NCBI GenBank assembly: GCA_030704615.1
Contig: CM060734.1
Location: 51,398,001-51,462,000 of the forward strand
Source: Takakia lepidozioides
Taxonomy: Eukaryota; Plantae; Bryophyta
DNA: 64,000 nucleotides
Direction of reading: 5' to 3'
This document shows positions 1-64,000 of this stretch, one piece after another. The position numbers were made by a program, and so were the translations under genes. The notes beneath the pieces are model-generated. The model worked only from the letters and a program-made list of their open reading frames with translations. It had not been told where the DNA came from and ran no database searches. Each line of letters begins with the position of its first letter. The stretch's first letter is position 1.

Positions 1-198
1 GGGCTATCCCACTACAACTTCATGCATTCAGTCCCAACACTGCACAAATTTGGTAAATGCAACATTTCCTCCCCTCCTAGCCTCTCTTACTCTACTTTGT
101 TCCAGACTGTAGATTCCATGGACCTGACAGGGCAGCACCACTCCAGTCTATAATTTCACTCACCTAACCATATACAGGGTACCACGGAAATCTGACAT
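1..198 (+). repeat. Dispersed direct repeat, second copy at 8441-8558
   Basis: gggctatcccactac...ccagact(g/a)tagattccatggacctgacagggc...accacggaaatctgacat occurs at both places. The 8441 copy lacks about 80 bp. Confidence 0.85.
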
Positions 199-231
199 GC
201 GATTGCAGATTAAGTTGTCGTCAACAACATC

Positions 232-826
232 TTAAAATGCAGGGCATACTTCAATGGCTCCACCAGTTTTCATCTTTAACAATGCAAAAACAAACTGAAC
301 TATGCATGGCAATGGTGGTGCTACCTGAAGGAGACTCTGTTCAGCGCTGTCCGTCTCCAAATCCACTGCTCGCATGGTGCCTCCCACTTGTGCCTTGTCC
401 TTCAACGCCCGCAAAGACAGCGTTGTGTTGGATTGGCGCTCCCGGGTATTCACGGCCACCTGCTTTGTTACGACCTCCTGCACAGGAGTAACATCAGTGC
501 CTGGCATGCCTTCCTCCTCTCTTATAGGTGGCATTCTTTCCATCCCAACCTCACGCAAAAGGGGAAGTTCCAAAAGCTCCTCCAACTGCTTTTCCACAGA
601 CGGCTCCGCAACTCCCCTATTCTGCAACCCTTCGCCAGCAGATCCCTCCCCTTCACGGTCACTCTCCCCCTCGGAAAGATCAAGCGCCCTCCAAGTCTTC
701 CTCATTCTCTCTCTGGCTTTCAACCTCTGCCTCGCCGACGTGTAGTAAAGAGACTTCCTACGCGTCCTCTTCTTTGCACTAACAATGACGTTCTTGGGAG
801 GCTCCAGTGTGAATAGTTCGAAATGA
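232..826 (-). pseudogene. C-terminal continuation of the retrotransposon gag ORF split by the 827-6228 insertion
   Basis: Open frame HFELFTLEPPKNV...KARERMRK... joins in frame to ...PMPLPA of the 6222-7220 ORF when the insertion and one TGA are removed (CCA GCT CAT TTC). Confidence 0.7.
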
Positions 827-1264
827 CACTAACGGGACACTCATCCAACACTCCATTAGGGTCCACGAAACGGATGGATGGATGGCGGTTGGGGTTTCAT
901 CTCCGAAATCATCCGTTTAGGATTATCCCAAAAAACAGAGACGGCTCTTAATTGACTTGTTCAAATTGTGGCTGGGGGGGTTGTCTGCTGTGCAACTTGG
1001 GAATGGCCAACTGGCATGGACCATCATTGCCGGTCTGGGCCCTTTTAGTGGAACCTCTGCATGGACACCACGTACCCGTGGGTGTCAGTTGGTGTTTCAC
1101 CAACATAGAGGTCGTTATGGAATGGGCTGCGGGTTTGTCCGAGGGAAATATGTCATTGTCAGAAAATTGAACACACCCTCGTAATTCTTAATACTGCTGA
1201 GCTGTTTTTAGGGCGGCGAAACGCTGCAAGATTATCATGAGAATGATGGAAAAGAGAACATACA

Positions 1265-4200
1265 TTGTGCGAAGATAAACAGTATGAACACAGAATAGGA
1301 GTCCCCCACATTGTCCAGTGTGCTTCATCCCAGTCCATGCGTACCATGTCTCCCACCTCAGACGTGGTACCACTGTACTCCCCTCTACAAGCCGAGTACC
1401 TGAGCGCCGTGGCCGACGACAATGGCCTGGCCGTTGTTGAGGAGGATTTGATTTGCATAACATTCCGCTTTGAGCCAGGGACCGTCCATGTGGTCAGAGA
1501 GGTGTACGACAGTAGTGGGAAGGTCGAGGGAACGCAGGTTCAGAAGCCGCATAAACGGGATGGTCGAAGAGAGTGGAGAGTTCCACCCGCCAAGTACCGC
1601 GTTCATGGAGATCAGAGACGCCTTTCATCGGACACTATACTCACGCCCGGAACAGCAGCTTCGGTGGCGCAGGCGCCAAAGTCGGTCCCCATCAAGACAG
1701 AAGAAACTACCTCCACGACATTTGTCGAGCTCTCGGACAGTTCGGAAGACGATGTCACGGAGGTCCCTCTTCCTACGAACCCTCCTATACTGGTAGACCC
1801 CAATGTCCAGGAGATCATTAGTGTCATTCCCAAGTTGCAGTCGTTGAGAGGATTGCCAGGATGCAAGAGCGATGTGAGAGGCATTGTTTGGGAAACACAG
1901 CGGATCCAAAGAGCAAAATTTCTACCCCCTTACTTTAATGGAGACATCGTTTTTGAACTGCCACCTCCGACGTCATGTGGAGGTTTGGCTGGACTCATGG
2001 CGGGCATGGACAAGAAACACGATGGACACCCATGGTGTCGGACTAAAACTTCCAATATCTGTAATCCGCATGGCCTGAAGTTTCGGAGATCCATTTGCGC
2101 TGGGCACTTGCATTGTGCAAATTCGGATTGCCAGCATTTCCAGATGGCCGGTGTGGCAAATGAGACGGAGTGGGAAGGAGTCTGCGACAACCCATTTCAA
2201 GTAGGGTGTGCTCCTCCAAAGAGCAGTTCCGTCGTTTGCAAGTTTTGCAAAGTCGTGCCACAATGCATGGCGGAATGCAATGCACGGATGTACTACGTGT
2301 TGCACCGTATCAACCACGTCACACGGGCTTGTATCCATTTTGGCACCCATGCCCATCCAGTGTCGCGAGGAGATTGCAGGGAGAGTATTGAGACAGTGCG
2401 TTCGCTGCTTCAGCAAGAATTTCAAAATGCTCCCACTGCATCACCATCAACCATTGCTATGGCAGCAAGCAAAGACTTCATGCACAAACATCTGTTGGGG
2501 GAGTCAGACGAGACAACGACTAAGTTTGATAGTGCATCGCTTGACTTTGTGATGGACCATTTCTCAACATTGGCTTCTCCAAATGCTCGTTATCAAATCA
2601 ACGTCCTTAGGACTGGGACAGGCAACAAAGGATACGTAGATATCATCCTAGAATTGAAGCGCAGAAGTCGATACGACTTCATCCAGGACAGTGTTTTCCC
2701 AGGACAGGGGTTCCAAAAAGTATACTTGTTCAAGATGTCCACTGTTGCGGAGGGTTCTGGAGTTAGCTTGGTGCGTAGAATGCAGGCCGGGGGTGATCTT
2801 CATAAGTCCTAGGTAATGTTTGATCACGTGAAGCGCGTGAAGGATTGGACGACCATGGCCTGTCATGTGTATGATCCTACGTACCAGCGAGTTATGACTA
2901 TTGTTGTTTATGACATGCAGTCGGAGGACACAGAGTCCCAAATTCTTATGTGGAAGGCTCTACTTAACGTCATGAGAGTTCATGGTTTGCCAGATGCAAA
3001 TTTCACAGGGTTCATGGCAGACGGCGCACAAGCTAATTGGAATGTTGTGCGGACTGTGTTTGGCTCTGGTGACCCGAAAATACCAATGCAAGGCCGGGAA
3101 CGCACTTGCCTCTTTCATTGGACCCAGTCCCTTCGTCGGCACACAAAAAATTCCATAAAATTGGAGTTGCAAGAGGAGCACCTGTGACTATGCCGTCTAT
3201 ACAAAGATGCCACCACAGAAAGGGAAGCAAATGCCATGTTTCAGACTATCAGAGCATGGTGGTACTCCTCTGAGGCGGCGAGTCTGGAGGGGATCAAAGA
3301 GCTAGAAGACTGGTTGGGCTTTTGGCACTTCAGATACAGACAGTGGGGTGCCTTCATGACCGCTGTAAGTTAGACTCATACTACCATGATTTTCAATTCT
3401 TCTTATATATATGGGGGTGTGCACCAGCGGCCTTGTTGTCCAGTCCAGTCCAGTTGAATGTTGCTCCACATAACAGTGGCATGTGTATGGCATTTACCTG
3501 CAGAATATGTCACTGGAAGACATTACGAATATGTCATCCTGCAATCTCGCGGAGACTATTCATAGTATGTGGATGGCGCAATCCGGTAAGAACGGCCGGA
3601 ACCTTTACGTTGCAACTGCAGATGACCTTATCCGCGCTCTTTCGCAACAAACAAAGTACCGAGACTTTCTCAGGGGACGGGGTGCTGGTAAGGGGCCGGA
3701 CAGGGCAGAGTTGCTGCTCAGGGCTGCTAACAGATGCAAGCATCCTGCAAAAATGGCGCGGGCTGTTAACGAGTACACGATTGGAACACCTTTGCAGTCC
3801 AGGCTCCCACATCTGGAAGATGATGAGAGATTCGGATCATGCAAGCGCAAACTAGACACCCCTCCAGAATCGGCTGGTGACTCCCATCGGCATGATAGAG
3901 ACAATTTCTCCATACCTTGTGTGCTTGTGCCACCCAATTTCGGATGTATTTCTCCATCTGTGGATGCGGGTTCTTCTGCAGATTTCGATGCAACATATGC
4001 GACAGCTCCGGCACGGGGAGAAGGACGGATGCTGCTGCCGGTTGAGGAGACCGATTGTGGTGATGCAATGTGGCACATAGAACAGACTCCGAAAGGATCG
4101 AAAGTTAGTTGTTCTGCTATCAGGGCACTGTCTTTTGTGAAGTGCACAACTAAAATTTGCAAAGGCGCTGGCGGGACTCCAGCACCGACATTCACAGGTT

Positions 4201-4884
4201 TGTTCAAATATTACTCAGCGCGGGAGTCTAGACCTCACAAGTTCTGGTTCTGCCCCGATGACATTCAGCGTTGTGTGATGGGGACTTGTCGGGATTCAGT
4301 CATCAGCAAGCCTACCATCCCTGTCGTCTGGCCAGTCAAGATCGGAACATCTCTCTCCAAACAAGAGATAGACATGCTGGAGGATGCTGGGTTTTTGACT
4401 TCCAAGAGGCCCAACAATCCTAACACCAACATTATGTCGTGGTATGTCATCCGCATTCCGTACACGTCCACCACATGGGAACGACTGGCCAACGAAAAGG
4501 AATGGAAAACCGGTTCGTCATGTTGAGGCAGGTGCAGATAACCAGTGCAAAATTGAGTCTGCGAGAACCCTGCAGTGTCAGGTTACCCAAATTGTTAATG
4601 TCCCCCCTCGAGGCTATGGGCGGGTGTACAGTATGGTGACTTCGGGATTGGTTCTTCATGATAGGACTTATGACATTACTATTGGGAATTTTCCTAATTG
4701 CACATGCCCGGACTTCGACAACACGATAAACAGCTCCATTGGAAAGAGAGGTAAATTTGTCCCATGCAAACATCTTTACTACATCTACATTCACAGGATG
4801 TTTTGTGATCCTCAACGAGACACGTTCACCAATGCACAATGGGTCCCAGTGACGTTCAAACACTTCTGCAGAGAGATAGGGTAG
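1265..4884 (+). pseudogene. MULE-type transposase: GCM/WRKY-like Zn DNA-binding domain, DDE core, C-terminal SWIM finger; disrupted
   Basis: GCM-like segment: RRSICAGHLHC...CKFC...C...IHFGTHAHP. Core: MFDHVKR...FMADGAQA...CLFH...NLAETIH. SWIM: CTCPDF...PCKH. In-frame stops at 2810 and 3185, an in-frame GT-AG intron at 3365-3503, and a frameshift near 4440. Confidence 0.8.
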
Positions 4885-4949
4885 TTGACATCTGACGTGT
4901 TTTGTGGGAGTTCTGTATGTGTCAATGACTCCACTTTACTGAATTAATT

Positions 4950-5880
4950 TGATATGCTCCACTATCGCGAGTTCACCAATGTTTCTTAATTTGTCCACTA
5001 TTAGAATTGAGACCGTCACTCTTCATGGATCCACTTTGATGTAAACCCAAACCTTTCCCCATTTTTGGGCTTTTATGTATTTATTTTATTTTATTTTATT
5101 TTTGTCTCTTATCGTATTTGGTAAAATTCCCATGTCTAAACAAGGCATGGGATTAAGATGTCGTTGATGACATCTTAATTCGTGCTTCCTGAGCAGGATT
5201 ACAGCTCCCCCCTATGGTTCTCTCCAGCCAATCTAATTTTATATGCTCCACTATCGCGAGTTCACCAATGTTTTAATAGATCCACTAATGCAGTCAGTCT
5301 TCGTGGATCCACTTTGTTCAAGTAAACCCATCCCTTTCTCCATTTTGGGGCTTATATATATATATATTGTGATTTATCTTGTTTGGTGAAATTCCCATTT
5401 TCAAAGTGGGCAGATGATTAAGATGTCATTGACGACATCTTAATTCGTCATTCCCTGAGGAGGGTTACAACTCCCCCCTATGGTTTTTTCCAGGCCAGAT
5501 TTATTTTCTTGCAACGATTTTCATGGGTTCATTTCTCATGCTGAGCATGCGATTTAAGATGTCGTTGACAACACCTTAATGCTTGGTGCATGCGTTTACT
5601 GATCCCTCACGAGACATTCATGGATCCACTTTGTTCAAGTAAACCCAAGCCTATCTCCATTTTTGGGCTTACATATATATAGGGCAGGGGATTAAGATGT
5701 CGTTGACGACATCTTAATTCGTCATCCCTGAGCACAGTTTCAACTCCCCCTATGGTTTTTTCCAGGCCACATTTTTCTTCTTGCAACGATTTTCATGGGT
5801 TCATTTCTCATGCTGAGCATGCGATTTAAGATGTCGTTGACGACACCTTAATGCTTGGTGCATGCGCTTGCTGATCCCAC
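4950..5880. repeat. Higher-order subterminal repeat array with five 26-bp palindromes
   Basis: Variants of TTAAGATGTCGTTGACGACATCTTAA at 5153, 5418, 5554, 5692 and 5826. The intervening blocks are themselves duplicated. Confidence 0.9.
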
Positions 5881-6142
5881 AGGAGACATGCTCATACAGT
5901 CCTCCATAGTCCCCTCATCTGGACAACTTCTCATCCGTGCTTCATCCAACGTTCATCCATTACACTTTTACGTCCATCCCAAATCCATTCATCCGTGAAT
6001 GTATCATCGTGCATTCGTGCCACTTTGTCGTCATGGAGTTTGTCTGTCTTCGATCCGATGGAGCGGAGACTACGTCTTTGCAGTGAAGTTGGCGTCCACG
6101 GAAATAGGCCCACTTGTCCCCACGGTTTTGGGGTCCGCAAGC

Positions 6143-6210
6143 GAAATCTGCTCACGCTTCGGGGAATCTGCTCACGAATCCAGGAATCTGCTCACAGGTT
6201 TTGCTCACGG
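6143..6210 (+). repeat. Short subterminal direct repeats (AATCTGCTCAC x3 plus one degenerate copy)
   Basis: Seen directly, just inside the right end of the MULE-like element. Confidence 0.75.
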
Positions 6211-6228
6211 CTTTGCTGCCCTCAACAG

Positions 6229-7220
6229 TGAGCTGGCAGCGGCATAGGTGTTCGGTTTCTGGGCAATCTGACCTCATTCACATCATTCTCCCTCATCAAG
6301 GCAGTCATTTCTACCAGAACTTCATCTTCATCCTCACAATAGACTTCCACAAAGTGAGTTCCAGGAGTACTTGCACCTTCTTGCTCCATCTTTCGTTTGC
6401 ATGTACTCTCAATGTGCCCCAACATTTCGCAGAAAGAGCATCTAACTCCACACATCTTTGTCCGGTGGCCAGGCCTGTGGCATTTTCCACAAGTCATCTG
6501 CGCCCTCCCCGTAGGACATGTGGCCGCTATGTGTCCCTTTTGACCGCAATTGTTGCAGGTTCGCACGTCTCGAGTACTCATCATTCTACTCGATGAGGCT
6601 TCTCCAACTACAGGTCCCTTGGCAAAGTACCTCTGCAATGTGCTCGTGAGGTCATCAAGTCTGCTGTCCAAAGGGTTGATGTGAAAGGCGTCTTGCAGCT
6701 CTTCACCATCCAGAGGTTCAAGTGGAGTTTCACCCAACTTTCCAAGACCTCTTTCTATTTCTATTGCCATTTCCAGTGCCTCCTCTATGTCATGAAATCG
6801 CCTGCCTAACATGGCCGTCATGATTTCTGGCCTTAGCCCTCCTACAAAGCATCGGCACTGCTCAAGATCGGGAATTCCCCCTTTCAGAAACAGACGACTC
6901 AGCTTGTCAAAGTAGGCTTGAACCCTCTGCCTATTTTCCTGCTTGATCGCATCTAGCCTCATTTTTACTTCTGCCATGTCTACAGTACCAAACTTGGTTG
7001 TGATAGCAGCTTGAAAGTCAGGCCAGTTGTCTGGCCGCGGATTCTGCTTTCGAAACCACTCGTCAGTTTTAGACCTAAGGTTCAATCTAGCTACTTTGAA
7101 CATCTTACCGGGTGTCAGGTCTTGGACATCTCCAAACATTTGTATTCTGTCTACCCAATCATGCACGTCCTCATTTTCTCTACCAAAGAAGGGAGCATCA
7201 ACACCAGCAGGGCTGGTCAT
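6229..7220 (-). pseudogene. LTR-retrotransposon Gag (capsid-like region plus three CCHC zinc knuckles), interrupted
   Basis: FFGRENEDVHDWVDR...W..FQAAITTKF; knuckles CNNCGQKGHIAATC, CGKCHRPGHRTKMC, CSFCEMLGHIESTC. Confidence 0.85.
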
Positions 7221-7676
7221 GATTATCCTTCTTATAAGACTTAGGCAACTTCTTTAGACCTCAATAGTGCAGATTTCAGCAAACAGCAACGGTGACAGCC
7301 CTAATTTTGCCCCCTGTACCACTCCCACTGCCCATTTCTAAGCATCTCAACTCTTCCACCCCAAGTCACCTCCCTCGCCATGGTATTTATCTTTTCCCAT
7401 CTCCCTGTTTCTCTCACCCAAAGTGCAATGGTACTTCTGCCCCCGGCATGGATAACTCTTAGGCATAGATCACCATCATACAATCTCCACGAAGGATTGA
7501 AGAAGTAGAGCCTAGGTTCAGAATGCACATTTCCACCACGCTGGCTAAAACAGATCAAGACGTCTCTAATGGCTGGTTCGTCTGGGATCAGGGTACGATC
7601 ACGTCCAGCCATAGAGAAACATCACACACAGAGCACACAGCCTCAAACAAAAATATCTAAGTCTTCAAGACGACAA

Positions 7677-7688
7677 GCTCTGATACAA
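7677..7688 (-). promoter_or_regulatory. Possible tRNA-iMet primer-binding site of the gag element
   Basis: Minus strand TTGTATCAGAGC versus canonical TGGTATCAGAGC (1 mismatch), upstream of gag. No adjacent LTR could be delimited. Confidence 0.4.
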
Positions 7689-9755
7689 AAAGAGGGCCCC
7701 CATCTTTACCCTAACTATCTATACTGCACAGTCAGAGTTGTAACCAAATTACACACCACAACCGCCGCAGCGGAAGAGAAGACAGTCATGGCGCGCTCCC
7801 GTTGATCTCATGAAGAGTGGTGATTGCATGTGTTCATGTGATTCTCTCTGTACACAACTAATCATCCACAGCGTGAGTATGCCCGTGAGGGTTACCAAAT
7901 ACAAGCATTTGTTATGGCTGCAACACCTTTGAATTTGTTTGATCAAGCTGTGCAGTAGCTTACCCGGCCCCTCTCCTCCTCTTATCTTTTCTCCTCACTC
8001 TTATGTTCTTTCTGAGAACCATCACAGGGCTGGTTCACATTCCCTGTTTAACCATGTAGCCTAAGTGGCCTTATCATCTCTGGAGTTGATCTTATTTGTG
8101 CACTCAAGCTCACCATCTACTCTGTTTTCTTTCAGCTCACTTTGCATAGAAGAGATGATACTGACACACCCACCAGCTACCTATGGAGTCATCATGAGCT
8201 CTTAAACATTCTGCCACCATCACTAACTTTTCGGCTTCACCGTTCCCCTTTTCTTGGACTATCTCTCATCCCCAAATTGCAAGTTCCATGGACATGAATG
8301 GATATAGAACTACTCAAGCTGACTGTGGTTTGTGCAATCCAATGTGCAAGGCAGGGTATGATTACGCTCGACAGAAATCTGGTCATTTCTTTCTGTTACA
8401 ACCGCATCTCTTAAGGCCTACTTCATCTCACTCAGGCAGCGGGCTATCCCACTACTTTGCTCCAGACTATAGATTCCATGGACCTGACAGGGCAACACCA
8501 CTCCAGTCTGTAATTTCACTCACCTAACCATATACATGGTACCACGGAAATCTGACATTCCATTTGCTACAACAAAATCAAAGTTGCAATTTCTCTCTAG
8601 GGTTTCATGACAAGAACAACAAGATCTCCCGAAGCGATAGATGACACTTCAACTTCTTTACTGCCAATCAAATTCAACAGCCTGATTCAGATGAACATCC
8701 CAACAGCCACCATATTTCACCCACAACCTACTTGCCCATTGCATCCTACCTCACCCTCCAACTGGCTTTGCTCAATCCTTCACCTTCACTGCTTTCAGTC
8801 TCCCAATCACCCCAAAAACCTGCCATTCCACCTGCCTCGCAACCGCTTATATGCCTTTCTCCATCCCCTCCGGTGATGATCGCCCCGTCCCCTCTGGCAG
8901 GTTTTACAGACTGTCTTCATAACGCCGATGCTCTCCTATCTTGGCCCTTAGATTCTCTCTCAGACGCAGATCCTCCTCTGCTTTTCTAATCGAGCACTCC
9001 AGGCATCAAAGCCTCCTGCAATTTCTAGATCTGCCATCATTCCCATATCACAAACGCTGCTCACGAGATTGCATGGACCCCCTAAATGACAAATGTTTAT
9101 GCATAAAAGACTCAATGCTGCTCCACAGATTTCACAAGCCGTATCTGAATCACAGCAGTAGCTCTTCATCGCAAACCACTTTTTGATGCACATGTCTCCA
9201 CGAGCCACCTATGCTGTTATGAAACTAGGGCAGATGAATGATATCGACTACATCATCAGAGATGCACCAAAAATCTTCCCACTACACTGTCCCTGTCCTC
9301 TAGGAAGCCTATTGCCATTGGGTGGACTTGATACGGAAGTACGTAAATGTCTCTGCGACTAAATGCTGGCCTTGTGACCCCATGTCTTTGTTGTTTTGAC
9401 CAAAGCACTTTGCTTCAGGTAAGGTAGTGCATTGGTTTAGTTGGAGAGTTTGGGGCCTCTCCCTCTTTAGAATATGCGTATGCGGGCCCTTCAGATCATC
9501 ATCAGTGGTAATGCACTCACTGCCAACCCACAAGAAAATAAAGGAGGGAGGCAGGGAAGGAGGGGGTTGTAGCCTAGATTAAAGCTAGGCTTTCAGTGGA
9601 CAATGAAAAGCACTGAATTGAATTATGGCAGTTTCTATCCTCCATGAAATAGGTATCCAAGATGCAAACTTTCCTGTGGGGGTGAAACTACTGCACGTTT
9701 GTTGCAAAAGGGGTATTTGTAATGCAATGACCTGTACAAGTAATGGAAGAGTTCC

Positions 9756-11955
9756 TTATGCAGCTGATGATACAGAGGAAGACTCACTGGGCTCTGAAAC
9801 GGGAACAGGGGTGACCGAAACAGGCAAGCGACCAACCCCATCCACTATAGCTCGTAACTTTGGAGGTGGTCGGGCAGGTCGAGGTAGCAGACGGCCCTTT
9901 TTCTCAAACCATTCGGGGGTGAGTAATGCTCTTAGCCCAAGCTCATTATAGTGCACTTTTCTTACACTCCCACCTGCAGCATCAATTGCTGCCTTGGCTC
10001 GTTCTGACACTCGGCTGACCTGCAACCCCCTCTATGCATTTCAGTAACCCACTGAAGGTCCCTAATACCAGCAAAACTGCTTATCAGATATGAGCAATGA
10101 GCACTTATTTCATTTATGCTACTCTTTGAAAGATAGAAGGTGCTGCTTTAAGTGTCCTGTATTGGGCTGTGATAATCACAGTGGCTAAGATGTGGCTCTG
10201 ATTTCTTATGAGGTCAAGATGACACAATGAAATCTCTCACACATCAGAAACACACCACCATCTTACAACTTGTCCTAATAATTACATCTCACACTCAGTA
10301 GATCTGCAAGCAAACCTTGCTTGTCCAGATGTAACAAGTCATGGTCTCACCTCAATGTTAAGAGGCATAGAAAATTTCTCAGCACCTCGTCCAAGCAGCT
10401 TCACACCATCCTTTACCTTCTTCCCTACTACACCTGCATCCTGCCAACCTTTCATCCTTAAGGCTAAACAGTCAATCCTTGTAGCTAACAAATGACTAAA
10501 GGCTTCTTTGCCGTTCTTGCCTACGAAAAGACATGTAACTACTACTCCGAAAAGGAAGGCAAGGAGGACAGTAGCTAAGCTCTGCCAGGATAAAACTGAA
10601 GATGAATGCTGAGGGTCAAACTTTCAAACACTTTGGCCTGTTCAAGTTGACAGTGACTTGGAAGGACCCTACAAGCAAATTGTTCAGTCCATGATTTTGG
10701 GGCATTCTCTCAATCTGAAACACATAGCAACACCCTCATGGTATTACCACTGGGATTTCATTGCCAGTATAGCGAAGGTGTATGGAACCTTGACTTCTCC
10801 AGAGGTTGCATATTCTTAGGGTACTTTCTGACATAAAGGCATGCAGAAGAGGACAAAGATCTGAATCATCACTGATGGTGCTATTCCAGGAGATCTAGAA
10901 TCACAATTCACATTTGAAAATATACTAAGGAACATGCGTTTTATACTTGAAATGGACAACTGAGAGACAAAGTGCAAAAACCCAAAAGTTCCTGTGAGTA
11001 ATCACATTGGCTGAGTAACTCGCAGCCACCCCAAAAAGCAAGAATGACCAGGAGAAACAGAGGAGAAGGCTCATGAAGATCCTCCATCCCACCCTGAAAA
11101 AGGCCTCAAGCACGTACTTTCAAAGTCTTCATGGTGATGAGTTGAGAGGTATCAATGCGACCCTTGTTTGCCAGCTCTGCAATCGTGCTCAGGTTCACCC
11201 CCTGCACAATGCAATCTGGTCAGAAAATCCTGAAAAAGTTCAAAACATCTTTATGAGCTCCCAGAATCAGACATGGCTGCCAGTCCTTGATGCAGACCGT
11301 ACTCATTAGACTTTGCTTGCTGCAGCATTGAAGGCACAGACCCAAAGCCAAGTTGAGATGGAGCAGAAATGGGCGCAAAGGGGATGGGAGGGGAGATGAT
11401 GGGCGTCACTAGACTGGCACGAGGCTTGCCTCCATAGTGGAACTGACCAGAATACAAAGTCGATTCTGGCCTTCCAAATTGCTCTCGAAAGCTTTACACT
11501 CTAGCATCTGAAAGTGAAATCAACTCAAACTACTAGGTTGAATGAGACGTGCCTGGAAGGAACTTCCAAAGACATTGGTGAATCCCCTCTTAGGAATGCG
11601 CAAACGCAGTGGTGTTTGGCCTCCCTCAAACCCTAGGCGAGGGTTTCGACCATTACGAGCTTTCTGACCTTTATGCCCACGGCCGGCTGTCTTACCCCTA
11701 CCTAGAGCCAATGCCTCTTCCCAGCCTCGTCTTCTGATGCCTAGATCCCGGATTGTCGCGTAGTGTATTGAGTACAAGAAATCCGCCGGGGGGCAAACCC
11801 CGCTCTGTCACTCCCCCTTTTGCGTGTACCCCTAAGCTTTCAGACACTGGTCGAGCCTTTGAAGCCCCCTCAGCTGCACCGGTACTGAATGCAGTTGCAC
11901 CTTGCGCTACTGTTCGTGAAAATGCGGCCAAACTCAACTTCCCCAGCCGCTTCAT
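9756..11955 (-). CDS. RPL15: Ribosomal protein uL15, mitochondrial-type; exons 11955-11553, 11201-11118, 10440-10351, 10019-9756; 1-nt frameshift at about 11703
   Basis: Motifs [81 protein letters not shown]. Transit-peptide-like N-terminus. All introns are phase 0; intron 1 is GC-AG. Confidence 0.93.
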
Positions 11956-13269
11956 CCCTGGACTTGCTCGTCTCCCCCACCTCGCTGTAGCTCCCTATTA
12001 TTCCAAAGGAGGGCACAAGACTGTAGTTTCCTTAGTCCAGTCAATCACAAATGCACGTCTCTCTCCAACTGCGCCCACACACGCGGGTGTGTAGACCATC
12101 CCGCTCACAATCGTCTTCCTCCCACCCAGCTCCCCAAACCCTAACCCTGATAGAATTTTTCAAAACGTAATACACACTTATTTCTTTCTTTCTCTCTCTC
12201 TCTGGACGTTAAAGAACGTTTATCTTTATCTCTCTATTAGGGATTTGGGTTTCCTGGTGAGAAACAAGAGTCATTCTGGGTCCCTGCACCATGATCACAA
12301 CCGTGTATGACTTATTCTGTGCAGGCTCTTGCAACAGTTCTGCTTTAATACTGGGAAGTCTTATTTGTCCTAAAGTTTTGTGCAAGCAGCTAAGGATTGA
12401 TGATGAGTTCGATATGGAAGTGGAGAAACAAGGTTGGATAGATCCAAGTCTCGACAGACTCTTTGGAACTGATCTGAAGGCGATGGGAGTTAAGCTGCGA
12501 TCAAGGTCCAGGTAAGTTTGTGATCCACTAGATTTTTAGACTTTCAGTGCCCAGGTGATGTTGGAGCGTTTATGCTGGGCCCGCCTCGACAATCTATTTC
12601 AACCCTGCACGCGGGAGGATTAAAATCTGGGATCATTGAAGGTTTGTGATGAATCACTCTTTCTCAGCTCTGCCCGCCAAAGAGAAAGCTGGGGTTAGAG
12701 ATCTCAATCAGATCGCAATCTGTATCTCGATTCTGCACATTGCATATATGAGGATCGAGAATCGAAGTTCCTGGGCTTGATTAGGTGCCTAGGCTCGACA
12801 TTACCAGTCACGCAAGCCCTTCGCAAAGCCTTGGTGGAGGTTGCTGCTGTTGGGTACAATTTCCGTCATCAGTGTCAGATGGCTGGTATTTGCATTTGAT
12901 TTAAGGGCCAGTTTGTCAGTCTGATTGCTTGGAATCAACCTCATCCAGTGCATCAAACTGGTTAGAAACTTTCAAGTTGAAGACCCTGCCCTTGAAGACA
13001 TGCGTGCTGCCCAACCTCAGGCCGAACTCCGGCGGGCTCCGGCCAGCAATGAGGCGTGGGGCCTCATTCAATGCACTGTAATCAATGCTAAATGCATTGA
13101 TTATAAGTGTTCTTTAGGGCCAGTTTAGGCTCAGCCGTTGTCACCCCCTAGAGCGCCTCACGTAATAACCAATATCTAAGACCGCACTCCAGCCAGTCAA
13201 GGGCTGAACTTCGTTGAGATTGAATTGATGTGACACTCTATTTCCAGCACATGAATCATGGGTTTTTAC

Positions 13270-14028
13270 CACTGTTGGCCGGGTATGGCATCTTGACATG
13301 CATATCCGGCGGTTATTTGCCAGTTATGCACATGTGCATAACCGGAAAGTGCAGCCCCCTAGGAACCGGCTATGGAAGGGAACAGGAAAAAAAATCGAAC
13401 TTCCTAACCGGCTAGAGAACCGGCATGGTGATTATAAGGGTGTTATACCCGGAGCAAATGTGGATGGCGTAAGGGCGGTAGATAATACAAGTGTAAGGGT
13501 TAGTGATGGTAGTTATGAAATTACAATGTTGGGGAGATTAGGTGCACAACATTTATGAGAATGTCCAAAATAGGAAATTAATTAGTTGGGCATTTGGCAT
13601 TTGGCTAAGACAATAGTTGTAACTTGTAAGCTTAGTGTATTAGAGGGGTAGAGAGATAGATGACAGGGTTGAATGTTCGAACTTTGAACTGGAGACCCAC
13701 AACCTATACTCTAGTGGCTTATCAGGCCACAAACCTTTTGTCCTTTTGTGTATAGTTTTACACACATACACAAAAATGCTAGAAAAAAATTAAAAAAATA
13801 AAAGTGGATGAATCCCATAACCGGTACCATGGAACCGGCATTTTTTAAGATGGCATAACCGATAGATTGAGAACCGGACAAAAAAATATCCATGTGTTTA
13901 TTGAGAACATGTAACCGAGATGTTTTTCAAACCTATTGGTATACCTGCCCCGGCCATCCATTTTTTTCAAAGAGTACGCCATAACCGGCCCGGAAGAGGG
14001 CTCAAAACATGGTACCCGGCCAACACTG
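13270..14028. mobile_element. Non-autonomous hAT-type MITE
   Basis: 16-bp TIRs CA(C/G)TGTTGGCCGGGTA, a perfect 8-bp TSD GTTTTTAC (13262-13269, 14029-14036), and subterminal ACCGG motifs. Confidence 0.92.
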
Positions 14029-14159
14029 GTTTTTACCAAAACATCAAATCAAAATCCTAGTTCACTATCTGCTTTTCTAACCTAAAAATTTAATTTTTTT
14101 TTTTATAAAAAAAAAAAAAAAAAAAAAACCCCGAAGCTAGGTTGTAGGTCGGAATGTAA

Positions 14160-14646
14160 GACCAATTTCTCTACCCAGGGGATATTCCCTTATCCTCTAC
14201 GAGTTTTTGCGCTGAAACGGGGAAGTTAGCCAGTAAAGCACGCCAAGCTAAATGGGAAGGATTCTTTCCTAGAGAAGCCCCACAGGTGGGCCAATCAAAT
14301 CACATGCAGGGGCATCAAGTGCAACACATCCAAACAGTAGGCTCATCCAGATACACTGTTATCATCACACAAAAACATCCTCCGTCTGGCATAAGCCAGC
14401 CGCTTTTTATATTAAGGAAAGGGCTAATCTAAAATGGCAAATGGTGGCTTCTCATTGGCTGCCAGGATTGTTTTAAGTTTCTCCCACACATCAGCAGCCA
14501 CCCTGTCGGATTAGGTTACTGTTGGAATGAGACAAGGGCCTAGACTAACATTAGGCACATTTAATTAGCTACACCAACCGCCCTGCTTTTCATCCAACCA
14601 ACGAACAGAAGAGCATTTGCAACAGGTGGAATACTCCATCTTACAT
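14160..14646. repeat. Dispersed repeat of unknown class; second copy at about 27343-27733 plus 28813-28906
   Basis: Near-identical tttctctacccaggggatattccc...ggtggaatactccatcttaca. The second copy is split by the 27734-28804 insertion. Confidence 0.85.
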
Positions 14647-15034
14647 ATGTAAGACCCGCCCACGCCAGGAGGAGTGAGCTCCAGCGAGCTTCGGAAATTT
14701 TACCAATGCAAGGCCCACCGAGCCAAATTTCAAATTTCAAAAAAGAGGGACTAGGCATTCGATAGGAGAGGGATGAAAAAACCTTTGGGGGAAAACCTTA
14801 CCCTACAAAGTGGGTGAAGGACAAAACCCCCAACAGGAAAAACCCCCAACCATACAATTGATGCAAGCTCATAAGAGCAGTTCCTTAGCTCTCATCGTCT
14901 CTCACAATCAGATGTCTATTCAAAAACACTAAAGCTAGCTGGTGAAGTCAAGCCAAGCCACACAAAACTGATGCAGCTCCACCACTGCACATAGCCAAGT
15001 TTAAAAGCAAAAAGTAAGAACTTATGATCTGCAC

Positions 15035-17199
15035 TCATGCAGCACGGCCAGGGGTTAGAATAACATGACGGCCCTCTACATTAATACAAGTGAGATCAAA
15101 AACTAATTTGCAATGCACAAGAGAATCCAGATGGACAGTGTGGGAAAGATGAGGGACAGAGGGATGTTGAGGGAGCAGCTTAAACTGTCTGCCTCGCAAG
15201 ACTTCCGCAATCAGATAAGGGCCCTCAATACGCTTGGAAGCCTTGGAAATGATTTTCCCTTGCTGGAGCCACACACACTCAGATTGACCCTACAGAAATT
15301 CTTCAGAATAGCACACACGCCGGTTATAATTGCGAGCCTGAATTGCCTGGGCCTTGGCTATGTTAGTTTTGGCAGAAGATTGGAGCTTTTGCCTTTTAGT
15401 AGTCATCTCAACCAAGAATGAATCCCAATCAATGGGGTCAGTACTAGTGACTGGAATCAACGGAGTGTCATGTAAAGGGCTGCGAGCAAGTCTGCCATAT
15501 ACTAGCTCAAAGGGGGTATACCCGGTACTTGCATGAACGAATGTCCTGTAAGCGAAGATCAAAACTGGAAGAGCCACATCCCAATCACCCAACAGAGAAC
15601 CATTCTTCTCCAACATGGTCTTATTGAATCGCTCAGTCAGACCGTTGCACTGGGGATGATAAGGCACCGTGGTGCGGTGTTTTACCCCAAGATTGAAGCA
15701 TATCATCTGCATCAACTGATTGCAGAACTCGGTACCCTGATCGGTAAGTATTTCAATAGGACATGCATGCCTTAGAATGATTTCATCAAAGAAAAACTGT
15801 GCGACTGAATCTACATCCTTCGCGACCAAAAGTTGGAACTCGACCAATTTAGAGAAGTAGTCAGTGGCCACGGCTATGTAGGAGTGACCCTTCTCGGTGA
15901 GTTTAAGAGGTCCCACAAGATCTAAGCCCACCCTGTCAAAGAAGCCAGTGACAGGTATAGGTTGCATGGGTAGTGAAGCGCGAGCCCGAGGAAGCAATGT
16001 CTTGGCATGACATTCAACACACATAGAAACAAATGAGGCAACGTCCTGATGCATACCCTTCTAGGTATACAGTTCTTGCAAATGCTTGACAGTTTTGGTC
16101 ACACCAAGGTGACCAGCAAAGGGTGAGGCATAATATAATTCAAGCAACTCTGAAATTGAGCTCCTATTAGGAACCTCCACTGTTTTGATAAGGCCATCCA
16201 AGACAATGTTCTTCAACAACTTACCTTCACGTTCCACATGACAGGGAAGGTGATAGTTAACTTGCCTTTGAAGTGTCTTGGAAATACCTAGGAGTTGTGT
16301 GCCAACTTTGCACTTGTGGAGAAGGGCTGCGAACAGGGAGTCATCCATGCCTATCATGCACAGAGCCAAAGAAACAGTGGGTTAATAGCAGGTAATCAGA
16401 AGTGTCCGCCCCTGTGGTCTTCAAATAATGGAACCCTGCATCGCATCTGAATCAGGCTTACCTATGATGGTAGACTGGGCATGAAGTACAAGTCCTAAGG
16501 GAAGTAACCATAAGAAAGACATGGCCATGAAGAAGAAGAAGAGACTGCTGGAGTAACCAGGCAGCATTGATCAAACAAAGAGGACCAGTCCAGACACGCA
16601 AGTACCAAAGTGACCATCTCAATGAACATCAAAAGTGATGAGATCCCCAGCAGGTGTAATGGCATAGGGTAACTCATCCATCAAACTCAAAAATGATACA
16701 CGTGCATGTAAATCAGGCAGCAAACGATCAAGATTCTCCATGCGAGCCAAGTCATCTAGGGTTGTATAAGGAACATGTGTTTTGGTTTCTCCCCGAGTAA
16801 GCGCATCAGCGTTGTTATTTTCTTTCCATTTCTTGTAAAACAATGTCAAATTCAAAGCCTTGTAGAAGTAAAGACCATCTAGCAAGTATGTCGGACTATT
16901 CTCGAGGAGTTTTAAGGGCTTTGAGAGGTAGATGATCTGTCTCCACGGTGAAATAACAACCATGCAGGTATTGCCTGAAGTGTTTTACATAAAAAATGAC
17001 GGCCAACCCCTCCTTGTCAGTAATACTATAATTTTTTTTCATGTTTATCAAGCCGCCTAGATGCGTAAGTACCAACATGTTCTCTACCATCTCGCACTTG
17101 GCTGAGAATTGCAGAAACAGCCATGTCACTGATATCTGTTTGTAAAAGAAATGGGAGAGAAAAGTCTAGAAAAACCAGCACTGGAGCAGTGGTGAGGGT
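15035..17199 (-). mobile_element. Degenerate Ty3/gypsy pol fragment (RNase H and integrase with GPY motif)
   Basis: LTTAPVL..DF..PFLLQTD, YSITDKEGLA, ETDHLPL, NADALTR; GHLGVTKT...CVEC; DLVGPL, ILTDQG, NGLTER, IEGPY. Many stops and frameshifts. Confidence 0.9.
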
Positions 17200-17833
17200 T
17201 GTCAAGGACGAGAACATGACTGAACACAAACCAGAGATCAGATTAGAGGTACAAGACTAGACAATAAGTCAAGGCCGGCGTGGCCGAATGCATGATGAGT
17301 AAATCGGAATCAAGACAATCTTTATAACAATGAACAAGAGTACAAGATATTGGAACACGACTTGAATACTGGAAATGCTGGAAACTGGACTGGAGTACCA
17401 GATACTAGAAACTGGGTTAGGGTACTGGGAACTGGACTGAAGTACTGGAAACTGGAAACAAGAGTAGCTTGAACTAGTGTTGGCGAGACTGAAGAGTGTC
17501 CAGTCTCGCCTCCTATATATACTTGCTACTAAGAAGCTTCCCTAAGAAGCTTTCCCTATGGAGGTTGCTTGCTGGAGAAGTTTCCAAGATTAAACAAAGG
17601 TTTCTTGATGGAGAAGTTTCCTTAAGCAAATGAGGTATTTTTCAATTAGAAGTTTCTTCCAAAAGAAGCTTCGTGAGCAGTTTCCCAAGTTACTCTTGGT
17701 AATTTGGTAAACTCCCGATAACTTGATAAGTAATGGTAAATCACGGTAAGTCATGGTAACTTTCGGTAACATGATAACTTGGTAACTTCTGGTATTTACT
17801 CCTGGTAAGTTTCTCTGGGCTATGTTCGTGACA
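17200..17833 (-). mobile_element. 3' LTR of a chromovirus inserted into the older gypsy element
   Basis: Minus strand TGTCACGAAC...CCTTGACA, directly after the PPT AGAGGAGGAGG (17847-17837). TATA-like box near 17515. Confidence 0.8.
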
Positions 17834-19078
17834 TCGCCTCCTCCTCTAGCGCCGAGTTCCTCGAGGAGCAGTAAAATCTTGGACTTGCTTAGAGTTGGAG
17901 AAAATCCAAAATCCGGCGAATGATACTTGCCAAGTATTCGGCTCTTCGTTCTTGACTCAAATGATTTATAGGTCCCTGCAACCATCGATAGTGTCCAACA
18001 CCTTGAACTTAGGACCACGCAGTGATTTGAGCATTCTGATTTTCGAAGCTGCATTTAAACATGATTTTGTTGCCCTCTGGGTCCGAAGCCTCAACCTCCA
18101 ACAAAATTATTAGACTTCAAGTAGGCTCCACTTGCCGTTGTACGGGGTCCAGACAAGGAAGTACGCGTCGCATTGGTGGCCCATCGTCTCGAGAGCGTCG
18201 ACGTGATGTTGAAGGTCGTGAGAGTCGGAACTGCTGATCTGGTAGCTGGGTAAGCGACAACTCCAATGTATCTGGTTCCTGTGACTCCATACTGTCAATA
18301 CAAGATGCAAGAGTACTGGAAGTGTAGCTATATATACTGATGTGTGGTGCTCCTCCCTCCTTAGCGTGTATTAGGTACATTGAATGTGGAGTCTTCACCT
18401 TGAAGCTAACTTGACTGACATTATCGTTGTGACGTCTTATTGACGTGTAGCTCGGGGCTTAGCTGGATATCGTTGATGAAACTCTTGGACTTTGTCAGAT
18501 GCATTGGCGAGGTTGGATGAAGAGTTCCCACGTTCGTTCGCTGATGTCGTAGTCTTTCTAATGTACGAAAAACTCAAGACGTTTATACCTGATGCGAAAG
18601 TCTAGGACTTCGTCGACTTCATACTCAATTTCCTGATTGACTTCGATTGGTGGAGGTGGTACGGAGACTCTTCCTGGAATATTCGATGGATGATACAACT
18701 CTAATAATGAAACATGAAAGACTGGATGGATGCGCATACTTCGTGGGAGTTCAAGCCGAAAACTGACCGGATTTATTTGTCGAATAATTTTGAATGGTCC
18801 TAGGCGTTGATAATCCAGCTTCCTTGATGGTCGCAATGTTTGTATGTCCCGTAGAAGAAGTCACACACGATCTCCGACCTTGAACTGGGGTTGGAGTTGG
18901 CGACGTTGATCTGCATACTCCTTGTATTATTTTTTAGCTTCTGCGAGGTGGAATGTAAGCTCCTTGTGAATCGTAGCGAGATGAGTAGCAAGGTTTTCTG
19001 CAGCAGGGCTTCTAACAGTCTTCATGTGGAAAGGGTTTGCTCGAGGATGATGACCATAATTAGAGAAAAATGGAGTTT
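17834..19078 (-). mobile_element. Chromovirus (Tcn1-like) integrase C-terminus with GPF motif and chromodomain, plus 3' UTR
   Basis: TPFFSNYGHHP...[14 protein letters not shown]...[10 protein letters not shown]...EYEVDEVLD...FFVH*KDY..SERTWE. Confidence 0.9.
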
Positions 19079-19480
19079 CACTACAACAGATGAGTGTTTT
19101 TATGACTGCACATATGACTATTTTTTCAGTCATATATGCGTTCATGATTACATCACTCTGTAGTGAAAAAAATCCTGTCATAACGACTAGTCTTTAGGAC
19201 TGCATTTTGCAAGTCATAGCCGTGACTGCGTGCGTGGCACCTGGAGTCATGCATAAGAGAGTGATGTAGTTACAACTCTATGACTTACATATGACTAATT
19301 ATATGACTACATTGTCAAATGAGCGTTGCCTACATGGAGAGGCTTTAGATGAACACGTGCACCACTGCACAAGCGACACGTCACGACACCTGTTGCATTT
19401 CAGATGTGACATGTGGCAATTAGACATAATATATGACTAGCATATATGGCAGGGTTTATGCCACGTGTTATCAAGAATGT
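19079..19480. mobile_element. CACTA transposon terminus (inner boundary approximate)
   Basis: CACTACAACAGATGAG followed by repeated ATGACT/AGTCAT subterminal motifs; flanked by TTT. Confidence 0.8.
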
Positions 19481-19939
19481 CTCTGAAAATAATTTAATAG
19501 TTATATTTGTAATTTTAAATTCTTAAATTTATATTTTATTTTTGAAAACATGGGATAGCAGCTTGGAAAATTGGTATTGTTGTTTAATTTAATAATATTA
19601 TACAAATAAAAATAGATTAAATGATTTAAACTCTTCATTACATGGTGAAATTCTGATATAAAAACAGGATGGACCCCTCTTGTATACTAGCAACCACAAG
19701 GACATTCAAAATAGACAAGTATAGGGGAATACACACCGTGTAAATTATATTACAAAAATCCAAATGAGACCAATGTCCCAATGGACATCTCAAAGGCCAC
19801 AAGGTCCCAAAATCCATGCTAAGCAAAAAATAAGCAAGCCCACACATGGGCTGAATTGTTGTAATACTAGTTTGTTCTGGTGCTACTAGAATCAAGGACC
19901 CTGTTAAACAGTGCAATACTTACGGCCGATTTGATAAGA

Positions 19940-20640
19940 GGGAAAAATAGGGTGAAATGTGTTGAAGAAGGTGCCTTGATTAACAGTGCCTGATTTGATC
20001 AATTGTGTTGCTGCTGCTGCGGCTTCCAGTTGACCATCTACCCATGCAGGTTTCTTGTACCTATCCTTCCACATGGAATCATGGGTAATATGGAGCTTGA
20101 AATCCGGCCCTCTTGGATGAATCTGGACCCACACATCTATCCCTGTTCCTTCAGCTATCCATGCCCCTGCACAAATCATGCATACATCCTCGCCTTGCTG
20201 CTAGCAGCTAACAATGATAGCCTAGAATTGCTTGAGCAAACACCCCAACCCTACTTATCACACTAGTTCCTATGCTGACTTGCGTATGCTTCCAACAGAC
20301 ATTCACCTTTTCCACCATTGACTGAGGTCGGGAACGTATTCATCCTAGAGCTTCTCCTCAAGTCTCTGTTATATATTTATTGATACTTTCCTGTCGACCA
20401 CATTGGCAGTAACATGTCAAAATCACTCCAAAACTACCATAGATCCACCAACGAGCTAACTTGTAGAATTCAACATTAAAATTTAGGGACGACTCTGATA
20501 GCAGGGGAAAACAAGGTGAAATATGTTGAAGAAGGTACCTTCATTAGCAGTGCCTTGTTTTATGAATTGTGCTGTTGCCACTGCTGTTTCCAGTTGACCA
20601 TCTACCCACTTGTAGCCGCTGTGAGCTATTGAAGAAGGTG
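19940..20640 (-). repeat. Copies of the PPR-associated exon/intron unit (KKPAWVDGQLE-type exon)
   Basis: Shares ccagttgaccatctaccc and tgttgaagaaggtgcc blocks with 22780-22960 and 58980-60600. Confidence 0.75.
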
Positions 20641-22960
20641 CCCCCTTCCCCCATCATTTGATCATAGGTCTCCATACCATGTCCCTGCTCTGCATACCCT
20701 GCAAGCATCGCGTTCCATGACACCACATCTCGTTCAACCATAGTGTTGAAAACTCCCTTCGCATCCTTAATGCACCCACATTTCGCATACATGTCCACCA
20801 GGGTAGTGTTCAGAATAACATCTGGTACAATTCCAGCTTTGATGATGTCACCATGGACCTCTTTCCCCTTTTCCAGAGGTCCCAGGCTTGCACACGCATT
20901 GCAAACACAAACAAACGTGATGTGGTTGGGCTTCACCCCTTCGCGCAACATTTGCTCATAGGTCTCCAAAGCATTCCTACCACACCCATGCTTGGTAAAT
21001 CCTGCCAACATTATATTCCACGTGATCAAAGATCATTGAGACATTATGTTGAAAACTTCGTGAGCATGCATGCATGATGCTCCTGCACTTAACATACATG
21101 TTTGCTCATGCACCCACATTTTGCATACATGTCCACCAGGGTATTGTTCAAAATGACATTTGGTACAATTCCAGCCCTGATGATGTCGCCATGGACCGCT
21201 TTGCAAGCCCTTTTCCAGAGCTGCCATGGCTGTGTTCAGAATGACATTTGGTACAATTCCAGCTTTGATGATGTCACCATTCACCTCTTTGCCCTTTTCC
21301 AGGGCTGCCAAGCTTGCACAAGCATTGCGAGTGCACACAAACATGATGTGGTCGGGCTTCACCCCTTCGCACATCATTTGCTCATACGTCTCCAAAGCCT
21401 CCATCTCGCGTCCCTGTTGTGCATTCACTGCGAGCATCGCACTCCACGACACCACATTTCGTTCAGCCATATTGTTGATCACTCCCTTTGCATCCTTGAT
21501 GCTCCCACATTTGGCATACAAGTCCACCAGGGCAGTGTTCAGGATCACATCTGGTTCTCTCTCTCACACCCCCCTCTCTCTCTGTTCTGCTCTACATACA
21601 AAAGGGTCCATCTCTTGTCTGTAAGCGTCCAGCTCTGACGATGTCGCCATGCACCTCTTTGCCCTTTTCCAAGGCTGCCAGGCTTGCACACGCACTGCGA
21701 ACGCACACAAACGTGATGTGGTCGAGCTTCATCCCTTCACACATCATTTGCTCATACGTCTCCAAAGCCTCCATCCCGCGCCCCTGCTATGTATACCCTG
21801 CGAGCATCGCACTCCACGACACCACATTTCGTTCAGCTATATTGTTGAACACTCCCTTTGCATCCTCGATGCTCCCACATTTGGCATACATGTCCACCAG
21901 GGCAGTGTTCAGGATCACATCTGGTACGATTCCAGCTCTGACGATGTCGCCATGCACCTCTTTGCCCTTTTCCAGGGCTGCCAGGCTTGCACACGCACTG
22001 CAAACGCACACAAACGTGATGTTATCGGGCTTCATCCCTTCACACATCATTTGCTCATACGTCTCCAAAGCCTCCATCCCGCGCCCCTGCTGTGTATACC
22101 CTGCGAGCATCGCACTCCACGACACCACATTTTGTTCAGCCATATTGTTGAACACTCCCTTTGCATCCTCGATGCTCTCACATTTGGCATACATGTCCAC
22201 CAGGGCAGTGGTCAGGATCACATCTGGTACGATTCCAGCTCTGACGATGTCACCATGCACCTCTTTGCCCTTTTCCAGGGCTGCCAGGCTTGCACACGCA
22301 CTGCAAACGCACACAAATGTGATGTGGTCGGGCTTCACCCCTTCCCCCATCATTTGCTCATAGGTCTCCAAAGCATTCCTACCACACCCATGCTTGGTAA
22401 ATCCTCCCAACATTATATTCCACGTGATCAAAGATCATTGAGGCATTCTGTTGAACAATTGGTGAGCATCCATGATGCTCCCGCACTTAACATACATGTT
22501 GACAAGGGTGTTGAGGAGAAAAACATTTGGCGTGAATCCACTTTGGATAATGTGAGTTTGCACCTGCTTTTCAGCTTCCAGGCCTTTCACCTTGATGCAC
22601 TTATGCAAGAGACAGACATACGTATCTGAATCTGCTGAAATGCCTCCTTGGTTTAAAGTCTGTAGAGCCTCTGTCAGTCTACCTGCCTCACAAAGCATCT
22701 TCACATGCCCATAAGTGCCAAAAGAGACATTATGGACTCCCTCTCTCGATCCGCTTCCAGAAGCTGTGGTCACGGTTCAGGTGCCTGGTTTTATCAACTG
22801 TGCCGCTGCAGTTGCTGCCTTCAGTTGACCATCTACCCATGCAGGTTTCTTGTGGCTATTGATCCACAGGGAATCATAGGTAATTTTGTGCTTGAAATCT
22901 GGCCCTCTTGGAAGAATCTGTACCCACTCTCTATCCCTGCTTCTTCAGCTATCCATGTTC
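20544..22960 (-). pseudogene. PLS-class pentatricopeptide repeat gene, decayed, with internally duplicated PLS triplets; no E/DYW domain seen
   Basis: Recurrent VVSWSAMLAGY, PDHITFVCVCSAC, DVILNTALVDMYAKCG motifs. Stops at about 22432, 21787 and 21033, and a short foreign insert near 21555-21625. Confidence 0.9.
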
Positions 22961-24409
22961 TTATAAGGATAGAGGCCCACCTCTAGGCCATGGTCAGGAC
23001 GGGGCTCGTCATTCAATGCCAAAGCATCCATCTGCACCTTCACTGCATCCTCTGCTGTCAGTTGTACATAACCCACTACATCCGTTCAATGTCAGGAATG
23101 GGAGAGGGATGTACTCTTTACTGTCATGCTTGGCCATTACATGGACGTCACAGCCTTTGAAATCCTAAGTAAGGAAGTGTCATAGATCCTCCACTTTAAT
23201 GACGCCCCATATAAGAATCAATATTGATACTATATCTAGTTTGATATCCTAATGTGACATGAGGCCAATATGGAGAGATTACATCCCTAAAAATGCAGCG
23301 AGACACAGACAGAGAGAGACAGAGAGAGTCATGAGACATTAGGGAGAGAAAGAGAGAGAGATAGAGAGAATGTACCATTGGATCAGGCTTCATTAGCGGT
23401 CCCGTGGCAGCTGCATCATTTCTTTCTACACTGAATGACGAGTAACCAAGTTACATACCATTGAAGTATGATGCCAGTAAAAACAACCAGACAAACTAAT
23501 AAACGATAGCACAGATAGGGCAATGCTTATGATGCCTTGTTGGAGACAAATAGAAAGGCTGTCCGATTAACTCTTTGGCTTTATGTGGACATATAGTCCA
23601 TTCTTCTTCTGTCTCTTCTATCCTGCTTCTTGTAGCAAAGGCACCCACTACGATGCTCAGCTGGTCTTTTAGGGCCAAGAGCGTAACACTGTCGGGGAAA
23701 ATTTGATAACTTCTATCTAACTGCCGAAAATTGTAATCTTCTCAAATAGATGGTCCCTACATCCTCGTCGTTTCTCAAGTTTTTACATCTCAGCTGTCGA
23801 TCTCCATGCTTCGTCCTCAACATCCCTCGCAACCCTCGCTACGCCAAAAAATAATGTCTCACCTGGCACCACTTGTATTGTCGGAAGCGAACAGCTTGAA
23901 TCTACTTCTCTTACATTCTGGTACCGCAATCCCATGAGACCCAGTCGCGAGTTCCACATAAGAAATTCTCCTTTTAACAATCCTTGTAGATACTCTTACC
24001 CCAGAATGATACAAGGATGCGGGCTGGGTCATGAGAAATACATGAAACTGGGCCATGGCTACGTACAAACAGAGAGGTCACTCTAAAACAAGTAATAACT
24101 GTAACACTATTCTATACTGAAAGTTCCAGCCTTTGGTTGTCACCATTAAAAACGGCCATGCTGAGATCATTCTGTTCACTAGAAACCTACTCTGGTGAAT
24201 TCCTCATGGAACTCTTCGCGAATCATCTCACATCAATCTCGATGAGTCTGAGTTGGTTGGCCATCTTGAAGCAAACTTTTGGGACGAGTCTGCATTTTGT
24301 GTGTGGCTACAACCCGCCAAGTGTGAAGGGAAGAGTTGGCGAAATCTACCCAACGACCTAACTTACAGAATTCAATATGCATCTTGCGGCCGAGTCTGGT
24401 AAAAGGGCA

Positions 24410-24650
24410 ACACAGGCTGAAATAGGTTGAAGAAGAAGGTGCCCTACCACATTGTCCTTGACCTGTCCTGACCCATGGAGGATTTGACCGACCATCAACC
24501 TAAAAGGACCTCTTGTGTGTGCTGCTTGTGTCTGTAGTCAGGTAATGTCGGATTGGTCTGTGAGATCGAAGCACTACGGCATAGCTGAGTAGTCAGAGAT
24601 TGAAACACGCCTGCTAAGACCAAGCTGACTCTCCCAAGAATGGCGAGCTC
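24410..24650 (-). other. Probable upstream exon of the PPR gene; paralogous copy at 61185-61400
   Basis: AILGRVSLVLAG... ending in a donor-like GTG|GTAGGGCACC. Homologous to 61185-61400. Confidence 0.5.
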
Positions 24651-24703
24651 GCTTCTCCTCGTCTCCTCTCCTCCTCCTCTTCTCCTTCGTGCATCATTTG
24701 CGG

Positions 24704-24812
24704 GAGCAGTATCTTCGCTGTACGATAAATCATCACCAAGATATTTGGACGGGCCTTCTGTCATTAGTTGAGTTTGCCTACAACAATACTATACATTCTT
24801 CGACCAAACAAA
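24704..24812 (+). mobile_element. Chromovirus integrase core fragment, inverted relative to its continuation at 19078
   Basis: EQYLRCTINHHQDIWTGLLSLVEFAYNNTIHSSTKQ, which naturally precedes TPFFSNYGHHP. Confidence 0.85.
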
Positions 24813-25210
24813 CACTACAAGAGATGAGCGTTTTTAGGACTACGGCTTTGGCGGAGTCATAAAAACTGCACTAGGTAGATGACTACAGAGCGCTGAAATG
24901 CATTGCAGTCATAGTTTTATGACTTTGTAGTAATGGATATCACTACATGACTCCGGAAAATTAGGGAGCATTGGTCAAACATTGTTGACCATGATGACAA
25001 GGATGGTTTATATGACTAGTGTGATATGTTTGACTACACGTGGACGACGTTTCATGGAATCTTATGACTCCATGACTGAAGATGGTTTCACAACTCTATT
25101 TATACGACTACATCACTACACGTGTCATTTTGAAGGCACATATAATGCAAATAAGGTTGCCCATTAGGTTTAAAAAAATTAAAAAAATTGCTAATAAGGT
25201 TGCCCATTAG
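24813..25210 (+). mobile_element. CACTA transposon terminus (inner boundary approximate)
   Basis: CACTACAAGAGATGAG preceded by AAA; ATGACT subterminal motifs. Confidence 0.8.
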
Positions 25211-25235
25211 GGTAATCGTGAACAGAAAGGAAGGC

Positions 25236-26317
25236 TGGAGGGTTCGAAAGGTCTTGCCCTCAGGCGTCTTGATCTTGGAGGGTCGGGATGACATAACTTG
25301 GAAGGACCATGTGCATAATTGTGCGCCATGTCACCTTCCAAATGTCGATGGCAGGATTGATCCAAACCTGGCAGTGGTATCTGCAAGTTTGAGGTGCATG
25401 TTGTGTGGATCTGCTAGAGGGGCAGCCACCATGCTGGTGTGTGATCGGTGCTCTAGAGGTTGGCAGATGCTTGACTCCACCTCTTGAGATGGTTCCGGAT
25501 GGGGATTGGTTATGTCCACATTGCATTGGATAGTGGGAGTGGATACAACCATGGAAGGCTGACAAGAAACGCAAGGCCAAGCTACTAGGAGACCTTGAAC
25601 ACATGAGATCCTGGCTCAAGTTCACAGATTGCAAGACGGCGACTAACGATGGGGCTACTCTTGTACCCGGCCTCTTGGTCTATAGAGTTTGAGTACAATA
25701 GGGACAGTGATAGAGGACTTAGTACAGCTGTGGCTATTACATCTTGTAGCTATCTGGAGTTAGAGGGACCTATCCACCAGCTAGGGGGGCGATTGTGGCA
25801 GACTACTTTATTGTGCATATATGCGTTGTGTGGTTTGGACAGCGATGTAGTTGTGTAGCGATATGTATGCGCACGACAGCTGTCAAGTTAAATAAACACA
25901 ATGTGAAACTAACTAGAATAAAACTAGTTATTTGTATTTAACATTTGGATTTAGTTCAAGTGTTAAGTCAGGTGTCAAGTTTAGTTTGACACCTGAACCG
26001 TCTTATCTTCACGAGAGCGTCAGTCGTGCGGCTCATCTCTCTCGAGTTGAGCCTGCACGACCGAGCTCTTTCACCATTCAGAACCTAAGTGTGCTTATGA
26101 AGGGAGGATAGGTTGTTGTGGGGTGGAGTCCCCATAGCTTGGGGTGCCCCTGGCTCGACTATTATTTTAAAGAGTGATGGTGTTGTGTTTTGTGTTTCTC
26201 TTGTTATTTGAGTTTAGTTCTTTCTTATGAATTGTGGCAGACTACTTTATTATGCATATATGCGTTGTGTGGTTTGGACAGCGATGTAGTTGTGTAGCGA
26301 TATGTATGCGCACGACA
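25236..26317 (+). mobile_element. 3' fragment of a sibling of the DNMT retroelement: integrase tail with PHD finger, PPT, B-A-B terminal repeats
   Basis: CMLC...CDRC..GW...(frameshift)LTPPL..VPDGDWLCPHC at 25395-25524. The 3' UTR is homologous to 50730-50985. B 25793-25878, GC spacer, A 25881-26230, B 26232-26317. Confidence 0.9.
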
Positions 26318-27113
26318 CTGTAAATGCCAGAGTGTTGGGGCTACCTTTAACCAGAACGTAACGCGGGTCACCGTACGCACCACCTTCTCCTTGATCACCA
26401 ACGAGTATAAAAGATATTTCTCAGTAGGAACCTGGACGTGGCAAAGCCCAATGGTGTCTTGATCAAAGCTTTCACCAGGGATGATCACAATGTCCCGAGA
26501 AGAGAAACAAAACAAGTGCTGCGGGACACCAGTAATGGATTGTTCCCATGAAAAATCGTCAGCAGACTGGTCAGCAGTCCAGGCAGGGCGAATGTTCGTC
26601 AGCGCCGCCGCACTTCCACCACGAATGAGCTCCCAAAAACGGTAGCCGCTAGGAACCTTGGGGTGCAGGAAGCTCTCAAGATTGTTGGTGCGATCTTGGG
26701 TGACAACAAACTTGGGAACGCCAATCTGCGGCCAAGTAATCAGCTTGCCATGTCCAAGTCGCTCACGGATGACCGTGCGAGGTAAGCACTTGGCTATCTC
26801 TCTCGCATGCAGCCTCTGCAGCAATCTGCCAACAAAGGCACCCTGCTTGGCTTTAGCGATCTTGCGACGTTGTTCGCGCTTCTCGCCTTTAGAATGTACG
26901 TCTTTGCGAGCTTCATCCACAGCAGTTTGTTCAAATTTTTCTATCCAGTAATCAGAGGGAACATCAAGCGGGATCTCTGCATCCCCTCTCACAGGTGGCT
27001 CTCCTTCGTAAGGCTTAAGCACATCAGGCGACGCGAGGTCACGTGCAACACCCCAGCTTCAAACGAATCGTCTTCAACCTCAAAGGAAGCAGCATTACTC
27101 GAACTGGATGCCA
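26318..27113 (-). other. Orphan ORF remnant, truncated by the retroelement end
   Basis: About 230 open codons (26318-27022) with no family recognised; possible frameshifted start MASSSSNAA near 27113. Confidence 0.3.
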
Positions 27114-27733
27114 TGGCCGTTGCGCACACAGTGTTCACTCACAAGGTAGGAAGACACAACACTAGCAGCAACAACATACGCAGGGTGGATCAAATGATTG
27201 CGCAGGGTGGATTGCGCCGCCATTTTCCTAGATCTCCCGTACAGCCGTTGCTGCACCATAGCCACACCGAACCTAGGTTATCTGCACTAGAACACCTGAG
27301 CCGTCAGATTACAATGCAAAAAAAAAATTGCCCCCCATCTCCACCAAATTTCTCTACCCAGGGGATATTCCCTTATCCTCTACGAGTTTGGGCGCTGAAA
27401 CGGGGAAGTTAGCCAGTAAAGCACGCCAAGCTAAATGGGAAGGATCCCTTGCTAGAGGAACCCCACACGTGGGCCAATCAAATCACATACAGGGGCATCA
27501 AGTGCAACACATCCAAACAGCAGGCTCATCCAGGTACACTATTACCATCACACAAAAACATCCTTCGTCTGGCATAAGCCAACCGCTTTTTATATTAAAG
27601 AAAGGGCTAATCTTAAATGGCAAATGGTGGCTTCTCATTAGCTGCCAGGATTGTTTTAAGTTTCTCCCACACATCAGCAGCCACCCTGTCGGATTAGGTT
27701 ACGGTTGGAATGAGACAAGGGCCTAGGCTAACA

Positions 27734-28804
27734 CTTGGGGGATGCACCTCAGCCAACCTGTACCAGCCACGTGCGTGCACAGGAGGGGGTATTTTTAACC
27801 CCCCATGTACAACATTATACATACATAGGGGGGGTAAGCAACACCTTAAATATAAGTCTACAGCAAGGGGTTAGCATGATTAGGAGGATAGCGTAGTGGT
27901 AAGGGTCACCATTGTCTTGACTTTCATCACGGGTTCAAATCTCACGATGTTTTGAATTTTTCAAAAACTTTGAAAATATGTATATATCACAATGCAGATT
28001 TGAGCTCAAGATCACCTACACACCACAACCAACTCCATACCACTATGCTGGTCCACGATTCTTAAAACAAATGTTATGTTAAACAGTAATATACAATAAA
28101 GACAATATTTTGTTTTGTATCATTGTTGAGATCTCCCCGACCGCGGGGCCAGCCCTGGTGTTTGGTACCATTGGAAAGCCCTCGATGAGGAGGGGTGCAC
28201 TGGCTTGGTCTCATAATTTTGGAACTTGCGGTGTGGGAGATATGAATTTCAAGTACTTTTGGTCGTTGGGAACTCGCAAAAAATAGCAAAATGGGCTTTC
28301 TTGCAACAATTACTGGTCCTTTATCTATCCTTTGTACACGGGGACATAAATGTAAATAATTGGGTTTTGTTTTCAAATATGGCATAAACACAATATTGTT
28401 TGTAGGGTCCTTGAGATCTCCCAAACCGCAAGGCCTCTAGCCACGATTTTGGTACCGTTGGAAAGCCCTCAATGAGTAGGGATGCACCGACTTGGTTTCA
28501 TAAAATTTGGACTTACATAGTAGTGCAGGCCGAGGTCTGTTTTTAAATGAATAAACTTGATATAAAAAAAATACATATATATATTTGAGGGTTTTTAATG
28601 ATTCAAAAAAGAAATATACATACAGCAGGGGATACTTTTTAAAATTTTAAAATTTCTATATATTTACAGGAGGGGATTTTATAATCTTCAAAATGTATGT
28701 ACAGATGGGGTATAAATGATCCAAGGACCCGTATACAGGGGGTTTTTTTATTAGGCGGCGAACGCACGTGATACGGACATTTTATAAAGAGTGCACCCCC
28801 CACG
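27734..28804. mobile_element. Non-autonomous TIR DNA transposon, 8-bp TSD (hAT-like)
   Basis: TSD GGCTAACA (27726-27733, 28805-28812) and imperfect TIRs CTTGGGGGATGCAC / GTGCACCCCCCACG. The empty site is visible in the 14160-14646 copy. Confidence 0.9.
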
Positions 28805-30443
28805 GGCTAACATTAGGCACATTTAATTAGCTACACCAACCGCCCTGCTTTTCATCCAGCCAACGAACAGAAGAGCATCTGCAACAGGTGGAATACTCCA
28901 TCTTACAGGAAGACCGTGCTCATCTTGAGCCTCGTCCCCATTTTCTTCCAAAGTGCCCTCCAAAATTTACTTTATCTACAAGATCACGTGTTTACAAAAT
29001 AAAAAAGTTTATGTTGGTCAAATTGTAAACCATTCTTAAAGGTTTTTATAAACCAGCATAAACCACCTAACATGATGTTTTTAATTTATCCTTTATTGAT
29101 AATTTTGTTCTATAATTACTTGTTAGCACAACAGATTGTAACTAAGCCAATAGATTAGAAGCTCGATACTATATTTCAAGTCTAGATATATATAAAAATG
29201 GTTATAATAGAGTTTTTGGTCGTCCAACATTATGTTAAAAATAATAGCTTTTGAAATTTTAGTTAAAATGATTCATATATTTTCTTATATTGTATTTAGA
29301 CAATGTTGTACATAATATAAGTACTTTTTCAATAGACATTTTATTATTATTCTCAAAATTATCAGACACATTATCTCAATTTAAGTTATTACACTATTAG
29401 CATGCCCCTTGAATATTGCATCATTTCAATAAATATATCAAATCTATTGTATATATAATATTCAAGCATGATATCAAAGTAGTATATGTAAACTAAATAT
29501 TATTGATACTAAATTATAATATATATTATATAACTAAAAATTGTATTACATAAGTATATAAATACAAGATTCTCCAGGGAAATCCCTTGGAGGACCGGGA
29601 TGGGGGCTCCGCGTTTCGCGGTGAGAGCGAGGCCCAACGGTCGCTTCGTCTCTCTCAGGTGGTCTCTCTCTACCGATCGTCGGCTGAAGCAGGGCCTCCC
29701 CGGAAGCAAATGGAGTCCAAGCTTTAAACACATGGTTTGTATGATTTTCTAAATACATTTAAGCCTTTTTCGCTTATCTTTTGGTGACCACCTCAACATC
29801 CCATCGGTTCATCCTATACCTGCCCTGTCTCATTCATCATTCCGTGCGTGTTCCGCCGCCTCAGCCTCTTAACTTTGCTTCCCCCCTCTCGGTTGCCGGC
29901 TGATATTAATGACGTTTTGAGCTGTCTCTTTCACTCCACTTGGAGCTAACTCACCCCCCCCCGGCTATGCTACGAGGTGGTTGCTGGCCTTGTGTTCATA
30001 CAAACTCCAGATCCACTCGGCTGCCCTGCTAATTTCCGCAGTAGATCCATCAGAGAGTCTTCAGCGCGTTTTGAGCTATCCCAGTCACTCCACTTGGAGC
30101 CAACGCTTAGCGCTTCTCCCCCCCCCCCCCGGGCTCTCATTACGAGGTAGCTAGTGGCCTTGTGTTATGGTGTTATTGTGTGGCTTGGGTTCATCCTAGC
30201 TCCAGATGCTCTCGGCTTCCCTGTTAATTTCCGCAGTAGAACCATCTGTGAGTTTGCATTGTCGGTTTAATTCTCCTTATTCAATCTGACTGCTTCTTCC
30301 TTTCTAGTCTAGTTCTCGGTGCTCAATTTGGCTACCTTAATTGCTTTCCTGCTTTCTCCTCTCTAGCAGTTTGCAGTTCAGTCGTTACTACCTCTCTTAG
30401 AGTCCCTGATCCTTCCCCGACACCTCTCTCTGTGTTGCGTGCC

Positions 30444-33178
30444 ATGGCGCTGAATTCCATGTTCCATCGCTCCAAGTCCTCAGACTGGCCGCGTCGCCAG
30501 TCGGGTCACTCAAGTAGGCACCCGCCTAATGGGTCCCAGCCAAGCTCAAGTCGGGGCTTCTACTAGGCCCACCAGGGAAGATCGACCAGCTCAAGGCAAA
30601 TTTACAGGCCTAAGCAAATCCCGCCACCTTCGACGGATCTGCCCCCGAAAGTCCACAGCAGTGAGGCAAGGCCCCCGCACATCCTGGAGCAGTGCCTCTC
30701 CCCTCCAGTACCAGAAGAAGAGGAGTTTTTCATTGACCCCCTGGAGGAGTAGCGAGCAATGAGCAATGTCTTTCCCCTTATCAAGATGGATATACAAGAT
30801 CTGCACATCAGAATCCCAGGTATGGAGAAGTCTGGTATCTTACTACACTTTCCGGGCAGGAAGGTCAAGAGATCCTACGTGAGGGACTAGGCGATCCACT
30901 ACCTTGGGGGCCCGGGTGAGCTTAACCACCACTTCTGCATTGCCAAAGGAAGGGGTTTCTTTTCAGTGATGTTTGAATCGGTGGCTGCGGCAGCTAAGGC
31001 CCTGCAATTCAACCCGCATCAGAAGGGGTTTAACGTAAATATCTTCCCTTGGTCGTCTAAGCTGGGCAACAAGAACGACAAGTTGTGGGGACCTAGAGTC
31101 GTTTCTATTCCTTTTATCCCAGATCAGTACCTGGCAAATCTACCAGACATTGCAAACCATTTTGGAGAGTACTTGGGCTGTCTGGGGGTATTTGATCCTC
31201 TCATGAACACTGATGTCCTCAGCAAAATGCCATCATGGAAATCTGCCACCATCGCAACAAAAATGAATGAAGATGGTTGTCCTAAAATGGTGCTGATGAT
31301 GCCTTACGAAGCAGTGCTGCCAGACTATGTGTGACTGCCAATCGATACTAAAGGGAACTACTTCACAATTCGGCTGATTGAAGATGCATCTTACTCAGCA
31401 TGCTTTGGCTGTGGGAAGCATGGACACATCAAGGTGAGATGCCCTTTTAGTAAGAGGAAAAGGTCCCCAGTTGTAGGGCCCGCGGCTAACCCACACGCCT
31501 CTTCTCAGTTCCTTCCTACCTCTCTCTCTCCGCGCCTCCTTCCTCTTCCATCTAACCCCCCCTTCCCCTCGCACTCTCTATTGTCTCCAACCCCATCTCT
31601 ATCTGCTGATCTTCTGCAGTTTAGCCCAGTACACATTGCCAAAAAGCAAAAAGACCCCTTGGATCCTATGCATCTAGAGGCTAGCTGCTCACTGTCTGCC
31701 CCTCCTGTCGCCCATAAGGATCCCCCTCTCGTCACAGCGCAGGCCTCCAATCCCCCTCCACCCCCCCGCAGTTCCTTCTTCCCATGAGGTGGACCCAGCT
31801 ATGAAGCTCTCTCCTTCAACGATTGCAGGCAGTCCGATGGTGGCCATTGTTCTAAAATCCATTCAGTCATTCCAAGACCTGGTGTTGCCAGGTTGCTCAG
31901 CCTTGTCCACCAACGAGGCTCCCAAAGCCTCTTGTGTTACCCCCATCGTCTTCAAAATAGGCCCCCCAGCCTCAATTCTCATTACATCTGAAGATAGGCA
32001 TGATCTGGAATCTCTGTGGATCACCAATCAGGACGTGTTAAGTTTCATTGAAAAGTGTCCCCCCAACAGTAGCCCTCAGTGCATGCTCATGGCTTAAATA
32101 CATGATTTTTTTGCCAATCATCTACCGTGCTATCTCATTTCTCCATCCTCGTCCATCACCTGGGGGGCGTATGTGGAAGAACACCCTTATTTGAACTGCA
32201 GGCCTAACACCCAGGTGCTGGCTCTAATGGAGGATGCAGACATCTACCACACCCCCCCAGGCAGGTCTTGGTGGATCAGGGAGGACTGCTTGGGGAAACC
32301 TTGGGGCACGCAGCCAGCCCACATCAGGGCAAAGGATGTGCTATCTAATGCCTTTACCCTTCTCTCCAGGCTGTTGGACCAACGTTTGACATATATTAAC
32401 CACCAGGATGATCTGCAGAGGACAAGAGATCACCTCAGAGGGATTCCCTCTGAATCATCTTCTTCAAGTGGCTCCCCTGGGGTGCAAACACAGGCAAAAG
32501 ATAAGGAGGCCCCACCCCGAGTGGAGCCCCTGGACCAATTGAGCCAAATCAAGAGCCAATCTGCAGAAGACAATCGGAGGTCAGCCAATATGTTCCCTAC
32601 CATCCAAGAAGTTCAGGCGGCAATTGGCTCTTTCTCCATACCATCGGCTTCCCCTCACCTGGCCCCCCCGCCAGCTGCCTCCTTTGAGGCGGGTTCTCCT
32701 ATCTCTAAGGTAAGTCCCCAGCCCTTGCCATTCTTTCTGTTCCAGGCTAACTCAAAGGATAGGAGGAGATGTTGGGTTCTATGTATCCGCCCGTCTATTG
32801 ATGCTAGGCATTCCGCCAGGAAAACCCTCCCGGTTATCAACCTACCCATAGATGCATCACCCTCGGACCTCTCTTGCCTCTCTGACCTCTATCACCCTCC
32901 CATCCTTAGCACTAGCAACTCAGCCTTTTTCAAAAAACTTCTCAAAATCCCTCTTGTTTGGCAACAACCCCGCACCCAGATCAGATAATTCCAAATTCTC
33001 ATGTGGATACCTCCCACCTCATCAAATCCTAAAAAGACCTCCCTCACCTCCCAGATCTTACATTTGGGTCAACAGCCTCCTCCCCTCTGATAAGAGGGTT
33101 AAATTCAAGTGTTTAAGCCAGAGGCCATCAAATGAGATTGATCATCTCAGCCTTGCCTTTCATCCCCATGTTGATTGA
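30444..33178 (+). pseudogene. LINE ORF1 with CCHC knuckle
   Basis: KGRGFFSVMFES RRM-like segment; CFGCGKHGHIKVRC at 31401-31442; Pro/Ser-rich tail; several stops. Confidence 0.7.
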
Positions 33179-33179
33179 C

Positions 33180-36100
33180 ATGGCTTCTTGGAACATCAGG
33201 GGCCTTGGGGCGGATAATGCTTCCCCAAAGCACGCTAGCGTCAAGTAGTTTCTAGCCCCTTATCTTCGGAAAGATGCAATTCTCTTCCTGCAAGAACACA
33301 AACTCGATCTAGGGAAAATCGCTTCTCTCTCAGACAATCTCTGGCCACGAGCAAACTCCCTATGGAAACCAACTTCTGAAGGTTCCAGAGGAGGCACCGC
33401 CATCTTGGTTTCCCCATCCCTCTTTCAATTTATTGTCTCAGAAGGCTCTTGGGTTCCAGGTAGAGTTCAGTACTGTGCCATAGACCTCCCAACCAACGGT
33501 GGCCGGCTGGGGTTAATTAATATCTATGCTCCGAACTCGCCGGCAGGAAGGGCTCAGCTCTAGGAGTCCATAAACACCAACATGAAACTAAAACAGGACA
33601 TATATTTCTGGATGCTGGCAGGGGACTTCAATATGGTTGAGTCTCCTTCCGACAGACGGGGTCTTGGTCAGTTTAACCTAGACGTGACAGAGACTCAACA
33701 CTGGCACTCCCTCACCCTCAACCACAATTTGGTGGAAATAGAAATGGTGAACCGGGGGCCTCCGCCCCCCTCAGGCCCTATCTTCACTTGGTCAAATAAC
33801 AGAGCCCTCGCCGATCTCCAAATGGCCAGATTGGACAGATTCTACGCCTCCTTGGACTGCATTCAATGGTCCCGGAGGCTACCTCAACAGCCCATCCACC
33901 CCGGCTTTGATCACGCCGTCATTGAGGCTTCATTGGATATTCCAAACACTCGCCCAAGGGGCAAAGGTCTTTACAAAATGAATGCCTCTCTGTTACAGAT
34001 CCCGTAGTTCGTACATGGCTTGCAGACAGCTTGGTCTTGGGCTGGCGCGGCCTTTCAGAACCCTTCAGATAGGTTCATGACCAAGCTCGTAGCGGTGGGG
34101 GCAGCTAGTCAGCAGATGAGTAGAGAGATTGCAGCCACTAGGAAAAGGAGGGTAGGGGCCCTCATCAAATGTCTCTCAGTCTGTCAAAGAAAAATGGAAT
34201 CTCCCCGCTGTGATCAGGAAACTTACGATACCTACCTGGAAGCAAAACAAAACTTGCAATTCTTCCAAGACCTGCAGGAGCAGAAGCTTAAGATGTCAAC
34301 AGGTGTTAACTGGTCATCCAAGGGAGAAAAAATGTCCAAGTATTTCTTTGCAAAAACCAGGCTTAGGAAGGCAGGGCAGACAATTTCTGAACTAGCTGAC
34401 AGAGCATCGGGACTGACATTCACAGACCCCAAACCCATGGTTTCATTCGCTGCCAGCCACTTTCAAACCCTCTTTAGGAGTGACAGGCCTGTAGAAGCAG
34501 CCATACTTGATGCTTGCTTGGCGCACTCCCCTCTTCTCATCGCCCCGCCTATAGTCAAGGCGGTGGAATTTTACAAAAACCTATGGCCTGACATCTCGCT
34601 TGACTTTGGGGCCATGGCCAACCACATCTTTCAGGCGAACCATATGCCAGGGAGCATGTCACAGGGAGTCATCTCTCTGATTTTCAAAAAGGGTGATAGG
34701 ACGGACTTAAGCAATTATAGGCCCATAACTCTCCTCAGTGTTGCTTATAAGATTATAGCCAAATGCTTGGCTCTACGTCTTCAGCCTCTGCTACCCTCAA
34801 TCATTAGACCTAGCCAGTCGGGCTTTATTAAGGGAAGATATATCATGGATAATATTCTTCTGGCACAGGAGCTTCCCTAATATGCCCTTCAAACACAGCA
34901 GGCGATTGTCCTAATCCTTCTAGACTTTGAGAAAGCGTTTAACAGGGTAGAATGGCCTTTCCTCATGGGCACCCTGACCAAGATCGGTGTGCCTCCCTCC
35001 TTTTGTCGATGGGTGCGCATTCTATTGAAGGGGTCAACCAGCAGGGTGATCATCAACGGTGCAGTGTCAATGCCATTCAACTTGTTTCGATCTGTCCGTC
35101 AAGGCTGCCCCTTGGCTCCTTTCCTTTTCATTATCGCCGCCGACACACTTGATTACATGCTACAAGCAGACACACAGATTCTGGGTCTTAGAATCACAAA
35201 CTACATAACTAATCAGCGTGCTTACATCAGGGAATCCATGTATGTAGATAATACTTTCCTTATGCTGCAAGCAAGCCAAACCAACCTGGACAGAACTGCA
35301 GCAACCTTGGAGAAGTTCTGCGAAGCTTCCGGTTTCAAGGTCAACTAGAACAAAACCTGTGCCATCCTCGCTGGTGATAAATCCAAATCCCTTCTGGGAC
35401 GAATGCCCTCTTGGGGCCAGGCCTGGGGCCTATCATGGCTGCAACCTAACCAGACGACAATGCTGCTAGGATACACCTATGGGCTGGATATCACCGATGA
35501 ACAATGATTCGCACCCATTCTTTCCAAGATTAAAAAAAACCTCACTTTCTGGGGCTGTAAGTTCCTCTCAATCACAGGTCGGGCACTTGTGGCCAACCAG
35601 ATTCTCTCAGCTGGCCTATGGTTCTACGCAACATCATGGCGCCCCTCTAAAAGGCAAATTGGAGAATATAAAGCCTTATTGCGGAATTTCATTTGGGGAG
35701 CTAGCAAAGTGGGCCAAAAAGTCAGGCCACAGGTCTCCTGGAGACAGATCTGCCAGCCAAAAAAACAGGGAGGACTGGGGGTTCTAGACCCGGAAATCCA
35801 AATTACAACACTCCTCGAAAAATGGCTGCCAAGATTCTTAGGCCCAGAAGGTGGCTGGTGGAAGTTTTTGGTGATGGGTAATCTGATGATGGCAAGTCCC
35901 CTAAAGACCTCTAGATGGCACCCCTCCATTCGCTGGATCACACAGGGATTCAAGCACAAAATGGTAGGATCGTCCCTTTGGAACGTCATCTGGAAAGCTT
36001 GGGCTACACTGAGACCTTTTCTTCGCAAAAAAGAGCCAGAAAAATTCGAGGAAACCCTCCACCAGCACCTTTTTTTGAACACCAACATGCCCACACAATC

Positions 36101-37382
36101 TGAAAAATTGCTAGCAAAAAAGTGGTTTGCCTGGGACAGCACGGGCATTAGTCAACTAAAACACCTGTGGTTGCCTACAGGCTTCCTACATATTGACACA
36201 ATCTGCCCTATTCTGGGGTCGATCAGAGCCAAGGCCGGGCTGCAGGCGGTCATAAATTCTACACCTCAAACCTGGTCCCTGTCGCTGCAGGCAGGACCAC
36301 TGACCCCCTCCACGAACTTCTGGACATTAGGAGTCATAAGCAACAGGCTCACCATCATTTTGGTGATTTCTGCCACGGATACTCACTTCTCAGGGTTCAC
36401 TTACCATATAAATCCCGAAACACTTGTGCTGACCTTGGTTTCGCACCCAAACCCTCTTCCCCCGTTTCTTTCATACCCCAGTGAGAATATGCAACTGGTC
36501 ATCTAAGTTCAAAGAGTTTGATCCCCAACCACCTCTTACCATGCCTGTCCTGTCCTGGCTCAATACCTCCACATTTGTTTGGATCCTGGGAAGACCTCTG
36601 GCGGACCTCCAGCTGGACCCCAAGGAATGGGATTGGTCCTTTGGCCGCATTGCATCACCCCTTCTTACCTACACCCCCAAGATGGCTTATAGGGCTCTTA
36701 ACAGACAGCCAGCCCTCTCCATTAAGTGGAATAGCAAATGGAGTCACTTTGGTTTCTTGAATGAGAACTGGTCAGCAATCTGGTCTTCCATCTGGCTAAA
36801 AATTAGGCCGGCCAAGATCTCAGCGTTTTTATGGCAAGTAGCGAACAGAGCCCTAAAAGTGGGAGAATGGCTGCAATTCCATGAAGCTCTTCTATGTCGA
36901 TGCTGCTCCTCGAGTATCATTGAATCTCATGAGCACTGCCTTCTGCCCTGTATTCTATAGACATTGGAGTCTCTCAAATATTGGCCCTCTGGATCTGCTA
37001 CTCAATTACAACAAAACAACCAAAGGCCGATCCTTTCCATGCCCGGTCTTCGAGACTCTTCGCGCTTCTACGTTTATGGCACCTATGGCGTGCTAGATAT
37101 AAAAAGACCTTTAGCAAGGAGACAATCAGTACCTCAGTTTTGTTGGCTATGGTGTACAAAGATCTTTTAATAGAGTCGAAAAAAGCTTGGGCAAAATGTG
37201 TTGCAGACTGTCATAGGACTCCAAGGCAGGCGCCAGCAATCCATGCATCATTCAGGACGACGTGGGCCTGCCATGGCGTCATTTGTCAAAGCGACGAGCA
37301 GGAACACTGCATTTGGAACACTCTCCCCCCTCAGAGCTGGAGAGACCTCAGAGCTCCACTCCACGGCCTCGCCGGAATTTGA
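33180..37382 (+). pseudogene. LINE ORF2 (AP endonuclease, reverse transcriptase, zf-RVT)
   Basis: SWNIRGL, FLQEHK, NIYAPN, GDFN, RLDRFY; NYRPITLL, QSGFIKGR, LDFEKAF, VRQGCPL, YVDN (degenerate YADD); CRCC..ESHEHC. Multiple stops and frameshifts. Confidence 0.93.
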
Positions 37383-39137
37383 GAGAGACGTGAACTGGAA
37401 ACACGTCAAGCACCCCGCCACTACTTCCAGGCTAAATTTTCGTTAAGTGTAGTTGTAGATTAGCTCCTCGATAATCTCAGCTGCAGGCTTAACTTTTTGG
37501 AAGTCTCTCGGTCAGGGCTAGGTTGTTGTGAGAGGTTCGCTCTCTTTCAGCACACTGCTGCACTTTAGCAGCAGGGAATGGATCTCCCTTCACTGACTAC
37601 AGTGTGTAGTCCTCATGGTGCAAAAGGGGTTTTATTTTTTTTCCCCTCGATCTGGAATAAATGCAATATTTAAAGTTAAAAAATACAATATATAAAATTA
37701 GGAATACTTAAATAACTAAATTTTAATATTAAAATATAAAATATTTTCCAATAAACAGCAATCAGTTATCAACGACATTAACCCTTAAGTTCCCATGCCC
37801 TTTTTTGACTTTTTACCAATTTTGGGTACCCAACTACAGTAAATTGCCCCTAGAAACCTACCAAAAATCATCCAGAGATTCCAGCCTTATAGTAGTGGGC
37901 CCAGCTCATTTATGCATGACATACCAAAAAATGAGCCAAGTCCATCGTGGAAATTGTGAGATTATAGCGTTCATAACATATATGTGGAAGTGCTAAAGTC
38001 TCCCTCAAACCTTGCCACTAGGAGCGTATCTAGCAATGAAAGATACTTTAAAACGTATCTTATATTGTGGGATGTTTGCACGAAACCTGTTGAACCTTCA
38101 ACAACCGGTCACAAAATCCAAAAATGACCGGCTCTCGCCGGTCATCCCTGTGCATGCCAAGGTATTTAATGCACTGCATTCAAACAATTCAAATGAAAAC
38201 ACTACATTATAATGACACCTAACCAGTACAATTGTTTGTCTTATTAACTTATCATAATGATGCACCATGCATACACACAAAAGTCAATGCGTATTAATGA
38301 TATCTCATCCACCTAATATGCAATGCATAACCATTTACCATCCAAAATCCAACGGCCGTTCCATTCCGTCCAACGGTGCATGTCCCTTACCATCCAAAGT
38401 CCAACGGTTGCACAACCATTTACCATCCAAAACCCAATGGCCATTCCATTCCGTCCAACGGTGCATCTCCCTTACCATCCAAAGTTTAACGGTGGTTTGC
38501 AACGGTGCACGCTTGCGTCCAACGGATGGTAGTCTTTACCCAATGGACGATAAATTTTAATAGATCTTTCATAACATTAATTGCTAGGGGCTAATTGCAC
38601 ACTATAAGAATTGCAAGCCCTCACATACCACCTACGTAAGTGGTTGTGGGTTCAATCCACCCTTGGTGTCACAAAGGTGTCCACCTTCCTAATGGAAGAC
38701 AATAACCCTTCGGGATGAAGAGACGCCATAATTTATGCTTCCTTCGGGAGGCGTCAAATATTTAATATTTAATATTATGAATCAAACAATACTTTTAGGG
38801 TTTAGGCGATATCATGGATCAACCCTTTCATTACTTTATTACTGATTGTATTGAGTCCATATACCTCCAATGATATGTGAACGACTTAAAATATATATTA
38901 TCAATTGAATGGGCATTTGTTCGAGCATGGTCAGTGCACCTATTCAATAGTTGCTTGAATATGTAAAATGTTACATATTCAATGTTGGATGGGACACGAT
39001 GAATCTCATTCATTCTCTGGTTCGAACCAGTATTGTACTGGTATGTCCATTTTAACATACCAGGCTGGTCATGGTATGCCTAATGGACCTTTAAGGCCAA
39101 TATGGTAGAGCCCAGTGCAGATCCACAGTGGCCGCGT

Positions 39138-39465
39138 TGTCAAGTTATTTTACCACTAGTGTGAAAACTAGCTAGGAAATAGCTAGCTTTTACATATTGA
39201 CATTTGGGATTGGCCCAAGTGTCAATCCAGGGGTCAAAGCAGATTTAGGCCCTGGAGTGGTTATCTTCACGGCAAGCGCGGGAGGCTCATCTTTCTCGAG
39301 TTGAGCCTCACCGCGCCTAGCTATGGCGCCGTAGTGTGGATTCCCCATGGCGTGGGGTGCACTTGGCTTGACTTGTATTTGAGTGATGAGGTTATATATG
39401 CATGAGTTTATGCTTCAGCTTTGTGAGCTCGCATGAGCTTGTGCTTGTATTCTTCTTCTTTATCA
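39138..39465 (+). repeat. Terminal repeat A1 (matches A2 51177-51503; one extra A noticed)
   Basis: tgtcaagttattttaccac...ttcttctttatca present twice. Confidence 0.95.
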
Positions 39466-39482
39466 CTCGAGAAAGATGAGCC
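39465..39482 (+). promoter_or_regulatory. Self-priming primer-binding site complementary to repeat A
   Basis: ACTCGAGAAAGATGAGCC is the exact reverse complement of GGCTCATCTTTCTCGAGT (39284-39301). There is no TGG-starting tRNA PBS. Confidence 0.85.
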
Positions 39483-41004
39483 CGTATCTATGAGTGCTAG
39501 ATACGAGTTAGTTGTAGCACTTGTGGTTTTTGCTTGAGAATGAGAGAAACCAAGTTGTTATGCAAGGAGCACCGTGGAGCTCTTGGTTATTAGAAGCGGA
39601 GGCGATGTGGGTTACGAGGTGGTAAACCTTGGCATTCGATCTTCAGCTTCATAGATGAAAGCACCATACTGTAGGTAATTCCAGAGCACCTTGATGGTTT
39701 CAGATTGTGTACATGCATGAGCAAGCACGATTGGGAAGAGGACCAGTCAAGAGCAGGTTATAGTGGCTTTGGTGGCAAAGCTGAGAACTGGACTTGGGAA
39801 TGCGAGCTGTCATTGTGTGAAGGATTGCAAGACCAAGCGAAAGGGCTGATTTGGCTTGGGGCAAATCAGTGCACTTTGTGGAGTATGGTGAGATTGGGTT
39901 TCAATCTCGAGCTTCAGCATTGAGAGGGCTCTTGTCATGGCAAGAGCAGGGCTGGAACAGGAGCTAAGAGGTGCGGCAAGGCCATGGAATGTGCACCTAG
40001 GGTTTCAGAGCTTGGAAGAAGAGCTCTTGCACCACAAGAGAAGTGTCTTGTGGCTGGAAATGTAAGCCTTAGGGTTTCAGGAGCTTGGCAAGGGCTGTGG
40101 AGTGCTTAGTCTTGTCTTAGAGAGCATCAAGGAGCCAAGGAGCCAAGATAGGGGGCTGATATCTCTTGTGTGAAGAGGTTGCATGTGTGGAGCATGTATT
40201 CAGCTCATTGAAGCTTCCATCTTCAAGCTTGGAGGGCAAGCAAGGAAGAGGGAAGGGCTGACTTCCCTTATGTGAGGGCAATGTATGTGTGGAGCATGCT
40301 ATCAGCCTGGTGAAGGCTTGCACTTTTAGGTGTGGGAGTGCAAGAAAGGAAGGAAGGGGCTGGTTTCCCTGTAGGGCATGTAGAGCATGCTTTCAGCCTG
40401 CTGAAGCTTGTATTATCAGGTTTGTGGGTGCAAGAAATGAAGCAAAGGAGCTGATTCTCTTATGGTGAGAGTGGGGCATGTGTGGAGCATGCCTTCAGCC
40501 CATTGAGGCTCTTGTTTTCAAGCCTTAGAGAGCTAGAACGGAAGGTCTAGGGCTGGTTTCCACTTGGAGTGAAAGAACAGCACTTGTAGGGCCTATGTGA
40601 GTTGGGGTTTCAACTTCAAGCTTGAAGGGAGCGCAACTCTTGAAGCAACAGGTGTAGAGGGCTGGAATAGGCTCTAAGACAGATGCTATGGCCAATGAGG
40701 GGAGTGCTTGAATGAGTGCTCACAAGGGCTGGGAACCAGCAGGGCTTGGTTGTTTGCCATTGAGTTTAGTGGCGTGTTTGGGGAGGCTAAGTGAGAAAGA
40801 AGGCTTGGTTTGTGGCAACCACCTCATGGCTTAGGGCTACTATGGTGGTGTGTGGGAGCCGAAAGAGCAAGGATACCTTGCTGATTTCCTCACAGCCACC
40901 ATAGCTCGGTGGAAAGAAGCCTAGAGTCCAAGAGACACAAACCCTAGCTTGGCGTGGCTAAACCCCTTGGAGAAATGGCTAAACTGCCAGAGCGGCCATG
41001 TGTG

Positions 41005-43110
41005 GGGCTGTGACAGGTTGTGGCAAGCTGTGACGGGCTGTGGCAAGCTGTGACAGGCTGTGATGGGCTGTGTCAGGCTGTGACAGGTTGTGCCCAGTGG
41101 CCTTTGGGGCTGTGACGGGCTGTGCGGGGCTGTGACAGGCTGTGCCCTGAGGCCTGTGGGCTGTGACGGGCTGTGACAGGCTGTGCCCAGTGGCCTGTGG
41201 GGCTGTGACGGGCTGTGACAGGCTGTGATGGGCTGTGATGGGCTGTGACAGGCTGTGCCCTGTGCCCTGTGGGGCTGTGACGGGCTGTGTCAGGCTGTGA
41301 CAGGCTGTGCCCAGTGGCCTTTGGGGCTGTGACAGGCTGTGCCTGAGGCCTTTGGGGCTGTGACGGGCTGTGAGGGGCTGTGACAGGCTGTGCCCTGTGC
41401 CCTGTGGGGCTGTGACGGGCTGTGTCAGGCTGTGGCGAGCTGTGACGGGCTGTGCGGGGCTGTGACAGGCTGTGCCCTGAGGCCTGTGGGGCTGTGACGG
41501 GCTGTGACAGGCTGTGGCGAGCTGTGACAGGCTGTGCCCATGGCCTTTGGGGCTGTGACGGGCTGTGACAGGCTGTGCCCAGTGGCCTGTGGGGCTGTGA
41601 CGGGCTGTGACAGGCTGTGGCAAGCTGTGACAGGCTGTGATGGGCTGTGATGGGCTGTGACAGGCTGTGCCCTGTGCCCTGTGGGGCTGTGACGGGCTAT
41701 GTCAGGCTGTGGCGAGCTGTGACGGGCTGTGACGGGCTGTGACAGGCTGTGCCCAGTGGCCTGTGGGGCTGTGACGGGCTGTGACAGGCTGTGGCAAGCT
41801 GTGACCGGCTGTGATGGGCTGTGACGGGCTGTGTCAGGCTGTGACAGGCTGTGCCCAGTGGCCTTTGGGGCTGTGACGGGCTGTGCGGGGCTGTGACAGG
41901 CTGTGCCCTGAGGCCTATGGGGCTGTGACGGGCTGTGACAGGCTGTGGCGAGCTGTGACAGGCTGTGCCCATGGCCTTTGGGGCTGTGACGGGCTGTGAG
42001 GGGCTGTGACAGGCCGTGCCTGAGGCCTTTGAGGCTGTGACGGGCTGTGAGGGGCTGTGACAGGCCGTGCCCATGGCCTTTGGGGCTGTGACGGGCTGTG
42101 AGGGGCTGTGACAGGCCGTGCCTGGGGCCTTTGGGGCTGTGAGGGGCTGTGAGGGGCTGTGACAGGCCGTGCCCATGGCCTTTGGGGCTGTGACGGGCTG
42201 TGAGGGGCTGTGACAGGCCGTGCCTGAGGCCTTTGAGGCTGTGAGGGGCTGTGAGGGGCTGTGACAGGCCGTGCCCTAGGCCTTTGAGGCTGTGACGGGC
42301 TGTGATGGGCTGTGGCAAGCTGTGACAGGCTGTGATGGGCTGTGATGGGCTGTGACAGGCTGTGCCCTGTGCCCTGTGAGGCTGTGACGGGCTGTGAGGG
42401 GCTGTGACAGGCCGTGCCCATGGCCTTTGGGGCTGTGACAGGCTGTGAGGGGCTGTGACAGGCCGTGCCTGGGGCCTTTGGGGCTGTGACGGGCTGTGAG
42501 GGGCTGTGACAGGCCGTGCCCATGGCCTTTGGGGCTGTGACGGGCTGTGAGGGGCTGTGACAGGCCGTGCCTGAGGCCTTTGAGGCTGTGAGGGGCTGTG
42601 AGGGGCTGTGACAGGCCGTGCCCTAGGCCTTTGAGGCTGTGACGGGCTGTGATGGGCTGTGGCAAGCTGTGACAGGCTGTGATGGGCTGTGATGGGCTGT
42701 GACAGGCTGTGCCCTGTGCCCTGTGAGGCTGTGACGGGCTGTGAGGGGCTGTGACAGGCCGTGCCCATGGCCTTTGGGGCTGTGAGGGGCTGTGAGGGGC
42801 TGTGACAGGCCGTGCCCATGGCCTTTGGGGCTGTGAGGGGCTGTGAGGGGCTGTGACAGGCCGTGCCTGAGGCCTTTGGGGCTGTGACGGGCTGTGAGGG
42901 GCTGTGACAGGCCGTGCCCATGGCCTTTGGGGCTGTGACGGGCTGTGAGGGGCTGTGACAAGCCGTGCCTGAGGCCTTTGAGGCTGTGAGGGGCTGTGAG
43001 GGGCTGTGAGGGGCTGTGACAGGCCGTGCCTGAGGCCTTTGAGGCTGTGACAGGCTGTGAGGGGCTGCGACAGGCTGTGCCCAGTGGCCTGTGGGACTGT
43101 GACGGCCTGA
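41005..43110. repeat. About 2.1-kb minisatellite of roughly 10-bp GGCTGTGA(C/G/T)(A/G) units with higher-order periodicity, in the retroelement leader
   Basis: Seen directly. Confidence 0.97.
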
Positions 43111-43848
43111 CCAGTGAGCTGTGTGGGCCTGTGCTGGTCTGTGGTGGCCCGTGTTGACCTGTGGACGGCCTGTGCTGACTCGTGGAGGCACTGGTGGACT
43201 GCCTAAGGACTGGCATGTGGTCTGGAAGGCCAAATTTTGAAGCTCGTGGAGGGCGGTTTGAGGAGTATCTTCATGATATTCCCATGGTCATGCAAGTGAG
43301 GATAGAGAGGAGAGGCAGAGTGTTGGGATGAGAGCATGCTGGGGTTAGGCATTGCTTTAGCTTCTCTTCCTCGTAGTTTCCACCCTCTCATTAGGCCAAG
43401 ACCTTTCCGTAGGTGGAGGCAAGAGTCAGTCCGGGTTTGGGCTGGGGTGTCCTTGCAGGAGCAACACCGTGGAGTTGTTTTTGGTGTGGGGGAGTTGTCG
43501 ATCTGATTTCTTGTGTTTGGATCCCCTCCATACCTGCATGCTTGATTGTGCGCCATGCTAGTTTTGTGTGGGCGCTTGTTTTTATAGGTGATTGGTCCGG
43601 ATTTGATCACCGGCCAGTCCTAGAGCATGCTGTCGATGGTGAGGCTGGGGTGATGACCAGCCAGACCATCATTGTTTCTCCTGTGGTGAGGTTGGAGGTG
43701 ATGACCAGCCAACCATAGGAGTGCTTGTGGTGGATGCAGGTACAGGTGTAGGCTATGTTAGGAACTTAGTATTCCAAACCATAAGCCGCAACAGGTTCTC
43801 TACCCGGTTACCTTGTGAAGAGGGGGTTAGGGACATGTTCATGACCGG

Positions 43849-46502
43849 TTGAGTGTCAACACGGAGGTGCCACTAGTTGCTGGGGACAGTGCCGGTTCGA
43901 GCACTAGCGATACTAGTGGGTACACGAGACGAGGTGTGCGGTTTAGGCCACCTTCACCTCCTGTGTCTTCTACGGAAGGTTCTGATTCGGATTGTGAATC
44001 GGGAGGACTCATACCGGCGGTGCAAGTTGTTTCTTTGCCATTGTTGTGGACACAATGGAGGAGATGTATGGAGCTACCAAGGGGCCACGAAGGTACTCTG
44101 GGGCGGTGGGCACCATTGAGTTGGATGATTTTATCCAAGAGTTTGATAGTTGGTGTGATTTGCAGCAAATGCGCAATCCACAACTATTTACGCCGTTCAT
44201 GGCATGGAAAGGGCTGTTTCAGCACCTTGAGGGGCCGCCTATGGATGATTACCATGAGTTCAGGCGGGGGCATGAGGTTGAGATCGAGGAGTGGAGGATG
44301 TACTGGTCACCCGACTATGTCTCCATCACTAGGGGCACTAGAGCCACGAGGGCAGTGGCTACACCTGCCGCTGCACCGGCAGCTTCAGCAAGCAGCAGTG
44401 GGACTGGTGGTACAGTAGCTACGACGTCCACCCAAGCCACTACCGCACCAGCACTAGCACCCGTGCCTGCCTTCAACCCTGTCGTGGAGTTCTTCGAAGA
44501 GTTGAGAGGGAACTACCAAGAGGTGAGGACAGAGAAGTTGCGGAGCTTGCAAGAGTTCCAACGGAAGCTGACCGAGAGCTTGAGGGAGGCTTTCACTCGC
44601 ATGAGGCGCTTGATAAATGTAACCCAAGGGGTTACGGAAGCTCAGGCAGTCCAATTCTGGTATGGGATATTGGACAAGGAGCTGAGGAGAAGGGTGCGGG
44701 ATGCAACTCTCCTACAAGCGGCCCAACCCACCTTAGCAAATGTGTTTTTGCTGGCAGAGCGGATAGAGCTCAACATGGTGGAGGAACGAGTGGTCATGGT
44801 GGGATTTGCTAAGGAGACACCACGGGGTAGTGGTGCTCCTAGCCAACCACCACCTCAACGTGCTCAAGGCAACAAGGGGGCTCAGGTGAAGCTCAGGGAA
44901 GGGCAGAAAGGACCTCAGATGCAGGGGTCTCTCCCTTCATTTGCTGGCCAACAACGGGCGGATGTGGTGTGCTGGACATGTGGAGGACCCCATGTCAAGA
45001 AGGATTGTCCAGAGGGAGGCAAAAGGGCCGCACATGCACAGCCTGCCACAGTTACAGTGTGGGCATTGTGGCAACACGGGCATGGAGAGGCTCAGTGTTA
45101 TGGTTTGCATCCTGAGTTGCGCCCAGGCCAGTTCCAAGGGAACAATGGCGGGGCGAGGGGCGGGGGGAGAGTGGAGCAGCCCAGAGGACGAGGTGGCCAG
45201 CCACGAGGTGCAGGCCAAGGGCAAGCTCAACGTGGCCAAGGACGCGGAGGTCAGGGTGTTGACCAAGGCATGGCCAACCGGCTTCAGCAGCTAGAGCAGA
45301 GGCTCGCTGCCATGGCTACAGCTCAGGTGGTACCGGCTCTAAGGCCGGATGGTCCACCTCCTGCTCCTGAGGGAGGAGATATGGGAGGCATGGGATTCAT
45401 GTGTGGAGCAGCACTACCACTAGTGCAGGTGGAGTCTGCTGCAGCCGTGACTCGAGGAGCAGCACGAGTTCCTGAGCCACGAGGTGCAGAGGTGGAGTTG
45501 GATCCACAGCGTGGGGAGGCAAGCCGTCAGGCTAGGCTTCCTCAGTCATTCACATTGGCGGAGACAGTGTCGACGCCATCCATGGCACCTAGTTCTCGCC
45601 CGACTGTTACGACGAGAGCGGAGGTCACTATGCCATTGGGGAGAGCTACACGGGTAGCACCACTACCTAGTGTTGCCAAGGCTATGGCAGCTAGTGTGCT
45701 GCTAGGAGCGGCCACATCTGTGTGCCAGGCTCCATTGTTCTCGGCTACCATGATTGCGACGCCGGGGGTAAGACCAGCTGAGGTGTTCAGGCTGGCAGCT
45801 ACACTCTGTGAGAGTGGGGAGGTTACTTCATCTTCTGCGGAGATAGTGGGAGGTGTAGTGCCGGAGGGATCCTCGGATTTGAGGGTCAAGACTGCCACGG
45901 CGGCGCCATGGCAAGCTGCAGCTGCCAGGTTGATGGAGCTGCCAGCTAGGCCAGCCATTGAGCGCGCCATGGTGACACCTGGAGTTGTCATGTTAGACAA
46001 CCAGGATGGCATTTTCTGTTTGATGGACCGGCAGGCAAAGAGGTACCGGCCACTGCGAGTCTTGTTGGACTCGGGAGCTCAGCCACTGATGTTGGGCAGA
46101 GCTGCTATTGCAGGCTTGGGCCTCACGGAGGCGGATATGGAGCCTTGTCCTTTCCAGATACAGACGTCTCTCGGAGGATCGGAGCAGGCTCGGGGCATGA
46201 CACGGCATGAGTTAGCTATCAGACTACGGCCGGATCACCCTACAGATGGCTCAGTGATGCAAGCCAAGGCCATTGTGACAGACGCAGTCTCATACGATGT
46301 CCTGGTTGGTGGGGCAGTGTTGTACCCCATGGGCTTCACCCTGGATTTTTGGGAGGAGTCAGCTTCCTATAGGCCTGCATGGCAGTCAGGGGAGGGCCGG
46401 CGTGTGCAGCTCCCTGTGACGTTCATAGGAGGAGTTGCGGTTGCCCAGCGAGGCAAGATGCCGACACTAGCAGCATTCACAGCGGGCAGTGAGTTGGCCT
46501 AG
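43849..46502 (+). pseudogene. Gag plus aspartic protease
   Basis: Gag-like ELDDFIQEFDSW...QEFQRKLTESLREAFTR; knuckle CWTCGGPHVKKDC; RG-rich linker; protease VLLDSGAQ...YDVLVG. Frameshift near 44040. Confidence 0.88.
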
Positions 46503-46779
46503 AGAGTTGCTTGAGGGCAATGCTCATTCAGAGGATGTACCACCTTCGGGGAGAGCAGGATGACATGTATGGTATGGCGGAGTTGCCTACCATGGTTGCT
46601 CAGACTCCATTGTGGGGCACGAGCAAGGATTTGCAGCGGGATGCTGATCGACGGGTGCAACAAGCCTGGGTGGAGGCTTTTGTACCGTCAGGAGAGGAGG
46701 AGAGTGTGGGGATTGCACCAGGACCACCTCAATTGTCTCCATTGGACACCACACCTATTGTGTGGCAGTCTCCGGATGA

Positions 46780-47729
46780 AGGCATTTGTCTTCTGGACTT
46801 GTTTGCGGGATCAGCACCGGATTGGCTGCTGTGTTACAGGCAGGTGTACGAGTTCGGCGTTACCTGTATGTGGAGAGGGATGAGACTGCACGACGCGTTT
46901 CACTTCGCCATGTTGCTCAGTTGGTTGCTCAGTTGCGTGAAGCGTACCCTGAGTTGTTGTCGTGTCTGCAATTCGTGGATATCAGCAGGCCTTGCCAGCA
47001 GATATTTCGTTGCTGGGGGCGCAGGATTTGGAGCGGGTTGGCTCCATTGATCTGGTAGTGGCAGGTTGGCCCTGCCAAGGGCATTCATCAGCCGGGCATG
47101 GCAATGGATTGCGAGACTCGAGGTCGGGTCTGTTTTGGGAGATGGTGCGGGTTTTGCGCCACTTGCAGCTTCATCAAGCTGTATCTCCAGCATACATCTT
47201 GGAGAATGTGCCACTGATGGGCAATTCTCGGGCCAGGGTGATGGCCAGTGTGCATCAAGTCCGGTCGTGGCTTGGGTCAGCAGTGTTGCTGGATGCAGCT
47301 ACAGTGGGGTCACGGGCTCATCGTCCACGGCTATGGTGGACTAACATGATGCCACCCGCACTGCTCAAGCGTGCATTTGATGGGGTGCAGCGGCCAGCAC
47401 ATCTCACAGTGGATAACATTCTGGACACAGGGAGGCAGTCTCAACGTGTGAGACATGATGACCGTTCGCCTTTGGCAGTGGTCAACAAGGTGGGTCAACC
47501 ACGAGCAGCATTACCTACACTGCTCAGCTTCCCAGGATCGCATGCTTTCCGGGATAGTGGACCTGGCCTCCTGTGGGATGCTCAGTTGCAGCAGTTAGTG
47601 GAGCCTAATGCTGACGAGCGTGAGCGGGCAATGGGTTTTACCACTGGTACCACGGCGGTGTCGTCTCTTTCTGAGGCATCACGTCGTCAAGTGTTGGGGC
47701 AAGCAATGGATCTCAATTGCTTGACCTAG
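46780..47729 (+). pseudogene. DNA (cytosine-5) methyltransferase domain within pol
   Basis: Motif I LLDLFAG(ISTG), II YLYVE, IV DLVVAGWPCQGHS, VI YILENV, VIII AHRPRLW, IX ERERAMGF, X VLGQAM. Two 1-nt frameshifts (about 46810 and 46960). Confidence 0.93.
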
Positions 47730-48193
47730 ATTATCAGCTTGGCTCTAGCTGAGCAACGCAGAGTGCGGAATACACTTCCCTCAATGGTCTCTCTGCCTAC
47801 CGAGACGGTACAGGCAGTGAGTGGGGGCGAGCATATGAGGACCACGGGGTGCATGCATCCATGGCACACGTGGGAGGTGCTCGAGGTTCAGAGGGAGTTG
47901 GCAGCCAAGGCGGCTGTGATGGATGAGGTTGGGGATTCTTCTCGAGTTGAGGAGGTCCTCAAGGATGAGATGATGGGGCAGGATGATGCCTTGTCATTGA
48001 CTGAGCAGGTAGGGAGTACTGCTCAAGAGGTTGCAGCATAGCAACCACGGGACGCGTCCTCTACCTCTAAGCCCACTGGACTTAAGGTTGTAGTTACGGA
48101 GGACAATTGGGAGCCTGACATTGGACCCATTGTCACCGGAGGAGACGTATACGGCGGTTCCTGAGGGCTTACAGGAATTGCTTTGCCTTCAGT

Positions 48194-50032
48194 TTGAAGG
48201 ACTTGGGAGCACTGAAGGGTCAAAAGATCCGTATTGAGTTGGCCACTGACACGCCAATCTTTCGGAGACCCTATAGATACAGTGACATGGAGAGGTCTTT
48301 GATTCAGATGAGGACTCAAGATCTCTGGGAGGCAGGTTTGGTGGAGCTCTCTGGTGGAGAGTATGCTTCAGCCACAGTGATGCCAGCCAAGAAGGATGTC
48401 TATGGCAATTGGACGGAGAGATGTATGTGCGGTGATTACCGGCCTGTAAATCGTCAGACCAAGTCCGATAAGTATGCCATGCCAACACCAGAGGAGATCT
48501 TTGATGCCATCGGGCATGCTAAGGCCTTTAGCACTTTGGATTTACGATCCGGATATCACCAGTTGCCAATCAAGGAGGCGGACAAGCAGAAGACGGCATT
48601 CTGGGGGATCAATGAGCACGGCAAGGATTGCCTATATCAGTGGCGGTTCTTACCATTTGGGCTTAAGAATGCTCCTGCAGAGTTTCAGAGAGTCATGGAT
48701 AGGATTCTAGCAGGGGTGGACTTTGCTCGGTGCTACATAGATGACATCATCATCTTTAGTGTTACGATGGAGGAGCATGAGAGACACCTTCAGGTGGTAT
48801 TGGAGCGCTTGAGAGCGCACGGATTGAAGTTGCATCCGGGGAAGTGCAAGTTTTTCCACAACCAGATTGAGTATCTGGGTCACATGATATATCCTGGAGG
48901 ATTGGGGGTACAGCAGACTAAGGTAGAGGCCATTGCACAAATTCCACGCCCCACGGATGTGAGCCGAGTTCGAGCGTTCATGGGGTTGGCAAACTATTAT
49001 AGACGGTTTGTCAAGGGATTTAGTACCATTGCAAAGGCTCTAACCAAGCTGACCAAGGTGGACCAGGAGTGGCAGTGGGAAGATGAGCAGGAACGAGCTT
49101 TTCAAGAGCTCAAGGCGAGGTTGACCTCGGCGCCTATCTTGAGACGACCTATCAGGGGGCGTCCCTTTCAGCTGCATACGGATTGGAGCATGCTGGGGCT
49201 TGGAGCGGTGCTCACACAGGTGGATGATGAGGGAAGAGAGTTCGTAGTGGCTTACGCTAGCCGCTCGAACAACGCTGCAGAGGCTAAGTACAGCTCATAT
49301 GAGGGAGAGTGCTTAGCTGCAGTGTGGGCCGTGGCACACTTCAGGTGCTATCTATACGGCAATCTTTTCACCCTTGTCACGGATCACCAGCCACTCAAGT
49401 GGTTGATGGAGTCAGACAAGCTTACAGGGAAGCTTGCACGGTGGGCACTTATACTCCAGGAGTATGACTTTCAGGTTGTGCATCGACCGGGTTTGGTCAA
49501 TCGGGATGCGGATGGATTGAGTCGCAATCCATGCATGAGCCAGCAGGATGACACTGGAGCTCGGTGGCATGGTGAGACGGACGAGGAGATGGTGCCGGGA
49601 TGGCACGCATCTGCATTTTTGTGTATCTTGGCATCGGGAGGTCAGATTGGACCTACAACAGGGATGACTGTAGACAGAGTGTCTGAGGACCCTGAGGCTA
49701 GTGATGAGCTAGGTGGTGCCAGAGATATACATGAGGATTCGGCTGTGTTGGACTACCTCCGCACGGGAGACACGGCAGCCATTGTGACTGCCAGGGAGAG
49801 GGATCGGATCCTGCAACGAGCCAAGAGGTTCAAGTGGGAGGGGATACACCTACTTCGAGTGTGGGAGGGTGGTCGGGTGAGGATTGTGCCTCACCCCACA
49901 CAGCGTGCACGGTTAGTGCGGCATGCCCATGAGGAGTTGGGGCATTTTGGAGTGCGACGCACTCACAGTTTACTGCAGGGGCAGAGTATTGGTGGCGTGG
50001 TATGCATACAGAGGTGCAACAGTTGTGGCTAG
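48194..50032 (+). CDS. Reverse transcriptase, RNase H and start of the integrase Zn domain
   Basis: CGDYRPVN, LDLRSGYHQ, LPFGLKNAP, YIDD, YLGH; LHTDWS, EGECLA, TDHQPL, DADGLSR; HEELGHFG. Confidence 0.96.
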   Translation: MKDLGALKGQKIRIELATDTPIFRRPYRYSDMERSLIQMRTQDLWEAGLVELSGGEYASATVMPAKKDVYGNWTERCMCGDYRPVNRQTKSDKYAMPTPEEIFDAIGHAKAFSTLDLRSGYHQLPIKEADKQKTAFWGINEHGKDCLYQWRFLPFGLKNAPAEFQRVMDRILAGVDFARCYIDDIIIFSVTMEEHERHLQVVLERLRAHGLKLHPGKCKFFHNQIEYLGHMIYPGGLGVQQTKVEAIAQIPRPTDVSRVRAFMGLANYYRRFVKGFSTIAKALTKLTKVDQEWQWEDEQERAFQELKARLTSAPILRRPIRGRPFQLHTDWSMLGLGAVLTQVDDEGREFVVAYASRSNNAAEAKYSSYEGECLAAVWAVAHFRCYLYGNLFTLVTDHQPLKWLMESDKLTGKLARWALILQEYDFQVVHRPGLVNRDADGLSRNPCMSQQDDTGARWHGETDEEMVPGWHASAFLCILASGGQIGPTTGMTVDRVSEDPEASDELGGARDIHEDSAVLDYLRTGDTAAIVTARERDRILQRAKRFKWEGIHLLRVWEGGRVRIVPHPTQRARLVRHAHEELGHFGVRRTHSLLQGQSIGGVVCIQRCNSCG

Positions 50033-50727
50033 GTGCATGGTGTGTGACAGGGTGCGTGCTTCATTCAACGCCCCTACACCACAGTTGCATCCTTTACCTA
50101 TCATGGGATTGGGCTACAGGTGGAGTCTTGACTTCGCAGGACCGTTGCCACTGACTATGCGCCACCACAGATATGTGTTGGTGATGGTGGAGCACTTCTC
50201 CAAGTGGATTGAGTTGGTTCCATTGCCTGACAAGGCTAGTGGGGGCTGCGTATGCATTCTTGGATCGTGTGCTTAGCCGATTTGGTGCTCCAGCTGAGGT
50301 ACTCACGGACCAAGGGAGAGAGTTCTTGGGGGAGTTTCAGGCTTTGTGTGATAAAGCCTTGATCGACCACCGCACCACTTCTCGGGATCATCCTGAGGCC
50401 GATGGCTTAGCAGAGAGAGTTGTTCAGACGGTGAAGAGGGGTTTGCGCAAGTATGGCTTGCAGAAGGGACACCTAGGAGATTGGGATCTTCAGGTTCCTT
50501 GGTTAGCCATGGGCTACAGGTTCAGCAAACAAGCATCACTTGCCTCCTTCTCACCATATTTCCTTCTCTTTGGCCGAGAGCCGGATTTGCCTGCAGCCAT
50601 TCGTAGGGACACTGCTCAAGTCCTTAACCTTGACGATCCGGACGTGTGGGTACGTGCATGTGATCAGCGTGCAGAGTTGTTCAAGAAAGTCATGCCCATG
50701 GCTTTTGAGAACCTTGCCATTGCATAG
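49923..50727 (+). pseudogene. DDE integrase, frameshifted, C-terminal tail deleted
   Basis: H..H / CMVC zinc motif, SLDFAGPL, VLTDQG, DGLAER, SPYFLLFGR; ends abruptly at ENLAIA*. Confidence 0.92.
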
Positions 50728-50975
50728 TGGCAGTGGACATGACTGGAGGCAGCTAACAAGACATGGGAGGCCAAGCTCATAGGAGTCAATACATGAGATC
50801 CCAAGCTCAAGTTCACAGGTTGCAAGACGGCGACTAACGATGGGGCAACTCTTGCACCCGGCCTCTTGATCTATCGAGTTTGAGTGTAGTAGGGATAGTG
50901 GTGGAGGACTTAGTGAGGCTATGGTCACTATCACATCTTGTGGCTACCTGGACTTAGAGGGACCTAAGCACAGCT

Positions 50976-50985
50976 AGGGGGGCGA
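50976..50985 (+). promoter_or_regulatory. Polypurine tract
   Basis: AGGGGGGCGA immediately before repeat B1; the same tract is at 25783-25792 in the sibling. Confidence 0.85.
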
Positions 50986-51692
50986 TTGTGTGGACTAGTG
51001 ACTGCCATAGTGGGCAGTGTAGTGACAGCCTAGTGACTGACTAGTTGTAGCCTAGTGGTTGGACTAGTGGCTAGACTAGTGGTAGACTAGTGGTATACTA
51101 GTGTGTGGTGTGCACATGTGTTGTGTGGTTTTGGACAGCGATGTAGTTGTGTAGCGATATGTATGCGCACGACAGCTGTCAAGTTATTTTACCACTAGTG
51201 TGAAACTAGCTAGGAAATAGCTAGCTTTTACATATTGACATTTGGGATTGGCCCAAGTGTCAATCCAGGGGTCAAAGCAGATTTAGGCCCTGGAGTGGTT
51301 ATCTTCACGGCAAGCGCGGGAGGCTCATCTTTCTCGAGTTGAGCCTCACCGCGCCTAGCTATGGCGCCGTAGTGTGGATTCCCCATGGCGTGGGGTGCAC
51401 TTGGCTTGACTTGTATTTGAGTGATGAGGTTATATATGCATGAGTTTATGCTTCAGCTTTGTGAGCTCGCATGAGCTTGTGCTTGTATTCTTCTTCTTTA
51501 TCATTGTGTGGACTAGTGACTGCCATAGTGGGCAGTGTAGTGACAGCCTAGTGACTGACTAGTTGTAGCCTAGTGGTTGGACTAGTGGCTAGACTAGTGG
51601 TAGACTAGTGGTATACTAGTGTGTGGTGTGCACATGTGTTGTGTGGTTTTGGACAGCGATGTAGTTGTGTAGCGATATGTATGCGCACGACA
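50986..51692 (+). repeat. Right terminal structure B1 (50986-51174) - GC - A2 (51177-51503) - B2 (51504-51692)
   Basis: B1 and B2 are 189-bp direct repeats. The B1/A2 junction is the palindrome GACAGCTGTC. Confidence 0.95.
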
Positions 51693-52226
51693 GCGTGGAT
51701 AGGGTAGATGGCTTGTACGAGTATTCATATGTGGGACATACCCTGATCCTAGGCATGAGTAAGTCAAATTTTAAATGAAGATACTAGGTCTATATATGCA
51801 AGTGTATGGTATGACAAATTAGGAGTATATATTATGTATGTGTAAAGATAGGATATGTAGAGAATGATTTCTTCATTTTTTTTGGAATTAAGATATAGTG
51901 TTATTTTCTACATTAATGCACAAATGTGAATGAGGATAAGCACAAATAAATTGTATCGTTACACATACCCATGCTAGCTTGGGTTCATCAATCCTCAATA
52001 CAAGACTGAAGGAGTATGAAAATAGTCCATACTTATAGTGGTATGGTAGGTAGGGAGTAGGTCCACTGTTCAACATCCGGGGGTATAAGGTATAGTCGGG
52101 GTATAAGCCCCAAGACATACCCAACCGGTATGTTCTACAATACCCTTATTTATACTCATACTCATCAATTCAATATTCTCATGTTGTGTGTTTGAATCGT
52201 GTATTTCTTCTTAATTTTCCTATAAG

Positions 52227-52892
52227 GTTTACAAGCAGCGGCGTTGGCATGGCCCTGCAATCCTTGCGGCTTTGCGGAAGGAATTTACAGGGCGTGAGAT
52301 CACAATTGAGGAGGCTACGGTATTTGTATCAACTATTGGTAAGAATGAGAGCACACCCTTGCAGATACAACAGACGTTTCGCAACTGGGTATATCGTAAA
52401 CGTGCACAGAAACACACCCCTTCGCAGGTAAATACCACTCCACTTGTGTACATGTAATGGATATAATTGTAAGTTTGATTTTCAAATCTATATGTTATTT
52501 GGATTTCTTAACATTCATTTCGGCATGTGTTACATATGTAGTGGAGGATGTTGGTGAGGCAGAGACCCTTGACGAGTGTAGCCCAGGAGGCTGAGACTAA
52601 CCGTCATGTGTTTTCTCGGTCGAAGCGGCGTGCGCAACCTCTTCCACCTGACGAAAGTATTGACCCTTCAGCCTCGATTACACATACTACAGTTGTAGGT
52701 CGTGGAGGCCGTGCCAGCCGTGGATGTTGTGGAGGTCGGGCACTGCCTCTTCCACTTGACGAGAGTATTGATCCTTCAAGCCCCATTACACATACTACAG
52801 TTGTAGGTCGTGGGGGTCGGGGCCGTGGAGGCTGTGGAGGTCGGGCACCGGCGAGACCACGACCCTCATTCACACATTCCATTGTGGATTAG
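52227..52892 (+). CDS. Two in-frame exons (52227-52427, 52542-52892) of a putative homeodomain-like protein with a duplicated RG-rich tail; 5' part not resolved
   Basis: TAAG| acceptor, CAG|GTAAAT donor, TAG| acceptor, all phase 0. LAALRKEF...ITIEEA..FV..IG...QIQQTFRNWVYRKR resembles homeodomain helix spacing. Confidence 0.4.
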
Positions 52893-53049
52893 TTCACTAC
52901 GTTGACATTATCATTGTGAGAGCATATCGGATATACACCATTATATTCACATAGTGATGTATCTCTCATATATTGTTGGTGGTGACGTGTCAAATTATGT
53001 GTTTATGTGTATCATTTATATGCACTATCTATGCACCCAAATTCATCCA

Positions 53050-55130
53050 AGTGTGAATCTTTGCACGAGCAAGTAACGCCTACATTCATACGTTCTACAA
53101 TACCATATTAAACCATAAAAATCATTGCACTCGTGAACTTAGAAACCACGATCCATATGATTTTAGTTGGATTTGAAACTTTACATGAGCAATTACCACC
53201 TACATTTTTAGGTCCTACAACAATATCGTGTACAACAAAAATGGTTACACCAGTGAACTTAGAAAACGTCGTCCGTACGATTTTGGATTTGAAACTTTAC
53301 ATGAGCAACTAACACCTACATTCATAGGTCCTGCAACAATATCATTAACAACAAAAATGGTTATACCAGTGAACTTAGATAATGCTGTCCATACGATTTT
53401 AGTTGGATTTGAAATTTTACATGAACAACTAACACCTACATTCATAGGTCCTGCAACAATATCATGAACAACAAAAATGGTTACACCAGTGAACTTAGAA
53501 AACGCCATCCGTACGATTTTAATTGGATTTGAAACTTTACATGAATAATTACCACCTACATTCTTAGGTTCTGCAACACTCTACAACAATATCATGAACA
53601 ACAAAAATGGTTACACTAGTGAACTTAGATAACGCCGTCCATACGATTTTAGTTGGATTTGAAACTTTACATGAGCAAATAACACCTACATTCATAGGTC
53701 CTGCAACAATATCATGAACAACAAAAATGGTTACACCAGTGAACTTAGAAAATGTCATCCGTACGATTTTAATTGGATTTGAAACTTTACATGAGCAACT
53801 AACAGTTACATTCCTAGGTCCTGCAATTATATCATGAACAACAAAAATGGTTACACCAGTGAACTTAGAAAACGCCGTCCATACGATTTTAGCTGGATTT
53901 GAAACTTTACATTAGCAACTAACACCTTCATTCATAGGTCCTACAACAATATCATGAACAACAAAAATGGTTACACCAGTGAACTTAGAAAACGCCATCC
54001 GTACGATTTTAGTTGGATTTAAAACTTTACATGAGCAACTTACACCTTCATTCATAGGTCCTGCAATAATATCATGAACAACAAAAATGGTTACACTAGT
54101 GAACTTAGAAAACGCATCCGTACGATTTTAGTTGGATTTGAAATTTTACATGAGCAATTTACACCTACAGTCCTAGGTCCTGCAACCATATCTTGAACAA
54201 CAAAAATGGTTACACCACTGAATTTAGAAAACGCTGTCCATACGATTTTAGTTGGATTTGAAACTTTACATGAGCAACTTACACCTTCATTCATAGGTCC
54301 TGCAACAATGTCATGAACAACAAAAATGGTTTCACCACTGAACTTAGAAAACGCCATCCGTACGATTTTAGTTGGATTTGAAACTTTACATGAGCAACTT
54401 ACACCTACATTCCTAGGTCCTGCAACCATATCATGAACAACAAAAATGGTTACACCAGTGAACTTAGAAAACGCCGTCCGTACGATTTTAGTTGGATTTG
54501 AAACTTTACATGAGCAACTTACACCTATATTCCTAGGTCCTGCAACCATATCATGAACAACAAAAATGGTTACACCAGTGAACTTAGAAAACGCCGTCCG
54601 TACGATTTTAGTTGGATTTGAAACTATACATGAGCAACTAACACCTTCATTCATAGGTCCTGCAACAATATCATGAACAACAAAAATGGTTACACCAGTG
54701 AACTTAGAAAACGCCATCCGTACGATTTTAGTTGGATTTAAAACTTTACATGAGCAACTTACACCTACATTCATAGGTCCTGCAACAATGTTATGAACAA
54801 CAAAAATGGTTACACTAGTGAACTTAGAAAACGCCGTCCATACGATTTTAGTTGGATTTGAAACTATACATGAGCAACTAACACCTACATTCATAGGTCC
54901 TGCAACAATATCCTGAACAACAAAAATGGTTACAACAGTGAACTTAGAAAACACCATCCGTATGATTTTAGTTGGATTTGAAACTTTACATGAACAACTA
55001 ACACCTACATTCCTACGTCCTGCAAAAATATCATAAGCAACAAATTTCATTACACCGACATATTTAGAAAACACCATTTGTATGATTTTAGTTGGGTGTG
55101 ACACTTTGCACCAGCAATGAACATGTACAT
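53050..55130. repeat. 120-bp tandem satellite, about 17 units
   Basis: Unit aacaacaaaaatggttacaccagtgaacttagaaaacgcc...ggtcctgcaacaatatcatg; the edge units are more diverged. Confidence 0.97.
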
Positions 55131-55275
55131 TCATATATATATATATATATATACAGTTGGCATGATGTCATAAATGTCTAAAACTCGTTGCATTTCCAAT
55201 AATACATTAACACCAGTGAAATAGCAAAACAATGTATACATCAATGATAGTCATATCTTATACGAAAGTCATGGC

Positions 55276-58005
55276 CTAACGAGTCTGCTGAAGCTTATCA
55301 ATCTCCATAATTGTGTACAGACCTATGTATCGACCTAATCTGTGATCCCATGTGAAAGACACCTGCAAATGTGGCCAACGAGCACTATGCTGATACCAAC
55401 GAAAAATCATAGTCGATGTTACTCTCACTCGAGCAGGATGAGGGATCTCCTCTGTAGGCTCCATGATGATGCACTTTGGAAATGAACTCCAAGGATAGAA
55501 AATATGCTCACGCAACCGATCATACCCCCGAATGGTGATCTGGTGCACAGCTGGAGTCAAAGCCAACAATGGGCTGAATACACTAGCCCATGTATCACTA
55601 TCCCAAGGTACGTCTACATATCCAAAAGATTGGTAATGACCATCGAAAAATAAACGCACGTAAATCTGTCGACCTACCACTATCCTAAATAGGATGAAAC
55701 GTACGTGAGGCTGCGGGATGAGTAGGGAAGATGACAATGCACCAGCGGTAGCAGTGAATTCACGACTACTGGCCATACTTCTCACAATGGCCTCATCAAA
55801 ACCTCTCTGTCGCAAGATGGAACTGGAGAGGTGGGAATAAGAAAATACTCGCAAAAGTATGCCAACTCAAATGGCACACGACCAGACCACCTCTCATAAC
55901 TGCGACGTGTGTAAAACATGTCCATGATACCTACAAGTTGTACACACACATGACTTCGAATCAGATGCATGGATAACTTATGTAAATCCAAAAATGCAAC
56001 ATGTATCATTGCAGAACAAACTCTATTCAATATGATACATATTTTTTTGCACACGTACGCGGATACTATACATACCACGTATGTCGTCCACATGATAGAT
56101 AAATCTCTCGGTCGTGTAGTAGACCTCCGCTCGTTTCGATCGTCGAGCAGGTGGAGGCAACGCCGAATCAATGAAGTCTGGGATCGTACAACCTCTATCT
56201 CTAAGATCGCTTAAGGTCATAAATCGGCGACCCCAAACGTAGGGGACACCAACCTCATCCATCACACACTCTAAAACCTCAGTGACTCGTAACAACCCAT
56301 CCACCGTGACTCCCACACCATCACAAGCCACATACCGTGCATATGAACCTGGATAGAAATATGTCCTCACCCCCTGTACTGTAATTGCATGTGCGTCAAC
56401 CCTAAGAAAGCGGCGACCCTCAAAGTATCGAACCCCTCCCGCAACACACAACAACGGTGGAACCACATCGTAAGTGCCATCTACGTATGACGCCCGACGA
56501 GACCGCATTGCAGGGGGCGCATCAATAGGGATACTCAACAACAACTGCTCCAACTCGTCATACTGAGGGGAAATGAGCATGAACCCTCCAAAGTCATCCG
56601 CATAAGCCATCCGTGTGGTGATAACAACATATGAAGGCTGCTCGTAGTAAACTCCCCCAACATAAAAATATGGACTGACATGGCCACGATCCAATCCTAA
56701 AAGCAATAACGAATGAGGAGTGGTCGCTGGCCAAGGAAGAACCTGGGCTAACTGCACTCGCCTACGCATATCACCATCCATGACCAAAATCGCAACAGTA
56801 CGCTGCTCAGGAATGACCCCAATGCAAGAGCGAATAGGACTATCAACTGTGAACGTATCGTCATGACAGTCCGCTTGTGATGACTGACGTGGATCTGGTA
56901 TGGCTGCATGAATCAGAGGCTCCTCATGTACTGGCGAATCTGGGCAATGATCCTCATAAAATGGAGATGAGGTCCTCCATGCAAGTCTGTGAACGCCAAT
57001 CTATCGTCCTTTAGGCGTCTCTGGCCCTCAGTCAAAACCTCTCGCTGTCTCTGTACCTCTCGAGTCTGTATCTCAAGCTCATGTCTCTGTCTCTCGATGT
57101 CCTGTCTCAGACTCTGCAGCTCAGAACGCTCCCTCAGTATCTCCCGCCTATCTCTCTGCACATCGAGTCTGTCTCTCTCAACCTCTCGACTTTGTATAAG
57201 CAGTCTTGGCTGAGACACAAACAATCGCCTAATGCGATCTCCCTGAATACCGGATGCAGAACTGGCTGGCACCTGACGTGTAGAATGAGGTGATGTAGGA
57301 ATGACTCTCTGTGACATGGAAACACTATGCATGATGGAACTACGAGCATCTGTTGTACGTGGGATGTCACGAGGTAGAAGACCTAAAATCAACCTCTGCT
57401 GAGGAGTAGATGTGGTGGCCACTCTCGTACGATAGCCATATAACTCTGTGCAAATCAACAGCTGCCACGACACCAGGCCGTATGTACCGATGTCGACGTG
57501 GTCTACTAACATCCTGCATGCCCTCGTGAGCCACACGAACACTCAAAGGAGTAGGACTATGCACGATCTCATGTACAGCTCGAGGTGCACAAGCAGCCGG
57601 AGACGAAAGATCAGGCAAGAGTGCAGAATGCATAATACCCTCTTGTCGTTCTTGCTCATTCTCTCTCTCATGTATCACTCCGTCAGCTTCTCTGTCCACC
57701 TGAGCTTGTCTGTCACGAGATGCCCTATTTATTCCCCAAGCCTCTTTAATCAAGCCATCAATCATGTTTGGATCGGACAATGACAAAGCGGGTGAGCCAG
57801 AGCGGGATACGGATTCTCGTTCGTGCCTCAAGGTCTCTCGTAATGCATGCAAATCCGCACGTGCCCTGCTAAAATCTCTCGAGGGACTAGACAGATCTGT
57901 TGCTTTACCTCTGTCTCCGATTAAAGCACCTTCACCGACCAAGCTGTCAGCCAAGTTGCGAACAACTCGTTTCATAGGCTCTTGACCCTTCGCCATTTCA
58001 ATCAC
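55276..58005 (-). other. Cluster of four closely packed orphan ORFs (55276-55854, 56023-56787, 56913-57542 coiled-coil, 57367-58005)
   Basis: Same strand, 190-250 aa each, splice acceptor TTTGTAG at 58006. No family recognised. Confidence 0.4.
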
Positions 58006-58833
58006 CTACAAATGTTACACACAATACACATGATTTGTACATACAAAATACGTAAGACAACAGGCGTGTATATTTGACATGTTCTATTTTTTTTTATGTT
58101 AATTGCGTAAGTAACCAAGATGTCAAGGACTTCCTACACGACGACACAGAGAGAATATGGTAACCAGCTTCACCCCTCGAGAAAGAACTACGTCATATCT
58201 CTGATCTGACCCGCGGGCCAGCCATGCAGTGCCACCAGTACACTGACGGAGGTATCATCGCTTACAACCATATCTCTTTCATCTGTGCCGCGTTGTAAGA
58301 AGCCACATGCGAAGCCCATCTTGCTTCCAAGGACTTGTTTTTCATTTCAGTGATGGATGAATTGTTATGTAGTCTATGCAGTTACTTCTCACAACGGACA
58401 CGGGAAACAACTATATCTAGTCATATCATAGTCACATCTAGTCTCCTACATTTAGAGTCTCCGCCTAGTTGCAAGTCGCATGTTTTGGAGACTACGATCG
58501 AAGAAATTGAACATGAACCTTAAAAGTGCAGACGATAACCTCACAAGAAGATCAAACTAAAAGAATTTTCATTGCATGTGATGTGTACGACAGAGACATA
58601 CAACAATGGACGGAAAGCCGACTTCGTCCTCAAGCAGCTTGCAGGTAACTAGGTAACTGGGCCTCCAACTTTCTTTCCGGTTCCACGACCTGGGGAGAGA
58701 GAGGGGGAAGATTAAAAAATCACCAAACAGAAATAAAGAGAAGAGGGAGAAAGGAGAGTGACAAGGAGGAAGAGATAGTGGTGAAGAAGAAAAAAACATC
58801 AAGCAAGAAGCCAACGAGTGTAGGGATTTACCT

Positions 58834-58860
58834 GCGGCGGCGGCGGCGGCGGCGGCGGCG
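58834..58860. repeat. (GCG)9 microsatellite
   Basis: Seen directly; adjacent to a minus-strand CAG|GTAAAT donor-like site. Confidence 0.9.
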
Positions 58861-58979
58861 TGCTTGTTGCTTGATTGCCCCTGCCCGCGCGCTACCTGCC
58901 AGCCACCAACACACCACCATTCAAGGTCAAAACAGAAGGAAAGAAGAGAGGAAGAAAAGAGATTGACAAAGAGGCTGAT

Positions 58980-60600
58980 AACAGAGAAAAATAGGCTGAA
59001 ATGTATTGAAGAAGGTGCCTTACCAGTACCTGGTTCTATCAATTGTGCTGTTGCCGCTACTGTTTCCAGTTGACCATCTACCCAGGCAGGTTTCTTGTAG
59101 CCACATGGAATTATCATAACAGGGAATTATCATAAGTAATCTTGTGTTGGAAATCTGGCCCTCTTGGATGAATCTGGATCTCTATCCCTGGTCCTTCACG
59201 TATCCCTGACCGTGTACAAATCATGAATACATCCCTCAGCCTCTTGCTAGCAGCTGACACTGATGGCTGAAGTTCTTCCAGCAAACACCCCAACCCTACT
59301 TATCCACCTACGAGCTAACTTGCTGAATTCAACCTAAGAACTTAGGGACGATTGTGATAACAGGGAAAAACAAGCTGAAATGTGTTGAAGAATGTGCCTT
59401 ATCAGAGCCTGGTTCTATCAATGGTGCTGCTGCCGCTACTGTTTCCAGTTGACCATCTACCCAGGCAGGTTCCTTGTAGCTACTGATGATCCACAAACAA
59501 TTGTGTTTTCAGGCCCTGGATGAATCAACCTCTATCCCTGGTCCTTCACCCTATCCCTGGCACGTGCACAAATCATGATGAAGACATCCCTCAGCCTCAT
59601 TGCTAGCAGCTGACACTGAATGGCGTGAAGTTCTTCCAGCAAATACCCCACCCCTACTTATTCCAGCAAACACCCCAACCTTACTTATCCACCAACAAGC
59701 TAACTTGCTGAATTCAACCTAAGAATTTAAGGACGACTCTGAGAACAGGGAAAAACAAGCTGAAATGTGTTGAAGAAGGTGCCTTACCAGAGCCTGGTTC
59801 TATCAATGGTGTTGCTGCCGCTACTGTTTCCAGTTGACCATCTACCTAGGCAGGTTCCTTGTCACTGGTCATCCACAAGCAATTGTGTTTGAAATCAGGC
59901 TCTCTTGGATGAATCAACCTTTATCCCTGGTCCTTCACCCTATCCCTGACCATGCACAGATCATGAAGACATCCATCAGCCTCATTGTTAGCAGCTGACA
60001 ATGAATGGCGTGAAGTTCTTCCAGCAAATACCCCACCCCTACTTATTCCAGCAAACACCCCAACCTTACTTATCCACCAACGAGCTAACTTGCTGAATTC
60101 AACTGCAAAATTTAGGGACGACTCTGAGAACAGGGAAAAACAAGCTGAAATGTGTTGAAGAAGGTGTCTTACCAGAGCCTGGTTCTATCGATGGTGCTGC
60201 TGCCGCTACTGTTTCCAGTTGACCATCTACCCAGGCAGGTTTCTTGTAGCTACTGATCCACAGGGATTTGTGTTTGAAGTCCGGCCCTCTTGGATGAATC
60301 GACCGCTATCCCTGGTCCTTCACCTATCCCTGACCGTGCACAATCATGAATACATCCCTCAGCCTCATTGCTAGCAGCTGACACTGATGGCGTGAGGTTC
60401 TTCCAGCAAACACCCCAAGCCTACTTATCCACCAACGAGCTAACTTGCTGAATTCAACCTAAGAATTTAGGGACAACTCTGATAACATCGAAAAACAAGC
60501 TGAAATGTGTTGAAGAATGTGCCTTACCAGTGTCTGGTTCTTTCAATTGTGTTGCTGCCGCTACTGTTTCCAGTTGACCATCTACCCAAGCAGGTTTCTT
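58980..60600 (-). repeat. Tandem array (about 4.3 units of 355-385 bp) of a PPR-gene exon plus intron
   Basis: The exon-like part ends ...KPAWVDGQLETVAAA..IEPG(S/T), followed in most units by G|GTAAG. Homologous to 22780-22960. Confidence 0.85.
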
Positions 60601-61184
60601 GACGGCGTGAAGTTCTTCTACATGAGATATTCATTACAATCTGCGGTTCAAACCCTCCTGATTAGGTGACATGAAACAAACTACCACTGTGATATCCAAC
60701 TAAGAAATACCAATCCCAGTGGGATTCATATCAACAGCTCCGTGGCTCTTTGATGTAGTACCCCTAACTGCCAGTCAAGCGAGAGCCAGAGGGATGGATT
60801 CGTGGAGTTTCACCCACCTTGTATGTGCAAGTCATCTTGAAGTTGCCATAGCGCTCCTGCACAACCACAACAATCTGATTACAGGAAGTAAGAGCCGATA
60901 TAGACATCATGCAGGAAATTAACTAGCCCTCGGTCCAGCCACTTGAGACTGCCCTGTAAGAAAATTGCTGCCCGTGTGCTCTTTCACTTGTGACAACAAT
61001 GCCTTGTCTCTACCTCCACCTTGGTTTCAGGCCTGCTCCACTATGCCAGACGGACAGTCACCTATTCATTCGGACTTTTATAAACTTGACATTTCAAGAC
61101 ATGTCTCCTCTTGAACGCAGTAAACTGAATGGCTGCAAAGGTAGAAGCTTACCTTTTACAGCGTCTGATGAATCATGAGAGGGC

Positions 61185-61400
61185 AAAACAGGCTGAAATA
61201 GGTCGAAGAAGAAGCCCTCACCACATCATCCTTGACCTTGTGTCACGACCCCTGGAGGATTTGACCGCCCCTCAACCCGAAATGACCTCTTGTGTGTGCT
61301 GCTTGTGTCTGTAGTCAGATAATGTCTGTGAGAACCACCACGGTGCAGTTGAGCAGGCACAGATTGAAACACGGCCTGCTAAGACCAAGCTAGCTCTCCC
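61185..61400 (-). repeat. Paralog of the 24410-24650 PPR upstream exon
   Basis: Shared acctcttgtgtgtgctgcttgtgtctgtagtcag and cctgctaagaccaagct. Confidence 0.8.
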
Positions 61401-62569
61401 TCCCTAGTTCTCCCTTATGACTACTTTCATTCAGGAGGTTGTGATGGCGGGCCACCAGAAGCAAGAACCTTATAAACATCATGAAGAATAACAAATCGTG
61501 GTACTAACAGGAGCCAAGACCCCACATTTGCAGGATGGACACACTTCTTCACATCGTACATTAAGGAAAACCCACACCTGTTCAGACCTGCACGCCGCCG
61601 CCCGAGTGATGCCTTCCTCCCTCGCGTGGCCTCCTCTGCAGAAACACACAACGGCGGGAGAGTGACTTGCTGGCGGGAGAAGTGCGACGGGACTGTCACT
61701 CCGTTGGTCCATGCCAACAGCGAGGCAGGGACCAACGGATGAAGCCAAAATGGTTCATCCTGGCTTTCCAGGAAATTTTTTGTCTTCTAACATTACGTTC
61801 TTTTGGACTGACTTGCTTGTTTAACGTGTCCTCTAACCTAAGGTAACCTGCTAGAATTTAGCCTAATCCTAGGCTATCTTAGGCATTACAAAAGGAGAAA
61901 CTCTTATTAGTTCTAGAATGTTATGGTTGGCCCAAACCTCAAATATCAGGTCCCAAAGAAAAAGTGAGAAAGAAATTGGTTTGACCAAATCAAAACCTAG
62001 CTTTATCCAATTTTGCTTGCCCCAAGACCCACCATTTCCAAATCAATAGTGGAGTGGCTATGACCCCACTAAATTGCAGGTCCAACTGTTTTTTTCACCT
62101 ATGCTTGCTATTCATGCAATTACATGGGGGTTGAAAAATCTAAACTGACAAGAGAAAATGTGCCTCCAAATGAAGTACTTTATTTTCTACAAATTTTTTA
62201 AAAGCCAAAGGTTGATGTGTGTATGGAATGTTTGCACACCACAAGGTGAAGCGCTTTTTCCAAAATTGCTAAATTTCCGCCAAAAATGGCCTTTGGAGTG
62301 CAATCTGTTTTGGGCTTGTTTACCTGCCACGTCAGCGGTCAACAAGCCCTTTTCAGGCCCAAAACGTAAATGAGAGATCTAAGATATTTTCTGTAGGTCG
62401 AAGCTTTTGTTTTTTTTTAGTTTTGTTTTTTTGCATCATACTCTAGACAAATCCCTTGTCATTAAAGCTTAAGGAGTGGGCCCCATCAGATTAAATCTGC
62501 AAAAATTAGGTTGAACTGCAAATTCAAAGTGACCCGATTCAGGTAGCTTGGGAACTTAAGGGTTAATCA

Positions 62570-63340
62570 TTCACATATCGATTATCACTCTATCCATCAT
62601 CGATCAACAAATATCCCATTTGAATTAAACATATTTTATTTTCACTTACTACACTTATTTATATATATCAATACATATTTTATCGTTCTATGTTCATAAT
62701 TCAATTTAAAAAATATTTATATAATACACATAACATCTATATGTATTATTGACATAGGTATTTGTCTCAAATATTATAAATAAAATGACCTATAAAATTA
62801 TATTGAATAATTTAAATAGAATAATATATAATATAATAATTAAAATAACATATTATCATATTGGATAATGTCCCAATCTCAGATTTCATCATTCCAATTT
62901 AAATCCAATTAATCGAGTTATTTATTATATTACATCTCAGAAACTTCAAAATATAGTAAATATATTATTTATGTAAATAAATTTATTTAAACTATTAATA
63001 ATTATAATAAATAATTATTATTTAAAAAATAAAATAATTATATAAATAAATATACAAATAATAAATAAATATATAATATAATTAAATCTATAATATTTAC
63101 TTATAGTATTTAATAATAATAATGATATATTTAAATCTTATGTATTCAATCATATATTTTATTGTATTATATACTATATTAATAAAATTATACTTATAAT
63201 GAAATATATTTATATTTAAAATAAATTATTATATAATATATAACAACATATTATTATTCTATATCATGTCTTCAACCTCACATTTCATCATTCCAATTAG
63301 TTCAAAATCCATTCAATCAAGTTATTTATTATGTTACATT
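62570..63340. other. Extremely AT-rich tract with a duplicated block of about 60 bp (near 62880 and 63280)
   Basis: Base composition; atttcatcattccaatt...gttatttattat..tacat occurs twice. Confidence 0.7.
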
Positions 63341-64000
63341 TCAAAAAGTCTATTTTTTCTTAGACCTTTTTGGTTAATCTTAAAGGCCTTGCGGTCATCA
63401 TTTTGTATGCTATAAGGGTTCGAATCCCCATACAAAAATAAATTTATTGTGAATACCAGAGCTGAAATTATCAATACCAAAATGTCAATGTTATTTAAAA
63501 AAAAAATGTTAACCCTAAAGGACGACGCGACCTGAATCAGGTCGCAACGATTTACATCCAAATTCATAACTTCGTTGGATGAACTCTGATGAAGATGAGC
63601 CCTAAACGGAATTTGTGCAGCGCCATCTCCTCTACACGCTTCAGCAAACGGCATGTAAAAATCATAAAAGCCCTGCATGCTAGAATTTATTGAATGCATG
63701 GGGGTCCAGGAATTGGGTGGTGCAGCGGGTGGCCACGCAGGTTGACCGCGTACGTGGCATGCCGGACCAGGCAGCGAATGCAAAGAAGTGGGAATGCAAC
63801 ACCCTCGCCGGAGAAGACACATTTCCGGCAGCAGAAGGCCTGCTTTGCCGATGGCCGGAAAATCCACTCTTTTCCCCATCCATGTATGAAACTTCCTCCA
63901 AATCCAAATTGTTTTTGGCAGAGGCCTTTGCAGTGGAGTGCTACAAAGAATGACCGTTGGAATTTGCATCCAAGTGCCATTTTCAGGGCATGTGGAAGCC

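Follow-up and report, generated by a model that had tools for sequence, protein, structure and literature searches.

The DNA analysed here, hereafter the window, is a 64-kb stretch from Takakia lepidozioides that holds, at positions 39138..51692, a gypsy-type retroelement flanked by split direct repeats (Table 1). Sequence comparison within the window confirmed the arrangement that had been originally predicted: the left end carries only A and the right end B-GC-A-B, so that the element reads A1…B1-GC-A2-B2, starts with TGTC, ends with GACA and has GCGT on both sides. The base A at 51503 can be assigned to either A2 or B2. B1 and B2 have in common three rare alleles that make up 0.1-2.2% of the family's summed depth in run X1 (summed contig depths never being taken as copy numbers), and A1 and A2 likewise both carry a rare family allele at one site, indicating that both copies of each repeat were made from one template. 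The B/A junction is occupied by the palindrome GACA-GC-TGTC; since 10-bp palindromes are common by themselves (83 in the window), it is the position of this one that counts. The 4-bp GCGT duplication, testable only in the one copy with both ends, would arise by chance with a probability of about 1/256, and no empty target site was found within the window. Rfam gave nothing in the element and two weak matches in its relatives, which were judged to be chance. The original prediction included neither the methyltransferase domain nor the self-priming type of the primer site, and it did not mention the further copy in the window.

Table 1. Features of the Takakia element and of the second copy in the window
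Feature	Position	Strand	Remarks
Target-site duplication, left	39134-39137	.	GCGT
A1	39138-39465 (328 bp)	+	left end, TGTC first; 99.7% vs A2
Hairpin in A	39276-39316	+	holds the predicted self-primer 39284-39300; z -5.3
Primer-binding site	39466-39482	+	pairs with 39284-39300 inside A (self-priming type)
Tandem array	41006-43109	.	10-bp and 51-bp periods; long 5' untranslated part
gag-protease frame	43998-46502	+	834 codons stop to stop; weak Pfam matches that miss the cut-offs (E 0.03 and 0.04)
C5 cytosine DNA methyltransferase domain in pol	46953-47729	+	PF00145, E 1.5e-13
Reverse transcriptase (RT), RNase H, start of integrase zinc finger	48119-50032	+	E 3e-33 and 6e-36
DDE integrase core	49917-50727	+	D(34)E spacing, in two frames; this copy lacks the PHD finger and the C-terminal part
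Conserved 36-nt motif	50829-50864	+	3' untranslated part; no Rfam match
Polypurine tract (PPT) AGCTAGGGGGGCG	50972-50984	+	directly adjoins B1
B1	50985-51174	+	100% vs B2
Palindrome GACA-GC-TGTC	51171-51180	.	B/A junction; predicted integrase cut site
A2	51177-51503 (327 bp)	+	99.7% vs A1, one single-base indel
B2	51503-51692	+	right end, last bases GACA; joined to A2 at TTATC-A-TTGTG
Target-site duplication, right	51693-51696	.	GCGT
Second copy	25239-26317	+	diverged, 5'-truncated
Second copy, integrase C-terminus and PHD finger	25239-25524	+	
Second copy, PPT	25779-25791	+	
Second copy, B1	25792-25878	+	followed by GC
Second copy, A2	25881-26231	+	
Second copy, B2	26232-26317	+	last bases GACA, then CTGT

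As in canonical Ty3/gypsy elements, the gene order is gag-protease-RT-RNase H-integrase, the gag and protease matches being weak. The methyltransferase domain, scored against the general Pfam family only and not as a Dnmt3 type, sits between the protease and RT. The rve matches (E 2e-05 and 0.0016) lie under the curated cut-off because the integrase is split over two frames. Indeed, the pol of this copy is broken into several frames, suggesting that the element was probably mobilised by another copy. Scanning of 67 of the 75 ORFs of at least 60 aa gave no tyrosine recombinase match (the other eight being six tandem-array frames and two duplicates in A2), and PF00589 was absent from the 120 listed homologs, in agreement with the original expectation of a DDE-type integrase without a tyrosine recombinase. 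No chromodomain matched in the scanned ORFs either. Another frame across the integrase region gave a weak ToxA_N match (E 0.01), which was below the cut-off and was taken as noise.

In a quick tree of 119 rows, the RT of the element fell in a 74-row clade (SH-aLRT 99) together with the Klebsormidium protein P0065, which from its organism and domains appears to be KnitGypsy-Dnmt3. A protein from Marchantia is closer to it, at 82% across 360 RT/RNase H columns. The clade comprises green-lineage gypsy elements with a cytosine methyltransferase and a PHD finger; the DDE residues are conserved in it, and 65 of 73 clade integrases have the D(34)E spacing, which extends to chlorophyte members such as Chlamydomonas Gypsy-7a_cRei.

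The extent of the reverse-transcribed repeat was read from the priming signals. Directly 3' of A1, 17 bases pair without mismatch with 39284-39300, a match that chance would give with a probability of about 2e-8. The hairpin that holds the predicted primer recurs in the second window copy (z -5.0), where its outer stem differs, and in the relative L070 the self-priming pairing shows two compensatory changes, with a primer-to-A-end distance of 165 nt in both elements. The primer site 3' of A is uniform in the assembled contigs of the public runs. The PPT before B and the self-priming site after A together define the reverse-transcribed repeat as B+A, as had been proposed, in which B1 would represent the 5' portion (proximal U3) and A1 the 3' portion (distal U3, R and U5). 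A start of this repeat at TG is improbable from the comparison with relatives, which puts the start of B one base before TTG, as ATTG in the Takakia element and CTTG in L070 and L072. In L070 the start of the primer site and the start of B share 6 nt (ACTTGA), which might have guided the A|B join; the Takakia element has no such match.

The same right end was found outside this copy. The order PPT-B-GC-A-B, ending at the same CACGACA, is present in the second window copy and in the distant relative L072, and CACGACA-GC-TG is retained in L070 (66% RT identity) and L071 (42%), whose A and B repeats have no alignable match to the Takakia element at E 0.01. GC-TG follows PPT-B in all five ends inspected (the Takakia element, the second copy, L070, L071 and L072), a small sample in which the layout was the reason for choosing the Takakia element and collapse during assembly may have affected L070 and L071. 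In the public runs, among the contigs listed, the flanks 3' of 51174 were mixed (X1, 40 contigs, agreement 0.36; X4, 32 contigs, 0.37), as were those 5' of 51177 (X4, 22 contigs, 0.40), and the sequence 3' of 51503 was a uniform primer site (X2, 9 contigs, 0.90; X4, 10 contigs, 0.97); runs X1, X2 and X4 come from a single sample, which may be the window's own source. The second copy, L072 and the run contigs establish that ends at the B/A palindrome are a family trait, in line with the original prediction that the integrated ends fall there. They also make it unlikely that B2 is an assembly artefact, as B2 is present in the second copy and L072, and X1 and X5 both have contigs in which the A end runs directly into the B start. 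These A|B joins differ by one or two bases among copies, a variation that could stem from mutation after insertion; in the three joins read directly (the Takakia element, the second copy and L072), B is complete to within about 1 base of its start.

Wider searches added little. All 12 matches to the 19-nt B end in a metagenome scan were chance, belonging to one unrelated sequence family. Among viral contigs, a single-protein query found nothing and an alignment query found 57 distant RT loci; the palindrome was absent from the four of these that were checked (L013-L016), three of which have D(35)E. A palindrome match in L078 was judged to be chance, and genome bins G001 and G002 held no further copies.

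We think it probable that the linear BA…BA cDNA is end-joined and that integrase then opens the palindrome of the 5' repeat with a 2-nt stagger. The transcript would start in A1 and end in A2 and, as the conserved pairing suggests, self-prime after A1, with the minus strand jumping to A2. Plus-strand synthesis beginning at the PPT would yield a linear B-GC-A…B-GC-A DNA whose outer ends are not those used by integrase. These outer ends would be joined before integrase acts, probably as a circle, the A|B fusion presumably being formed afresh in each cycle, either because the host end-joins the DNA or because reverse transcriptase jumps from one end to the other. Integrase would then cut after CA, on both strands, at the internal GACAGCTGTC palindrome of the 5' repeat, which would leave recessed CA-3' ends and 2-nt GC overhangs, shaped like normally processed retroviral ends. 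Once inserted, this DNA would read A…B-GC-A-B, would lack GC at its ends and would be flanked by a 4-bp duplication, as is observed in the one full copy. HIV-1 integrase is described as cutting the palindrome of the two-LTR junction after CA on both strands (PMC1905944). The proposal of a circle opened at the palindrome stands in part: the loss of GC fits a 2-nt staggered cut, but a circle with two repeats would contain the palindrome twice in identical form, so the mirror product A-B-A…B is also expected, and it was seen in none of the five PPT-B ends, which counts against a symmetric circle. Chances are about even that the whole clade (liverworts, streptophyte algae and perhaps chlorophytes) has abandoned its reverse-transcription ends, with the D(34)E integrase opening circular cDNA, as an obligatory route, at a palindrome within the repeat that supplies both integrase ends in advance.

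The one-sidedness of the ends would be accommodated if the element is copied in a DIRS/PAT-like manner and leaves through its DDE integrase, the A2|B2 fusion being inherited via RNA or template switching. The outer ends would be copied from the internal B1-GC-A2; the product would be a circle in which the B/A junction is newly formed, or else a linear GC-A…B-A-B-GC that integrase trims as usual. This would account for the absence of the mirror form in five of five ends, would make the lost GC an ordinary 2-nt 3' trim, and matches the repeat order of PAT and Ngaro as described in PMC4157794. We nevertheless hold it to be unlikely, because the conserved PPT before B1 and self-priming site after A1 suggest standard LTR reverse transcription in which B2 is not copied; B2 has no primer site 3' of it, A1 has no purine tract 5' of it, and the A|B joins are variable. 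The order of events could also be reversed, with integrase cutting linear B-A…B-A cDNA at the palindrome of its 5' repeat, keeping hold of both pieces and inserting them, and host repair joining the free A end and B start in the chromosome, so that a free circle would be unnecessary. An identical product, the loss of GC, the duplication and imprecise A|B joins would all follow, but such a route requires a chromosome break per insertion and large losses at A|B, against three directly read joins that keep B to within about 1 base, and it meets the same symmetry problem as the circle; we regard it as distinctly improbable.

A tyrosine recombinase supplied from elsewhere might integrate the circle, as for PAT, TOC and Ngaro, of which split repeats are typical (PMC4157794). 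Here the TG…CA ends, the 4-bp duplication and the conservation of the DDE residues in the clade speak against it, as does the lack of such an enzyme in the ORFs and homologs scanned, and we consider it very unlikely. We give next to no credence to the idea that an ordinary LTR element was misassembled or was rearranged on a single occasion, for example through tandem insertion or rare integration of a circle. A single complete copy was seen, and rare circle integration is reported for HIV-1 (PMC4372172); against this, the right end recurs in the second copy and L072, dozens of distinct flanks meet the palindrome, the palindrome is kept at 42% protein identity, and the Klebsormidium layout is alike (PMC5890265), so that this explanation is already largely refuted.

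The tentative claim of novelty for gypsy elements in the original prediction proved too wide. A DIRS-type repeat arrangement with Gypsy domains is in print for KnitGypsy-Dnmt3 of Klebsormidium nitens (Fig. 4c legend; de Mendoza et al. 2018, PMC5890265), where it is written A-coding-B-A-B in the Fig. 1 legend. Both this element and ours combine Gypsy domains, a cytosine methyltransferase inside pol and A-coding-B-A-B repeats, and the passages on KnitGypsy-Dnmt3 in that paper describe neither a palindrome nor a duplication and are silent on priming signals, D(34)E spacing and mechanism. In the literature searched, outside which lie most subscription journals, Repbase reports and theses, we found no mechanism for the layout and no mention of permuted or split LTRs or of a DD34E integrase.

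Compared with canonical Ty3/gypsy elements, the Takakia element has a primer site after the 5' repeat, a PPT before the 3' repeat, a DDE integrase, spaced D(34)E in place of D(35)E, and a duplication within the 4-6 bp range, but lacks two full flanking LTRs, its left end being without B and its ends lying at the B/A junction. A DDE enzyme that opens a circle at abutted inverted ends, with the loss of a few spacer bases, is familiar from the IS3 family, e.g., IS911; these are bacterial DNA transposons whose junction is made by the transposase, whereas the Takakia junction is copied as part of a repeat. With PAT, TOC and Ngaro, as portrayed in PMC4157794, the element shares A1…B1-A2-B2 direct repeats in which the internal B/A junction corresponds to the joined outer ends; it differs in having a DDE integrase rather than a tyrosine recombinase, together with a protease, PPT, primer site, TG…CA ends and 4-bp duplication. 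In the accounts of HIV-1 and foamy virus two-LTR circles, both strands of an internal palindrome are cleaved by integrase after CA, and circles can feed integration (PMC1905944, PMC4372172, PMC1180852), but the cut site there is the LTR-LTR join and a normal provirus results. The Takakia site, by contrast, is placed within the repeat with a spacer of 2 bp, gives a permuted insertion and is apparently the rule. A primer site that complements the element's own 5' repeat, here recognised from sequence alone, is reported for Tf1/Sushi and Tcn1 (PMC6317226, PMC4600332); those elements have full LTRs at both ends, and Tcn1 a chromodomain and 5-bp duplications, in contrast to the PHD finger and methyltransferase of the Takakia clade and the 4-bp duplication of the Takakia element. 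Self-priming and a 4-bp duplication are combined in none of the 15 gypsy lineages of the REXdb table. The Phygy lineage of REXdb has a tRNA-Trp primer site, whereas that of the Takakia element pairs with its own A repeat; GCGT fits the NCGN 4-bp duplication of Phygy, but the right flanks CTGT (second copy) and AGTC (L072) do not, leaving an NCGN target preference unsupported.

The layout was noted once before, in the alga Klebsormidium (PMC5890265), and integrase opening a joined, probably circular cDNA at a palindrome would be an unusual route of insertion. It has long been asked of retroelements whether integration can truly start from circular cDNA; HIV-1 circles are regarded as at most a reserve for it (PMC4372172). 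REXdb is based on LTR finders that require a duplication and two full repeats with TG…CA ends; such programs would miss these elements or place their bounds wrongly. If the proposed route is true, the ends made by reverse transcriptase are separated from the ends used by integrase, and a simple path would lead from ordinary LTRs to the split repeats of PAT/Ngaro-type tyrosine-recombinase elements. The clade would then be a natural case built on a circle precursor, LTR retroelements for which the circle is the normal substrate of integration, and its defined 10-bp substrate would make the question testable in vitro.

The element reads GCGT, A1, 11.5 kb of internal sequence, B1, GC, A2, B2 and GCGT, confirming the A…B-GC-A-B anatomy of the original prediction, with the repeat copies listed in the table below. 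As the window holds 83 10-bp palindromes of the kind found at the B1/A2 junction, the weight rests on both arms being the exact outer ends of the element. The internal part encodes a gag-protease (weak matches), a C5 cytosine methyltransferase (E 1.5e-13), RT, RNase H and an rve integrase, split over several frames. Although the element is missing the integrase C-terminus and the PHD finger of its relatives, its repeat copies are nearly identical, which suggests that it moved recently in trans.

Features of the element and of the window (window coordinates unless a locus is named)
Feature	Position	Remarks
A1	39138-39465	328 bp; 99.7% identical to A2, one single-base indel
A2	51177-51503	match of A1
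B1	50985-51174	100% identical to B2
B2	51503-51692	match of B1
GACA-GC-TGTC	51171-51180	perfect palindrome; B1/A2 junction
D(34)E integrase	50185-50727	element
Array, 10-bp and 51-bp units	41006-43109	2.1 kb; occupies much of the 4.5-kb 5' untranslated region
Integrase C-terminus and PHD finger	25239-25524	copy 2; ~140 residues missing from element near 50720
Self-primer hairpin	39276-39316; 26023-26061; L070 7228-7255	predicted; element, copy 2, L070; stem sequence varies among relatives
36-nt motif	50829-50864; near 25638-25673; L070 6751-6786; L072 2121-2156	3' untranslated part; element, copy 2, L070, L072
Copy 2	25239-26317 (plus)	diverged, 5'-truncated
Stretch beginning CACTACAAGA	24785-25130	directly upstream of copy 2 truncation point; possibly a CACTA-type transposon end
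Pentatricopeptide-repeat coding stretches	20544-22434 (minus)	named from translation; recent 303-bp tandem duplications
Other retroelement pieces	15290-17200 (minus); 31335-36960; 6222-7253	gypsy RNase H and D(35)E integrase, LINE-like RT region, gag-like frame
120-bp and 385-bp tandem arrays	53054-55135; 59276-60601	17 and 3.5 copies; relatives of 385-bp unit near 19900-24450

In standard LTR chemistry, the bounds of the repeat are set by the primer site and the polypurine tract (PPT). The 17 nt following A1 are the complement of 39284-39300 within A, and the GCTAGGGGGG tract adjoins B in four elements. With self-priming and this PPT, the cDNA would be B-GC-A…B-GC-A, leaving B2 uncopied; the predicted B+A thus stands as the reverse-transcribed repeat, with the PPT before B and the primer site after A. 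By sequence complementarity, the primer site pairs with the element's own sequence as in Tf1, Tj1 and Tcn1, where self-priming is known (PMC4600332; PMC6317226). In L070, one of three loci with relatives, two positions of the 12-nt primer site are changed and the partner is changed at the matching two, and the primer end lies 165 nt from the A end in both elements. In the element and in copy 2 alike, the predicted self-primer sits inside a hairpin that folds better than 200 of 200 shuffles, and the outer stems of the two differ; this hairpin may act as a switch by competing with pairing at the primer site. The B start aligns one base ahead of TTG (ATTG, CTTG), so that the cDNA would end without the usual TG. 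The A|B joins vary (TTATCA|TTGTG, TTATGAA|TTGTG, TCTC|CTTGAG), with more variants in contigs of the public runs. Three rare alleles in run X1 are common to B1 and B2 (0.13%, 0.3% and 2.2% of summed depth) and one to A1 and A2 (1.4%), which argues that each repeat pair came recently from one template, although gene conversion may be an alternative source of such alleles.

Copy 2, 77-86% identical to the element over the aligned parts, has a PPT-B-GC-A-B right end with a shorter B and terminates at the same GCACGACA. Assembled contigs from four public runs (X1, X2 and X4 from one sample, possibly the source of the window; X5 from a second study) were compared with the PPT-B1-GC-A2 region. Long, mutually discordant loose ends were found beyond 51174 (X1, 40 contigs, agreement 0.36; X4, 32, 0.37) and before 51177 (X4, 22, 0.40), indicating distinct insertion flanks at the B/A junction. 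Beyond the A end, a single sequence, the primer site, was present (X2, 9 contigs, agreement 0.90; X4, 10, 0.97), and in the matches listed among the run contigs neither the B start nor the A end had mixed flanks.

Clade members were also found on three contigs (L070, L071, L072) in prokaryote genome bins, which we infer to be plant or algal retrotransposon contigs contaminating those bins. L072 carries PPT-B(106 bp)-GC-A(360 bp)-B and terminates at CACGACA, which is followed by 21 bases of unrelated sequence. L070 (66% RT/RNase H identity to the element) is a circularly closed contig, perhaps a collapsed assembly, reading PPT-B-GC-A-primer site, and L071 (42%) ends at CGCACGACAGCTG, ~110 nt past a G-rich tract. 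At E 0.01, blastn with the element's A and B found nothing in these loci, yet the CACGACA-GC-TG core is retained. The split layout is real, shared across the family and maintained over deep divergence. A 36-nt motif, 120-150 nt or more upstream of the PPT, is ~80% conserved in relatives with diverged repeats; it had no Rfam match and may be a signal for packaging or for RNA structure.

In a quick-search RT/RNase H tree of the element and 118 of 120 homologs, the nearest protein is from Marchantia (82% identity; support 99). The element falls within a 74-row clade (SH-aLRT 99) that includes Klebsormidium, Closterium, Haematococcus and Pleodorina proteins and many others with methyltransferase or PHD domains; Calypogeia and Marchantia proteins are among the integrase-core relatives. 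The host is likely one of the seedless land plants. Of 73 clade proteins, 65 have a spacing of 34 between the second and third catalytic residues (33 in one; seven unparsed), and so do the element, L070 and L072, whereas the spacing is 35 in 30 of 47 rows outside the clade (17 unparsed) and in another gypsy element of the window. D(34)E is thus a simple marker for the clade.

Going from B-A…B-A to A…B-A-B would require transfer of the leading B to the far end. We consider it probable that the two ends of the cDNA join and that the palindrome of the 5' repeat then opens, which would place that B there. Cutting both strands of GACA^GCTGTC after CA would leave each of the two ends with a recessed CA-3' terminus and a 5'-GC overhang, as in processed retroviral ends; such a staggered cut would account for the lost GC and the TG…CA termini. 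HIV-1 integrase tetramers are described as cleaving both strands of the two-LTR palindrome after CA (PMC1905944), and HIV-1 two-LTR circles as able to feed integration (PMC4372172). The joining agent could be host repair or reverse transcriptase, which reportedly bridges ends with 2-nt overlaps (PMC3035444), compared with the single base of end overlap here. The model is weakest in its symmetry: the circle would hold two copies of the palindrome, and if the second were opened the product would be A-B-A…B, a dead end for lack of a 3' A. All five PPT-B ends inspected run on into GC-TG; of these, copy 2 and L072 alone are fair draws.

DIRS-like templating followed by ordinary trimming could also yield the layout, but we think this unlikely, and cut-and-insert with repair afterwards seems more doubtful still. 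No tyrosine recombinase was found in 67 of 75 ORFs of at least 60 aa (the other eight being six frames in the tandem array and two A2 duplicates), and PF00589 occurs in 0 of the 120 homologs listed; a recombinase acting in trans is very improbable. A one-off event or artefact, set against the recurrence of the layout in relatives, is the least credible explanation.

The element differs from canonical gypsy elements in lacking two full LTRs, and from PAT/Ngaro elements in lacking the recombinase. Its proteins mark it as a gypsy of the KnitGypsy-Dnmt3 type. The legend of Fig. 4c in De Mendoza et al. 2018 (PMC5890265) calls the repeat structure of KnitGypsy-Dnmt3 'the same' as that of a DIRS element, with Gypsy domains instead. 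The layout was therefore already in print, contrary to the earlier belief that it was undescribed for gypsy elements. Chlamydomonas Gypsy-7a_cRei, compared by its published description, bears a PHD and has left and right LTRs differing by 8 bp (bioRxiv 2022.06.16.496473), and may prove an exception among chlorophytes. The literature covered, which took in little of subscription journals, Repbase and theses, yielded no description of the palindrome, the priming, the spacing or the mechanism. With the layout itself known from one legend, what is new here is the proposed integration route, which is testable.

Follow-up and report, generated by a model that had tools for sequence, protein, structure and literature searches.

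A Ty3/Gypsy retrotransposon family of land plants that encodes a DNMT3-like methyltransferase ahead of a conserved stop codon

The 64,000-nucleotide stretch of the Takakia lepidozioides genome analyzed here, hereafter the window, contains a Ty3/Gypsy retrotransposon of 12.6 kb (39138–51692), bounded by split repeats in the order A...B-A-B, that encodes a DNMT3-like C5 DNA methyltransferase. The first frame of this element, Gag-protease-DNMT, closes at a conserved in-frame stop, and the RT-RNase H-integrase-PHD part follows in the same frame. The position of the DNMT at the end of the Gag-protease frame before a conserved stop and the derivation of the element ends from an internal palindrome are new, and the range of such elements extends to land plants. 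We favor, with a probability of about 0.55, a reading in which a particle-borne DNMT methylates the new cDNA before its insertion, combined with readthrough of the stop and opening of a cDNA junction.

The methyltransferase domain is located at 46780–47729 on the forward strand, like the other oriented features of the element, and is interrupted by two frameshifts and a premature stop. An earlier note on this DNA had described a compact DNMT with motifs in canonical order, and this description holds. The stop-to-stop frame 46953–47729 matches PF00145 (51.4 bits for a cut-off of 22, E = 1.5e-13), and motifs I to X succeed one another in order. Motif I (approximately 46790–46820, split by a frameshift) and motif II (YVERDE, 46867) lie in two other frames directly upstream of 46953–47729, and are followed by motifs IV (GWPCQ, 47064), VI (ENV, 47202), VIII (RAHRPR, 47313), IX (ERERAMGF, 47616), and X (GQAMD, 47697). 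In agreement with the same note, no chromo, BAH, or UBA domain was matched in the eight window frames scanned against Pfam. An atlas search with the DNMT domain returned generic C5 methylase clusters. Other copies were examined in 80 metagenome loci (L numbers) and in public sequencing runs (X numbers).

By profile and by modeled fold, this C5 methyltransferase is DNMT3-like. A 20-sequence profile compared with solved structures scored 92 bits with DNMT3A and 83 with DNMT3B, 49 and 37 with DRM, 35 with HaeIII/HhaI, and 22 with DNMT2; neither DNMT1 nor CMT was among its 56 matches (E ≤ 1). In a further search, all 29 matches were DNMT3A/B/C. The model predicted for the uninterrupted DNMT domain of L030 (pLDDT 96.3, pTM 0.93) resembles DNMT3A (TM 0.72, E = 3.6e-20), and the 31 rows listed in this comparison are all DNMT3A/B/C. 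Among 63 aligned relatives, the catalytic Cys, the motif VI Glu, and the motif VIII Arg are each conserved in 61, and motif IV reads PCQ in 43 and is of the ECQ type in 17. The hallmarks of a C5 methyltransferase (motifs I to X in order, catalytic Cys, ENV Glu, and RxR) are therefore present, whole in the relatives and broken in the window copy, as are those of the DNMT3 family, the nearest in sequence and fold, with motifs unrearranged. The earlier contrast with the plant enzymes MET1, CMT, and DRM omitted the host DNMT3 of non-flowering plants. The host DNMT3 of non-flowering streptophytes carries a DUF3444 tail (PMC6453930), and this host family is the likely source of the DNMT of the element.

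Sequence comparison indicates that the DNMT domain is under purifying selection between subfamilies. In a Nei–Gojobori analysis of 28 pairs, a check proposed in the earlier note, dN/dS was far below 1 in seven between-subfamily pairs (0.09–0.25); synonymous sites were saturated in 10 more pairs, six of them with the window copy (pN 0.17–0.35). Within a decayed family of copies that we call moss-type, dN/dS reached 0.40–0.81 for the DNMT (11 pairs) and 0.32–0.62 for the RT (four pairs), values that correspond to post-insertion decay and were excluded as a test of selection. Between L030 and L050, the DNMT is less constrained than the RT (0.107 vs. 0.030). CpG depletion was considered as a sign of self-methylation and rejected, as two other elements of the window have lost at least as much CpG (observed/expected 0.44 and 0.38) as the element itself (0.49–0.63).

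The boundaries of the element were defined by self-comparison of the window. Repeat A1 (39138–39465), which starts with TGTCA and ends with CA, forms the left end and is 99.7% identical to A2 (51177–51503), with one indel. Repeat B1 (50986–51174), ending with CACGACA, is identical to B2 (51504–51692), which forms the right end, and two bases separate B1 from A2. The B|A junction is a palindrome, GACA-GC-TGTC (51171–51180), whose halves are the two termini of the element; it is retained in L002, L019, L021, L043, L062, L030, L050, L074, and L080. A 4-bp target site duplication (TSD) flanks the insertion (39134–39137 and 51693–51696), and a contig of run X2 corresponds to the empty site, joining 39133 to 51693 with four shared letters. 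Together they indicate a recent insertion with exact ends. The 5′ leader contains a tandem array (41006–43105; 10-bp unit with a 51/102-bp higher order, Tandem Repeats Finder), spanned by other copies in runs X1, X2, and X9. The 10-bp unit closes with TGACA, which occurs 46 times and is also the word at the A-side terminus; the moss-type family has no array of this type and a leader of about 1.2 kb.

A protease upstream and an RT downstream of the DNMT, as claimed previously, were both found. Gag and the aspartic protease (44055–46502, frame broken near 46500) give weak Pfam matches (E = 0.043 for the protease, which is 42–63% identical to its relatives), and the Gag-protease part is 51% identical to Marchantia Mp4g09160 over residues 1–758. 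RT, RNase H, and a DDE integrase occupy 48048–50727 (frame span 48119–50727), with three frameshifts and without the C-terminus and PHD finger, and match RVT_1 (E = 2.8e-33), RT_RNaseH (E = 5.8e-36), and rve (E = 2e-5). In L030, rve is above the cut-off (51.9 bits) and the integrase carries a PHD finger (PF00628, E = 2.6e-10). The statement that the DNMT is embedded in pol is imprecise: a conserved in-frame stop at 48039 splits it from the RT, and the DNMT ends the Gag-protease frame. A polypurine tract (50972–50985) directly precedes B1; its motif also precedes B in the second window copy, in L030, and in the moss-type family. A diverged 3′ remnant of a second subfamily lies at 25239–26317 (+), with an integrase tail, a PHD finger, a polypurine tract, and B′-A′-B′ repeats. 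The order protease-RT-RNase H-integrase with a DDE (rve) domain, the TSD, the polypurine tract, and the primer site are those of Ty3/Gypsy elements; two identical terminal LTRs are not found, the ends being A and B of a split repeat.

The window copy is dead. The two frameshifts previously reported lie inside the DNMT domain, but they are not the only lesions. Frameshifts are found near 46500, 46805, 46965, 48150, 49985, and 50240, three of them in the RT-integrase part, a premature stop is found at 47727, and the integrase C-terminus and PHD finger are lost after 50724. The stop at 47727 is absent from 98–99% of the read depth in runs X1 and X2. As several indels fall in single-base runs and are not common to many other copies, some may be assembly errors. 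Over 39138–51692, the repeats are near-identical yet the coding breaks are many, as expected if a defective copy moved in trans or if long reads erred in single-base runs. The family is plainly abundant: in run X2, the summed contig depth over the coding part is 0.7–1.3 million versus a few hundred at the flank, depth not being copy number. With many homologs and 80 metagenome loci in addition, the domain is not restricted to this copy; such a restriction was what the earlier note had named as a refutation.

The window also contains a decayed gag-bearing retroelement with a zinc knuckle (6225–7253, −), a decayed Gypsy RNase H-integrase (15293–17200, −), and a decayed LINE-like RT (32098–36503, +). 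One or more decayed PLS-type PPR genes (19900–22780, −) show 303-bp repeats (2.5 copies, 95% alike), stops, and frameshifts. PLS-type repeats of this period suggest that the host is likely a non-seed land plant, a point on which the extended range does not rest. A satellite with a 120-bp unit (15.9 copies, 89% alike) covers 53133–55044, and a 385-bp tandem repeat (3.5 copies) at 59276–60601 has pieces in common with the flanks of the PPR repeats (approximately 19930–22930).

We surveyed the stop between DNMT and RT in the 55 of the 80 metagenome loci in which the end of the DNMT and the beginning of the RT are both visible, and in the window, where the stop was set by hand. An in-frame stop followed by CARYY, 129–150 bases before the RT, is present in 51 of these 56 loci, the chance of such a match being about 0.001 per site; the context is absent from L031, L041, L048, L060, and L063. 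The full CARYYA motif occurs in five loci: CAACCA in the window and L012, CAGTTA in L030 and L032, and CAATCA in L050. The 46 loci with CAACCC/T all belong to the one moss-type family and lack the final A. In 14 of them TAA replaces TAG, likely by decay, and an ATG two codons past the stop allows re-initiation in this family. In neither the window nor L012 is the conserved beginning of the RT preceded by an in-frame Met. The window site (TAG CAA CCA, 48039–48047) shows no variant at or above 15% in runs X1, X2, and X15, and positions 48010, 48015, and 48036 vary. In L030, uninterrupted frames of 1369 and 1047 codons flank the stop. Marchantia frames of 1278–1281 aa end about 97 residues past motif X, without an RT.

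This stop is likely read through, as its context suggests. CARYYA is a known readthrough context (PMC3441728), and the tobacco mosaic virus (TMV) context gives 6–10% readthrough in stable plant lines (PMC2754532). The type I (TMV-type) signal UAG-CAR-YYA, with the same amber codon and hexamer, stands in frame between coding regions in the window, L012, L030, L032, and L050, and 46 more loci match at five of the six bases (PMC2754532, PMC3441728). The element differs from the type I systems in that its stop follows protease and DNMT and not gag, and in the CAACCC of the moss-type family. The location of the DNMT ahead of a likely leaky stop predicts that it is made in Gag-like amounts, with RT and integrase at about one-tenth.

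Sequence complementarity fits Tf1-like self-priming of the element RNA. The 17 bases directly after A1 (39466–39482), the predicted primer-binding site, are the exact reverse complement of 39284–39300 inside A, a stretch that is likely the RNA 5′ end and would act as the self-primer. A complementary pair of different sequence is found in the moss-type family, with 15–16 of 17 positions in five of 16 decayed loci (16/17 in the L043 group), 13–14 in three, and values no better than the control in eight, and a third pair, of 16 nt, is found in L030. Complementarity to the own 5′ sequence, exact over 17–18 nt in the window, is thus provided by three sequences over the subfamilies. The z-score of the folded stretch (−7.6) is biased, because the stretch was chosen to begin at the pairing site. 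Self-priming is known from Tf1/Sushi elements and the plant Tcn1 chromoviruses, in which the primer site matches the own LTR and not a tRNA and whose hosts reach the moss level (PMC6317226). These elements carry a chromodomain, which had no Pfam match on the L030 integrase, in place of the PHD finger, DNMT, and split repeats found here. Priming by a tRNA was rejected on a tRNA gene search only, which found no such gene in the 64-kb window.

The positions of the primer site and of the polypurine tract make B+A the functional LTR, yet insertions start at A and end at B. Inserted copies read A-internal-B-A-B (window, L033, L043, L062, and L069/L072) or A-internal-B, with TGTC...GACA ends. Among nine distinct insertions with both ends in view, the 4-bp TSD is exact in seven and shows one mismatch in two. 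The A-internal-B form, in which tract, B, and flank follow one another without A2, was seen at nine loci (TSD exact in L022 and L073) and may represent single-LTR products, B-B recombinants, or short-read collapse. The palindrome GACA-NN-TGTC is present even in L074 and L080, which have the second domain layout described below. The A|B joint is precise in eight of the 11 cases shown, retains part of the primer site in L052/L059 (one insertion), and contains filler and tract-flank bases in L062. As such primer-site scraps are expected from end-joined cDNA, they suggest integration from joined cDNA. None of 20 5′ ends (about 16 distinct) has B upstream of the 5′ A (A-B-A-internal-B), which disfavors a plain 2-LTR circle and suggests a directed step somewhere, such as a jump of one strand from end to end. 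In the model of the retroviral 2-LTR circle junction, integrase would likewise cut a two-fold symmetric junction for both ends; that route has been disproved for retroviruses, which insert linear DNA (PMC11054761). In the present element, the symmetric site falls within the LTR, and its insertions have a permuted appearance.

In the mechanism that we propose, a minority of ribosome passes would read through the stop, giving a DNMT excess of about 10:1 over RT and integrase, and the DNMT would be packed into the particle at Gag-like amounts. The RNA would prime itself by pairing of its 5′ end with the site after A1, and plus-strand synthesis from the polypurine tract would give a linear [B-A]-internal-[B-A] cDNA by the standard pathway. 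Once the cDNA ends had been linked at an A|B joint, cleavage of the GACA-NN-TGTC palindrome by the DDE integrase would produce the inserting ends. The DNMT, released by the protease, would methylate the cDNA, most likely at CG, and the new copy would arrive pre-marked, either hidden from host surveillance or self-damped. Bulk production of the DNMT fits a particle role better than action at a single target site. Several observations count against parts of this scheme: for cDNA methylation, the negative yeast assay of the Klebsormidium domain, the lack of extra CpG loss, and the weaker constraint on the DNMT than on the RT; for readthrough, the concentration of 46 of the 51 contexts in one moss-type family without the last A and the five of 56 loci without the context; for the joined-cDNA route, the lack of A-B-A-internal-B among 20 ends and the eight precise joints of 11; and for self-priming, complementarity at the control level in eight of 16 decayed loci.

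Instead of free cDNA, the target of the DNMT might be the insertion site or host chromatin, with the integrase PHD finger taking part in the guidance. The PHD finger found in the family (L030), the chlorophyte layout, which places a fused DNMT between RNase H and integrase (54 of 287 proteins), and the unremarkable CpG content of the element are compatible with this; since in the layout of the window element the DNMT is produced along with Gag, ahead of the stop, and not with the integrase, we regard such a role as unlikely. Less probable still is that Pol arises from re-initiation or from a splice that uses the AG of the conserved TAG, the DNMT amount being set otherwise than by readthrough. 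A pyrimidine run before the TAG and the nearby ATG in the moss-type family would suit these routes, as would the single open frame from protease to integrase of P0125 and P0273. Between subfamilies, however, the six downstream bases vary within the limits of CARYYA, which a splice site does not need. The 14 copies of the decayed family with TAA also speak against splicing, in so far as they are not products of decay, which is likely, and so, weakly, does one contig, from a run guessed to be RNA, that crosses the stop unspliced.

It is also conceivable, though we give it little credence, that the DNMT belongs to the integration machinery and marks the CpG by the B-side end (CGACA), so that the integrase tells the junctions apart or accepts the end. 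Two bases inside the B-side GACA, a CG is conserved in the window, L030, L050, L074, L080, and the moss-type family, the A-side end being TGACA, and the opening is asymmetric (0/20), but plain integrase specificity could account for the conservation of this CG. Finally, the domain could bind nucleic acid or methylate RNA without a role on DNA, or be a passenger, in line with the yeast result for the Klebsormidium domain (PMC5890265). The conserved catalytic residues, the purifying selection, and a fold nearest to DNMT3–DNA complexes, with DNMT2 scoring far lower, make this highly improbable. Methylation of the cDNA by a particle-borne DNMT remains our preferred reading. A broader version, in which an ancient Gypsy lineage spread over the green plants has a DDE integrase that opens the palindrome of end-joined cDNA and a Gag-level DNMT3 whose mark at the CpG adjoining one end licenses or directs the cut, is doubtful at present.

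The closest known system is KnitGypsy-Dnmt3 of Klebsormidium nitens, with which the window element likely forms one clade. The earlier note had named the Klebsormidium kind of retrotransposon-borne DNMT, and the likeness is borne out: both have Gypsy domains, an intronless and unrearranged Dnmt3-like domain, DIRS-like A-coding-B-A-B repeats, and purifying selection on the DNMT (PMC5890265). They differ in that DNMT and RT form one frame there according to the authors, whereas a conserved stop in the same phase separates them here, readthrough of which would join DNMT to RT; the host is an alga there and a land plant here. De Mendoza et al. (2018, PMC5890265) regarded the capture as particular to the K. 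nitens lineage, whereas the relatives found here span liverworts, moss, Closterium, and chlorophytes; PHD, target site, Marchantia, and Physcomitrella are never mentioned in the main text of that paper. In yeast, the Klebsormidium domain produced no methylation, a result that its authors consider inconclusive, and two Symbiodinium retro-Dnmt3 domains performed de novo CG methylation (PMC5890265). SymbioDIRS-Dnmt3 also combines a Dnmt3 domain with A-coding-B-A-B repeats in a retroelement, but relies on a DIRS tyrosine recombinase and not on a DDE integrase with 4-bp target duplications (PMC5890265). A DIRS/PAT identity was rejected for the window element, as TSDs are present and no recombinase was matched in eight window frames or in the two frames filling L030. 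Gypsy-7a_cRei of Chlamydomonas is another green-lineage Gypsy with a PHD finger, and DNMT is not among the domains listed for it (bioRxiv 2022.06.16.496473). A 2025 paper of the same group cites streptophytes and dinoflagellates as earlier-reported hosts (PMC12344493). In the literature searched, which leaves out most subscription papers and Repbase, we found no published report of the land-plant family, the stop signal, or the junction.

From 5740 candidates, 117 longer homologs were listed: 19 from Marchantia polymorpha, two each from Calypogeia fissa, Sphagnum, and Closterium, one under a Chrzof1 identifier, which we take to be Chromochloris, and most of the remainder metagenome proteins. 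In an exhaustive search, 190 clusters passed E ≤ 1e-30, a number that rose to 611 with the threshold at 1e-10. Close relatives in Marchantia, Calypogeia, and Sphagnum show 66–74% identity, and the near-full-length matches in the first two 61–74%. Further relatives emerged from the RT search, namely Riccia sorocarpa, a transcript of Coleochaete scutata (68%), Klebsormidium nitens (44–45%), and Volvox. No vascular plant is named among the matches listed in the DNMT and RT searches (117, 120, and 120 rows), and no named Klebsormidium DNMT is among the homologs listed. The extension to land plants anticipated earlier is borne out by records assigned to Marchantia, Calypogeia, and Sphagnum, which lie on multi-megabase contigs. 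Algal contamination, considered as a source of this range, was rejected, as these liverwort and moss records carry the family on contigs of 8–49 Mb. Five annotated M. polymorpha models of 1278–1281 aa are whole Gag-protease-DNMT frames, four of which match all seven motif patterns. Marchantia copies P0543, P0544, P0545, and P0548 have Mp_Vg (male sex chromosome) gene identifiers. Two element proteins were deposited under bacterial labels, P0023 and P0486 (Obscuribacterales and Synechococcales); P0023 matches L030 at 94%, and both are likely mis-binned eukaryotic contigs rather than gene transfers.

Two domain layouts are distinguishable. Protease-DNMT precedes the RT in the window element, the bryophytes, and the Closterium group; the order RT-RH-DNMT-IN-PHD, which occurs in chlorophytes, characterizes 54 of 287 proteins, Scenedesmus among them. 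Either one capture with relocation or two captures may explain them. RT matches without DNMT are mostly a separate second frame or fragments, and some relatives (P0125, P0273) have a single frame from protease to integrase. P0112, with a DNMT of the same kind, an N-terminal PHD finger, and a PF12237 match, represents a third layout. In L078 (1–9862), a stretch of 3.3 kb that includes RT-RNase H recurs exactly as a direct repeat, spaced by 6.56 kb, which reflects either tandem copies of a second-layout element or a loop in its assembly. Trees of the RT-RNase H and DNMT domains both place the window copy with liverwort and moss sequences. In the RT-RNase H tree (68 of 184 rows kept after thinning; quick IQ-TREE with SH-aLRT support only), the window copy forms a group with Marchantia, Calypogeia, L012, and L020 (99), which Coleochaete joins next (83), followed by L030/L050 (100). 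One 46-member clade (95) contains all 42 second-layout rows, and two Klebsormidium RTs fall outside the land-plant/Coleochaete clade at an open fork. The DNMT tree (89 of 314 rows, with six phage sequences as sole outgroups) recovers the same land-plant clade (100), including Sphagnum, and the second-layout clade (95). The agreement of the two trees indicates that DNMT and RT travel together. A phage or bacterial source of the DNMT was rejected: 12 viral loci match over short stretches only (32–53%) and form the outgroup of the DNMT tree.

The capture of a DNMT by Gypsy elements looks far older and wider than a one-off event in Klebsormidium. Elements of this kind can inflate DNMT gene counts in bryophytes, and LTR finders that expect two identical terminal repeats would likely miss them. 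Intact copies may be among the hypothetical host genes annotated in the Marchantia reference genome. The permuted ends suggest a route of integration that is accepted for no DDE-integrase LTR element in the literature searched, and the conserved, likely leaky stop predicts a particle-stage role for the DNMT. Why retrotransposons keep an enzyme that silences them has been a puzzle since 2018, in part because the known hosts are difficult to handle. The whole Gag-protease-DNMT frames of M. polymorpha move this question to a genetic model with methylation mutants.
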